From: Cycas panzhihuaensis
Lineage: Eukaryota; Plantae; Cycadophyta
Assembly: GCA_023213395.1 (NCBI GenBank)
Contig: CM041465.1
Location: 142,049,741 to 142,113,740 of the forward strand
DNA: 64,000 bases
Direction: 5' to 3'
Both the position numbers and the translations under genes were made by a program. The number at the start of each line of letters is the position of its first letter. Position 1 is the stretch's first letter. Below, piece by piece: positions 1-64,000 of the stretch. Under the pieces are notes generated by a model. It saw only the letters and a program-made list of their open reading frames with translations, was not told the origin of the DNA and did not search any database.

Positions 1-2819
1 TTTGGAATGGTTTACTAGAAAGAGAAATAAGTAAATTAAGGAAATGGTGATGGAATAACTAGAAAGACAAGGTTATGGGGGTATCAAGGAGTGGTGTATC
101 CTAAGAAATCCATGACCTGATCTAGTGTGTATAAATATACAAGGTGGTTTGTCCTCACTTCAAAGCATAGGTTGTGGTTTAAGCTCTCACTAGAGAATAA
201 GGGAAGTTGGCAGCTTGGCCAAGATTCCAAGGTGGGTTAAGAATGCCTAGGGTTATCACTATAGTTTAGCATCTTTAGTGAGTACCCTTTAGATGTGAGA
301 CTAAGGGAGGATTGCCCCCTAAGTACATGTCTCAATTAGAGGCCCATTAGTCTAGGATGGGCTCATCTACCAATTGTAAACAACACTCAAGGATGAAGGT
401 AATTAACCTATCAGTCTTGATTTTGAGTCCTCATGGGATATGATGAATGGAGATAGAAGGTAAATGGGATAAAATGAATCAAGCAATCTTAATAAAAAAT
501 CTTAATTGTAGGTAACGGACCTAGTAGACTTGGGTGAGCTCGGATACTATAAGCTAGGAGTCAAAATACAACATAATAAAGCCATGATAGATATGCAAGA
601 CATCTATGCTAGTAGTATATTTAGCCATGTTATTAGTAGTAGTATGTAGGTATACTCTAGATTAGGTAAAAGTATGGCCTAAGTGGTCCCAAATGGTCCA
701 TGCTATAGTAAAGGACCTAGGATTCCCATAGCTATCCCCATCAATGTGGATGCTCAATGCCATGGGGATTAATACAAATATAGCTTAGGGTAAAGTTACT
801 GAATAAAGTGATGTGGTAGAAATTGACCAATCACCATAAGAACTCAAGTGGGCATGTGTAGTATGACTGAGATGACAAGTGAAACTCAGTCCTTGAGAAT
901 GATTTTATGCCAATACCACAACCTCTTCTAGCCATGTAGGTAGGTTTCAATCATTATTGATACCATAATGGGCCCAAGTAACTAAATTAGAAGGTCCTAA
1001 ATAGTCCACTCAATTGGACCCAACCTATAAACCATAGGTGAGGATAAGGTTGTCATGCAAGCTGCCCCAGATATCTAGGAAGTGGTGGTGAATATGCTCC
1101 CCTAAAATACATGCATATTTTTTATTTTATACATTTTTCTGTTTTTTCCTTTTTTTCTTTTATTCTTTTTGTTTTCTTTCTCTCCTTTTTTTTCTCTTTT
1201 TATTTTGGCTTTAAAGGAGCATATGTGTGAATTTCTTAAATAGTGTGAAGTAGATATAGAGGCAAATTAGACCATGGGGATGCCAAGAAGGCTCACCATA
1301 TTAGTTATGCTTTAATAAAGAGCATAGTTGAACCATGAGAAACAATTAAAGAGGGTTAAATTACCAGATATAGAGGGTAATCCATGTAGCACCCTAAGTG
1401 CCTATCATGGGATATGCATGGAATGGGGTCTTTTGGTTAGTGACCATAAAGAACTAAGATGTCTTGTTACAATAGGGAACCAAATAAGAGATACTAAAAG
1501 CCCTCACCTAAGCTATGAATCAATCAAAATAGCATATTAGTACTCCTGAGGTGATGAAAAGAGGCCACAAGTAGAGGGGGAAGTTATACTAGGAGAAAAC
1601 AAACATGCAAATGAGGCTGGTTTGGGGAGATCCAAAGGCACCTAAAGCTCAATCAATTATCAAAATAATAGAAAAGGGGATTTATAAGATGATAGTATGG
1701 TTAGGGGAAGGTCATGGCTACAAAAGACTGAGTTCAAGAAGTGAATGAGTGCATAAAAGGTAATTTCAAAAAATAATGAAGAAAATAAAACGAATGAGAG
1801 AGTGGAAGTTAAGAAATGCTTGATGTTCATAGGGGCAATATGAGTGCAAAATATGGGGTTATTATTAAGAGACAGTCTTATGGACTATAAATATTATTAT
1901 GTGAGGAGATAAGTCACTAAGGAGGACATAAAGCTCTATCTCTAAATAAAATAAAGTCAATAATGGCATGTGTTGATGACAAAGATGTAAAAGTTGGGTG
2001 ATAGGGAGCACTATGATGAGGGTGTGAGGATGATGATGATAGGTTTAGAGTTATGGTGAAACAAATGGGAGACAAAATAGATGTTGTATGCATGAATTAT
2101 AGCCATCTATATAATCAAGTTTTCTTATTGATTTTTATTTCATTTTCACATTTGGTTGTTAAGATTTCCCTTAAGAAAACGTTTTCTATATTTTTACCTA
2201 AATCTTCCTATGTTTATTGAGAGTAAATTGACTATTAGATTCATAAGTAGATGGAGCTATTAGGTCCAAGGCTTAGCAATGGCCATCATATGCCTTGACC
2301 CAATAGGTGGATCATCCTAGTTCATTTTATTTTTTTGATTTTTAGCATTTTCACTTTTTTAGGTGGGGTTGTTCCCTATTCAGGGAATTTTGGCCAAATG
2401 AGGCATGAATTAAGCCCTGTTCTTGGTTAGACTAGGGTAATTTAATGCCCTAATCTCATTAGGCAAACTAGTTTTGCCCTAGGATTGTTTAATTTTTAAT
2501 TTTTTTAGTTTTTTGGTTTTATTCCATATACCACAAATTGTCACAGTATTGTAAAGTTTTATAGGGAAACTTCATAACACTATAATAATTATAGTGGTAC
2601 TATAGATATGTTTACAGTATTGAAAAAATATTTGTGATATAAGCCAAAAAATAAATAAATTTTAATATTTTTCTCAAAAACACCTCCTAAAGTCAGTTTG
2701 TTAGACCATTTCTAGATATAAGATCAACCCAAATGCATGATGGACTACTATAGTTGATATTTTGTGTATGTTTATAGGATATTTCTATAATTAATAATCA
2801 AGAAAACATTCATACACCT

Positions 2820-3790
2820 ATGTTAGAGCTTGTGGACTTGATGTTAGGCCATGATCAAGAGGTCTTAAGGCACTACAGATAGTTGTAGGTAGTCACAATG
2901 CATCAATATACATCAGACTAGGCCTTGTTAGTGGATTTTATGTCCCATTAGGATAAGAGTAGATAAGTGTTCTATCTTTCAAGTGTGGGGGATGATACTA
3001 TCATTGTAAGTGACATGAGGAGACTTCTAAGGATTCTAGCAAAGGGAGAACCTCCTGAGCTAGGGATTCTACTGAGCACTGAGGATGCTCAGAGGGCATC
3101 AATGACTTATTTCTATAGAAGAGGCTAGTGGGACCACAAAGAAGGGAATGCAAGGAAGACTATGGTTTCTAGTATTCTTTGATTAAGGAATTTGATTATT
3201 TTTATGATTCTATTCTAGATATCCTAGTGACATAACTATAGGAAAGTACCTAATAAATGGATAGATGTAATCTGCCAATGTAATGGTGGTAAGAGGTTGG
3301 ATTAGTCATCCCTCGTAGTGGCCAATATCTAGGCACAACTCGATCATATCTAGGTATTCAAACATGTGGGTTTCTCATATTACTCCCTTTTGTAGTGTTG
3401 ATTCTTTGATAATTTCTATGGGGTGGGGCCTATAGGTAGGCCATAATCGATAACACCCAGAGGATCTCTCATCTACAAGTGGCCATCTCAATTCCAAAGT
3501 TTGTGGGAGATGGAGCAAGTATGATGCATGGTTAATACTACATCATTCAACCTACTAACTCTTAATAATTATGTGAGACACCTATATTGAGATGTCCATT
3601 GGTATAATGATGACAAGGGTGAGTGAGATATAATAGAGCACACAACAATAGCCATGGAGGTGATGAGTGAGGAATAGGAGATTGCCAAAGCTAAGGAGGA
3701 GGAGGAGGCCATCGAAGGAGAGGAGGCATATGGTGCCCAACACAAAGGAAGAGGAAGTTGGCTATGCATATGGAGTGAGAGCATAGGGAG
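2820..3790 (+). pseudogene. Plant Mobile Domain (PMD, aminotransferase-like) relic
   Basis: Manual translation gives D*ALLVDFMSH*DKSR*VFYLSSVGDDTIIVSDMRRLLRILAKGEP (cf. PMD ALvERW..eThTFHl..GEmTiTLqDv..llGLpi.G.pv) and GKRLD*SSLVVANI*AQLD...YSLL*C*FFDNF (cf. y.WG.AvLa.LYr.L...LLQ.WawEr). Stops fall at expected W/Q codons, and there is an acidic tail. Confidence 0.7.
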
Positions 3791-4123
3791 AGACACCTCT
3801 AAGAGATATTACTCTTTATTACTTGCCTTTAGTCCAATTTAGCTTATATTATAGCTTCGTTTGATTGTATATATAATTTTTGTTAATTTGTGGACATGTT
3901 TTATTAGCAAGTGAGGATTTTACACAACTTTGCTCGTTGTATGATCACTCAGGTCTTCCTTATGTTATACATAGAGGGGTAACCTCCTATTATTAATAGT
4001 AGGTAATTAACATCGACATATCCTCACATAATAGTCTTTACCCTCTTATTAAGGGTTAAGGAGATGTGGGCAGCTAAGAGGTATGAGTTACAGTCTTAAA
4101 TTAGGGAGCTAAAGGTACATGGA

Positions 4124-4144
4124 GGGGGGGGGGGGGGGGGGGGG
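4124..4144. repeat. poly-G tract (21 nt)
   Basis: Direct reading. Confidence 0.95.
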
Positions 4145-4326
4145 AGGGAGTACCCCCCATAATAGTAGCTTTACTTGAGGTGGTGCCAGAGGTAGTGGTA
4201 AAGAACATTGACCTATGAGCTCGATTGGAGGAGGTTTAGATGATTCCCTACAAGAGAGGTATGATTACCTTATTATGTATATAACTACTAGATCCTCATG
4301 GAGCCAAAGTAGGACATCCATAACTA

Positions 4327-4942
4327 TGATACATTAGCGAATGAGGAATAAGGGGAGTGAGGCATAGTTTAAGAGGTAGCATCTGAATGCTTAAGAGAAG
4401 GGGACCTTGCCCAAGGGATGACATACCATGAGATGATGGCGAGAGTTATATTTGTTTATGGCAGAGATAAGCTAAAGCCCTAAGGATATAGAATTATATA
4501 TCATATAGCCTAATTAAGAAGCTATACACCCCTATAAGTATTCTAGCTCCTTCGTAGAGTATTTTACATAAGTCTATATTGTACTTTTTAATGTTATATA
4601 GGTACATATATAAGCTAATCGAAGCTTCCACATTCCTTTCATCTTAGTGTACTTTTACGTGGACATGTATGGGTGATTTATATCATCTTATTATATTAGT
4701 GTATATTTTATTTTTATATACCTTTGAGTTGATATTCATTCTTGTGGATAACATCACAACTCACAAATATGGCACATAGGATATTATCATACTTTCATCA
4801 TTTACTTATATGATATGATATCACATACCACACTACTAGTTTATACTCATAGAGGAGTCATATGCCCCCATGGGGAAAAGAGAAAGGCTTATTATAGAGC
4901 CTAAGGTGCCATCATGGGCAAAAAATGAGCTATACCCTATCA
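4327..4942 (+). repeat. Putative 3' LTR of the PMD-bearing element
   Basis: TGATA...TATCA termini with a degenerate purine tract upstream. An alternative start is 4358, after AAGGGGAG. No partner LTR in the window. Confidence 0.3.
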
Positions 4943-6767
4943 GTACATAGTGGAAAAAAAAGGTAAATGTAATGGAAAATGGAAAAGAAACCAGTCAATA
5001 CATAGATTCGAGATGTTTTATCTACATGACACATAGACAAGAGTGGTTTAAAGAATTAGATAACACCAAAAGAAGTGAGATTATATTTAGTGATAATACC
5101 ACTCAAGTTGTAGTTAGTAAAGGGAATGTCTCTATATAAATATATTTTGGAGAAATAAGGTACATTAATGATGTGCTTCATGTCCCAACATTTAAGAAAA
5201 AATTAATATTAGTAGGACAAATGATAGAACAAAAATATAAGATAATCCTTGATAATGAGGAGTGCACCATTAAATATAAACTAAGAATAAAGCAATTGTG
5301 GCTAAAAGACAAATGGCTAGTGATATATTATTCAAACTAGTCATTCCCCAAATAGATCATTATACTTAAAGGCTCTAATCAATGAAGATAGTAAAACATA
5401 GCATAAAAATCTTAGTCATGTGAACCATAATAGTTTGGCCTTAATGAAGAAAATAAAAATGGTGATTAGACTACCCAATATTGAATGTAACAAAGAAATA
5501 TGTGAAGGATGTATACTTGGGAAACAATAAATGGAAAGATTCCCCAATGAAAGTTATAGGTCCAATAGAGCCCATCAATTGGTATATACAGACTTATGTG
5601 GTCTAATGGATGTGGCTTTACTTAAAGGAGCCAAGTATTTCATGACATTTATTTATGACTTTACAAGGATGACTTGGGTTCTTAAGTTTAAGTCAGATAC
5701 ACTTTCATGCTTCATTGATTTTAGAAGTATGGTTAAAATACTAAGTGAACTTAAAAGTTTTGACCCTAATATTAGATAATAGATGAAAATTCATTTCAAA
5801 TGAATTCAAAGATTACCATAGATATTTTGTAATATAGAAAAAATAGGATAACTATTGAAATAATAAAAAGTATACTTAAAGACAAGCATCTAGAAAATGA
5901 ATATTGAGTAGAAGTTGTACATACAACTATCTATTTATTGAACAAGTGTACCACCAAAGTAGTAAGGTGGGTTACACTAAAAGAAGCTTGAATAAGTTAT
6001 AAGCCAAACATTAAGCACTTGAGAATTTTTAGTGCATTACTTATGCACATGTCCCAGATCAAAAGAGGATAAATCTAAATGATAAGAGTATCAAATGTAT
6101 CTTTATATGATATAGTGACTTTTTAGATCTTATAAACTTTATGATCTAAAGGTAAAAGGATTATTATAAGCAGGGTTGTCATCTTCAAGGAAGATGAATT
6201 TTATCAAGAAGAAGTTGTTAAAAAATATAAGGGCAAAATATTATGGTTGAAGTACCTAATACAAATGAAGCAGGACACTCTACTTCAAGTCAAAGGGACC
6301 CAAAACGGTATAAAGGGCTTAAAGCCCTTAAAATATCTTAAACACCAACTTTGAGAGAAGAACTACAAGATTTCAAAGGGTGAATTTTACACTTATGACT
6401 CAAGTTATGGAGTTTAATGAGCCTCATAACTTTGGAGAGACAAATAATCAAGATGAATAGAAACATAAAATGAGGGAAGAGTATAATGCTTTAGTGAAAA
6501 ATGGCACATGGGATTTAATAGATTTACCACCTATCAAGAATGCCATTAGGATAAAATGGGTCTATAAGACTAAGTATAAATTAAATAGATCCATTGATAA
6601 ATATAAAGCAAGGTTAGTTGTAAAGGGCTATGCTCAAATTAAGGGTATATATTATAATGAGACATTTACACCTATTGCAAGGTTAGAAATAATAAGGTTA
6701 ATCATGGCCTTATCTATACAAAAAGATTAGATAATCCATTAAATAGATATAAAAAGTACCTTTTTTA
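4943..6767 (+). pseudogene. Ty1/copia pol fragment (protease, GAG-pre-integrase, integrase, N-terminal RT); element A
   Basis: YIDSRCFIYMTH protease-like motif (~5000), QLVYTDLCG...YFMTFIYDFTR integrase (ORF 5531), NGTWDLIDLP...KWVYKTK...YKARLVVKGY RT (ORF 6470). Many stops; cut at 6767 by the next LTR. Confidence 0.9.
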
Positions 6768-7059
6768 TGTTGGGATAATATTCATTTATTTAAATCATGA
6801 AAGGGTGTGTCAGCATTAGGTCTTGTGAAGCCAACTTTAGCCCACCCCTAGTCAACCTATGCTTAATATTTTAATGATATTTATTAACACAAAAGACAGT
6901 AGACGTTCAGCTTTGCCCAATGTTTTTTCTATTTATATCAGGCTCCATGGCTCAAAGTTATTCTTTAATAGCACCCTCTTATAAAAAAAATTATTAATGT
7001 TTGATTTTATTTGTTATGGTTTTATAATCTATGTTTTGCTCTGACCTTAGTCACCTATA
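6768..7059 (+). repeat. 5' LTR of copia B
   Basis: Starts with TG, interrupts the RT of element A, and ends 2 nt before the PBS. Confidence 0.75.
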
Positions 7060-7061
7060 TT

Positions 7062-7073
7062 TGGTATCAAAGC
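7062..7073 (+). promoter_or_regulatory. Primer binding site (tRNA-iMet)
   Basis: TGGTATCAAAGC vs consensus TGGTATCAGAGC. Confidence 0.85.
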
Positions 7074-8741
7074 TGTGTTACTTATATGTAGGTCCACAAA
7101 ATATTTAATATATTTGATTTATACATTGTATTTATACTTACATTCAATTATAGGGCAATTAAATTAATTATTAGTGAATACAAGTGCCTACATAACCTAG
7201 TTACAGCCCTACGTGGCCCATTCACTTGACCTGCATGGTTCTTCTGCGTTGTTATAGGCTTCATCTCCCATCTAAACTTTATTAACATTGATATAATTGA
7301 TATTTTTTTAATATGCATAATTTTTATCAATCTTTTTACCTCACATATCTCTACATCTCATTCAGCCTGTGTGTGGATTTTATACTCTATTAATCAGTAA
7401 TATTTTATAGTTATTCTGACTATGTATGGACAGACTCTAATCTAGAGTAGATTTAAGGTAGATCTCAAGTTTTTTATTTAAATTTGATCATTTTTCTTTT
7501 TAATTTTAGGATTAATACATTATCTTTGGTTTCATTAGGTCATGCTCATTGTCTGATGATCAAAACCATATCAATCCACTACTCATTTTTATCTTGACTA
7601 AGATATCTTCATAGTGGAGAAGAGGGATTAAGATTTCATCACTCTATTTACAAGATATCATTCTCTGAAGCCACTCTGCCTCTCTGGTTTTCAAAAAAAC
7701 CATCATTATTTTTATTTTTATCAATTTATTTATATTTTTAATATTTAAAACTTTAATTTTTTTTTTTTTTTGTAGATTTGGATGCCTAGATAATACTATC
7801 TCAATCAATTGATTTCTAAATTTTTTTTATTGATCTTTTAGTCGATTCAATTGATTTCTTTCTCTATTTTTACATGCAGATATGTCTGCATAGGTTTTTT
7901 AAATAAAATAATTTGATTTATATCTTTTAATAAAGTTTTTGATAAATTAAATTAAATTAAATAAAAGTTTTAAATATGCTAGCCCCTTTCACTATTAGCC
8001 AATGGTTTTATTGTGTTCCCATGTGACCTTCTACTTTGTTATAAAGGGGTAGATTTGAAATCTAATTAAATTCATTTTTATAACTTTGGATTTTAAGACA
8101 TTTAACTATAATTTATAAAATTTAAGATCTATAGCCCCCCCTTCCCATTAGTAGATGGTCATGTGCTAAGCCTAATGACTAAGGGCTATCTTGCCAAAGG
8201 GGCTTAAGGCTACCCTTCATTTGATCTTTTACCATAAAGAGGTGCCTTTACCTTTTCTATAATAACTTTCCATCCAAGAGTTTATATTTCAAATTGTTTA
8301 AACCATTGGAAAGCTAATTCAGAGCACTTCAATTTGAAATCACTTTGAGACTAATTTAAAGTTATTTTGTAGAACTTTTAAGATGTTAAATTTAGCCTAC
8401 TTGGTTGATCCTTATTTGAGCATTTTACATTATTTTTAAAGCTATTTTTTTATTTTATTCAAGGATATTGATGCTACATTATAGTACTAACTATTATTAG
8501 TAGATTTTAATCTATTATTTTAACTCATAAATATTTTGTAGTTGATTGTGTGTATGATTACTTTTGAAAGTTGAAGAAATCACTCTTGGGTCAAACTTTC
8601 TTAAATAAAAGCTCTCTAAACTATTTTACCACTTTAGATTATTTTATTTAGTCTCATTTAATTTAATTTAATTTCAAATTTTTAATTTGGTAAAAAGAAC
8701 CTTATTTGTAAGAAAGACTATAAAATTAATATTATTTTTAA

Positions 8742-9245
8742 CATATTAATAAGATAATTCCTAAATCAACCAACCTATTTTCTAGCCTTATAAGAGAAAT
8801 GGTTAGGACCCTTAAAGTTACTACTTTACATACATCTTTAGTATAATCTAATTTGTTAAGGAAACCATTATCTATCAAGTGTAATAGGTGATAGGCTAAG
8901 GTGAAGAACCTTTTACCATTAGAGTTTGAAGACTAGGCTAAACTCAAAAGGGCTGAGTGCCTTAGTTGGTCAAGCTCTTAATGTTAAATCTATCACTAGG
9001 CATAAGTCTGGTACAGGTGGATCAACAAATTAAGAGGGTCTTAGACCTTCTTTGCAACTTACATACTAAAGTATATCAAGTTGTATTGCATATTAATGTA
9101 TATCAAGCCTTGAGCTCGCGTACTAGTATATTGGATCCTAGCTTTACTATTTATGGGTAGGCGCCATTAGATAGGATAGTAACCAAGAGCTTTCTTTGAA
9201 GACCCTAAGACATAGAATTATAGATTAGAAATCCCCTAGGTAGAT
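8742..9245 (+). ncRNA. Conserved structured leader block, copy 1 (candidate cis-acting RNA)
   Basis: Colinear homology with 10504-10980 and 58068-58570; hairpin AAGAGGGTC-TTA-GACCTTCTT at 9032-9052. Confidence 0.55.
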
Positions 9246-10503
9246 ATGACATAAATACATTTAAATGTTAATGGCTATGTTTCGCTCATTTTGGCTTACA
9301 TAGAACCCTAGACTTCAGTAGTATTTCTCTCTCAAACCAAAGCCTCTTTTCATATTTTTTCACCTCTTATGGCTTCATATATATCCTGCATCTCCTCATC
9401 TAGAATTTCACATCATTTGGAGTCCATTTGAGGTAGTTTCAAGTAATGTTTGGCTTTATTTCCCTTTGTTGGACCCATGCAGATCCCTAAACTTTAATAA
9501 CATTATTTTCTTCATCCAAAGAATATTTTCAAATCTAGTCACTTCTAGTAGCTTCTCCTCTATCATGCACCTCCTCCTATGAAATTTTATTGCTGTTTAA
9601 TTGGGTTTCTGAGCTCTTGAATCTCTATAAGGTCGCATCCCTCACATGTAGGTCATGCAAATTTGCGACAAGTTTTTTCATTAAAAAACTTTTAATTTTT
9701 CAATATGATTCAATTTTATACATTTAAATTAAGTTGAATCTAATATTTGGTTGAAATCTAGGCCTTTAGCCCCTAGATCTAGTCATATTCATTTACCATA
9801 TGACACTATTTCATTATTAAAAGGACAAACTCCAAAAGTCATTTAACTAGATTTAAAAACTTTTATACATTAAAAAAACATTGAGTTATTTTTTATAATT
9901 CTTCAAGTTCGCCAACCCCCTAGTGGCATTAGTAGGCGGTCACATGTAGCCTTTAGGTGATTGGGGGCCAATTTAGAGGGGGCTTAACCTTATTTTCACT
10001 TGTTTTTTAGGCATAAAGAGGTACCTATACTATTTTTATGGTATCTCCTTAACTGTGCATTTGTTTTACAAACTATTTAAAGTGTCATAAAGTAATTTTA
10101 GAGATCTATAACTTAGAATCAAATTGATTTAGATTTAGAGCTTATTTATAAGAGATATGATTCACTCAACTTAACCTTTTTTATTAAGTTATTTGAGTCT
10201 TATTTTTTAGTTTCTTAAGGCTTTTTCAATTTCTTTAAGGTTCTTTTGCTAGATTAGGTTGTGTCTTATCTCTTTTAGTTATTTAATTCTATTTTTTAAG
10301 GCTAATTAGTGCATGGTGATGTCTCATTTATAGGTGTTACTCTTAGAAAATTAAAAGAATTCACTCTCAAAGTTTGGCCTAATAAAGAGCTTTCTAAACC
10401 TACCCTTATTATTTCAATTTGTATTATTTTATCTTCATTTCATTTATTACTTTAAAAGGAACCTCTTATATATAAGAAACTCACTTTAAAAAAAATAAAT
10501 TTT

Positions 10504-10980
10504 CATATTAAAAAGATAACTCCTAAATTGAACCCCATTTCTAGCCTTATAAGGGGAATGGTTAGGACCGCTAATGTTACTAACACGTATACACCCTTGG
10601 CCTAATCATATTAGATGAGGAACATCATTAGCTACTAGGTGTATTAGGTGGCAGGGTGAGGCAAAGACCCTATCCTCTGAAGTTTGGAGACCATGCTAGA
10701 CCCAGGGAGGTGAGTGCCTTAGTTAGTAAGTTCTCACCACTAGATCTATCATTTGACATAAGTCCATTGTAGGTAGGGAAATAAATTAGGGGGGTCTTAG
10801 GGCCTTTTTTGTGGCCCATATATTGAGATATATTAAGCCCTTGAGCTCACGTACTAGTATATCAAGTCCTTAGTTTTTCACTTATGGGCAAGTGCCATTA
10901 GACAAGATGGTAACCAGAGTTTTCCTAGAGATCCTTAGCTTTAGAATTCTAGATTAGAAGCCACTTAGGTAGATTAGTAC
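10504..10980 (+). ncRNA. Conserved structured leader block, copy 2 (~60 nt upstream of the gag ATG)
   Basis: Same motif series: CTAGCCTTATAAGGGGAATGGTTAGGACC ... GAGTGCCTTAGTT ... CATAAGT ... CCTTGAGCTC ... GGGCAAGTGCCATTAGAC. Confidence 0.6.
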
Positions 10981-11036
10981 CTTATCATACAAAAACTTTA
11001 AAGACATAAATTCAAATACAAAAAATCCTTTCAAAT

Positions 11037-14000
11037 ATGGCATTACAAATGCTCCTTTTAAACACCACTAAACTCAATGGAATAAACAACTTTATACCAT
11101 GGAAGAAGCAAGTTAAAAACTTGCTCATCATGAACAAGCTTTGGGCCTATGTTAATGGGGACATACCACTTCCTGTACCTATAAAAGACCTTAATGATTC
11201 CACTAAAATAACTCCACCAAATCTGGTAGCCTTAACAAACTTCAAAGATAAGGATAACATAGCATTATCCTTCCTCTACTTGGAAATTGAAGACCTGGTA
11301 GATCAAAACATCAAAACTGAATAAATATCTCATAAGGCATGGAAAATACTTTGTGCTCTCTATGAGAAAAAAGATGAATCTAGATCTTTGACACTCAAAG
11401 ATTGCTTATTTTCCATGCCCTTTGCCAAAAATATCACCAATCCTTTAACTAAATTTAAAACTATTAGAAACCAATTTATTATCCTTGGTGAGCTACCTTC
11501 TAATTATGACTTGATTTCCAGCATTATTAACATTCTACCTATTAAATATAACTCATTTATATCCAAGTTACATAAGAATTACTCTAAGATAGACTCTATA
11601 ACCTTTAAAGGCCTCTTACTTTGAGAGGAGAATATACTTAACTAACTAGGGATGATATCAATATTTGACTTAGCTCCTGCCTTTATAACTTGAAACTCAA
11701 AAAAAGATAAGACTATTAATAGAGTAGCTCAATAGATTAGTTAACAATAAGCCCTAGCTCAACACTTAGACTCTCTCTCCATATCATAAGAGTCATATCA
11801 ACAACCAACTCAGCAGCATCTTATTGGCACCTCCTCCTCCTCTTGTCTAACTTAACAATCTCAACACCAACCACAGGGACAATCTCAAAAGAATTAATAG
11901 GGTAAACCAAATGTCACGTGCCTCTACTATGACAAAACTAGACATCTAGCTATTGAATGCAAGAGATGGAAAGATGATTTATAGCTCTTGCAAAACCAAG
12001 AGAGACAAGCATATGGGCCATTTTATCCACAACCACCCCCCATTTATCAACAAAGAGCACCCTCATACTATAAAAAAGGTCCTAGTTATACTTAACCAAG
12101 ATAATGAGTTTCTTATCAACAAGGAGAACCATGGCCTCCTCAAAGAACTCCTTTTCCACAATAAGGATACCCTTATTATCAACAAGGTGGTCTTACTCAA
12201 TAATCAAGAGGCCTTTTCTACCCATAAGGGGGGCCATCATACTAATCGTAAGGCTAATTCTATCAGTAAAATTTGAATCCAAGGCCTATATAAGGACGCA
12301 GACCTCAAAATAGGCAAAAGTTCTCAAATAGAAATCAAAGGAATTAATAGAATAATTAACAACAAGGTGGAAACATGGGATATGGTCAAGACTCCTCCTC
12401 TCATAACCTAATTTTTATAACATTGTCTTCACAACATGATGACACCACATGGCTCCTTGATTTTGGTGTAACAAGATACATGATAGGTTCATAAAAGATG
12501 TTGGAAGAGACCTAACTAATCAACACTCAAATAGTCACATTTAGTAATAACTTGACATATAATATAACCAAAATTAGTAGAGCACCAATAACATTGAAGG
12601 ACTCTAACATTAGACACCACATAAGTAATATATTCCTTATATCGGGTATAAAGATGAACCGACTTTCTATCAGCCAAATGGACAAGTAGAACTTAGATGT
12701 CCTCTTTAGCTAGGGCATTTGCAAAATTATGGACTATGATGCAAGCAAACTTGTGGTCATAGGACATGAAGATAATGACTTATATAGGTTGGATGGAGTT
12801 CTCCATGTCACTCCTCCATAATATAAATCTTGTTCCATGGCCAACTCAACTCAATCTAATAAGGGGAAGGATGTAATTGATGAAGAGTCCCCTTACATAT
12901 AAGAACCTAGAGAATTCTCTAATTCAAAGGATGATGTAATCACAAATAGCTCCAAAGACCACCTATGGCATCAATTCCTAGGTCATTTAAACAAGAAAAA
13001 CTTGAACCTCATATATAGGCTCAAAATGGTACATGACCTACCTAAAATCAAGAGATATTGTAATATATATGATGCCTGCCTAAAGGGAAAGCAACAAAGG
13101 AAAAAATTCCCTTCCAAGAATGCATGGAGAGCTTCACAATTATTAGAGTTGGTATATTCTAACATTTGGGGCCTTACATTCATCTAATTTCTCAATGGAA
13201 GTTAGTAATTTCATCACCTTCATAGATGACTTCTCAAGAAAAGTATGGTTCTATTTCTTGAGAAATAAATATCAAGCCTTAGATATATTCAAAGAGTTTA
13301 AAGCTATTGTAGATAATGAAAGTGGGATGAAAATCAAGACCCTTAGATGTGATAATAGTGGTGAGTACTGTTTAAATTAGTTTAATAACTTTTGCAAGGA
13401 ACATGTCATCCAACGTCAATTTTCTGCTCCTCATACACCCCAGCATAATGGTGTAGCTAGAAGGATGAATCAAACTTTGATCAATAAAGGAAAGGCCATG
13501 CTTAGAACTGCTAACCTTACCACCAGATTTTGGGTTGATGCCATTACCATTGCTACCTACCTAACCAATATAAGTCACATAATTATAGTTAGAAACATTA
13601 CTCCTGAAGAAGCTTGGTCAAGTCAAAAACCATTTGTAGCTCACTTGAGGATCTTTGGATGCACAACATATAAATTTTTTCCAAAAGATAACAAAAAGAA
13701 GCTTGATGACAAGAGCTTTAAGTGCATCTTCCTTGGCTATGTACATAGTTACAAAGTCTATGAAGTCTTTGACACAATTGGTAACCAAGATTAAATGACA
13801 TGGGATGTAATCTTTACAGAATAACCATAAGAAATGACCACTCCTCCACCTCAAATTATAACAGCAAAAGAAGTTGGTACATCACAAGTGACCCTTAAAC
13901 AAATTTTAAAGCCACCAACACCAACTTCATCCTATACTTCTGGTCCCTCATCAATTCCATTGGCTTCTTCATCATCCACTTAGGTAAGCATAACCCTACC

Positions 14001-15700
14001 TCCTATTTCAATCAATGACATTCAGGTGGAAGTCACTAGCTTTTAACCACCTCTTAAGTAGGTACAATAGCTCTTAAAGGATGCTCCTCCTTCTCCCACA
14101 ACTACAAATAGGCCTTCCAAGATGAGACACTCTATAAACTTTACCCTTGTGGCATGTGTCTTTGAAACTCCTGAGTCTTCCACATTTAAGGAGGCAGTCA
14201 GAGACTAAACATGAAAAGTAGCTATGGATGAAGAGATGAATTCTATCTTAAAAAATGACACTTAGGAGGTAATTGAATTACCACCTAGGAAGAAAGCAAT
14301 TAATTGTAGATGGTTGTATAAGACCAAGTTCTATGTAGATAGCACCATAGAGCACCATAAAGCTTGCCTTATTATAAGAGGTTTCAAATAGCATGAAGGA
14401 ATTGAGTATGATAAAACCCTTACACCAGTAGCTAACATGACCACATTCTATTTGGTTATGTCCCTAGCAGCCCAATTTAGATGGCCTATTTACCAAATGG
14501 ATGTGAAGAGTGTTTTCCTCAATGGAGAGCTCAAAGAAGAGATTTTCTTAAAACAACCCCTAGGCTATACTATTCTAGGACAAGAATACTTAGTTTATAG
14601 ACTCAAGAAAACCCTTTATGGACTCAAATAGGTACTGCATGCCTAGTATGCAAAGATAGATGCTGTTCTCATACAGTATAGATTTGATTGTTCACCCTCT
14701 AACCCTAATCTCTACATTCAGGTTAGAGAAAATTTGATCATAATCATTGTTCTTTATGTGGAAAACCTTACTATTACTGGTAATGATATAGATAGAATAT
14801 TTTAGCTTCAATCAAAATTAAAAAGCAACTTTGAGATGACTAATCTTGGGTTGTTCCACTACTTCCTTAGAATTGAAGTTTGGTAAGAACTAGGTTACAT
14901 TCTCTTGACCTAAACTAAGTATGCCAATGAGCTCTTGGAAAGATTTAGGATGATAGATTATAAGCCTATACCAATTCTTAGGGAGACAAGAACCAAGTTA
15001 AACTTGAATGAACAAGGAAAGCCTTTTGATCATACTTTATACTAGCAGTTAGCTCATAGCCTCATTTATCTCACTTACACTTAACCAGATATTTTATATA
15101 TAGTGGGGATCGACTCCATGTATATGTCATAACCCAAAGCATCTCATTGGAAAGAAGCCACTAGGATCCTCAAATACATTTATGGAACTCATCGGTTTAG
15201 CCTTGAGTATAATAAGACTAACTCACTAATTCTAAAGGGACATATAGATGCTAATTGGGTTGGTTGTCAGGATACATGCCATTCAACTTCAGGTTATTGT
15301 TTTGATATGAACTCAACTGTAATCTCATGGAGCGATAAGAAACAACTTAATATTACCCTTTCCTCTACTAAAGAAGAATATGAAGTAGTTGTCCATGCTA
15401 CAACTAAGTTGATTTGGCTCAAAAGGATTCTCATTGAGCTTGGACTTTAACAATGTGCACCTGCCATCCTATACTGTGACAATCAAAGTGTGTTGAAGAT
15501 GATGAAGAATCCTATATTCTATGCTAGAACCAAGCACATCGAGGTCCATTATTACTTCATCTATGAGTATGTCTAGAATGGAGAAGTTAATCTTGCCTAT
15601 TATCCTATTGAAGACTAGGTCACTGACATCTTCATCAAAGCACTTGGTAAACTGAAGTTTGAACGATTTAAACATGACCTTGGTATTCGAAAAAATGAAT
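11037..15700 (+). pseudogene. copia gag-pol polyprotein, degenerate (element B)
   Basis: Gag KLNGINNFIPWKKQV; zinc knuckle ~11917-11960; protease WLLDFGVTRYM ~12450; LWHQFLGHLN; integrase FITFIDDFSRKVWFYFL; RT IYQMDVKSVFLNG; RNase H YCDNQS...RTKHIEVHYYF. Many stops and frameshifts. Confidence 0.93.
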
Positions 15701-16371
15701 TTGTTATTAAGGGAGGTTTCTAAACTATGTAATACCTCTTCCATTTCTTCATATCTTTGTAATCTAATGTTTATATTGTGCATGAATGGACCCTTAATAT
15801 AATTAAATCATATTTAATGATGGCATTGGGTCCATCTCTTATGTCATTAAATTGGCCTATTAAATTGTATATTAATATTGGTATATGGCTATAAATAATG
15901 CCCCATACTTTTGTACATGATATTGATTTAATTTTATATGGAAGCCTACCCTGTAGAGAGCTAGTAGTATGATGAATTCACCCACAACCTTACTGGTCTA
16001 TGTGTGATGTTATTTGCATATTTCCTTTGAATATTTTAGTTATTTAGAATGATATACTTTGATTAGTGCATATGTATTTAGATCCTGATGTTTTTATTAA
16101 TGTCATTGATAGAAAGTTTGTTAAGGTATAACCAAATCTAAATCTCTCTTGAGAAATGCTAAAAGATAGCCTTCACCACACCATAGGGTATGTTTACCCA
16201 CAAGATGATGCTCTTTGGCTTAGAAAATATTAATATAACCTACTAATATACTATGCAATTTAAGTTTCACAATTAAAGTCTATATGGATGATTTGTTAGG
16301 AGTCTCCTACAAATAGGAAAATCTTATCATGAATTTTAGGAGGATCTTCTTAAGATGTTGTATATGCCATG

Positions 16372-16754
16372 TGTTGGAATATAATATTAAATCTAAGGTT
16401 AAGGGTCATAAGTTTAATGTCTAATATAAGGGACATTATAAGTTTTAATTGAAGGGTATGTTAGTACATTGAAGGGTATTAGTGTTATAGTTAGGGTTAA
16501 TCATAACTTAAGGTTATGAACTTATATGTGTGGGGTCTCTTTTGCTCACACCTTATTATAACATCTTTATGAGTTGATCATGCAAGGTGCCATGTGTCAC
16601 CTTATATAAGTAACCCTTCATGTTACTAAAAGTCTCTCTTGTAATGGTTTTATATGACTATATATGTACATATTTGATATTCAATGAAATATATTAATAC
16701 ATTGGTTTGTGTTGATTATTTTAGTTCTTGATTATCGAGTGTGTGCATTCTACA
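16372..16754 (+). repeat. 5' LTR of element C
   Basis: TGTTGGAATATAAT...CATTCTACA; aligns end to end with 19756-20146. Confidence 0.9.
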
Positions 16755-17891
16755 TTTGGTATTAGAGTAGGTTTTGAGAGGTATCCATCCTCATCCTTCT
16801 TGAGATGGTAATTTTCAAAACTAGGATGTGTGTATATTTGTACATGCATGGATCTACCAAGCAATCTCAAGTTAGCAAGTCATTAGGTAAATAAGAAGTA
16901 ATTTCAACATGCAGAGAACATAGAATATGAATTATCAGTAGTCCTTCTGTGGCATTAATTTACATGAATCATCATGATCCTCTCACTTTGTTGCCTATAC
17001 TCTAAGGCTTCTTTAGGTACTTGATCTTTTAGATATTGTTGGAATTGCCTACGGCTTTGGTCTTTGACATGGCAGTAAGATTTATTCAGTTTATATTAAT
17101 AGTGTTCATTAGAAGAGCATAAAAGCTTAGATGAAGATAGGGAAATACAATAGGAGGAGAAATAGAAGAGGAGAAAGCTCCTCACCAAATAAGCATAAAT
17201 CATATTAAAGGAGAACCAAATTCAAATACACCACCTCTAGATTAGCTTTATATGTTGATGGAAATCAACCCATAAGCATGTGGATTCACAGTGAATCCAA
17301 AACCATGAATGAGAATAAGGAAGAGGAATTTAAGTGCCTTAACATTACTCTTGCATTAGGAGATAAAGCATATGACCACAAATTCCTTATAAAAGTTTAT
17401 CATTTGGATCTCATTCTATCTATTAATGATCTCGTGGTGACCACTAATAAAGCTAAGATATCTACCAAGTCTAATATTAGTGACAAACCTATAAAGTTAG
17501 ATAAATCTAATGAGAATCATAGTGACGGGGATCAAATTATACAGAGGATCAAGTAGAAATCATCTAATAAATTAAGAGGAACAAGCAATTCTACTTATGA
17601 CATTCGATCAACAAAGTACATCACTAGAGTTATCAAAAGCATTAAAATATGTAACTAAGAAATAGGATATTAACAGAGAGCACAAGAATAATTTTCTTAT
17701 TGATTCATAACACATGATGGTTATACTAAGTGTTTGGTAAAATTTCCAAGGACTAGAGACCAAGAAGGCATCTATAGTAAATCTCTACTAAAATAAGCAC
17801 CTGAGGGTTTAAGGTCATTAAAGAGGGGAGAGGCTCATAACCCTCTTAGCAACATGACACATGCTCTCAATCTTTGGGGTTCACTATTGTT

Positions 17892-18038
17892 ATGGAGAAG
17901 TCCAAGAAATTGAAGGTGAAGGAGGAAGATTGCACTTTCCATATAGATCGTGAACTCATTCTCTCCATTGAGAAGCTCTAAGAAATCTATGATGAGTTGA
18001 AGAAAGTTAATGAAGAAGCCAACGATAAAGTGATGTAG
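17892..18038 (+). pseudogene. NRP: Captured fragment of a NAP1-related protein (NRP/SET-type histone chaperone), N-terminal helix
   Basis: MEKSKKLKVKEEDCTFHIDRELILSIEKL*EIYDELKKVNEEANDKVM resembles plant NRP1/2 (DKSKK...[33 protein letters not shown]). Confidence 0.8.
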
Positions 18039-18039
18039 T

Positions 18040-18592
18040 TGTTATTGCCATTACAACATCCATGTTTAATAAATTTACAAGGATAAAGATGTACATATCC
18101 TCATTAAAACCCTAAGAATAAATATAATTTGTTGGACTAAAATCATTTTAGCTTATGCTAAGAATGGTTATGATGATTATGTAACATATAGATATTGAGT
18201 TTAGTGGCACAAGTAATTTGACCTCCTCATCTCTATTTTTAGTGGTGCTCTTGTTTTTGTTTTGTTTATGTGGAAGTTAGCATGAATGCCACTCCCTTAA
18301 CTTGAGGATGTGTTGACATTTTCTTACTAGATACAATGAACTAGTGTTCTACCTAATGAGTTCACCTTCACCTATGTTCTCTTGCCATGTGCTGATTTGG
18401 CATCTTTATAACATATTAAGGAGTGTCTGTAAAGGCATTATTAGGGGTAAGTTTCAATCAAATGACTTTATAGAGATGGCCCTCATAAATATGTACATCA
18501 AATAAGATAGTATAGGAGATACTCACAAAATGTTTAATAAAATATTTGAATAAATTATAGTTGTAAGGACTATAATGACTTTAGGATATGCA
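18040..18592 (+). pseudogene. Captured PLS-class pentatricopeptide repeat (PPR) gene fragments
   Basis: NIICWTKIILAYAKNGY (18121-18171) and VLPNEFTFTYVLLPCADLASL...FQSNDFIEMALINMYIK*DSIGDTHKMFNKIFE*IIVVRTIMTLGYA (18301-18592) match P-L-S motif consensus. Confidence 0.85.
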
Positions 18593-19755
18593 TGCAACTC
18601 AAAGGCACCTACTTCTACCATAGTTTTATGTAAGACATTCCTCCTACAAGTTGTGATCATTATGAGATCAAAATATCAAGTAATACGAACATTCCACATG
18701 GAATGTTGTGGTGTAATTACTATGTAGCTTATGTTTTAGTATCATTTTATGGTTGTTTTTTTTCCAAACCACAAAACTTCATATGGCAATTAGCTTGAGT
18801 GCTTTTAGATTTCACACCTTTGTCTAGTGCTTATAAGCATAACCTCAAGTACAACTTAGGTCGTAATCACAACTACAAGTGTGAGTAGGTTACAACCTCA
18901 AGTGCAACCAGATCATAAAATTACAACTAAAGTATAGCCTAGACCATAACTAAAAAAAGTGATTAAATGACTTTTAGCTTGAATATAAATAATATTTCAC
19001 ATAAATGGATTTTCTACATGTAATTATGATCACTAAATAAAAAAAGGATGATTCATAAAATATGACCCTATTTATTGGCACTGGATTGAAAACTAAATGT
19101 TGAAGTCATCATAGTAAAGTAGCAAATGATAAAGCTTTAGAGCCCCATATTTTATATGTTATATTTATTCATGGTAGTTGTGTTACTACCTGAATGCATA
19201 CCTTTGTAGTAAATAAGTTATTGTTATTATATGTGAGCTTTGTAGCTTAAAGAAATCATTGATGTGTTCTATTCAAAGGAGTTATTAATGATAGTATGGT
19301 GATTTGTTCTAGCTAAAGATTAGATGATGATGACGTTTGTCAAATGTTGATATTAAGAATCTTGTATGATAAAAGGTAAGATTAACATAGGTTGTTAGAC
19401 ATTACTGGCCAAGTACTATAACTTGTTCCTGAATGTCAAACTTTGTGGTATTTATTTGGTTAGGTAGTTTGGCATGCTCCCCAAATACGTGTTAATGAAT
19501 TAGACTATTGTAGGGGTTGAAATGTAACCTAGACAAAGATCTACTTAGTGTTGATGAACCATGTATACAAAGACATTACCTAGATGATTAACAGACACAG
19601 AGGCTAGTTACCCATGTGATCGAATGAATGGTGATATCTTTATATGGGCATAAACAATATCTTTTAATGAAGCAATTTGATGGTGAAGTGTCAAAAGAAT
19701 AGAGGTTGTGTTTCGTACTATTTTTTATTGTAAAAAATTAAACATTATAAGAGGA

Positions 19756-20146
19756 CATTAGAATATAATATTTAATTTAAGGGTCATATATTTAATGTTT
19801 AATGTTTAATGTTTAATGTGAGGATTATTATACATTTTAATTAAAAAGTATGTTAATATATTGAAGGGTATTAGTGTCACAATTGGGGTTAGCTATAACT
19901 TAAGGTTGTGAGCCTATATATATGGGGTCTCTTTTGCTTATACCTCATTATAACATCTTTGTAAGTTGATCATACAAGGTTCCATGTGTCACCTTGCATG
20001 ATCAACCCTTCATATTTCCAAAAGCCTCTTTCATAATGGTTTCATATTGCTCTCTATATATATATTTAATATTCAATAAAATACATTGGTACATTAATTT
20101 GTATTGATTATTTTGGTTCTTGATTATTGAGTGTATGAATCCTACA
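19756..20146 (+). repeat. 3' LTR of element C
   Basis: Homologous to 16372-16754; ends in CA followed by the TSD. Confidence 0.9.
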
Positions 20147-23100
20147 TCATGTTAGCTTAAACCCTCTCAAATATATTTTTATCATCACTGCTAATATATT
20201 ATTAAGGTTTATCATCTCCATGGATGGAATCCAAGTTGATCTTAATAAAGTGAAAGCTATTTTAGAAATTCTACCTCCTAAAACCCAAATATAGACCAAG
20301 TATTTCATTGGGATGCTTAGCTTTCTTTATTACTTTCTAATAAATTTTACTTTAAATGCCAAACCATTCATAAATCTCCAAAAAAAGGGGTTGTTGTTGT
20401 TTAGACCCATAAAGACTAGGCTTCCTTTAACAAACTTAAGTAGGGGCTTATTTTAGCCCCTACATTCACTACATCATATTTTAATAAGCCATTCATCCTT
20501 TATACTTCTTCTATAGAGGAATCCTTTAGAGCCATGCTACGTCAAAATGATGACTTAGTTTTCAAACATGTAGACAATTTTATTAGTTACACATTACTCA
20601 CCATAGAAATCAACTATATCGTAGTGGAAAAAGAGTGTTTGGATTTTGCTTTTACTATAAAGTAGTTATATCACTACTTGCATAGAAATATAAATTGAGA
20701 CATCATTCAGTCCAACACCTTATAATTTCTCTTAACCAAGTTAGATCTCATAAGATAGATAAGAGAGTGGGTTTTACTCTAAGAATTTGACCTTCAAATA
20801 GTCAATAAGAAGTTAAAGAAATGAATGATTATAGTTGAGGAATTTGCCCATACACCTCTCCCTAATATATGTAGTACACCAGTAAATGATTTATTACATG
20901 ATGAGCCTATCTTGGCTCTTGATATTATTGAGGGTGAACTATGGTCTAGGGATGCTATTTAATACATGAATCATAAGATTTTCCCTAAAGTGGCATCTTA
21001 AAAAGAGAAATAGTATGTTAAGGCAATGGCATGTGAATGCTTCCTAATTAGCAAAATGATATATAAACAATCCTTTAATAGGGTACTCCAATGCTGCCTA
21101 AATCCTAAGGAGGCCTTGATCATTATATATAGATTCTGTGATGGTATTGGTGGGGGCATTTTGGGGGGGAAGCCTATTACCCAATAGATTTTTCATATAG
21201 ATTATTATTAGCCAAGTCTCTTTAAGGATGCATATATGTCCATTAAAAGGTGTAGAAAATGCTATATCTATACCAATATTATCTTGCAACCATTCAATAC
21301 TCCCTATGCCATTATAACTCTATGACATTTTTTCCTAGTGGGGATAGACCTGACTGAGATAACTACACCTCAATCTTTGTTACAATAAAACTTTATCCTA
21401 TCTATAATTGAATGTTTATCCATATAAGTAGAGGTAATCCCGTTAACTCTTATAACTAACAAAGTTATTGGCAATTTTATCTTCTAATATATTGCTTATA
21501 TATTTTGGGTTTTTCACATCTTAATCATATATAAGAAGACCATATTTTGTAACAAGGTGTTAGATGAACTATGCATTAAATTTCACATCACTCATAGGAC
21601 ATCATCCCATTTCTATCCATGGCCCAATGACCAAATTAAAGGATTAAATAAAATATTATCTTATGTTTAAAAAAAATGATATCCATATTCTAAAAAACCT
21701 AGTACATCTATATTTTCCATACTTTATGCACCTACTATACATCCATTTAAACTAGTATAAGTATGACACCATTTTTATTAGTTTATACCTTGGAGGAAAT
21801 ATTTCCCCTAGAAGTAGTCATTCCCACCTTAAAGATCACATACAAAGAATATATAATAAAGAATAGTATAACCAAGCTTGACTACTTGAGCCTAAACTAA
21901 TGGAGAAAATATATTTAGTAGTATATTAATGTAATATCACTTCAAAATCTAAGGTAAATATAACTTATGATAAGAGTTTATGCCCTCACGCATTCACCCT
22001 CCAGATCTTTGAACTTTGTGCTACTATTACTACTAAACCCAAACTAGATGTATAACCTGGAGTAGATTTCTTGTCATTTATATAACCTGCCTAGTTTAAG
22101 TTTGTATAACCAATCAACCTATAATCCCCTAATGACCTATAATATAGACCATACCTAATAGTTCCTCTAAGTAATAAGGTTCCTAATCAACTATGTATAA
22201 AGTATATGATTAACTAATTTAGACTCCTCTAACTTAGACAATTTCAACCTAACTTCTACTAGTGTTGTAAGTAGCTTGCAACTATCCATGTTAAATTTGT
22301 GTAGCATATCTAATATGTGTTTCCTCTATAACACAAATATCCCCTTTTTATCCTGCCATACTTTAATGCCTAAGAAATAATTTATAAGTCCCAAATCTAT
22401 CATTTCAAACCTTTTTCACATATCTTCCTTAAACTTTTTGGATAAGTAGTCATAATTCCTAATATATACTAGGTCATACATATATAATCGTATAATTAAT
22501 ATTAATATTTCTTTCAATTTTATATACAATTTGTTTCTGATTAGCTCCCTAGGAATCCCTTATTCTTAAAGTATTTATTAATCCTAGATTACCATGCTCT
22601 AGGTGTTTGTTTGACTCTATACAAGGCCCTTTTCAGTTTGGAAACCATATTTCCCTTTCCATTCACTTAAAAACCCTTAGGTTGTTAGACATATATCTTC
22701 TCATCAACATATCCATTTAGGAAGACACTCTTCACATCCATTTGATGGATTGCCTAACGTTATTGTATAACTAAGGCCATGATTAATCTAATTGTTTCCA
22801 ACCTTGTAATAGGTACAAATGTTTCATTATAGTGTATTCCTCGAAATTGAGCATAGCCCCTTGCAACTAATTATGCCTTGTATTTGTCAATATAAGCATT
22901 GAATTTATACTTAGTTTTATAGACCTATTTTATCTTAATGGCATTCTTTCTAGGTGGTAATCAATTAAATCCTAAGTGTTATTCTTCACTTAGGCATTAT
23001 ATTCTTCTTTCATTACTTCTTTCTATTCAACTTGGCTATTTGCCTCTTCAAAGTTTTGAGGCTTATTTAACTCTATAACATGAGTCATAAGTGCAAAATT

Positions 23101-26010
23101 TATCCTTTGAGATATTATTGTTCTTTTCTCAAAGTTTGTACCTAAAATATTTTGAGGGTTATGACCTCTTTATACCCATTTTCGAACTCTTTGATTAAAT
23201 TTGATGGTCCTACTTCACTTGTACTAGGTACATTTATACCACTTGAGTTAGAATCCATATCAATCATAATGCTTTTACCTTTATAATTTTTAATAACTTC
23301 CTCTTAATAGAATTCATCTTCATTGAAGATGATATCCCTACTCATGATGGTGTTTTTATGCTTAGGGTTATATAATTTATCGGATCTTGATGTATCACTA
23401 TATCTTATAAGCATGCACTTAGTGCTTTTATCATTTAACCTTGTTCTTCGTTGTTTTAGAACATGTGCATATGCTATGCACCAAAAAACTCTTAAGTTTT
23501 TTATGCTTGGTTTATAACCTATCCAAGCTTCCTTATGTGTGACCCATCTCACTACCTTAATTGTGCATTTGTTTAACAAGTAAATATCTATATTTATAAC
23601 TTTTACCTAATACTCATTACCAATATGCTTATCCTTAAGCATGTTCCTAACCATCTTAATAATTATCATATTCTTCCTTTTAACTACCTCATTTCGTTGA
23701 GAGGTATAAGGATTAATAAGTTATTTCCTTATCCCATAGTATCTATAATAGTCTTTGAATTAATTTAAAATGAATTCTCCCATATTTTCTAATCTAAGGG
23801 TTAATATTTTATGCCTATTATGCTTTTCAATCATGAATTTGAACTTAATAAAACATTAAGGTGCATTTGATTTAAACTTAAGAAAATAGATCTAAGTCAT
23901 TCTTGTAAAATTATCAATAAAAGTTATGAAGTACTTAGCTCCTCCAAGTGAAGGTACATCTATTGGTCTACATAGATCTGTACACACTAGTTGAAAATGC
24001 TTATTTTCCCTATTACCATCATTAGGAAATCCTTCCCTTATTTATGTACCTAGTATACAATCTTCATATATTTCTTTACCATATTTAATATCAAATAGGC
24101 CAACCACCATTTCTATCATTTTCATCAATTCTAAGTTACTACAATTCATATAACCAAATCTTTTATGCTAAGTATCATTATCCATATTAATTGATACCTT
24201 CAAGGTATAGTAGTTAGTTGGGGGTGTGACTAACTTAAATAATTTATCACTAGTTATTTAACCCTTAATAACTATTGTCTTATTCCTCAATGTGTCCTTA
24301 ATATTACAATCACCATTACCAAAGATAAATTTATACATTTATGGTATTATTTATCCCATAGATAACAAGTTTTTCTTGAGTGTAGGGATATAAAATATAT
24401 CACTGATTCATCTAGCCTCTCCAAAATCTATTTAGATGGTTACATTTTCTTCACTTATTACAAATAAAGTAATATTATCCCTAAACATGATTTTACATTT
24501 CTAAGTATTGTCTAGCTCCTTGAATTATTCTTTCTTATGTATGATATAAGTAGAGAAACCTAAATCAATGTAACAACTATCCTCCTCTTAATTGGCTATT
24601 AGAATTGATAAGAAGAGTCTCCCATTCTCCCTTGGTTCTTTAATGATTATATTAGCTACTCCTCTTTGTATATTAGATTTTTTTGTAAAATAATTATTTT
24701 TTAAGTATCCACTTCTATGACGATAAGAATATTACATTGTTCCTCTACCTTAAGGACTCCTCTTTCTTTGTTCTTGATTCCTTCCCCTTGGAGTTTATCC
24801 TCTACCTCTTCCTTAAGGTCTAAAAGCTTGCCCTTATCCTTGGTTAAATTGGATTTGATAATATTATCTTCGTCCTTAACCTTGTCCTTGATGGGATTGA
24901 CCTTGACCTTGATAAAATTATCCCTATGCTTGACCTTGATAATTTTTAACTTATTCTTAATGAAATTGTCCTTGGTTTTTAAAGTTTTATCCCCTTTCTC
25001 TAGGAGATTGGCCTCTTTCCCTAAAACTTTAGCCTTTAAAAGATAGCCTAATCTTTACCTTAGTGTAAAATACTATTCTAATAACTCACTACCACTTTTC
25101 TTCTCTTCAACTATAATTAACATAGCACTAAGTTGATCAATCTTGAGTGTAGTTAGGTCTTTAGAGATAGTTATTATTTCAAACTTCTTAATGTCATTAA
25201 TACATTTTATGGTTTTTTTATCACCCTTTCTTCACCAATGACTTCTCCTAAGGCCTATATTAAAAGATGAATAATGTATATACTTAATATTTCAAAAATA
25301 AAAAATGAACAATAATAACCAAAGTACTAATCTATATTAATCTTAAATATTGAATATGTACATATAACAATATCAAGTCATTATAAGAGACTTTTGGGAA
25401 TATGAATCGTTAATCATGCAAGATGATACATGGCACCTTTTACGGTCATCATTACAATGAAGTATGAGTAAAATAGACAGTGTATACTTAGGCTCACAAC
25501 TTTAAGTTGTAACTAACCCTAACTATAAAAGTAATACCCTTTAATATACTAATATAATAATCTTCACATTAAACATTAAATACATAGCCTTAAATTAAAC
25601 ATTATATTCCAATATCCCCCCATAATATTTTATTTTTTGTAATAAAAAATTAGCTACTTTAATCCATTGCTAATAGGGTTATATCATTTTTACATGATTA
25701 TAATTAGGTATAGATGATCCATTCATATGAAATATTGCCTGCATTCAAATTGAGAGTAATTTTGGTCACACTTGGTTATGCTTGGTACAACCACTAGTCA
25801 CAGTAAGTCATACTTGGTACAACCTCTAGTTGCATTTAGTATTAACCAAGTACAAACTTTGGTCACACATAGTGCATAACAAACTATAATCAATTCTTCA
25901 AAATCCAAGCTCTAAGTTTATGAAACATAGGTTCAATATCTTGGTAGCACTTAGAGTTATAATTGTAACTTGGTAGGTGTAAGAATTATCCATTAATCAA
26001 TTAATTTATA

Positions 26011-26178
26011 CATATCCTAAAATCAATCCTTACTACTATAGCTTGCTTAGATATTTTTTCAAACACTTTACAAGTATACTATGTACTACTACCACAAAAT
26101 CATCATATTAAAACCCACATATTCTACAACTCCCAAATTGGTGCATACTAAAAAAGCACAGGCAAAGGTGAACTCACA
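26011..26178 (-). pseudogene. PLS-PPR fragment, homologous to the PPR cargo of element C
   Basis: EFTFACAFLVCTNLGVVE...CKVFEKISKQAIVV; the flanking sequence also aligns with 18060-18300. Confidence 0.7.
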
Positions 26179-26551
26179 CAAAGTCACTATACATCCACTA
26201 GTTAAAGAAGTGGCATTCATGCCAACTTCCACATGAATAACATAAATAAAGCACATCTACAAATAAAGGTGAGGTGGTTAAATTACTTAAGCCTACAAAC
26301 TCAATATCTATGTATTACATCTAGTATAAACTGAAATAATTATAGTACTAAAAACACATTTGTTGTTAAAGTTTTAATGAGGATACTCATATATTTGTCC
26401 TTGTAAATATATTAAACATGGCTAATGAAATGATAGTAATAATTCATCAAGAAAATAGCTAAATTGATCTAAAGGAATAAGGTCACTAAGGAAAGGATGA
26501 GAACATAGCAGACAAATATAAGTAGATGGTATTCCATTTGCAACTAGATAA

Positions 26552-26922
26552 ATACCTCTAAAAGAGTGCATGGATTATATGTGTGTCTACACTAAAAAGT
26601 GCCTCTTCAATATTAAAAGCTATTTTATGTAGCATATTTAATGTATTCATAATAAGAGCAGTTCTTTCATAATATCCTCATGCTTTTTGCTTATAGTTAC
26701 GTGCAAAGTCATGTTTCCATTCTTGTCAAGGAGTATTACTATTGTTGTATCAACATTTAGGAGCATTCTCATAAATTCCAAGTACGTGGCTCCTTTTGCT
26801 ACCATATGTAATGTCATCCACCCCTTTTTATCAATTCTCTAAGCCATCTATGGATCCATATCTAGAAGTGATTTTACAATATCTATAGAACCTGCCCTTG
26901 TAGTTAAATGTAGGTCATTCTT
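26552..26922 (-). pseudogene. Captured ankyrin-repeat gene fragment (ITN1/ACD6-like Ank-PGG family)
   Basis: KNDLHLTTRAGSIDIVKSLLDMDP*MA*RIDKKGWMTLHMVAKG...LLNVDTTIVILLDKNGNMTLHVTISKKHEDIMKELLLL / NTLNMLHKIAFNIEEAL follows the ITN1-type pattern KNALHLAARQG...DPQLARRIDKKGQTALHMAVKG...DK..NTALHVATRKKRAEIV..LL. Confidence 0.85.
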
Positions 26923-29400
26923 AAGAAGATAAATGAAGTGATGTATCTCATTGTCATGAGATGATGTATTATGCTTTCTAGGCATCATCATAATAATAGT
27001 CCTCTCTAAATGATTAAGGTAATTAACCCTATAAATTTTACTAGTTTTACCTTATGTAATAATGAGGTATGAGTAAAATAAACACCACATGCTTAGACTC
27101 ATAACCTCATGTTATAACTAACCCTAACTATGATGGTAATACCCTTCATTGTACTAACATAATGATCTTCATATTAAACATTAAAAATATGACCTTTAAA
27201 TTAAACATTATATTCTAATACTCATTTGATTGACTGCCTTTGTACCTTGGTTATAAAGTTACTTATTCTCTCATTATTGTTCATCTTATAATTTTTAAAT
27301 TTATTTCTTAGTATTTAAAGTTTTTATGTAATAACTCATTTTATAAGTGGTCTTCAAAGCATTCCATACCTCTTTTGATGTAGCTGCCTCGTTGACTCTT
27401 AGGAAAATGTGATCTTCTAATGTATAAAAGATGAATGGCAAGTTTTCATTGCCTCTCTTTTCATTCTCCTTGAAGATTTTGTTTCCATATACAATGGTGT
27501 TAGGATTAAGTGTACTATATCCATTTTCAATCAAATACCACATGCCTATTGATACAAGAATAGGCTTCATTCTATGATTTCAATTTAAGAAGTTAGTACC
27601 ATCAAACTTAGGTACCATTACATAACTTATGCTAAAATCTATGATAAGGAAATTATCTTAAAATAAAACTACTTTCAAATAATAAAGTTATTTCATGAAA
27701 GAATAAAAATGCACTTAAATAAGGTAAGGAAAGGCACTTAAAATATAAGCTAGATTACCCCCTTTCAACTCTAGGACATGCACAAGTATTCTAACTAGGA
27801 CTCAATCTCTTTTAAAATGAAAAATTATATTAAATTATAATTATAAAATGAAGTTTTGATAACTCTTTTTAAAGGTTAACTCATAGGAAGACCACAAACT
27901 ATCATCAATATTAAGTATAAATTCAATACATCAAATGACTTCAGAAATATTTTTAAAAAATATTCACTTAATAGAAAATTAAAATATGAATCCAATGCTT
28001 TAAACAACACTTGATTCTAACATTCTATAATAAGTTATACTTTAAACAGTATAAGCAGGTCAAATTTAATAAAGAGCCTTCAGTGCATGAATTATAATAA
28101 AATGTTTTAATTAACATTAACTCATTAAATAGACTACCAAACACAAACCCAATACAGGTGTGTGACCATTCATTTTGTTTGGATGAGAATGAAGAATACT
28201 CTGGAGTTAATAGATCTGAAAATGGTCTCCTCATATGGTAGTTATACTTGTTGAAGTAGAATCATGTGCTTAGAATGAAGTAGGCTCCTTCAAAATGTAG
28301 TTAAGCCCCTTTAAAATTTAATGTCTGATCACTTGGCTATTGTATATGACCTTCAACTGCAATCACTAAGACAATCAATTATCAACCTACACATATAATC
28401 TAATTATGGAGCTTTATCTATGTTAAGATGCTACACAAGACCTATGAAACTAACTAATGTCAAATGTAAATCATACATATTAGATGCATAGGTAGAGGCT
28501 TCTCACTTCTTTCAAATACATATATGTAGGTTATAAGATTACCAATAAGAAAACACAAAAAAATACAAACTTTTATTTTGGGCTCCTTAAACATAGATTT
28601 GTCCTTCAATTATGAGAGTGGGAGATAGATGTAATGACTTGATTCAGAGAAATATCCTTCTACTATCTAGATTCTAACTAGAATGGTGCACACTCCTCAT
28701 GATGAAAATAATAGTAGTATTAATTTACTTGGTAATGGTGCTTGAAAGTGACCCTTTCACTTCTAGCTAAAAATACTTTGACTAGCCCTTTTGTATTTGA
28801 TATAATACATGAAAATACTTTGATTGGAGATGACCCCAATGTGATCTTACATAAACTCATGAATGCTTGATTGAAATGATGACTAAACATGTACTTGGAC
28901 ATAGGTATAAGATTTTCAAACACAATGCAAATTAGTATTAACCACACCTAGCTTAAACTAATATCATAATTTAAACAACCATGAAATAAATAGTTGCTTG
29001 GCAAACTATAGATTTGAGATATGAAATAAAATGCAGTTATATTATCTACATGCTTGTGGAGATGGTAATGCAAAATCAAATATTGACCCCCCTCAAATAA
29101 ATGCCATGTTTCATAAGAACATCCAATAAAGAATAATAATTACATAGACACACATAAAGGTTTTGACTTCAATAATGTAAAAAATAATAATTATACTCCA
29201 AACATAAATATGTATACTTGAATCTATGATTGAGGAATCATTTTCTTTACATTTTAATAAGGCTACCTTAATGCTTAATCATAAACAAGATGATTTTTAT
29301 CAAACAAAAGATAGATGTATCAAATGCATTAAGCCAAAGACATATAATGGAAGATATTGACCAAAGATCAAACTCACAATGGACTGTTTCCAAGCATTTC

Positions 29401-29678
29401 ACTTTGATACCAAATGAAGGCTATGAGAGAGCCAAGAAGATGAGGAGCTAGGAGACAAGCCATAAACTACAAAGCAAGAAGAGATAAACAAGATTCTATG
29501 AGGGAGGTGGTGTTTATAAATATTAAGGCCTTTAGACCCCATGTACATATAGGTGAGGTCGAGAGGGTTTGGCACCCTTCTCAATGTTACTACTACCTAA
29601 CATTAATAAATGCCTAATAAGTGAGCTTCCTTAAGATATAGCCTAGGTTATTTCCCTAATGTGGGCATTATCCCAATA
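29401..29678 (-). repeat. PBS and 5' LTR of copia E
   Basis: Minus-strand TGGTATCAAAGT 2 nt after the LTR-terminal CA; the LTR start resembles those at 6768 and 54475. Confidence 0.7.
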
Positions 29679-32514
29679 CCATCTTCTTCTTCATACTTAT
29701 CATTGATCAATATGACCATTAAGACCCCATCATGTACCACTATGGATCCCCTGACATTGCACCCATGCCCCCCATTACCCCATTTCCTTTATCTCTACCC
29801 TCAATAGGTAGGGCCTTATCTACATATGACTCTCATGAAATCCCATCATAGGGTTTTAGAACAAATTAGTCTAATGATGAAGAGGACACATCCAACATAT
29901 AGATCCTTTAGCATATAAGCCCTCTTGGACCTCCTTGGCAAAACCTTGATGTCCACTAGTTTATCATTATTAAGTCTATATCTAATATTATAAAACTCTC
30001 ATTAGGTTGAATAGTAGGGAAATGGTCAAAGAACCATGATTAGAGCACTAAACAATAGGTAAATCCTTGGCTTCCCTCAACCTAGATTGCACCTAAAAGG
30101 TAGTGAATATTTACCATGATAAGAGAAGCCTAATTAAATTATTCTCCAACATTACACTAGGGCACAATGTGCCTTAGCCACTGGGAATCATAGCATAACT
30201 ATGTTAATGGTATACTATAAACATGGGGGTTTCTATAATTCGTTTCTATACTAATAGAATATTAACTACATCCAAATGATTTACTATTAAGATACCCTTA
30301 TACCACTAAGCCCCCCCACCCCTCTAAAGAAAGTGATAACAAGTCCTTAAGGAAGTTGTTTATAATCCATAGTGTCTAAAATAAAGGGAGTAGGGTAGGG
30401 AGGTATCAGGGATTCCTAAAATCCTACAAACATTTGGTATAGTGATCCATAGATCTCTATATAGAGGGAGGGTGAATACCTATCATTGATGATCCCAATC
30501 ATTAATAAGGTTAACTAGAAATGTATAATTAAAATTATACAGCCTCAACCTATAAATATAATAAAGGCCACATCTCTTCAAGGTGGCTTAGGTCCTATCA
30601 TTCATCCTATTAATGAGATGGAGTATATCAACTCCCATGAATTCCCTATTAGTAATGTAAATAACCTCCTCTACATGTAAAAAATAGAGTGTTGTTGGCA
30701 ATCACAAAGAGGACAAAGTACTAAGACAAAGTAAATACTATTTAAGAAAACCAAAAAATCTTCAAAAAAACCTAATTTTTTTATGCACCATTTTAATTTT
30801 CTCTATTGTTTTTAAATTTAAAATGGCACATTCGTATACCATTTTGAAAATTAGAATGGTATAAAAATGTATCATTTCAATAATCAAAATGGCACATAAA
30901 TATTTTATTTTAAAAAATAAAATGGTATATTTTGTATCGCTATGAAATTTAAAATAATATAGAATGTACAATTATGAAACAAAATGGTATAGACAAATTG
31001 AATGATATGTACTATCCTAATCTATGCATACCAAAGAAAAGGAGGAAAAAATCAATAAAATTTGGTAAATTTTAAAATTATGATTAGACAAAATTTTATG
31101 TGGGAGCATTTTCACTAGGTTTATAGAAAATAGCACCCTAAGTCAATGTCATTTTTCCAAAACATCTATTTTTAAGGAAACCTTAAAATTGAGGATTTTA
31201 GCTAAAAATTGGAAAGAGATAATAAATTTTTAATGAAAACCTACTTGATTTAGTCCCTTGGTGGCCATCATTAAGTCACGATCTTATTGGAACTTACTAT
31301 ATGAAAAACCATTGCTTTGAGTTCTTGCAATCAACTCCTAATTACCAACACCTTGTAAATGGGTAATAACCTAAATCTAATAAACTAGCTCACAAAAATA
31401 AATTAGAATTTTGAAGAATATAAATTTAAAATAAATTTCTTTAAGCCCCCTATGGACCATAATTCATTAAAAAACCCTCACGTTTCTTATGATTAAACTA
31501 TTGCCATGTGTAGCATGGAATTTAGAATCTCTAAATGATCAAATGAACCTAGTTTAAAGCTATTTTGAAACGTAATAAATTTGAGCTCGTTGCTCAAAAT
31601 ATATACTGCTCATATATGCTTTCTCTTGGAACTACCTTATAACTTTCCCTTGTATGTATCCAAAAGTAACTATTTCGAGCAATAAGCTCAAATTTAGTAA
31701 CTATTTCAGCATATTCCTCTTTGAGAGGTTGAATTTCCACTTGAATTAAGCCCCTTATGGCCTATATTATGATACTTCCCCTAAGAAATATTAATGTCTA
31801 CAGTTAAAAGTCATGGTTTTTAGTGTTAAGCCTACATTGGCCAATCACATATGCTACTCTAACCTAGTGTATATCCTTTAAAGCCCTATATGAGCTCACC
31901 TACTTATAAGTTTATGGCCATTTATATTCCTCCCTAGAGGTTTATTTACCATCCACCTACCATTCATCCATTAAATTTACCAATAATTTAGCACTCTTGA
32001 CTTAATTAATATTTACTAATTATTCTATATGATCCTCATTGTAGTAAATAATAATTTATGGGTTACCTAGGTTACCCTTTTTTCCCCTTCCATGTGCATT
32101 CATTTCTTTACGTTAGGCTCTTAAAAGGACCTTGAGTGAATAAACTAAATATATCTTATGGTTTAGCCTATAGGAACTCATTTTACATGCCTATTAGACC
32201 TCTCCTTCATTAAAAGTATTGTTATAATTTTGAAGGAGTGATGATATATAAACTAGTTGATTGTAACTACATTTTGTAAAGTTAAATACATTTGAGCACC
32301 CACTATGTTATGGTAAGCATCATGTAACTATAGCTAACCTATCAATCAAGGAAAGCATAAGGCCAAATGAAGTACATCTTCTTAAAAATAGGTTAAATGA
32401 CACTTGGTTTACCACAACTCTCATTTGAACCATTATAGAAGTGACACCCTCCTATAAAAGAAAAAGAAAAGTAACAGCATAAAATAACAAGGGGGAAAAA
32501 AAGAGAGAGGAAAG

Positions 32515-32516
<2 letters not shown>

Positions 32517-32577
<61 letters not shown>
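32517..32577. repeat. (AT)n microsatellite, ~30 units
   Basis: Direct reading. Confidence 0.97.
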
Positions 32578-32580
<3 letters not shown>

Positions 32581-33292
32581 ATATTTTAAGAACTTAGAAC
32601 AACTCACATAATAACTTCATCCCTACCTATGATGTATAGTTTGGATTTGGTCCTATGCATTATTCAAGATCTTTAAGTCTAGTTATTTGAATCCATGATG
32701 ACCTTAACTAAGATCAAAATGAATTCAACGCTCGGAGGTTAAATAAATAAGATTTAAAAGTCTAATTAAAATGATAAAATCCATCCATAGATATAACCCA
32801 TTAAAAGAAGTCTTAGTCAAAGTTAAGTCCACATCTCTAAATCTTAGTTCTAATAGTCAATTCATCTACCATTCTCATGTTCATCAAATTATCTATGAGA
32901 AACCACTACATTCCTTTATAGCATTGATAATTCATACTAACTAGCTAAGATGTGGAAATTCAAGACCTTCTATTACTTCCTTGATCATTAGAGATCATAT
33001 TGCTTATATTCTAATAAGCATTAGACTTTTTATCTTAGTAATGATTAACAATATAGTTGAATATACCATAGTCATAGAGACTTTGACCAATGCACTATAA
33101 GTTTATTATGGTCTTATTTTACTATTTTTTTTATTTACAATTAGTTTCTTATTAGCTCATGGAAGTATATTAAGCCTTTCATCCTCAACTTCATGCCCTT
33201 ACTAACACAACTAGGTCCCTACTAATTTAATTTTCTTTGGTCTCTATACAACACATATCTTGAGAGTAAGACACAAGATTCAATCAATTAGT

Positions 33293-33317
33293 TATATATA
33301 TATATATATATATATAT
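33293..33317. repeat. (TA)n microsatellite
   Basis: Direct reading. Confidence 0.95.
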
Positions 33318-35165
33318 GAGGTCCTTATAATAGATCCTTTGTCCTGTGGCTTTTGAGTCCATTGTAGAGTTTAGGCTTTTAATTGATTCTTTATTATTTA
33401 GACCTCCAAAGAAATAAATTAGTAATGAGGTTAAATTATAGTGGTCAATCCTCTAAAATCCTTATTACTAATATGGATAAAACCATGGCAACCCTCCCAA
33501 TATAGACAATCAATTTTTTATGGCTTCTAAACCTATTATAGAGTTTAGGCTTCTAAGTCATTCTCTAACACTTACCTTTAAAACATAACCACTAAATAAG
33601 TTAAACAATAGTGGCCTATTCTTTGATGTTTTGACTTACAAGGCTAAATTAAGGGTGACATTCTTTGAATTTTTACTGATGAGGTTAAACTATGATAATT
33701 ATCCTTCTGAAATACTTTTGAATGAAATTAAACTAAAGATGATATTCTTTAAGCCTTTACTAATGATCCTAAACTACAATAATATCTATATTTCATCTTA
33801 TTATAGAATTTGAGCTTCTAATCCATTCTTCATTCATGCCTTTCCTTAATTCATGCTTTAGAGTAAATATACTATAGGATAATATTATTAGCATTCCCTA
33901 TCTTATGACACAAGTCTGAGGAGTTCCTATAGGTAAGGAGGTAAATATTTCCCATAATTTAGGATTCTAGCTTTCAATAATCATTATACACATAACTCAT
34001 ATACATGCTTGATATCATGGTTTCTATTTTTATTTCATACTCATGTGAATATATAAACTAATGTTTGCCTATTGTGCAATGATGTGCACATGTATCTATA
34101 GCCTATGATGATAAATAACTTTAGTGGTATAATAAAATCCATACATCTAGGATCGATTTCATGAAAATGAATCCCCATTATGTCATAGACCCTCTTTGGC
34201 ATCACTTTCTCCTTTGTTTGACCTTTTGTTTTTATAAAAATGTTTACCTTTTTGATGTCTTACTCATACCATTGTGCAATCCTAAAATGTTTCATTTTTC
34301 ATAATGGTACATCATGTATTATTATAAAAAAGACAATGTTATATGATGATTCATTCTTAAAAGTGAAAATTAATAATAGTATAATATAACTTTATAATTG
34401 TATATGGCCCTTATTTTATAACAGTACAGATATAGAAAATAATGGTACATTATGTGTTTTTACAAAAGATATAATAATATGTAAAGCTTTATTATAAAAA
34501 ATAAAATAATATATTTGTATACCATTCCAAAATTATGCCCACATCAAATTTAACAAATTTTGTATATTCAACCATGCATTCTTCCATCAAATCAATTACA
34601 TTTTCTCATGGAAGGGATACAAAGTTAATACTCCACATTAGAAGCACCCCTCTTCCACCACATTTAGATCAAAACAACATGTTTTCCACCCATTGAATTC
34701 TTCCAAAGTATTTTCCTCCTATGCATAGAGGGAAATAGATTTAATTCTTCACCTTCCAACTTTAATAGGATGGGTGAAAACCATTTAGTTTTTACCCATA
34801 CTTTTTTCAAAATAATGGGCCCCTTTTCCACCCAATAAGTTATATAAATTGAGAACACATTTTAAGTGGCATGGGAGGGAAATAAAACAATAAATTGTTA
34901 TTGAGTTTTTTATTGATTTCATGCAATTATTTGAAACTTATTAATATTTTTTTGTGATAAGCTTTAGAGGAGTATGGAGTGCATATTCTATATAGAAATA
35001 ACTAGAAGCTTGTAACATTAAGATAGTGATCTAATAACCAAATGTAAATTTATGGTAGAAAACCCACTTAGGACACACAACTTTGACTATTATCTTTATT
35101 TTCTTTTTTATCTCTTTTATTTGTCAATCTAGTAGTTGATTCATGCTTATTTGTCACCTTACTTT

Positions 35166-37850
35166 TACTAAGATTGTATGATTTGATATCATGGATGCAT
35201 AATACCAAAAATATCAAGATTATACTAACCATTTATGTGACAAAATAAATAAAATATATACCAAAATATAAAGCAACCTTTTTGGGATAAATCATCATTT
35301 CTAATCTGTATTATGAAAAATCAATATATATTTATAATGCATGCCACCTTATGGCTATCCAATCATATGCCAAAAACTCCTAGTCATCCTATGATTATTA
35401 CATTATGAAGCATACATGCCATGACTCCATAACATATATTAAAAGGATGCACACTAATCTCCTAACCCAAGATTAAATATTAGCTAGCATTTCCCCCTTT
35501 AGTATCTAGTATATATCACATATGTTGCTTAAGAAATTACATTTTATCTTTATAAAGAACCAAATATCTACTAGTGCATATGCACAATCAATCATTTTAT
35601 TCACTAGTACTCTAAAATGACCTTCACATATATGGTTCTCCAATATTTATCTACAAAATAATTTTTACATACTCCTATCCTATTTGTTTTTGGTTTCCCC
35701 TACTTGAAGCTAGACTTTAAGGAGAAAATTGAGCTAAAATCCCATAACCCATTCACAAAACTAGAGAGAAAACTTGTATAAATAGTTATTTAAGCAAATA
35801 CATATGACAAAAAATCTCTTTGTTTAGGTACAGGTTTCAATTTCAACTCAAAAAGCACCTTGTCAAACCATTACTAGAAATTTAAGCCTTAAAAACTACC
35901 ATGAAAAATATTTAGAGCATATTGTATGACCACTTATTATAAAGCTACACAAGTTAGCTCTCCAGTACAACTAATAGAATAGAATTCTAACATCATATGA
36001 TGAAGATATCAATATTTAAATGAGCACATGTATCTTGAAAATGAAAACAAGGTGAATAATAAAAATAAAGCCCTTTTGGCATTAGCCTATGGTCACTTTA
36101 AACAACCCATGTGACCTCTTTAAGTGGCTAGCATAATTAACACATTATTAGAATGCAATTAAATATTTGATTAACATTATAACATTGTAAAAAGTATTTT
36201 TTAGCACTACATCAACTTCCATTTGAATGTCACAATCTGCACAGTCCACATGAGGTATTTTCAATGCCATGATTATTTATAATTGAATATAAGAGTTCTC
36301 AATGATTTGTAAAGTAGATCTACCCTCTAAAATTCAATAATTAGCTTAAGAGATGGATCAAAGATGCTTAACATTAAGAAATAGATCATTGCATGGTAGG
36401 CAATAACCTTTAATCTACCCAGCATTATGACATAACTACCTACCCATTAGACAAACTACTAAACTTTCCAAATCAATACATAAATGCAACCTCAATGTAG
36501 GATTATATTATTGTCACAAATCTTTAGACTCATACAAAAATAATAGGGAACAAGCAGAGAAGTATAAAACAAAGTTATTTCGATGATTTAAGACTATCTT
36601 TTTACTCAATGTGTTGACCATTTTTATATACTATTCAACATGCCAACATAGATCACCAATAGATCTATAATTTCTTCAACAAATCTACATCATGAAACAC
36701 CATTGTAACCTCCTCCTCTCCTACTCTAAATTAGAAATGTAGGAGTACTCATCATTAATAATTAATTATATAGTATCACAAGAACGATAAACTATTAAAT
36801 TAGTGACTTGCTAATAGGCATGGCCCAATGTTGAATCCCTCTTAAACTCAATTTCCTTGATGCACATAAATTTGGTTGAATTAAGTAGAATAGTTTCATA
36901 CAATAATTAACAAGCTCTGCCACCATTAAATAACCCTTAAAAACTAGTGTGTTCCTTTATTGAATTGAATTATCTATTTTACTAAAAATATGCCATAAAC
37001 CCTCACCGACATAGGATCCTCATCGCACGATAGAAGGTACAACATAAGTGGTTCTTCATACCACCTCAATGACATTAACATGGTGATCAAGCCTGCTTTA
37101 GAAGCCTTATTCTCAAACACTCAATAAAACCTACATACACACTCGATAAACATGCATATAAGTAGCCCAAAAATGAATTAAAATAGTGGAAAACCTCTAT
37201 AGGATTTGAATAACCACAACACCTATGTTTTGATAGGATTTATTTTAATGTTCAAGTACCAAAATTCTATAAATACATGAAATAACATATTTTGGGGAGC
37301 CTTACAAGCATGCTTTAGACACATGCATTAACATGCTTTAGGTACCCTGTAAAATGTAGTTCAAGAACCTTTCCACCAACCTACAATGGACTTTACCTTA
37401 TACACAAGATAACCCCTCTCACTAGTCATAAAAGGCATACCTAAAATAAGTTTTGATTAAATACATACATGTGTATACACTTATAGTCTTATAATCTCTC
37501 TAGGATCAAACAGCATCTCTGATACCATGTTAAAATTACATAATTTCATATCACAGATGAACAATCCCAAACATGTCAAGACTATACTAACTACATGTGT
37601 GATAAAATAAATAAAACATGTGATAAAATATAATATAATCTTTTAGGAGAAATGATTATCTTGAATTTGTATTATAAAAAATCAATACATATTTATAACA
37701 CATGCCATCTTACAATGGTCCAATGGTATGCCAGAGCCTCATAATCATCCTATGACTATTATATTAAGAAGTGTGTATGTTGCGACCCCATAACACACAT
37801 TAAAGGGGAAATAACTAATATCCTAGTCTAAGATTATATATTATGTAGTA
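35166..37850 (-). mobile_element. Non-autonomous LTR element F (TRIM/LARD-like, ~325 bp LTRs, ~2 kb internal region without gag-pol)
   Basis: LTR pair 35166-35489 and 37528-37850; PBS (plus-strand CTCTGATACCA, 37517-37527); PPT (plus-strand TTTCCCCCTT, 35490-35499); degenerate TSD ACTTT/ATTTC. Confidence 0.85.
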
Positions 37851-38611
37851 ATTTCTATTCATCTTTCACCTATTTTCATTATTTCTTTTATCCAAAAGGG
37901 ACTAATCCATGATTGGGGGAGGATTTGAAGTTACTTAGACTCAATTGGGATGATAAAAAATCATAACTTAAACCTTCAATATATTTCATATCATATTTGA
38001 TACTTAGAAATTATACTTTCTTAGATTAAAAGTAAATATTATTTCTATATATTACCTTATTGAGTTGATATCATAGGTGGTAGAATGATCAAAGGGTTCG
38101 CATTACAACTAGTGAAGGAGGAGGACATTTGAACTTTAATTTATTTTCTTTTTTATATCGACTACCTATTGGACAGGGGAAGTGATATGCAAATCATATG
38201 AGGTATGCTCCTATACTTCCTTTTCCAAAGTTAGTTTTAGATGTTAATTTTGGTATTTTTGTAAGTTACAATAAACCCTTTCTATTATAAGTTGATTTGG
38301 TAAGTGAAAATAATACCAAGTTTTTCTTAGATTTCTCTAATACCTAATGGGTTAAATTTGAGTGTTGTTTTATCCCACATGATGAAAAGTGAGCAATAAA
38401 AAAAGCAAATTTATATAAATTAGAGCATTTTCAATCAAGTACAATTACACCTCTCTTTTTGTTAATTTTAATATATAAAGTCATAAAAAAGGGGGGGAGT
38501 AGAGAAAGGAAGTTTAAAATCTTATATCTACTTGAAAATGTATTTGCTCTTCATCCTTATTAAAATTTTTACACAATCTATCATATGATGCCTCTTCAAT
38601 ACCTTTAACTT

Positions 38612-39045
38612 AGCTCTAATACCAAGTTAAAATTTAATAATGACTTAAGTTATTATACTAAGAAGGAAGCTCTAATAAACATTGATGTATTTAATTATAT
38701 TTAGAAGTATCAATGCTTACATAATCATTCAATATTATAAAGGATAATAAAGGTTATAACAGGGTCAAACATACAACTATAAGCATGACATAATATTTAA
38801 TGTGAAAATCCCTTGATGGAAAACGATCATGATAGAAGGGTAGAGTTTAACTCTCTCTCATTATCTCAAATATGTTTTTGATATGTGTATATATTTATAA
38901 ATCCATCACTTCATGTATATCTAATAAGATATAAGAATCTCATCAAGTAATGATTTTATATCAATATATCATCTACTTGGAGTATATGTGAGAATATTTA
39001 TATAGACCAATCACAATTTATCACTAATTAAACAATACATCAACT
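38612..39045 (-). mobile_element. PBS plus probable 5' LTR of another decayed LTR element
   Basis: Plus-strand GCTCTAATACCA (reverse Met-PBS) followed by LTR-like sequence; right boundary uncertain. Confidence 0.4.
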
Positions 39046-42000
39046 TTTATAAAATTCAATATTTTAATAGCCCTTTTCCCCTTTTATTTTAAAAAGGAAA
39101 AGGAAATAAACACTTACTTTTTATGTTTCTCATGTTACATGTTTGCATACACTTATTTCTTCCCTTTTCTATTTAATTAAGTAGAGAGAGAGAGAGAGAG
39201 CAAGAATACATCCTATTGATAGAGAGTTATGCTTATTTATAAACGATAAGCATGAAAGGGATTTGCTTACATTGTTATAAATCCCCAAACCTATGAGCGA
39301 GAGGCAATATATTAGTTAGGTATTTTTGTTATATATATGAAAAGAAATTTACACTTTAACTATATCTTAAGAGTGTGTTGTTTTATCTCTAATTTTATTC
39401 AAAATATGATATTGCCCAACTAAAAGTAGGGTTAGCTACATAAGTTAGATTTCATCACCAACTAATACTCTAGTCTTACACCTAAGGCACAAGTTATGTC
39501 CAGTCATATTCTAAGTAGGATTATGTTGGTAAATCACCCTGACTACATGTAATCAAGATAGTTGAAGAAGTATCATATGCTCTATTTAGAGTGGTTTCTT
39601 CTCACCTATATTCTCCCTTAGGTGTATTAGATTGTGTGGAGTTAGATGCAAGTAGTGTCTTATCCCCCACATATGCTTAGAGTGGGGTTAGTACTCCAAG
39701 TTTTCATGTGTTTGACTATTGAATTAGAGTCTATAATTTCAAGGTCCTACTTCACATAGCCACTTCCTCTCAATAATCCCCTTCTTGCTCTTTAGTTTTG
39801 ATATATATATATATATTAGGTGGGATTAATAAATGTCCTTACCTTTTGTGGAATAGATCATAGAGTAGAATTATAGGATTGTAAAAACATCATGGCAAAG
39901 TACCTCTGATGGCCCTCCTAACTTCTAAGAGCTTCTCGCATCTTTAATGCCTCTCTTAAAAGGAGCTTCTTAGCTAGTTTTTTGCTTGATATGCATGCTA
40001 TGATTAACTTAAATTTGATCTTATTTCTTGATTCTATCATTTATAAATAGTTAGTCTCATTTACTTTCAACACTTCTTTAGTTATCACACCATATCTATC
40101 TTTTATATGACCTTCACACCTAGATCTACAACTTCTAAGCAAGGGTACCAACTTATATGATATGGTAATAAACTAACTGAAAAAATCAAATGCATGTAAG
40201 ATGGTTATGCAATGGATGTGAATGGCCCCTAGTTTAAATACGAAATGAATCTAAACTATTTGAAGAAGGGGGATTGAGAACTAAATTTATTGAAAAGTAA
40301 TATAACTTTAATGGAATATGAATTGGTTTAGTTTTTATGAGATAAGAAATCGATTGTGTGAGTTTTTTGGATCACAAATCTAACTATAATATTAAAAGGA
40401 TCTCATTCCTTTTTTGTTTAGTGCAAGGGGAGGGGGAGGTGGGGAGGTGTATGGAAGCATCCTAAGATTAGTTCCAATATTTACATGGAGCTTAGAGATC
40501 CTAAGGCCCATAGTAATAGAGGGAGATAAAGTCTCATTAGGAGGAAGTCCTTACAATCTTCTAGATCATCTACTAGTTTGAAATATTTGGTAGTTCATAG
40601 CTAAATGAATGTTTTCTTAGTTTGCATACCCAAGTGTCACTCTGCAGAAAAAAAAAAAAAAGTTAGTTTTCAATAAAAGAATAGGTAGGCCTAATAAGTC
40701 CTTAGCATGTTCTCTAGAGATGTTCACTCATAAAGGGCATGTCCTCACATGGCTACTAGGAGAGCCCTAGGAAACTAAACAATTTGAGTAATCCATTAGA
40801 AGGAAGATATACTATGTATATGAGGATATTGGGGGGGTGATTATGCTTTAATTCAATCTCTAAATTAAAAATCTCCCACTTGTTAACCCATGAACATAGG
40901 TTATATAAGTGAGCTAATGATCTATGGGTGTGAAAATAAGCATTTGAATTAGGCTCTAATTTAATAAAGAAATGAAAAACAATGAAGTACTATATAATTA
41001 TAACTATAAAGAAAGTAATGAGAAAGCATCATAACCTATAACTCATGACTCCTAATTATATGACTCAGAAGTGTGGACTAACTTGAGGTGGATGTGAAGG
41101 AACTAGACTATGGGAGTGGCCTAGTCTAATAGTAAGTTGTTGGGGACTAATGTTAAAGGAGTTTACACCTCCATAAACTACCTACATGTAACCCACTTAA
41201 TAATTACCTCAAGAAAAAATTAGAAATCATCTTCCCCCAAGACACAAGGCAGTGTGCTTACTTTTTAAATTGCACATGATTAGTAGAGAGTAGCCCATAT
41301 CTCGAATGAATGACAAAGAGTAGCCCATTTTGGTTGTTTGGGAATCAGTTTAGGTTAATTACCTCTCAATAACTTTGTGTTTCTTTTGTTGCTATTAAAT
41401 ATCGAGAGATATGTCAACATATAAGAGCCCTAGAACAAATTTTGTCCAACTCCTAAGAAGGAGTCTCTACTTGGCTGTATTATATGGTTGGAAATGATGA
41501 AGGGAAAAAGGCTAGGAAATGTGAATGGCACTTGATGAAGGAATATACTAGCCTACATAATTAAGCAGAGGAGATCTAAGTTCAGAGCTATACTAATAAT
41601 GTTTTTGTTTTATTTTATTATTTTTATTATTCCTTCCCTTATATTTTTTAACATTTTAAGTTTAATCAATTAAAGGAAATACTAAAACAAATAACAATCT
41701 AATCATACACTTATAAAAGTAATAAAAAATATTAATAAATTTAAGGAAAAATCACTCTTCAAATCAAACAAAGAAAGAAGAAATCACACGTACTTTTTGT
41801 TTGTTTCTTTTTTTATATAAAGAAAATCTTACCAATAAATAAAAGAAACTATTTTAAAATCTTTAAAAAGATATAAGAAGAAAATTTTTAAATAAAATCT
41901 TTCATACATACCCAAAAGATGAAGGTTGAGGTGGCATTAAGCTTCTTCTAGACTTCTTCTTCTTCTTGCATGTATGATCTTTGATGAGCCTTATAATTTT

Positions 42001-45000
42001 TTAGTTATAAAATGGCTCCAAAATAAAGGAAATGAACCATAAAATATAGCATACAAAGTATAAACTTAACATGTAACCTCAAAGTCTATTTGAATAACCC
42101 ATAAAATATAATGTACAATATGTAAATTCAACATGCAAGTAAGAACTCAGTTCATACAACTCATTAAGAAGTTAGATTAAGAGCATAGAAAGATTTTAAA
42201 ATTAATACAATAGCATGCAACCATAAAATTATTGAATTGATTCTATTTCTTATGAAATAAAAGAGAAAACAAGAGACATACAAGGTTTATTCTCTTTAGT
42301 CTTTTGTAATTGTATACCTTTCACAAGAATAAAGAAAGAAAAACATGTGAAGAAACAAGGAAAGTACATCACATAATCATAAGAATCCTCTATTCATGCA
42401 ACCATATATGTGCCTTAGGATAGCAATCTTCCCCCTTATTGATTAATCCTTTACCAATTTTTTTCTTTAAAACAAGTACCAAAGAGGAAAATACTGAGAA
42501 GAAATAAGAAAGCTTTCAGCAAAATAAGAATGATGAGACAAACTTCATCTTGGAAAGAACTATGACTACTATGGAGAATAAGAGAGGAAAAGCTATAAAC
42601 TTTGGCGAAGAGGAAGAGCCCTCTTTTTTATAGTTGACCTCTATGGATCCCATAAAGGGATAACCTTTCAACCCAGATCTCTCCAAGAAAAAGAAACCAC
42701 TAAATCAAGATTTAAAAAAGAACCAAAGCCAGGAGGAAGAAGATGGCATAAACTAGGTACAATATGAGAAAAAACACTTTCGAAAAAACAAGAGAGAGTG
42801 ACAGAAAGCCATTACTAAACTTGTGATGAGAGAGTTAGAGCTCATATTGAAAACTTGCAGAAGAGAAACATTTCAGCAAGCAATAAAAAATAGAGTTACA
42901 ATAGTACTAACAATATCTTCAAGCCTCTTTTCTCTTGATTGCTTTCTTTTTTTACTTTCTTCTTGGCAAAAGATATCACAATTCTCTTTTCTATTTAATT
43001 TAGGTGTCTCTCAGTAAAGGAGAAGGCAATAATACAAAGTTTGAGCGATGGCATGTGACAACAGAGAAAAAATTATGCATTTAACCTAAAAACATTTGTA
43101 TGCATAATAGTAAAAGAAAATAATTTTATACATAAAATGTGATCATTTGCATGTTATATAGAATGAAAAGCATGACTTTATACATAAAATGTGATTGATC
43201 ACATTTTTGGCAATATTAAAAATGTGATGACAGAAATTTAAAAATTTACTAAATAAACTTAAAAAAACTTAAAGCATTGCCAAAAACTAAAGTAAAATTA
43301 CTTCATAGAAAATAAAGTAGCCTATAAAAAGTGATAAGAACAAGCCCAAAAAATGTCAAAGATTGATAATCAAAGTATAAAATCAAGAGAAAAAGATGGG
43401 AATAAAGAGTGTTTTAAAAGGAAAAAATGAATCAGAACATATTAGGGAAGAGGTTTTAATGTTATAGTTTCATTTATCTGCACATAAAAGACATAATAAT
43501 ACATTCATCATCATCCAAACATCAATCATCATCAATTCAAGCATTTTATTTCACCAAAATTAGATAAAATTCCACAAAAACATAGCATGATATCTTAAAT
43601 AACCAAATACCACCTTATCAAATTAAACAAACATACCCATGATCATGTAAAATAATGAATAAGATAAATGGAAATTAAACAAGGGCTAGATTTTGGTGAA
43701 ACACCTCTCCTAAGTTTCATGGTGCTATGAAAACATAGGAAAAAATGCTAGTACCAAGGGGCCAAGACTAGATTATTCCTTCAGGGGTGCCAAGTTTTAA
43801 AGTAAAGCTATCCTCTCCTCAAGTGAGTATAAACTTGGAAGAGGAGCACAAAGTAAAACTCAAATAATATTAAAAATAAATAAACAAATAACTAAAAAGA
43901 AATAAGCAATCACTAATAAAATAAAAAGAAATAAACACACATTAATCAAAAGAAAAGAGATTTTTCTTACATTTATAATTAACTATGAACTAATGTTGAA
44001 AGCAATGATATTTTCTCTTTCAAAACTAAAATATATATAAGCAATCAAGTAAGCAAACAAAAGAAAATCACCAAAATAGATAAGAAACCTAATGACCTCT
44101 CACAAACAAATGGTGGAGATAAACCCTATAAAGACTCAAGAATAGTAACTTGAATGAGTTGTGCCCTATAGAGTTGAGGAAGTCCCTTCAATTTTATTAC
44201 CCAGGAAGGGTGATTTTACCATTAAGATAGCTAAAATAATAATAATAATGCAATAAAAAAGTAATATAGGTAGGAAAGAGAATCAAGTAGAGAACAGAAA
44301 GCTAGACATTATATTTATCAATTGATTTTTTGGTCACTTTAAAGCATTAAATGCTCCTTTTTCATGCTAAAATGCATTTGTAGGAAAATAAGAGGAGAAA
44401 TAGTCTTTTTAACAAAGAGAGATTAGTAGAAGACCTCTTAGTTGGTAGAAAATAAAGAAAGAAAAAAAATAATGCAATTAGAGCTAAAACTCAACTAAAA
44501 ATCACAAAAAAATAACTAGTATAAGCCTTGCATTTGTGATAACTTTTGTAAAAAATAGAGCTATAATGAGATAAATGTCACTATAAATAGGTTAGTTGAT
44601 AAAAGACGTGATATAGTGATGTAAAGTTATCAAACATATAAAAGAACTAAATTAAGAGATCAAGTAATAAACTTCGAAAACTATAGAAACTCTAATAGCA
44701 TAATGGACACACCTATGGAAATTACCATGAAGAAGAAAGAGAAAATTGTTCCAAAGGTTGCCACAAGATAGTTAGTGAATGAAAACCAAATACCAACAAT
44801 GAGCCAACCTAAACTTTCACTTGTTAAATTAAAATTTAATTGAAAAATCTAAAATCTATGATAACTTATAGAAAATTTGGTAGCAAAACATCTATCCTAA
44901 TACAAATCCCATATAAGATATGAGCAAGAGATGTTAGAAATACAACCAAATAAAGGTTAGATAATTCTTATAAATTTAAGAATGAAAATAAGCATAAACA

Positions 45001-45836
45001 TCAGTTAGAATACAATAACAAAAAGAAATTATACCTACTATTGATTGCTATCTCAGTCCCATGAGATGAATTTGCTCTTATATTTTTCAATAATTGCTCA
45101 AAAGAATGGGAAATAATTGAATGACAAGAAGAATATAAATAGAATGAATTTTCCTAGTGTGGAAGAGTTCAATATAATACCCTATTCAAAGGGAGGTATA
45201 AAACCATAGAAAATAGCCTAAAAGCACTTAAAAGAGCACAAATCTAATGGTTGCTTACTGAATCTCTCCAAACATTCTTATGTAAAAATAGTGTTAAACA
45301 GACTCCAAATCTAATTGGATGTCCTACATGTGCTCTAAAAATCATTAACCCTTATTTTAGTTGATCAAATCTATTTATAGACTAAATTGGGCCCATGATT
45401 TTATAAAATTTAGGGTTTCCAAGGTTTTGGTCCATTGTTTTGGCTTAAAAACCATCTTAACAGGTTCAAAATCATAAAAAAAATCTCAAAAAATTAAATT
45501 TTCCTATGAATTTTATTTGCCACAGTGCTCGTTAATGTACCATAGTAAATTAGAGTGGCACCACAATGTATCAAAAAGGGAACTATGCTAAGTGTATTTG
45601 TAGTGCTTTAATAAATGCTACTATTTTATTAGAACATTATAGCATGACATCATGATAAATTTGATTTCTTGTGTTGTCATAGAAAGGACTATGATGTTAG
45701 AGTAAAAACCACTGTGAAGTAATTTTTGATAGAAGAAATGTGAAAATAACAAAAGCAAAAGAGGAAGTGGCCTATTAGAGGTGGTCCTAGCCTTGTAAGG
45801 GAACTACACAAGAGGGGATACCTGGTGGGTTTTAAA

Positions 45837-45902
45837 AGGATGACTAAGTAAGGTGTATCATTGGAAACTAGGATGACTAAGTAAGGTGTATTGTTGGAAA
45901 CT
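45837..45902. repeat. 33-bp tandem duplication
   Basis: AGGATGACTAAGTAAGGTGTATCATTGGAAACT x2 (2 mismatches). Confidence 0.9.
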
Positions 45903-48536
45903 AGAGGTATATTTAATCAATACGTATTTCAAATTTGGCATCATTAGCAATTTTGAGTAGCACAAAAGACATACATTTTATGCGTAACCAAATTATAAAT
46001 TACTTCATAGTATCAGTCAAATTAGAGAGTAGGAGATCATACTTGACCACATCAAGGTGGCCTAGAAGTCGTTAAACAGATGCAACATGGGTATAGTGAT
46101 GATATTTTGACAAGTGAAAGGATGAAAGTCAAAGGCAAACAAAGAAAAGAAACACCCCCATAATCTTATTAAGACTTTATTTTTAAACAATGAATAATAG
46201 GAGGGAAACATTAATACTAAGAATCAACATTATCTTTATCACAACATTTTATTTTAATCCTTTTAAAGAAATTAAAGTCAAATCCTATCCAAGGAGGTGA
46301 GCAACATCTTGAAGAAGAACAAGAATCTAAAGTAAAAGAAGTGAAGCACGTATAATGATAAGGCATTGAAGAGCAAGATTCCATCTTGATGTAATATAAG
46401 GGTGAATCAATGATAATATTAGAGTAGCTTATCAACTCAAATGAGATAATTATTGTAAATTTAAATCATGTTATAGATTCTTCTATTGTTTTTGGCAGTC
46501 TTATGAGTGCATTGCATATGAAAGATTGGGTGACTAGATCTTCATGACCAATGGGCTCTTCAACGTCTTGTATTGCATTTGAATTTATAATTTAATGATA
46601 TCTATTTTTACCTTAAAAGTTTTATACTTCATCTTGAATTTTCCTTCCACATGGCCGTAGAAAATCCTATATTCCTACTTACCGAGAACTAATAGTGGAT
46701 TTAAAGTGCATCCTCTTCAATTCCCAACTTTTTATAAGTGAAACCATGATCCCTCTTGAAATTGGACAATCTTCATCTTTTTCATACCATCACTTGTCCT
46801 TTAAAATCACCAAGCAAGGATGCACATCTCTTGTCTTCATAATATTCATTTCTTTCCTATTAAAAGCCCACTTTCTAATCTACTTAGCATGCTTTATTCT
46901 TCTTATGTTTTATTACTCTCATCTTCATTTTCTCTATCTAGTAACTTATCTGACAAGACAGTATTTCTATCCCTACGCCTTGTCAACCATCTTCCTCAAT
47001 TCATTGCTTATTATATCCCATATTTTTACATTCCTATTTCATATGCTTCTATCAAAACTATCTACTCCTAAACAATACTTATCTCTCACCCCTTATGCCC
47101 CCTTTATTAGTGATCTATAGAAGTTATTCCGTAATCACACTCATAGACCACAATTGTCTTACCCTTTCTTACTTGTATTTCAATATTCATCACTCATACA
47201 TTGCTCTCATTTGGCCATATTTAACTCACTTATACATGTAGAGCAATCTTTTTCCCTCGTCTCATCTTGCATTCCTTATTTTTGCATTAGACTTCCATAT
47301 ATATCGCTCCCTAGCTTTGTTCCAAACCTAAATTATCTTTAACATTTATCCCTTTACTTTGTAGATATCTCTTTGCTGTATCCATCTCTATAGAATACCC
47401 ATCTTACCATCTATCCATCATTCTGTATCTCTTTAGTATCAACACCTCGTATGTATCTTTCTCCAATCTTATCGATACCCTACATCATTCATATCACCTA
47501 TTGTCCACACTTCAACTTTCATTCTTGACACATCCGTGTCATACACTTTTATATCTTAATCTTGCTCATCTACATTATTTCTCATTAACTTCATCCCACT
47601 CTCCATTTTTTGTATATCTCTCTGACATAATTGTCATTTGTATTAAATATTTGTAACATATCTTAAACCTTATTCCTTAGCGTTGTCGTACTGACATTCT
47701 ATGTATGTTACTACCTCTCGATCTCCTCCATAAGCCACCCTCTACTCCATACCGTTTATTACCCATTTACCATTATATAATTACTTTAGTCACATTCCAC
47801 TTCAAGCATAGCCTTTCAGTCCTTATTTTTACCCTAATCCCCAATACTTATTACCTCCTAATCTCTTTTAGAACTACATTCTTATCTATTATCATATCAT
47901 GTCATTATAAACCCTCGCACTTTATCTCTATTTTTGACATACCCCTCGTGTGTGTCCCCATTTAAGCTTATTTTCCTATGATGCTGACAAACTTGATTCC
48001 TGTTTATTGTGCACTCCTCCTATATGTCTCCATTCATTGCCATGCGACTTCAACTATATTCTCTATTCCTTATGACCTTTTTAGCGCAACCTATGCCCCC
48101 ATCTCCAAGATAATTCTTATCTTCAAGAGCAAAACTCTATGGGCATGATATAGAAGCAAGTTCTAAGATCTGAGATAGTGCTAATCCCCAAAACATAGGT
48201 CCCACGATATACTGCATGGAAAATGCTCTGCAAGAGCTATAAAGGAAATGGTGTCATCACAAACAAGAAGATGGCACATACGTATAGTACCTAGAAGACA
48301 TCATAGAGATGGCACTAGCTCCATCGACGTATTGACTATAGCAAGTGGTAGATTGGAAAGGTGTGCATCATCTCTCCCACATTTTGTGTGCAAAGTATTC
48401 ATAAAGGGGAGGAATGTTGTGGATCCAAATGGCAACATAAAACAAGATCATGAAAGAGACCTTGAGAAGTCACAAAATTCAAGAAATGATAGAAGGAGCT
48501 AGCGGGATGACGAAGTGTCTTTAAGGAGGAAAGAAT

Positions 48537-48766
48537 TGTAACGATCCCAAGACAATTTGAGAGAAGATGGCTACTACTACGTGAAGTATATTTTAATAAT
48601 ATTTTATTATTATGAGAAGCTAGTGTTAGTGCTATAAATGGAGATATACAAAGAGATGTGTAGAGATTTAATTTGTGTTAATTGCATTGGATAGGAGGGT
48701 GCATTTCTTTGTGAACAGAGGAGTCGTCCAAGTGAGAAGTAAAATGGAGTTGAGGGGTTGTAAACA
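48537..48766 (+). mobile_element. Putative 3' LTR of a gypsy (chromovirus-like) element
   Basis: PPT AAGGAGGAAAGAA, then TGTAACGATCCC...GGGGTTGTAAACA with imperfect terminal inverted repeats; no partner LTR found. Confidence 0.5.
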
Positions 48767-48812
48767 ATATTGGCTAAAATCAACGAAGGGTTGAAAACCT
48801 AATCTTGTGAGG

Positions 48813-48886
48813 CGCTAGAAAGAGGGCTTGAACCTCCGACCTTGTAGTTAACAGCCACACGCTCTAACCAACTGAGCTATTCCAGC
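48813..48886 (-). tRNA. tRNA-Asn: tRNA-Asn (GTT), nuclear type; two C>T changes giving G-U pairs
   Basis: GCTGGAATAGCTCAGTTGGTTAGAGCGTGTGGCTGTTAACTACAAGGTCGGAGGTTCAAGCCCTCTTTCTAGCG; intact cloverleaf and A/B boxes; T4 run downstream. Confidence 0.93.
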
Positions 48887-49266
48887 TATTCGGGGACGTG
48901 ATTTCAGGTACCGTCTTCAAAGCCATACGGATATTGTTTTCAAATGAACTCAGAATCAGATCACGTATCTTTTGGTAATTAGAAGCATATGCAATAATTT
49001 TGTGGAGTGAAGTGGTAATATTGAAGTAAAAGGTGAGAATACCAAGTTTGGGGCATTTTATTGATGGGACAAGTTACCATAAAATATTTGTCTTACCATA
49101 ATATTAATGTCGTGTCGTGTTGATATCTGTAACACAAGTCACGCAGCTGTTATCTGGTTACCCTCAAACAAGCCATGCCATGCAATTCAGTGTGTACCAT
49201 CAGTGCAGGCCTTCCTGGCGAACGAATGGCTGGTAAATGGCTACTCGCTCAGATTATGTTCCCATT

Positions 49267-49340
49267 GGTTCCATGGTCTAGTGGTGAGGACATTAGACTC
49301 TGAATCCAGTAACCCCAGAGTTCAAATCTCGGTGAAACCT
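49267..49340 (+). tRNA. tRNA-Gln: tRNA-Gln (CTG), probably pseudogenised
   Basis: GGTTCCATGGTCTAGTGGTGAGGACATTAGACTCTGAATCCAGTAACCCCAGAGTTCAAATCTCGGTGAAACCT; G>A mismatches in the acceptor and anticodon stems, 2-nt insertion in the T-arm, T4 downstream. Confidence 0.88.
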
Positions 49341-50613
49341 TGGTTTTATTATAGCCGACTTCAAATTCTGTGAAGAAGGCTTCCAGTGTCATGTATCTGT
49401 CTTTTGTCAACAGAAGAAAATGGGTATTCAGATTGCTGGAAGTTGGTGATGGCCATCCTTAAACTTCAACAATCAAGAAACATGCATTCCTCGTAATTTT
49501 ACCTCGCATATATGCATATTTCTTTCCTTTGTTGTATGCGTCAAGCTAATTAACTTAATTACCTGATTTCAAGCCTAAGGGCTCCTTTTGTTGTAAATCT
49601 GCCATCGATAAACATCCAGAGATATCCGTAGGCCAAATTAGCTGGCTCAAACCTAGACACATCACTGCCATGAGAAACTAAACAATAAGTTACATGAAAA
49701 TAATATAATAGAAAACAACAAAGTAAATGCTTGTACTATGGCTCAACCAAAAGATCCATAAGTCAATAATAGATATACTTTGCCACACAAAAGACAAAGT
49801 TCATTACTCTTAGGGCATTTAACAAAAACAAGGGAAGGCCACACAAGTCCTAAGGAAGCACTAACATGAAAAGGAGTTGATGCAATACACCCTGGAGAAC
49901 TTTATTAGCAACAATAAATAGAATAAAAAATCTAGAGATCTTAAAAATCATACATCATATTGTACTAGAGTAGCGGTTCTTATAAATTTAAGAAGTACTC
50001 ATAACATTATAGGATGAATTAGAATTCCCTCTCCTTTTCCTATGAGGCATAAACATAGTTTTAAGAGCACAGTGGTTGCAAACCCTTGACATATATAGCA
50101 ACAACAATATTGAAAATTTATTAGATTCAACTAGAATGGAGCTTGATATACTCTACAAGGTATTCGACAAATCAATAAGAAAAAGATATGTCGGCTCTAT
50201 TACATGTTTATAGTTTCCAGAAGAAATATAGAAAGAAGGCGCCCCAAACTCAAAAAAAAAATGGGTAGCTCATTACAACACTATAGATCCCTATAAATGA
50301 ACGCCAATCCTACCGAGGGACACACAAGAACATTCCATCACTTAATCGACCCACTTTGTACGAGCTCCATAACAAAAATTATTTTTGTCTCAATAAAAGC
50401 AACACCTAATGGATAAAACCATTATCAACATGATATTTGATAATCGCCCCCAATATTCACTTAGAGAAATATCAAAATCTAAAATAAGTTATCTGAACAA
50501 TAATCATAGAAAGGAGAACATGTCACCCAGAAACAACCAAGATCTAAAAATAATGATCTTAAGAAGCGGGGGTACTTATGGCCCTAGTACAAAGCTTTGA
50601 GGGTGAAGCTTTT

Positions 50614-51320
50614 AAAGAAGGGAGGGCATGTTATGCCCTACCTCGACGTCAACCACAAACCATAATTACATGTGTATTTGCAATATGGCATAGGGATTAA
50701 CATGGTATGTTATTATCTTCCCTTGGCATTGGTTCTTCATTGAATAGCTCTACCTTGAGATAGGTCCCTAAGGCATCCAATAGTGCCAACAACACTACAT
50801 CATATTATTTGGTAAAACATAGGGAAAATGGAGCTATTGTTAAGCTATGCTTATTTGTTTGTTTTTCACCATTGATGACAACTCTATGCACCAAGTTTGA
50901 CTAAGGAATTGGAAGATATAGATGTGTGATAGAACTATATACTATATTACCTAAGTGTGATAAGGCACTCTACTTTTATGTGGGCTTATTGGTTAAGAAT
51001 GAGGGCATGCTTCCATGGAGGACTATAAAACCCTTGTTTTTAATTTCACATATTGAATCCTATAAAGACCCAATGGACTAGAGGTGCCCAAGAATCATAA
51101 TATCATACCTCACTAGGTGATAATCAAATATTCATGAGATTACGCTACATCCTAATCCTCACTCACATTGTACACAGGGATTATATCTTGGACATATGTC
51201 TTAAATTACCAGAATTAATGAATTGGATATCCTATATATTAAAACCTATTTTGTATGTTGCAACAAATAATTATTTCGAAATCTCAACATATATATTCTC
51301 TATTACATCTAAAATGTGAC
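50614..51320 (+). mobile_element. PPT and start of a gypsy-like 3' LTR (right boundary uncertain)
   Basis: AAAGAAGGGAGGGCA followed by TGTTATGCCCTACC at 50629. Confidence 0.4.
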
Positions 51321-51329
51321 GACGTTACT

Positions 51330-54300
51330 CAGGTGGTCATTGTTGCCATTGTTGTTATCTCTATTATTGGGGTTAATGCTATTGTTGTGAATGTTATTGA
51401 TGCTACCATTCTCAAGAGTCCTTTTTGATGTGGCTAAATTTTTTACAATAATAATACTTTGGCTTATATTATCCATTTGAAGCTCTTCGTTTATCCTTTT
51501 GAACTACAACTTTAGAAGGCACGCTTTTCTTTGGAACAAAGCCCTTCCTCCCTTTCGATCTGGATGACAATGCTCTAAATGATTCACCATAAATATATTT
51601 CAATTTTTGTTCATGTTTCATAAGTAGTGATTCCAAAGAACTAATTATTAGAGTGGATAATTTATCAGCCAAAGTTAATGTGGTTGTAAAATTTTCATAC
51701 TGAAATGGTAAACTTCGTAGTATACAGGTGATGATATTTGAATCAAGAATTATCTTGCCTATAGTCACCAATTGATCTTGAATTGATCTCACATGTTGTA
51801 TGTGCTCCATCACATTCTTAATCATTTTTAAGTTGTATAGTTAATTGTATAGGTTGAGGGCTCTCGTATCATCCTTATGCTCAAACAGGTTCATAATCGT
51901 GTCCCATATTAACATCAGTGCAATAGCTCCCTTGATTTGTAAGATGATGTTGTTACTGATTGATGTGCTAAGAAAACCAAATGTGATATGCATCTTCGAT
52001 TGGTATTCAACATTAAAAGTAGCATAAATAGTCAATTTAGTTTTAAATGTAGTAATCTCTTTAGCATCTTTACCCTTAACTAAATCATCTACATACTTCC
52101 ATAGATTATTCACATAAAAAATTTGAATATATGATGCTTCAAAATAGTGTAATTCTCAAGACTTATGAGTTTTTTAATAATTATTCCCACTATACCACCT
52201 CCATTAGATATTCTAAGTAGAAAACAAAAAAAAAAAAAAACTAGAAACTAGATAAACAAGCATAGAGATAAAGAAAGAAAGTTGTAGAAGTCTTCGATCT
52301 ATATCAAATAGTTGTTATAAGTGGATTTATTACCTCGATCTACTTATAGGTAGTCAAAATATCACAAAAAATATAAAATTTTACTTTTTAACTAGAAATT
52401 TATACGAAAATGCTATATGTGACCATTGTCAAATCATAGATTTCAAAAAATTAAGCATCACGGTATATTTATTTTCTCAAAATAGACATTTGAGAGTCCA
52501 GAAATAGCCCTAGTGCCTAAATGACCATGTTACTAGGGGCTAGCAGACAAGAGGCTCAGTCACAGAATTCAAAATTAAACCCAATACACTTTAATTTCAT
52601 ATAAGCATTAAAAATAAATAAAATATATTAAAGCCAATATTCATATAGAATATTCCTTGTAAAATATTCTCAAAGGAGGCATGGGCGAGAGATGAACCCC
52701 TAAAAAAAAATGATTTTTCATTGAAATGGAGTTGTTTCATCTAAAAACATTATTATCAGTACATTATTAAATTGCCAAGGGTCAATTTGATAAGTTATTG
52801 TTAGTATTTTTATGGGAAACTTCATTATTAAGCATGCAAAAAATGATTGTCTTCCTCATTTGACCTATGTTCAGCTTCTATTTCAAAACCTTTTGTAGTA
52901 TGCAATGTAGGGTTTCCTTCTTTACACTTTGTTATTATACTAAGGTATCTAGTTTTGTGTATGTGGCACTCAAATTGGCATATTACTCACTAATTATGGC
53001 AGACATCTATGCATTGGCTTCTTTCAGCCTTCAAATGGTCATCTCACTATAAATATATAATTAGCATTTTACTTAGTGCTATTTGAATATTTGCTTATCC
53101 ACTATTTTCCCTATGGCACCCTTTGCATGATGTCTCTCTTTAATGGGTATTCTCCTTCCCTTGACATTTAATCCATTATGATGGCATTAATAGCATCCTT
53201 CATTTTCCTATTCAAGCTTCTATCTATAGGTCAATGGGCATTATTGTTATTATTTAATGGTGGGGTATTAATCATAAGCAAAGACATTACATTTTTCTTT
53301 TTTTTTTTTAATCAATCAAAATTTGTCATAGGTTGCTCTTTAGTTTATAAGTCACAAGTTCTATCATGCAAGTTGCTATGAAAAGTTGCATAATAGATAG
53401 GTTGGTAAAACATTATTTGACTATAACCTATAGTCATAAATCTTAGAGCATGTAATTTAGAATATTCTACTTTTAATAAAAGCCACCCCTAAAGGTTAAA
53501 ACAACCTTTTAATATGTGTTTCATCATTTTCTTTTCAATGGAGTGTAGTAGCCCATCTTCAAAGGTTTATAAAATTGATTTTTAATACCTTCTTTTATCA
53601 TTTTCATCATTGTTTTTCCACTTGAAATAGTGGATTTATTATTATGTTAGCATAGCCCTTTAATAAAGTCTATCACAATATCTTCATTGGCCATCTATAT
53701 TATTTCCAATTCAATTTATTTTTTAGTGATTTCAATTAGAGGATCCTTCAACAACAATCTATAACAAGTTAGTAGAGTTTGTCAACAAGAGGTATACTTA
53801 TAACCTGAGAATCCTTCAATAGCAATTGAATGGAGATCCATTCCTAAGAGATCACAATGGACCAATAGCTTAATAGAGTCTTGCTACCTACATGCATGTC
53901 TATCTGTCTATATGCATGTATGTCGTCTTTAGCCAGTCAAAAAATGTTCATTAAATGAGTTCTAATAGAGTGTACAAGTTTACATGCAAGTGTTAAACTA
54001 CCTGTAAATTAAATCTCTACAACATACATCTTAAATATATTTAAAAAGAAGAATATCTCACCTAATAAATAACATTTAATTGTATGTAACAAATATGAAT
54101 CTTATCAACACACCAGAACCAATACAATAATCAATAATTACAATTCATATTGCACTACAACCTGACTCTAATACCGCACGTTGCAATAAGGCATGCAATA
54201 GAGATCAAGATTGGATAGATTAATCTATCAAACATTAGTAAGTTGATTTCAAAGCATTTGATAAATCTCATTCTAATGAATCTCTCTCATTACAATACTA

Positions 54301-54474
54301 TTTCACTAATCATTATTCTTCTCTTACACTTCTACAAATCCACTATATGTATTTAAATACAATATTAGATATAATATTAATCCTACCTAAAATGACACAT
54401 ATGAGGTGAGATTCATAACCCCCATTGACTCATCACTCACATAACATTAAGAAATCTTAAATTTAATATAATAT
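51330..54474 (-). mobile_element. Truncated copia H: gag fragment, ~2 kb leader, PBS and 5' LTR (interrupted by element I)
   Basis: ORFs 51841-52113 and 51469-51825 are copia Gag-like (ILRSLPFQYENFTTTL); decayed zinc knuckle ~51420-51460; reverse PBS ACTCTAATACCG 54165-54176. Confidence 0.7.
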
Positions 54475-54836
54475 TATTGGGATAACCCCTAATGTTCCTT
54501 AGAAGATGTGCACCTAGGGCCCCTCAAAGCCACCTTTAGGGCTCCTTAGGGCATCTAGAGATGCACACCAAGCCACCTAGAGCCTCCAAATACTGATCCA
54601 CTACTCTTAAGGTATGTGTTTATATTTTTAATTATATTTTTTAATATTATTTTGAATATTATTGAATAACGTGCAGATCAAGTTGAGGCGCTTGTCGCCT
54701 CCCCAAATTTTCCTATAAATGGGGTGGGAATACCTCCCTAGTATTTTTTAACACTGCTAATGATTTGAAGGAATTTATAAACTCAAGCATGTTGAGCTCA
54801 CCGCTGTAGTCCCACTCTACACCTCTGCATCCTTCA
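54475..54836 (+). repeat. 5' LTR of copia I
   Basis: Reverse-complement homologous to 59248-59592; TATAAAT at ~54714; ends in CA before the PBS. Confidence 0.88.
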
Positions 54837-56003
54837 TTTGGTATTAGAGCTAAAGGGTTGGTCGCTGATCTAACTCTTCATCACTTAACAAAAGTCCAAC
54901 ATATGATTGCTTGTTGGATTCCTGGCAAGCCCATCTATCTACTGGAGAAATCGGTTCAAAGTTTCACATTCTATAAAAGGAGGTTTCACTCTTTGAAGTC
55001 AATCTTCTACAAACTGATCACAGCCACATTACAAGGTTCTTCATGTTTTTATTTCAAATACAAATATATATCTATCTTTAATATACTTTCTCTGTTATAT
55101 TTGAAAATTTTAGTTTTATTTGTGGTGGTATATCTATCTTTGATATACTTTCTCCATTTGCGTGACTATATTCTTCTGTGATATACCTATTGTGAGAAGA
55201 AAGCTTGATTTGAGATAGACATTTACTAAGTTCTTTACGTATTAGTGAGCTCGTCACTCTGAATAAATATATAATTTTTGAAATATCTCTTGGTTATAAT
55301 TCTTCATATGATATACTACCTCGTCCCTATATAGAGCTTGTTTTTTGGTTAAAAAATAGTGATTTTCTTAATTTTCTTTACGTATTAGTGAGCTCGCCTC
55401 TCTAAATTCCCTCTCCATGTTCTATCTACAATCCTTTTCTTGATATTCCTTATAATTTAAGAAGGTTCCAGAGCTTTTGCATACTCTCCTATCTTTGCCT
55501 TGGCCCATTTTGCTATCCACAAGACATAGTTGTCAGCCCATAAAGTCTTTATGATATTTGTGCTTGCATTGAAAGTTGCATCCTTTATTTACGCCTATCT
55601 ATCATTTCTGTTTTGCATTTTTTAATGTTCTTACATTGCATCAACATTCATCTCCTACTGTATCTCCCTCCAAAGTATGTACTTGTAGATCTATTACCGT
55701 TAAGTTTTTCATTTCTTAACCTGAAATAATATTCCTATCACGTGAGTTCCTCTCAGATCCTTAACGCATTAGCCTGCAGACACACCAAATAGATATCCTG
55801 TTTTCTCTAGAACTCTAGTTTGATAAGTTCCACCTCATCCCGTCAATCCTCAAAGCTGCACCTAGCTTCATAATCCCCATATGCTCGACTTTGCCTTAAA
55901 CATTGCCTGGAACGCGACGCCTTACCATCTAGTCATTATGTTCTGTTCCATTCAACCGCCATCATCTCCTCCTCTAGACTATGGTTACATCGTCAACGAC
56001 AAC

Positions 56004-56327
56004 TCATAGCATCTCCTGCATTTTCTTTTCTACTCTTATTACATATTTTATGCCATATCTCTCACTGATGAGAAGATCCATATGATAGATCTCCACCAAA
56101 GTCTTCATCAAATCTTCGATTTTTTCCTCTGTCATATTGACAAGAGTGCTGGAAGTAAAACCCATCTTAGTGAGGGTCAAATATCGCATGTCATATTCTC
56201 TGAACAAATCTTCTAGTGACTTCAAAAATTCTTTTCCAGAATTTAGAGGAAAAATGAACTCAAAGGATCGATTATTGGGCTTCTAGAATACCGCTCTCTG
56301 ATTCCACGTCCTAAACAAGTCGACCAT
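56004..56327 (-). pseudogene. NLY: NEEDLY/LEAFY-family N-terminus and SAM oligomerisation domain, captured fragment (no DNA-binding domain)
   Basis: MVDLFRTWNQRAVF*KPNNRSFEFIFPLNSGKEFLKSLEDLFREYDMRYLTLTKMGFTSSTLVNMTEEKIEDLMKTLVEIYHMDLLISERYGIKYVIRVEKK matches conifer NLY as recalled (FFRWDQR...VFNKDHGRPLEVILPMNGRKDLKSLEDLFKEYGVRYVTLAKMTEMGFTANTLVNMTEEEIEDLMKTLVELYHMDLLIGERYGIKSAIRAEKK). One TAG at 56283-56285 and a 3-codon deletion. Confidence 0.93.
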
Positions 56328-56351
56328 CTCCTTTTTTCATTTCATTTTTCT

Positions 56352-56384
<33 letters not shown>

Positions 56385-56392
56385 GTGTGTGT
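56352..56392. repeat. Compound (TA)n(TG)n microsatellite just 5' of the NLY fragment
   Basis: Direct reading. Confidence 0.95.
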
Positions 56393-58067
56393 ATTCATTT
56401 GGTAAGTATTCCCTCCTCTAGTCAAAAAATTTGGTCTTTAGTTTATTTTTTATCATGTTTTAAATTGATCTATTGTGTGTAGGTTGCCCATTAATGGGCA
56501 TTCAATTTCTGTCGATATATTTAATTTTTCAAAGGTTTATAGTGAATTAAATTAAATTTGATATAAATTTTAGATTCAAATGTTTAAAGGTATTAGCCCT
56601 CTTTGGAGTTTAGCCCCCGGTCCCATTCTCTTTCTTGTGGCCTTCAACTCCTCTTTAAAAGGGCCCTAATCAATCTTTTATAAAATTTCTTTTATATTTT
56701 TTAAATTTATTTTACTCAAAAGGGGTAACTATTACATTTTTATCTGTAACTTCTCACTAGAGTATCAGATTTTGACAAAACTAGATTCATCATGACTGTG
56801 ATTTTACGAGCTTCACCGTAGACTAGTCATTTTCCAATTTTGGGTTGTTTTGATTAGTTTTTAATAGTTCAAAGTCACCTCATTTTTTCAGCTTCTAGTT
56901 TATTAAACATAAAGAGGTCACTTCACTATTTTTACTATATCTTTTTCATTTGATATCCATTTTTTAAACTATCAGCTTTGTTGGAAAGATGATTTAGGTC
57001 TCTTCGTGTTAATATAATCTTTTAAGTGATTTGAAGTCCTTTTACAAATATTACATGTTGGTAAAGTTAAGGTATTAAATTAAGCCTAGTTGTTCACTAA
57101 TCAACATTTTTTGAAGTGTTTTCTTCAAGTTATTTTAGAATAAGTCATATTAAAATGTCTTATATATGTAAGTAAGCCTTTTTAATATTTTTTATAAGGT
57201 TATAATTTATTTTTATAATATTTTAATCTTGTAGCTCCTATTTAAGCCTAAAAATGGGTCTTTGCACTTATTTTTTAAAATGTTGAGCTATAAAAATCAG
57301 TCTTCTGAACAGTCAAACCCATCGGAAAGTAAATTTGATATTCTTAAGTTTAAGATAGGTTTTACTCAATTCTAAGCTCATTTAGTAGGTATTTAAAATA
57401 AGTTATTTTTAGCTTCTTATTTAGTCCTTATAGGCATCATTCTATATCTTCTCATGTATTACATGATCTCAAAAGGTTACATCTAATCTATTGATTACTA
57501 ATAGCTTATTCTTAAAGCTTTTATTATTTCTTGTTTACATTTTCAAGTTCATTTTTGTAACAAAAAACTAGTTTTTTAATACTTCAGGCTAAGAGGAGCT
57601 ATCTAATTAATCGAGTATATTTTTGTATTCTAGTTGTTCATTTTCTATATTTCCTAGAAGAAACTTGTCATTTTTCAAGTATTTCTATTATCAAAATCAA
57701 AAGTTACACTTCATTTTTTTTTTTTTTTACTATTTTCAGAAGAATAACTACTCATTTTTTACATTGATAAAGGTCATTCCTTTTTTTGCTTAAGTTACAC
57801 TTTAACTTTGAAAATTCAAGTTTAGTTAAAAAATCTCATTGATTTTCTATATTTTTATCATTAAAGGCAATTATATTTCAAATTTGCATGGTTAAAGTCT
57901 TATTTGCTTTTCAAGAAAGGTTATTACTTATATATTCTTTTGGAAAAAAATATTATATCATTTGTTTATTCTTGCTTAGTGAATATTATCTTTCCTTTTA
58001 GTTATTTTTGTATAAAAAAAAATTTTAAAACCCTAAACAAGACCATAAGTATTAATTAATTTATTAT

Positions 58068-58570
58068 CACATTAAAAAGATAAATCCTAAATTAAACAAC
58101 CTCTTTTTTCTAGCCTTGCAAGGGGAACAGTTAGGACCCATGAAGTTACCACCTCGCACACTCTAATTGACCTACTCATATTAGATGAGGACAACCATTA
58201 GCTATTAGGTATATTTGATGGCAGACTGAGGTACATAACCTTTTTCTTATTTGGTGTTTGGAGACCAAGGCTAGACCTAGAGAGGATGGGTGCCTTGGTT
58301 CGAGCAACCTTTGTTACTAGATCTATCGCTAGGCATAAGTTTGGTGTAGGTGGGTCTACAATTCAGTGGGGGTGGGGGGGGGGGGGGTTTGTAAAAACCT
58401 TCTTAGTAGCTCGCATACTGAGTTATATCGAGCCTTGAACTCATGTACCAGTATATTGGGTTCTTATTTTATGATCTTTGGGCAGGCGCCACTAGACATG
58501 ATAGCAACTGAAGGTTTCCCCAAGAGATCCTAAATTTATAGCCTAGTAGCCTTATTAGGTACTAGTTCAC
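58068..58570 (+). ncRNA. Conserved structured leader block, copy 3 (~165 nt upstream of the gag ATG of element I)
   Basis: Stems ACCAAGGC(58264-71)/GCCTTGGT(58292-99), TAGATCTATC...GGTGGGTCTA (58318-58358), GGGGGGGTTT-GTAA-AAACCTTCTT (58381-58404). Confidence 0.6.
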
Positions 58571-58733
58571 TTTTCAAACTTTGGGTAAAACTTGGGTGAT
58601 TGAAACTTGGTTCGAATTTCAAATTCAAAACCCTTTAGGACTTTAAATTCAAATCTTTTTTGAAATTCAAATTCAAAACTTTTATAAACTTCATTCTTAT
58701 TTATCCTTTATTCAACAAAAACCTTAGTTCAAT

Positions 58734-59247
58734 ATGGTCTCAAGTTTCGGTAACATGATCATTCCAAAATTTGATGGGAATAATTTCTTAAATTACAGTA
58801 GGAGGATGAGACCTATCCTCATAGTTAATGAAATGTGGGAGATTGTGAAAATATGATATAATGAATTATATCCAAATCTAATTGATACAAAGAAAGCCAC
58901 TTATAAGGAAAATGTTAAGAAAGATAATGAAGCCTTGGCACTTATCTTTTATGTACTTGAAGATCATGTATTCCCTTATGTTAGTGAGTCTATTAAATTA
59001 AAGGAAGTTTGAGATATACTCCAGTTAATATATGAAGTAACAACCTCTTCCAAACTTCAGAATCTTAAAAGCAAGTTTAAAAACTTGCATATGTTTCCCA
59101 TAGAAACTGTAATAGAATTATGATAAAAGTACAAGATACAGTGAATTAAATGAGATCTTTTGGAGATACTCTAACAGAATAAAAGATAGTTAAATGGATC
59201 CTAAGATGTGTTGGTGCAATTAAACGTTTTGAAATAGTTACCACAAG
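58734..59247 (+). pseudogene. copia gag, 5' fragment (element I)
   Basis: Closely similar to the Gag of J (RRMRPILI.N..W.IV...KDNEALALIF..LEDHVFP); contains stops. Confidence 0.9.
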
Positions 59248-59592
59248 TGATGGATTCAGAGGAGCAGAGTGGGACATTAGATCACAAACATCTTGATAAA
59301 CAAAGTGATTTCTGAAGTTTGCAGTATTAAAAAATATTAGGGAGGTATTCCCACCGCTTAAATAGAGTTTTGGGGAGGCAAAAAGTGCCATCACTTGATC
59401 TGCACATTAGCCGACAAGTAATTCAAATAATATTTAAAAAATAATAATAATAAATGAATACACGTACCTTAATAAAATTATATTAGCTCTAGGTGGTTAT
59501 TGGGAGGCTCTAGGTGTCCTAGGGACCTCAAAGATGGCTTTGAGGGGCCCTAGGTACATAATTTTTTAGTGAAATTAGGGTTAATCCCAATA
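59248..59592 (-). repeat. 3' LTR of copia J
   Basis: Follows the PPT; homologous to LTR 54475-54836. Confidence 0.9.
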
Positions 59593-59609
59593 TTCTCCCC
59601 CATAATCCC

Positions 59610-62600
59610 AATATGGACAACTCCCAAATTTTCTCTGAACTTCTTGAATTTGATCTTTCCCAAAGACTTTATAAAAATATCTGTTATCTAATCTTCAGTG
59701 CTGCAATAAGCTAACTCAATCTCGTTTGCTTGTACAAGTTCCTGAATGAAGAGGTGTTGAGTCTCAATATATTTTGTTCTGTGTGGAGTACCAGATTTTT
59801 GGCCATTTAGATAATGCTTTGATTATTATACTAAATTCTACTGGGACCTTGTTGTTTATTCTAAAAATCCTATAAAATTCTTCTTAGTCATATTGATTCA
59901 TAAACTCCTACAACTGCTACTTTATACTCTGCCTCGATTGTGGATAAGGAGATGGTATTTTACTTCTTTATACTCCAAGCTACTAGTGTTGATCCCATAC
60001 TGAATAAATAGCCCGTTGTAGACTTTATATCATTAACATCACCTGCTCAATCTAAATTTGTGTAACCAATCAACTGAAATTTGGACGTGGCTTTATAATA
60101 TAACCCAAAGTCTAGAGTCCCTTTGAGATATCTAAGGATTCTTTTAATAGCTTGCCAATGAGAGGTCTTTGGATCCTGCATGAACCTGGATACAACACTA
60201 ACTGGGTATATTATATCTCGTTGAGTAGATGTCAAATATATTAGGTTTCCAATGATATGTCTATAGAGAGTTGGATCAATAGAAGTTGAATCATTCGTCT
60301 TAGAAAGTTTGATTCCAAATTCTGCTGATGTTGCTAATGGCTTACAATTTATTATTCTAAATCTTTATAGTAGATCCAATATATATTTATGTTGAGAGAT
60401 GAAGATTCCTTGTTTGTCCTACCGAAGTTCCAATCTTAGGAAGTAATGCATGAGGCCTAAGTCTATCATCTTAAATTCCTTACACATAGTATTTTTAAAT
60501 TCATGTAAAAGATGGGAGTCATTTCCAGTATAGACTAGGTAATCCATATAAAGACCTACAATCAAGATTGAACTTCCCTTGATTTGAGTGTATAAGTTTG
60601 GATATGCTTGAGATCTCTTAAACCCTTGATCTTTATAATACTTGTCTATGCGGGAATACCAAGCCCTGGGTGCTTGTTTTAGACCATATAGTACATTTTT
60701 TAACTTACACACTTTGTTCTCTTCCCCCTTAATTTTAAAACTAAGGGATTGAGAGACATAGATGTCTTCTTTAATATATCCATTTAGGAAAACACTTTTT
60801 ACATCCATTTGATAAACTTTCCAACCTATTTAGGCAGCTAAACTCATCATCATGCAAATAGATTCCATCCTAGTGACAAGGGAAAATGTTTCTGTATAGT
60901 TTATACCTTCTCTTTGGGCATATCTTTTTATAACCAATCTAGCTTTATACTTGTCGATGGAGTCATCTGAGTGGAACTTGGTCTTATAGACCCATTTGGT
61001 GCTAATAACTTTCTTCTTTGGTGGTAAGTCTACAAGTTCCCATGTATCATTCTTAATAATGGACTTATATTCCTCTTCCATGGATTTCTGTCAACATTCA
61101 TGTTAATTAGCCTTAGCAAAGGTTTGAGGCTCATGAGTATCGAGTACCTTGCTCATTAGAGAAAAGTTGACCCTATGTAAGTGTGTGGATCTCCTATTGT
61201 TATCCAGGATATTTCCCAAGTCATGGTTACGAAGAACCCATTTAGGTAGATGTTGTGATAGAGGTTGAGATGAAGTTTCTTCCCTAGTTGGTTCTTGGAT
61301 ACTTCTCCACATAGGAGACACATATTTAGACTTACTTGATGTGTCAAATTTAATGGCAATCTCCTTCTTCTTTTCTTGATTATCTTGGTAATAGGTGTCT
61401 TCTTGAAACTTGTTGTCTCCACTCACCATAACTTTTCTTGATTTCAGATCATAGACTTTGTAGGATTTAGAAGATTCACTATAGCCAATGAAGATACATT
61501 TGACACTATGGTCATCCAACTTTATTCTTCTTTGATTAGGAATATGGGCATATGCTAGACATCCAAATATCCTGTGATGATGTATAGTTAGTTTATAACT
61601 AGTCCATGCTTCTTTTGGAGTTTTCCACTTAAGTGATTTAGTGTAACATCTATTTAGTAGGTAGACGGTTGTATGAACTGCTTCAACCCAAAAATCATGG
61701 CCCAAGTTCTTATTCTTAAGCATACATCTTACCATTTAATGATAGTTTGATTCTTTCTTTTCGCTACACCATTTTGTTGTGGGGTGTAGGGGTTGGTGAA
61801 TTACCTCCTAATCCCATGGTGGATACAATAGTCCTTGAAAGCGTTAGATGTAAACTCTCCTTTATTATCTAATCTTAGAAAAAGGATGTGATATCCACTT
61901 TATCACTCAACAAAGGTTTTGAAGTCAATAAAGTGGTCAAAAGCATCTCATTTATATGTTAGAAAGAAAACCCATATCTTCCTTGAGAAGTCATTAATAA
62001 ATATGAGAAAGTATTTTGCACCTACTAACGAGGGAGTAGTCATTAGTCCACAAATGTTTGTGTATACTAGTTGAAGAGGGGTAGATGTTTGATGGCTAAA
62101 ATCTGGAAAGATTTCTCTATGTTGTTTACCAAGAAGGCATCCCTCACACAACTTTTTATTGACATCAATGGGTGGTAAACCATTAACCATATCTAACCTT
62201 TTTATAAGAGCCAAGTTGTTGTAGTTAAGATGACCAAACTGTCTATGCCACAAATCACTATCCATAGTAGTTGAAGTTATGAGGGCATAGGTATCTGAAG
62301 GAGTTAGGATAAGCTTAAATAAACGATCCTTAGTCATTTTACCTTTGGCAACAATAACTTTATTTTACCTCTTGTCTTTGATAACACATTTGTCATTGTT
62401 AAAAATCACCTTGTAATCTTGTCCCATCATCTGTCCTACTAATAGTAAGTTCTTCCTTAGTGCAGGGACATATAGGACATTATTTAAGTGTCTATATTCG
62501 CCAATGTCAGTCATCAAAGCTATATTACTTTTCCCAACTGATTCATGGGAAGTATTGTCTCTAAAGATGATTGATCATTTTCTGTTTTTGTCTAATGTCT

Positions 62601-63825
62601 GAAATAAATGTTCTTTGTGGGTCATGTGGGTTGAGCAACCTGAATCAATATACCAACTATCATCGTCTTCTTCCTTAGCAAAAAAATTGGATAGAAATAA
62701 CCTGTTATTAACCTTTGATTCTGATGAATTTGGAGCATGTCCTTTAGATGGTGGTCCGTATTTTAAAAAACATTTATCTTTATTGTGACCACTTATATGG
62801 CAATAAGTATAATACAATGGATCTCTTCTTCTATAACTTAGGCTTTAACCTTTTGGTTGAGAACAATCAATATTGAAATATCTCCCCCTTTCCTCATAGG
62901 ATTGAGGAGGGTTGTCTCTTGGTTTGTTGTCACGATATGCCTGACTTATCCTTAAAGATTGAGAATTCCCTTAATAATTTAGACAGTAAGGATGATTATC
63001 AAATTATCTCCTTTGATTGATATTTCTTAGAGGATCTTCATGTTGTTAGGGTCCTTCTTGCCTCCTTTAGCGAGGGGCTTGATATCATGGAGGGTCTTAT
63101 CTAGTTTTCCTTCAAAGATTTCCACCTTTTCTCTTTGGAGGAGATTCCTTTTATCTTGAGGTTTCTACTTAGGAGTTAGATTGAATATGGGCCTTTGTAG
63201 CAAAGGCATATTTTAGTGATTCATTTTCACTTTGTTGCTTTTCTATAGACATGAGCATAATGCTAAGTTGTTCCACTTTGGGAGTACTTAGATCATTTGA
63301 TATACTGATACTAGTAGCTACCATTTCAAAATGTCTTATAACTCCAACATATCTAAGGATTCTTTTAACTACCCTTTGTTTGGTTAGGGTATCTCCAAGT
63401 GACCTCATTTGGTTTACAATATCTTAGACTTTGGTCATAAATTTCGTTACTGATTTAGTGGGCATCATACATAAATTTTTAAACTTGCTCCTTAAGTTTT
63501 ATAATTTAGAGGAGGATGGTCCTTCATATATCTGTTGTAAGGTGTCCCAAGCTTCTTTAGACTTAACTAATTCACTAACTCTTGGGAACACATGATCTTC
63601 TAGTGAACAGAAGATGAGGGCTAAGGCTTCATTGTCTTTCTCAAAATTCTCCTTGTATGTAGCCTTTTCTGCATTAAATTGATTTTGTCCTAATTCGTTG
63701 TAGCATGTCCTCACAATGTCCCATATGTCATTAGCGATGAGGATGGGTCTCATCCTCCTACTCCAATTTAGGAAATTATTTTTGTCAAATTTCAGGATAA
63801 TCATGTTCCCAAAGCTAAACGCTAT
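59610..63825 (-). pseudogene. copia gag-pol, degenerate (element J)
   Basis: ORF track: Gag (63499-63804, 63169-63408), zinc knuckle and protease SWYIDSGCSTHMT, LWHRQFGHLN, integrase, RT MDVKSVFLNG...YGLKQAPRAW, RNase H. Start codon decayed to ATA. Confidence 0.95.
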
Positions 63826-64000
63826 TTTGAACTAAGTTTTTGTTGAACAAAGATAACAAATAAGTTTTCAAAAACTTGACTTTGAATATCAAAAGAAAAT
63901 TGAATTTAAGTTTCGAAAAAAGGTTTTAAGTGTAAAGATTCACTTCTAAGTATAACTTAAGGTTTTTCCCAAAGTTTTGAATAAGTGAACTAGGACCTAT

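What the first reader, a model, noticed from the sequence alone, without database searches (positions are those of the whole stretch)
56004..56327. Copia retrotransposon carrying a captured NEEDLY/LEAFY SAM domain in antisense within its leader
Seen: between the PBS (54839) and gag (58734) of element I, the minus strand encodes a ~107-codon NLY-like peptide from its own ATG through the whole SAM domain, ending where the domain ends. Damage is limited to one TAG, a 9-nt deletion (KMTEMGF to KMGF, consistent with AGATG microhomology) and mostly transition substitutions. Established: LFY/NLY are low-copy master regulators of reproductive meristems, NLY is the gymnosperm paralogue, and the SAM domain mediates oligomerisation. 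Inference: the element transduced a developmental regulator fragment. Its genomic RNA would be antisense to NLY mRNA (an siRNA source), or an ancestral SAM-only microprotein could have interfered with LFY/NLY oligomers in reproductive tissue.
Basis: partly seen in the sequence, partly recalled or inferred. Interest (0 to 1): 0.85.

Follow-up and report, generated by a model that had tools for sequence, protein, structure and literature searches.

The report
Dead NEEDLY fragment inside old copia
A decayed, apparently single-copy piece of the cycad cone-development gene NEEDLY (its oligomerisation domain) lies backwards inside extra sequence just behind the primer site of an old copia retrotransposon; it is a real but ordinary case of gene-fragment capture, with no sign of function.

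Summary
Minus strand 56007-56345 is a genuine LFY-family SAM domain (Pfam PF01698, E 9e-26). It sits in the NEEDLY clade, nearest the Zamia Ndly protein, and shares cycad-only indels.

It lies antisense between the LTR/PBS (54477-54850) and the gag (58734) of truncated copia element I.

It is dead:
- two in-frame stops;
- a 9-nt deletion inside the domain;
- changes at 10 of 63 sites that are invariant in NEEDLY.

No other NEEDLY exon occurs in the 64 kb.

Contigs of four public DNA runs show the LTR, pre-gag module and gag at summed depths of thousands. The NEEDLY stretch has a depth of only 3-15, about 1-3 contigs. One contig joins the PBS almost directly to 58023. The fragment therefore sits in a 3.1-kb extra block private to this copy. 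It is not cargo that the family spread.

siRNA or microprotein roles have no support; no RNA run holds the stretch.

The scan has noted antisense host fragments behind copia PBSs in many other windows of this genome. TE capture of gene fragments in gymnosperms is published.

In passing: Pinaceae-like contigs carry a separate non-autonomous copia with an in-frame, sense NEEDLY SAM domain in an intact 202-aa ORF.

The parts
56007..56345 (-). Decayed NEEDLY exon-1 fragment covering codons 1 (or 8) to about 117, i.e. the N-terminus plus the SAM oligomerisation domain. The probable native ATG is at 56345-56343. In-frame TGA at 56339-56337, in-frame TAG at 56285-56283, 9-nt deletion between 56163 and 56162, and the frame closes with TGA at 56006-56004.
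   Evidence: Pfam PF01698, E 8.9e-26. tblastn to Zamia Ndly residues 8-117, 71% identity, E 2e-43. Placed in the NLY clade with 100/99 support. Alignment and decay counts. 78% nucleotide identity to a Picea-like NLY cDNA over 56021-56225.
54477..54838 (+). 5' LTR of copia element I
   Evidence: Aligns with the 3' LTR of J (59592-59240, minus strand) at 74-80% identity. Summed contig depth in the three bins over 54400-54891 is about 7,000-38,000.
54839..54850 (+). Primer binding site TGGTATTAGAGC. It has one transition relative to the tRNA-iMet complement TGGTATCAGAGC.
   Evidence: It starts at the first base after the LTR end defined by the I/J alignment.
54851..57990 (.). Block of about 3.1 kb of extra sequence between the PBS and the canonical leader. 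No copia coding remnant and no Pfam hit apart from the NLY fragment.
   Evidence: A contig in run X2 joins 54845 to 58023 with 31 letters between (table 5c). tblastn with copia proteins and Pfam scans of its open frames are blank.
55384..56530 (.). Low-copy island inside the block, holding the NLY fragment. Summed depth is 24-143 at 55384-55875, 3-20 at 55876-56367 and 49-140 at 56368-56531. It includes a 228-nt low-copy repeat at 55706-55933 and a (AT)n(GT)n microsatellite at 56351-56395.
   Evidence: tables 2 and 8.
58040..58550 (+). Conserved module of about 500 nt just upstream of gag. It is shared with copia K (10499-10965 and 8714-9245).
   Evidence: Depth is 19,000-98,000 in the two bins at 58008-58335, the highest single-bin values on the stretch.
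58734..59248 (+). gag of element I. It is decayed (2 stops in the first 108 codons) and cut off where J's 3' LTR ends.
   Evidence: 67% protein identity to J's gag; 73% nucleotide identity between 58556-59238 and 63999-63320; stops reported.
59240..63831 (-). Copia element J, inserted in the opposite orientation into I's gag. The 3' LTR is at 59240-59592 and pol through gag runs from 59553 to 63831. Its leader and 5' LTR lie beyond the window.
   Evidence: Pfam RVT_2 E 2e-37 and Retrotran_gag_2 E 2e-13.

Best explanation
What it is: an inert pseudogene fragment of the cycad NEEDLY gene, about 340 nt running from the start codon to just past the SAM domain. It is embedded antisense in a mosaic 3.1-kb block of foreign sequence. 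The block sits exactly between the primer binding site and the normal leader of one old, truncated copia copy (element I).

Shown:
- the NLY identity of the fragment;
- its orientation and position;
- its decay;
- the absence of other NLY exons in the window;
- its low copy number, against thousands for the flanking copia parts;
- the existence of family copies that lack the block.

Inferred, about 0.4-0.5 on its own: the block was acquired during reverse transcription. The plus-strand strong-stop DNA, whose 3' end is the PBS copy, or the growing plus strand, was extended on co-packaged foreign RNAs before returning to the element's own template. This writes those RNAs antisense right behind the PBS, each copied towards its 5' end. 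That would explain why the NLY piece is antisense and holds the 5' part of the mRNA up to the start codon.

The copy, or a very small lineage of it, did not multiply afterwards. The fragment has since decayed neutrally under C-to-T-biased mutation. It has no present function.

The confidence given (0.6) is for the whole statement. The descriptive part alone (a dead, low-copy NLY fragment in a PBS-adjacent extra block of a copia) I hold at about 0.85.
For: Identity of the fragment
- Pfam SAM_LFY, E 8.9e-26.
- NLY clade with 100/99 support, nearest the Zamia Ndly protein.
- It shares cycad-only indels: KE[L/F]LKSL and FR[S/T]W.

Decay
- Two in-frame stops and a 9-nt deletion.
- 10 of 63 NLY-invariant sites changed.
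- End branch 0.28, against 0.015 for Zamia Ndly.
- G>A plus C>T 28, against 14 for the reverse direction.

Isolation
- No other NLY or LFY exon in 64 kb.
- No homology above shuffled controls beyond 56004-56021.

Position
- LTR plus PBS at 54477-54850 and module plus gag from 58040 belong to one family, as J shows.
- An X2 contig joins 54845 to 58023, so the block begins at the PBS and ends at the canonical leader.

Copy number
- Summed depth is 3-15 over 56040-56367, against thousands to tens of thousands for the LTR, module and gag.

Mosaic nature
- Repeated pieces lie within 100-200 nt of the NLY stretch on either side: 55706-55933 at roughly 5-10 copies, and 56532 onwards at depths in the hundreds.

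Mechanism lead
- Other windows of this genome are noted to hold antisense host fragments starting at copia PBSs. One is a spliced mRNA 5' part that begins at the PBS (s1-817219, s1-817185, s1-819444).
Against: - The NLY piece is 1.15 kb from the PBS, not adjacent to it, and nothing between could be identified as host-derived.
- The stretch next to the PBS (54892-55383) is more repeated than the island. This does not fit a simple 'newest cargo next to the PBS' order.
- Splicing cannot be tested, because the piece lies within one exon.
- The native 5' UTR was not available, so whether the distal end coincides with the mRNA 5' end is untested.
- Only the 5' half of element I is in the window, so its 3' LTR and target-site duplication were not seen.
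- The depths come from short contigs of low-coverage runs, not raw reads. They bound copy number only roughly.
- Contigs at 92% and 83-84% identity over the fragment show one or two further NLY-like loci whose nature is unknown: the native gene, sibling copies, or both.
Confidence: 0.6

Rival explanations
1. DNA-level insertion. The NLY piece and its neighbours entered the already integrated element as filler DNA during double-strand-break repair, or inside an unrecognised DNA transposon or Helitron that had captured it. Reverse transcription played no part.
For: - Either orientation is expected from DNA-level insertion.
- The piece is low-copy and private to this copy.
- It is 1.15 kb away from the PBS.
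- Local tandem duplications at 55067/55129 and 55231/55374 suggest messy repair.
Against: - No terminal inverted repeats or target-site duplication bracket the island or the block.
- The block's ends coincide with the PBS and the canonical leader start. That is a specific site for a random insertion to hit.
- The scan notes the same PBS-adjacent antisense pattern in many other copia copies of this genome (unchecked here).
- The single-copy NLY stretch is at most 430-600 nt and is bounded by repeated sequence. This fits an mRNA 5' part better than a genomic chunk with promoter.
Confidence: 0.3
2. Chance juxtaposition. An orphan NLY pseudogene fragment in ordinary genomic DNA happens to lie between two separately truncated copies of the same copia family: a 5' LTR-PBS stub and a 5'-truncated leader-gag piece.
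For: - Only half of element I is visible.
- The window is a graveyard of nested, truncated elements.
- The island is low-copy, like ordinary DNA.
Against: It needs two independent truncations, in the same orientation, that complement each other exactly at the PBS/leader junction seen joined in another copy. The fragment also ends inside exon 1 with no further exons.
Confidence: 0.1
3. Functional reading. The element's RNA, antisense to NLY mRNA, feeds siRNAs that modulate NLY, or a SAM-only peptide from the fragment poisons LFY/NLY oligomers.
For: TE-captured fragments can set up siRNA cross-talk with donor genes in maize and gymnosperms (10.1101/777037 and PMC13477047, abstracts read). 78% nucleotide identity to a conifer NLY cDNA and a 92% contig show that stretches of near-identity to NLY may remain.
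Against: - The ORF is broken by two stops and a helix deletion, and invariant SAM residues are replaced.
- The pattern is neutral decay, with a long end branch.
- The element is truncated and has another element nested in its gag.
- No listed run that holds the stretch is on record as RNA.
- A single copy gives little siRNA dosage.
Confidence: 0.04

Closest known systems
Gene-fragment capture by LTR retrotransposons (maize Bs1; rice and sorghum surveys; review PMC13317346)
   Same: A piece of a host coding gene sits in the internal region of an LTR retrotransposon. It is non-functional as the original gene. RT template switching is the favoured mechanism.
   Different: - Bs1-type cargo is sense and replaces coding sequence; here the piece is antisense.
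- Here it lies in the non-coding stretch directly behind the PBS and is part of a mosaic block.
- Here it is not shared by other copies of the family.
- The review does not mention antisense capture (0 occurrences of 'antisense').
TE-captured exon fragments in gymnosperm giga-genomes (Platycladus genome paper, PMC13477047)
   Same: The paper reports on average about 400,000 captured coding fragments per gymnosperm genome, ancient capture ages, and all major TE superfamilies involved. The present case is one such fragment.
   Different: That survey is statistical. In the passages I read it does not single out NLY as a donor or PBS-adjacent antisense placement.
Non-autonomous copia with in-frame NLY SAM domain in Pinaceae-like contigs
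   Same: Same donor gene and the same domain, carried by a copia-type element in a gymnosperm.
   Different: - The conifer cargo is sense and in frame between the integrase linker and the RNase H C-terminus, replacing RT.
- Its junctions show microhomology: NLY TTGCAAGAT against copia TTGCAGAT, and WIE[A/P]M.
- It exists in several variants, one with an intact 202-aa ORF.
- The tree places these copies with Pinus NLY, so it is an independent event.
LINE-mediated processed pseudogenes
   Same: A dead partial copy of a gene that may have passed through RNA.
   Different: There is no poly(A) tail and no target-site duplication. The fragment holds the 5' part of the mRNA, whereas LINE retrocopies keep the 3' end.

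Membership tests
LFY/NLY family, SAM domain (Pfam PF01698) | Sequence match to the SAM_LFY profile above Pfam's gathering score | tested here: met
   90.1 bits against a cut-off of 25.2, E 8.9e-26, profile positions 3-74 of 80
NEEDLY (gymnosperm-only paralogue) rather than LEAFY | Placement in the NLY clade, apart from the clade of gymnosperm plus angiosperm LFY | tested here: met
   The NLY clade that holds the window row has 100/99 support and the LFY clade 99/97. The nearest row is the Zamia Ndly protein, named ZamfuNdly by its depositor. Cycad-specific indels are shared.
Functional LFY/NLY gene | Open frame plus the C-terminal DNA-binding domain (PF17538) on downstream exons | tested here: not met
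   Two in-frame stops and a 9-nt deletion. tblastn with five full-length NLY/LFY proteins finds nothing else in the window at E up to 50 beyond chance-level hits.
Ty1/copia LTR retrotransposon (element I) | LTR followed directly by a tRNA-iMet-type PBS | tested here: met
   The LTR is homologous to J's 3' LTR. TGGTATTAGAGC sits at the first base after it.
Ty1/copia LTR retrotransposon (element I) | copia-type gag and pol | tested here: inconclusive
   gag is present (67% identical to J's gag, which hits Retrotran_gag_2) but decayed, and it is cut off at 59248 by J. I's pol is not in the window.
Ty1/copia LTR retrotransposon (element I) | Matching 3' LTR and 5-bp target-site duplication | not testable with these tools
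   The rest of I lies beyond J and beyond the window's end.
Transduced or captured cargo of an LTR retrotransposon family (Bs1-like) | The host fragment is carried by several copies, i.e. it was mobilised after capture | tested here: not met
   Summed contig depth is 3-15 over the fragment, against thousands for the copia parts. A family copy without the block exists.
Transduced or captured cargo of an LTR retrotransposon family (Bs1-like) | The fragment lies inside the element's boundaries | tested here: met
   It lies between the PBS and the pre-gag leader, which are contiguous in another copy.
PBS-adjacent antisense mRNA capture (pattern noted by this scan in this genome) | Antisense orientation, 5' part of the mRNA, cargo block starting at the PBS | tested here: met
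   The fragment is antisense, covers codons 1 (or 8) to 117 including the start codon, and the block starts at 54851 directly after the PBS.
PBS-adjacent antisense mRNA capture (pattern noted by this scan in this genome) | The fragment is spliced or ends at the mRNA 5' end, proving an RNA origin | not testable with these tools
   The piece lies within exon 1.
LINE-type processed pseudogene | 3' end of the mRNA with a poly(A) tail and flanking target-site duplication | tested here: not met
   It is the 5' part of the mRNA. There is no A-run at the 3' boundary and no flanking direct repeat.

The most novel reading that the evidence does not exclude
Copia elements of gymnosperms have repeatedly picked up the SAM oligomerisation domain of the reproductive regulator NEEDLY: once antisense behind the PBS in a cycad (this window), and independently in frame and sense in Pinaceae, where a 202-aa SAM-only ORF is still open. 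At least one such TE-borne copy may act on NLY/LFY, either as a dominant-negative SAM microprotein or as a small-RNA source. The cycad copy would be a fossil of a PBS-primed antisense capture route that has not been described for plant LTR retrotransposons.
Probability: 0.07. Interest if true: 0.75.

Novelty: new member of a known kind. Interest (0 to 1): 0.3.

Why it matters
LFY and NLY are treated as single-copy genes in gymnosperms and are used as such for phylogeny (PMC4164646). A stray NLY exon-1 copy is therefore worth knowing about for primer design, orthology calls and copy-number statements in cycads.

Beyond that, this copy is one more dead, TE-embedded gene fragment, of which gymnosperm genomes hold hundreds of thousands (PMC13477047).

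Its modest wider value is as one data point for a possibly systematic process in this genome: antisense host sequences stacked directly behind copia primer sites. It also led to the conifer element whose NLY SAM ORF is still open, which is the better candidate for any functional test.

Tried and rejected
- Continuation of exon 1 beyond the SAM domain to a possible GTAAGG donor at about 55921. It looked plausible by eye, but protein and DNA alignments score no better than shuffles. Rejected.
- Other NLY or LFY exons in the window: none.
- A second copy of the fragment in the window, for example in the long leader of copia K: none.
- Copia coding remnants on either strand around the fragment, such as the pol C-terminus found next to the conifer copy: none.
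- Other recognisable host domains in open frames of the 3.1-kb block: no Pfam hit.
- Terminal inverted repeats or a target-site duplication around the island or block: none convincing.
- Other copies of block pieces elsewhere in the window: none.
- dN/dS of the window fragment against a Picea-like cDNA: dS is saturated at 1.6, so it says nothing about the pseudogene branch.
- The search for homologous proteins with the 92-aa piece returned only P0003, because of its length window.
JGI contigs were used instead.
- RNA evidence: no listed run that holds the stretch is on record as RNA. This is not proof of silence.
- Literature search for NLY plus retrotransposon found no report of such a capture.

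Full report
**1. The observation.**
The 92 codons after that stop match Pfam SAM_LFY (PF01698) at 90.1 bits, E 8.9e-26. The family cut-off is 25.2 bits, and the match covers profile positions 3-74 of 80.

A search of 1.84 billion representative proteins returns only LFY-family proteins. The best are at 73-76% identity. Among the named full-length proteins the best match is P0048, deposited as 'ZamfuNdly protein [Zamia furfuracea]'. It is 72% identical over 108 aligned positions, and tblastn covers its residues 8-117.

The fragment shares two indels seen only in the cycad protein in the alignment: the extra residue in KE[L/F]LKSL and the extra residue in FR[S/T]W.

The 9-nt deletion (K-M-[x-E-M]-G-F) is real. 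In native sequences it lies between two AGATG repeats.

Two corrections apply:
- The ATG at 56327 aligns with NLY codon 7. An in-frame ATG six codons upstream (56345-56343) aligns with the native start and is followed by an in-frame TGA.
- The damage is heavier than 'one TAG and a deletion'. 10 of 63 positions invariant in five NLY orthologues are replaced, as are 8 of 39 positions invariant across NLY plus LFY including an angiosperm.

**2. NLY or LFY; gene or fragment.**
A maximum-likelihood tree of 31 rows puts the window sequence inside the NLY clade with 100/99 support. That clade is separate from the clade holding gymnosperm and angiosperm LFY, which has 99/97 support. The nearest row is the Zamia Ndly protein. 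The window's end branch is 0.28, against 0.015 for Zamia Ndly, which means relaxed constraint.

tblastn with five full-length NLY or LFY proteins at E up to 50 finds no trace of the very conserved DNA-binding exons anywhere in the 64 kb. Homology ends at 56004-56021, about 30-50 codons before the probable end of exon 1. Attempts to extend it to a possible splice donor near 55921 score no better than shuffled controls.

So this is an isolated exon-1 fragment, not a disrupted paralogue.

**3. The transposon context.**
Self-comparison and tblastn with the window's own copia ORFs give the following map:
- Element J (minus strand) runs from gag at 63831 to the end of pol at about 59553. Its 3' LTR is at 59592-59240. 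Pfam confirms Retrotran_gag_2 and RVT_2.
- Element I (plus strand) has an LTR at 54477-54838 that aligns with J's LTR.
- Directly after it comes TGGTATTAGAGC, one transition from the tRNA-iMet complement.
- Far downstream is a gag from 58734 that is 67% identical to J's gag. It stops at 59248, where J's LTR ends. J is therefore nested, inverted, in I's gag.
- Immediately upstream of I's gag is a conserved module of about 500 nt (58040-58550). It also precedes the gag of a more distant copia, K, in two copies.

**4. Is it cargo of the family?**
Contigs of four low-coverage DNA runs from three organism labels were laid on 54400-59300 at 80% likeness or more.

| Stretch | Summed contig depth |
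|---|---|
| 54400-54891, LTR and PBS | about 7,000-38,000 |
| 54892-55383 | falls from a few thousand to a few hundred |
| 55384-55875 | 24-143 |
| 55876-56039 | 12-20 |
| 56040-56367 | 3-15 |
| 56368-56859 | climbs from about 50-140 to about 660-1,600 |
| 56860-58007 | about 1,300-8,600 |
| 58008-58335, strongest part of the module | 19,000-98,000 |
| 58664-58827, start of gag | 49,000-62,000 |

Single contigs have depth 3-6, so 3-15 means about one to three contigs per run.

One contig in X2 joins 54845 to 58023 with 31 letters between. At least some family members therefore go from the PBS almost straight into the pre-gag leader.

Two conclusions follow. The 3.1 kb between 54851 and about 57990 is extra sequence. 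The roughly 1.1-kb centre that holds the NLY piece is essentially private to this locus.

The private NLY stretch is short, at most about 430-600 nt. It is bounded by a 228-nt low-copy repeat (55706-55933) on one side, and by a microsatellite and then repeated sequence on the other. The block therefore looks like a mosaic.

Contigs at 97-98% identity bridge the fragment's 3' end into its flank in two differently labelled organisms, so the junction is real and shared. Contigs at 92% identity (which carries the 9 nt) and at 83-84% identity show one or two further NLY-like loci. One of them is presumably the native gene.

**5. Mechanism.**
Antisense orientation rules out the classical routes: read-through transduction, and minus-strand copy-choice onto a sense mRNA, as in Bs1 (PMC13317346).

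Three features need explaining:
- the block starts at the PBS and ends at the canonical leader;
- the NLY piece is antisense;
- it holds the 5' part of the mRNA including the start codon.

All three are expected if plus-strand DNA synthesis, primed or continued from the strong-stop DNA that ends in the PBS copy, ran on foreign RNAs in the particle before returning to the element's own template.

Notes from other windows of this genome describe the same layout. One follow-up reports a spliced host mRNA 5' part that starts exactly at the PBS. These notes are leads, not evidence. Here I could test only orientation, 5' coverage and the block's boundaries.

Points against this route:
- 1.15 kb of unidentified sequence separates the PBS from the NLY piece;
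- the PBS-proximal part is more repeated than the island.

I give the RT route about 0.4-0.5, DNA-level insertion about 0.3, and chance juxtaposition of two truncated copies about 0.1.

**6. Function.**
Nothing supports a function:
- The frame is broken. A helix of the SAM domain has lost three residues, and invariant residues are replaced: G to S in LIGERYG, S-A to Y-V, A to V in RAEKK, and others.
- Substitutions show the C-to-T and G-to-A excess expected of methylated, silenced DNA.
- The host element is truncated and has another element nested in it.
- No listed run that holds the stretch is on record as RNA, which is not proof of silence.

**7. What is known.**
TE capture of gene fragments is well documented in plants (PMC13317346). 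In gymnosperms it is estimated at about 400,000 fragments per genome on average (PMC13477047). No paper in the library links NLY with a retrotransposon.

This is a new member of a known kind. Only the placement, antisense and behind the PBS, is unusual, and this scan has already noted that placement repeatedly in this genome.

**8. Noticed in passing: a conifer parallel.**
Two hits were chimeric. P0004 (202 aa) and P0003 (102 aa) are both predicted from environmental assemblies. JGI contigs L001 and L002 hold P0004 as one uninterrupted ORF.

The structure in L002 is as follows:
- The ORF is flanked by direct repeats of about 1.39 kb (1171-2562 and 3752 onwards, 86-95% identity). They start with TGTTG and end with CA.
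- A PBS-like TGGTATTGGAGC follows the 5' repeat.
- A purine tract (AAAGGGGAG) precedes the 3' repeat.
- Inside, a decayed copia gag N-terminus is joined to the linker that follows the integrase (as in the autonomous relative L005). Then come NLY residues about 25-123 in frame and in sense, and then the copia pol C-terminus (HVADILTKPL...).

The 3' junction shows microhomology: NLY ...TTGCAAGAT against copia ...TTGCAGAT. P0003 and L007 have a different 5' junction (copia ...KKWIE joined to NLY PMNG...) but the same 3' junction. Several variants therefore exist.

The tree groups these copies with Pinus NLY, so this capture is independent of the cycad one. This element is a textbook template-switch capture. 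Because its SAM ORF is still open (Pfam E 1.6e-32), it is the better object for the microprotein idea.

**9. Limits.**
- The depths come from contigs of low-coverage runs.
- The species' own NLY locus was not available.

Noticed in passing
L002:1171-5326 (also L001, L007; proteins P0004, P0003): Pinaceae-like contigs hold a non-autonomous copia with 1.39-kb LTRs, a PBS and a PPT. Its internal region fuses a gag N-terminus, the post-integrase linker, NLY residues about 25-123 (the SAM domain, sense and in frame) and the pol C-terminus. One version is an intact 202-aa ORF. The junctions show microhomology, and several variants exist. The capture is independent of the window's fragment.
   Followed up: partly
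window 58040-58550; 10499-10965; 8714-9245: A conserved module of about 500 nt lies directly upstream of gag in two divergent copia elements and is duplicated in K. Its 58008-58335 part reaches the highest single-bin read depths on the laid stretch (19,000-98,000).
   Followed up: partly
window 59240-63831 (minus) within 58734 onwards (plus): Copia J is inserted, inverted, into the gag of copia I. I's gag alignment ends at 59238-59248, exactly where J's 3' LTR ends.
   Followed up: yes
window 16374-20147 and 35169-37843: Two short LTR-bounded elements without pol. The first has direct repeats at 16374-16755 and 19758-20147 (79% identity), with TGGTATTAGAGT at 16757. The second has direct repeats at 35169-35482 and 37531-37843 (75% identity), with TGGTATCAGAGA on the minus strand at 37516-37527.
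   Followed up: no
window 7062-11036: Copia K may also have a gap of about 4 kb between a PBS-like site (TGGTATCAAAGC at 7062) and its gag (11037). The gap contains two module copies. K's LTR was not identified.
   Followed up: no
window 55706-55933: A 228-nt low-copy repeat. Several contigs per run align at 81-85% identity and all start and end at the same places. It lies about 70 nt from the 3' boundary of the NLY fragment and its nature is unknown.
   Followed up: no
window 55067-55154 and 55231-55407: Local direct duplications inside the PBS-proximal part of the block: a 26-nt unit spaced 62 nt apart and a 34-nt unit spaced 143 nt apart.
   Followed up: no
window 56351-56395: An (AT)n(GT)n microsatellite starts 6 nt upstream of the probable native NLY start codon. 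Contigs break there, so the 5' boundary of the fragment could not be bridged.
   Followed up: no
L003:219-1430: A JGI contig holds an uninterrupted 403-aa NLY ORF of Picea type (cDNA-like). It was used here as the native nucleotide reference.
   Followed up: yes
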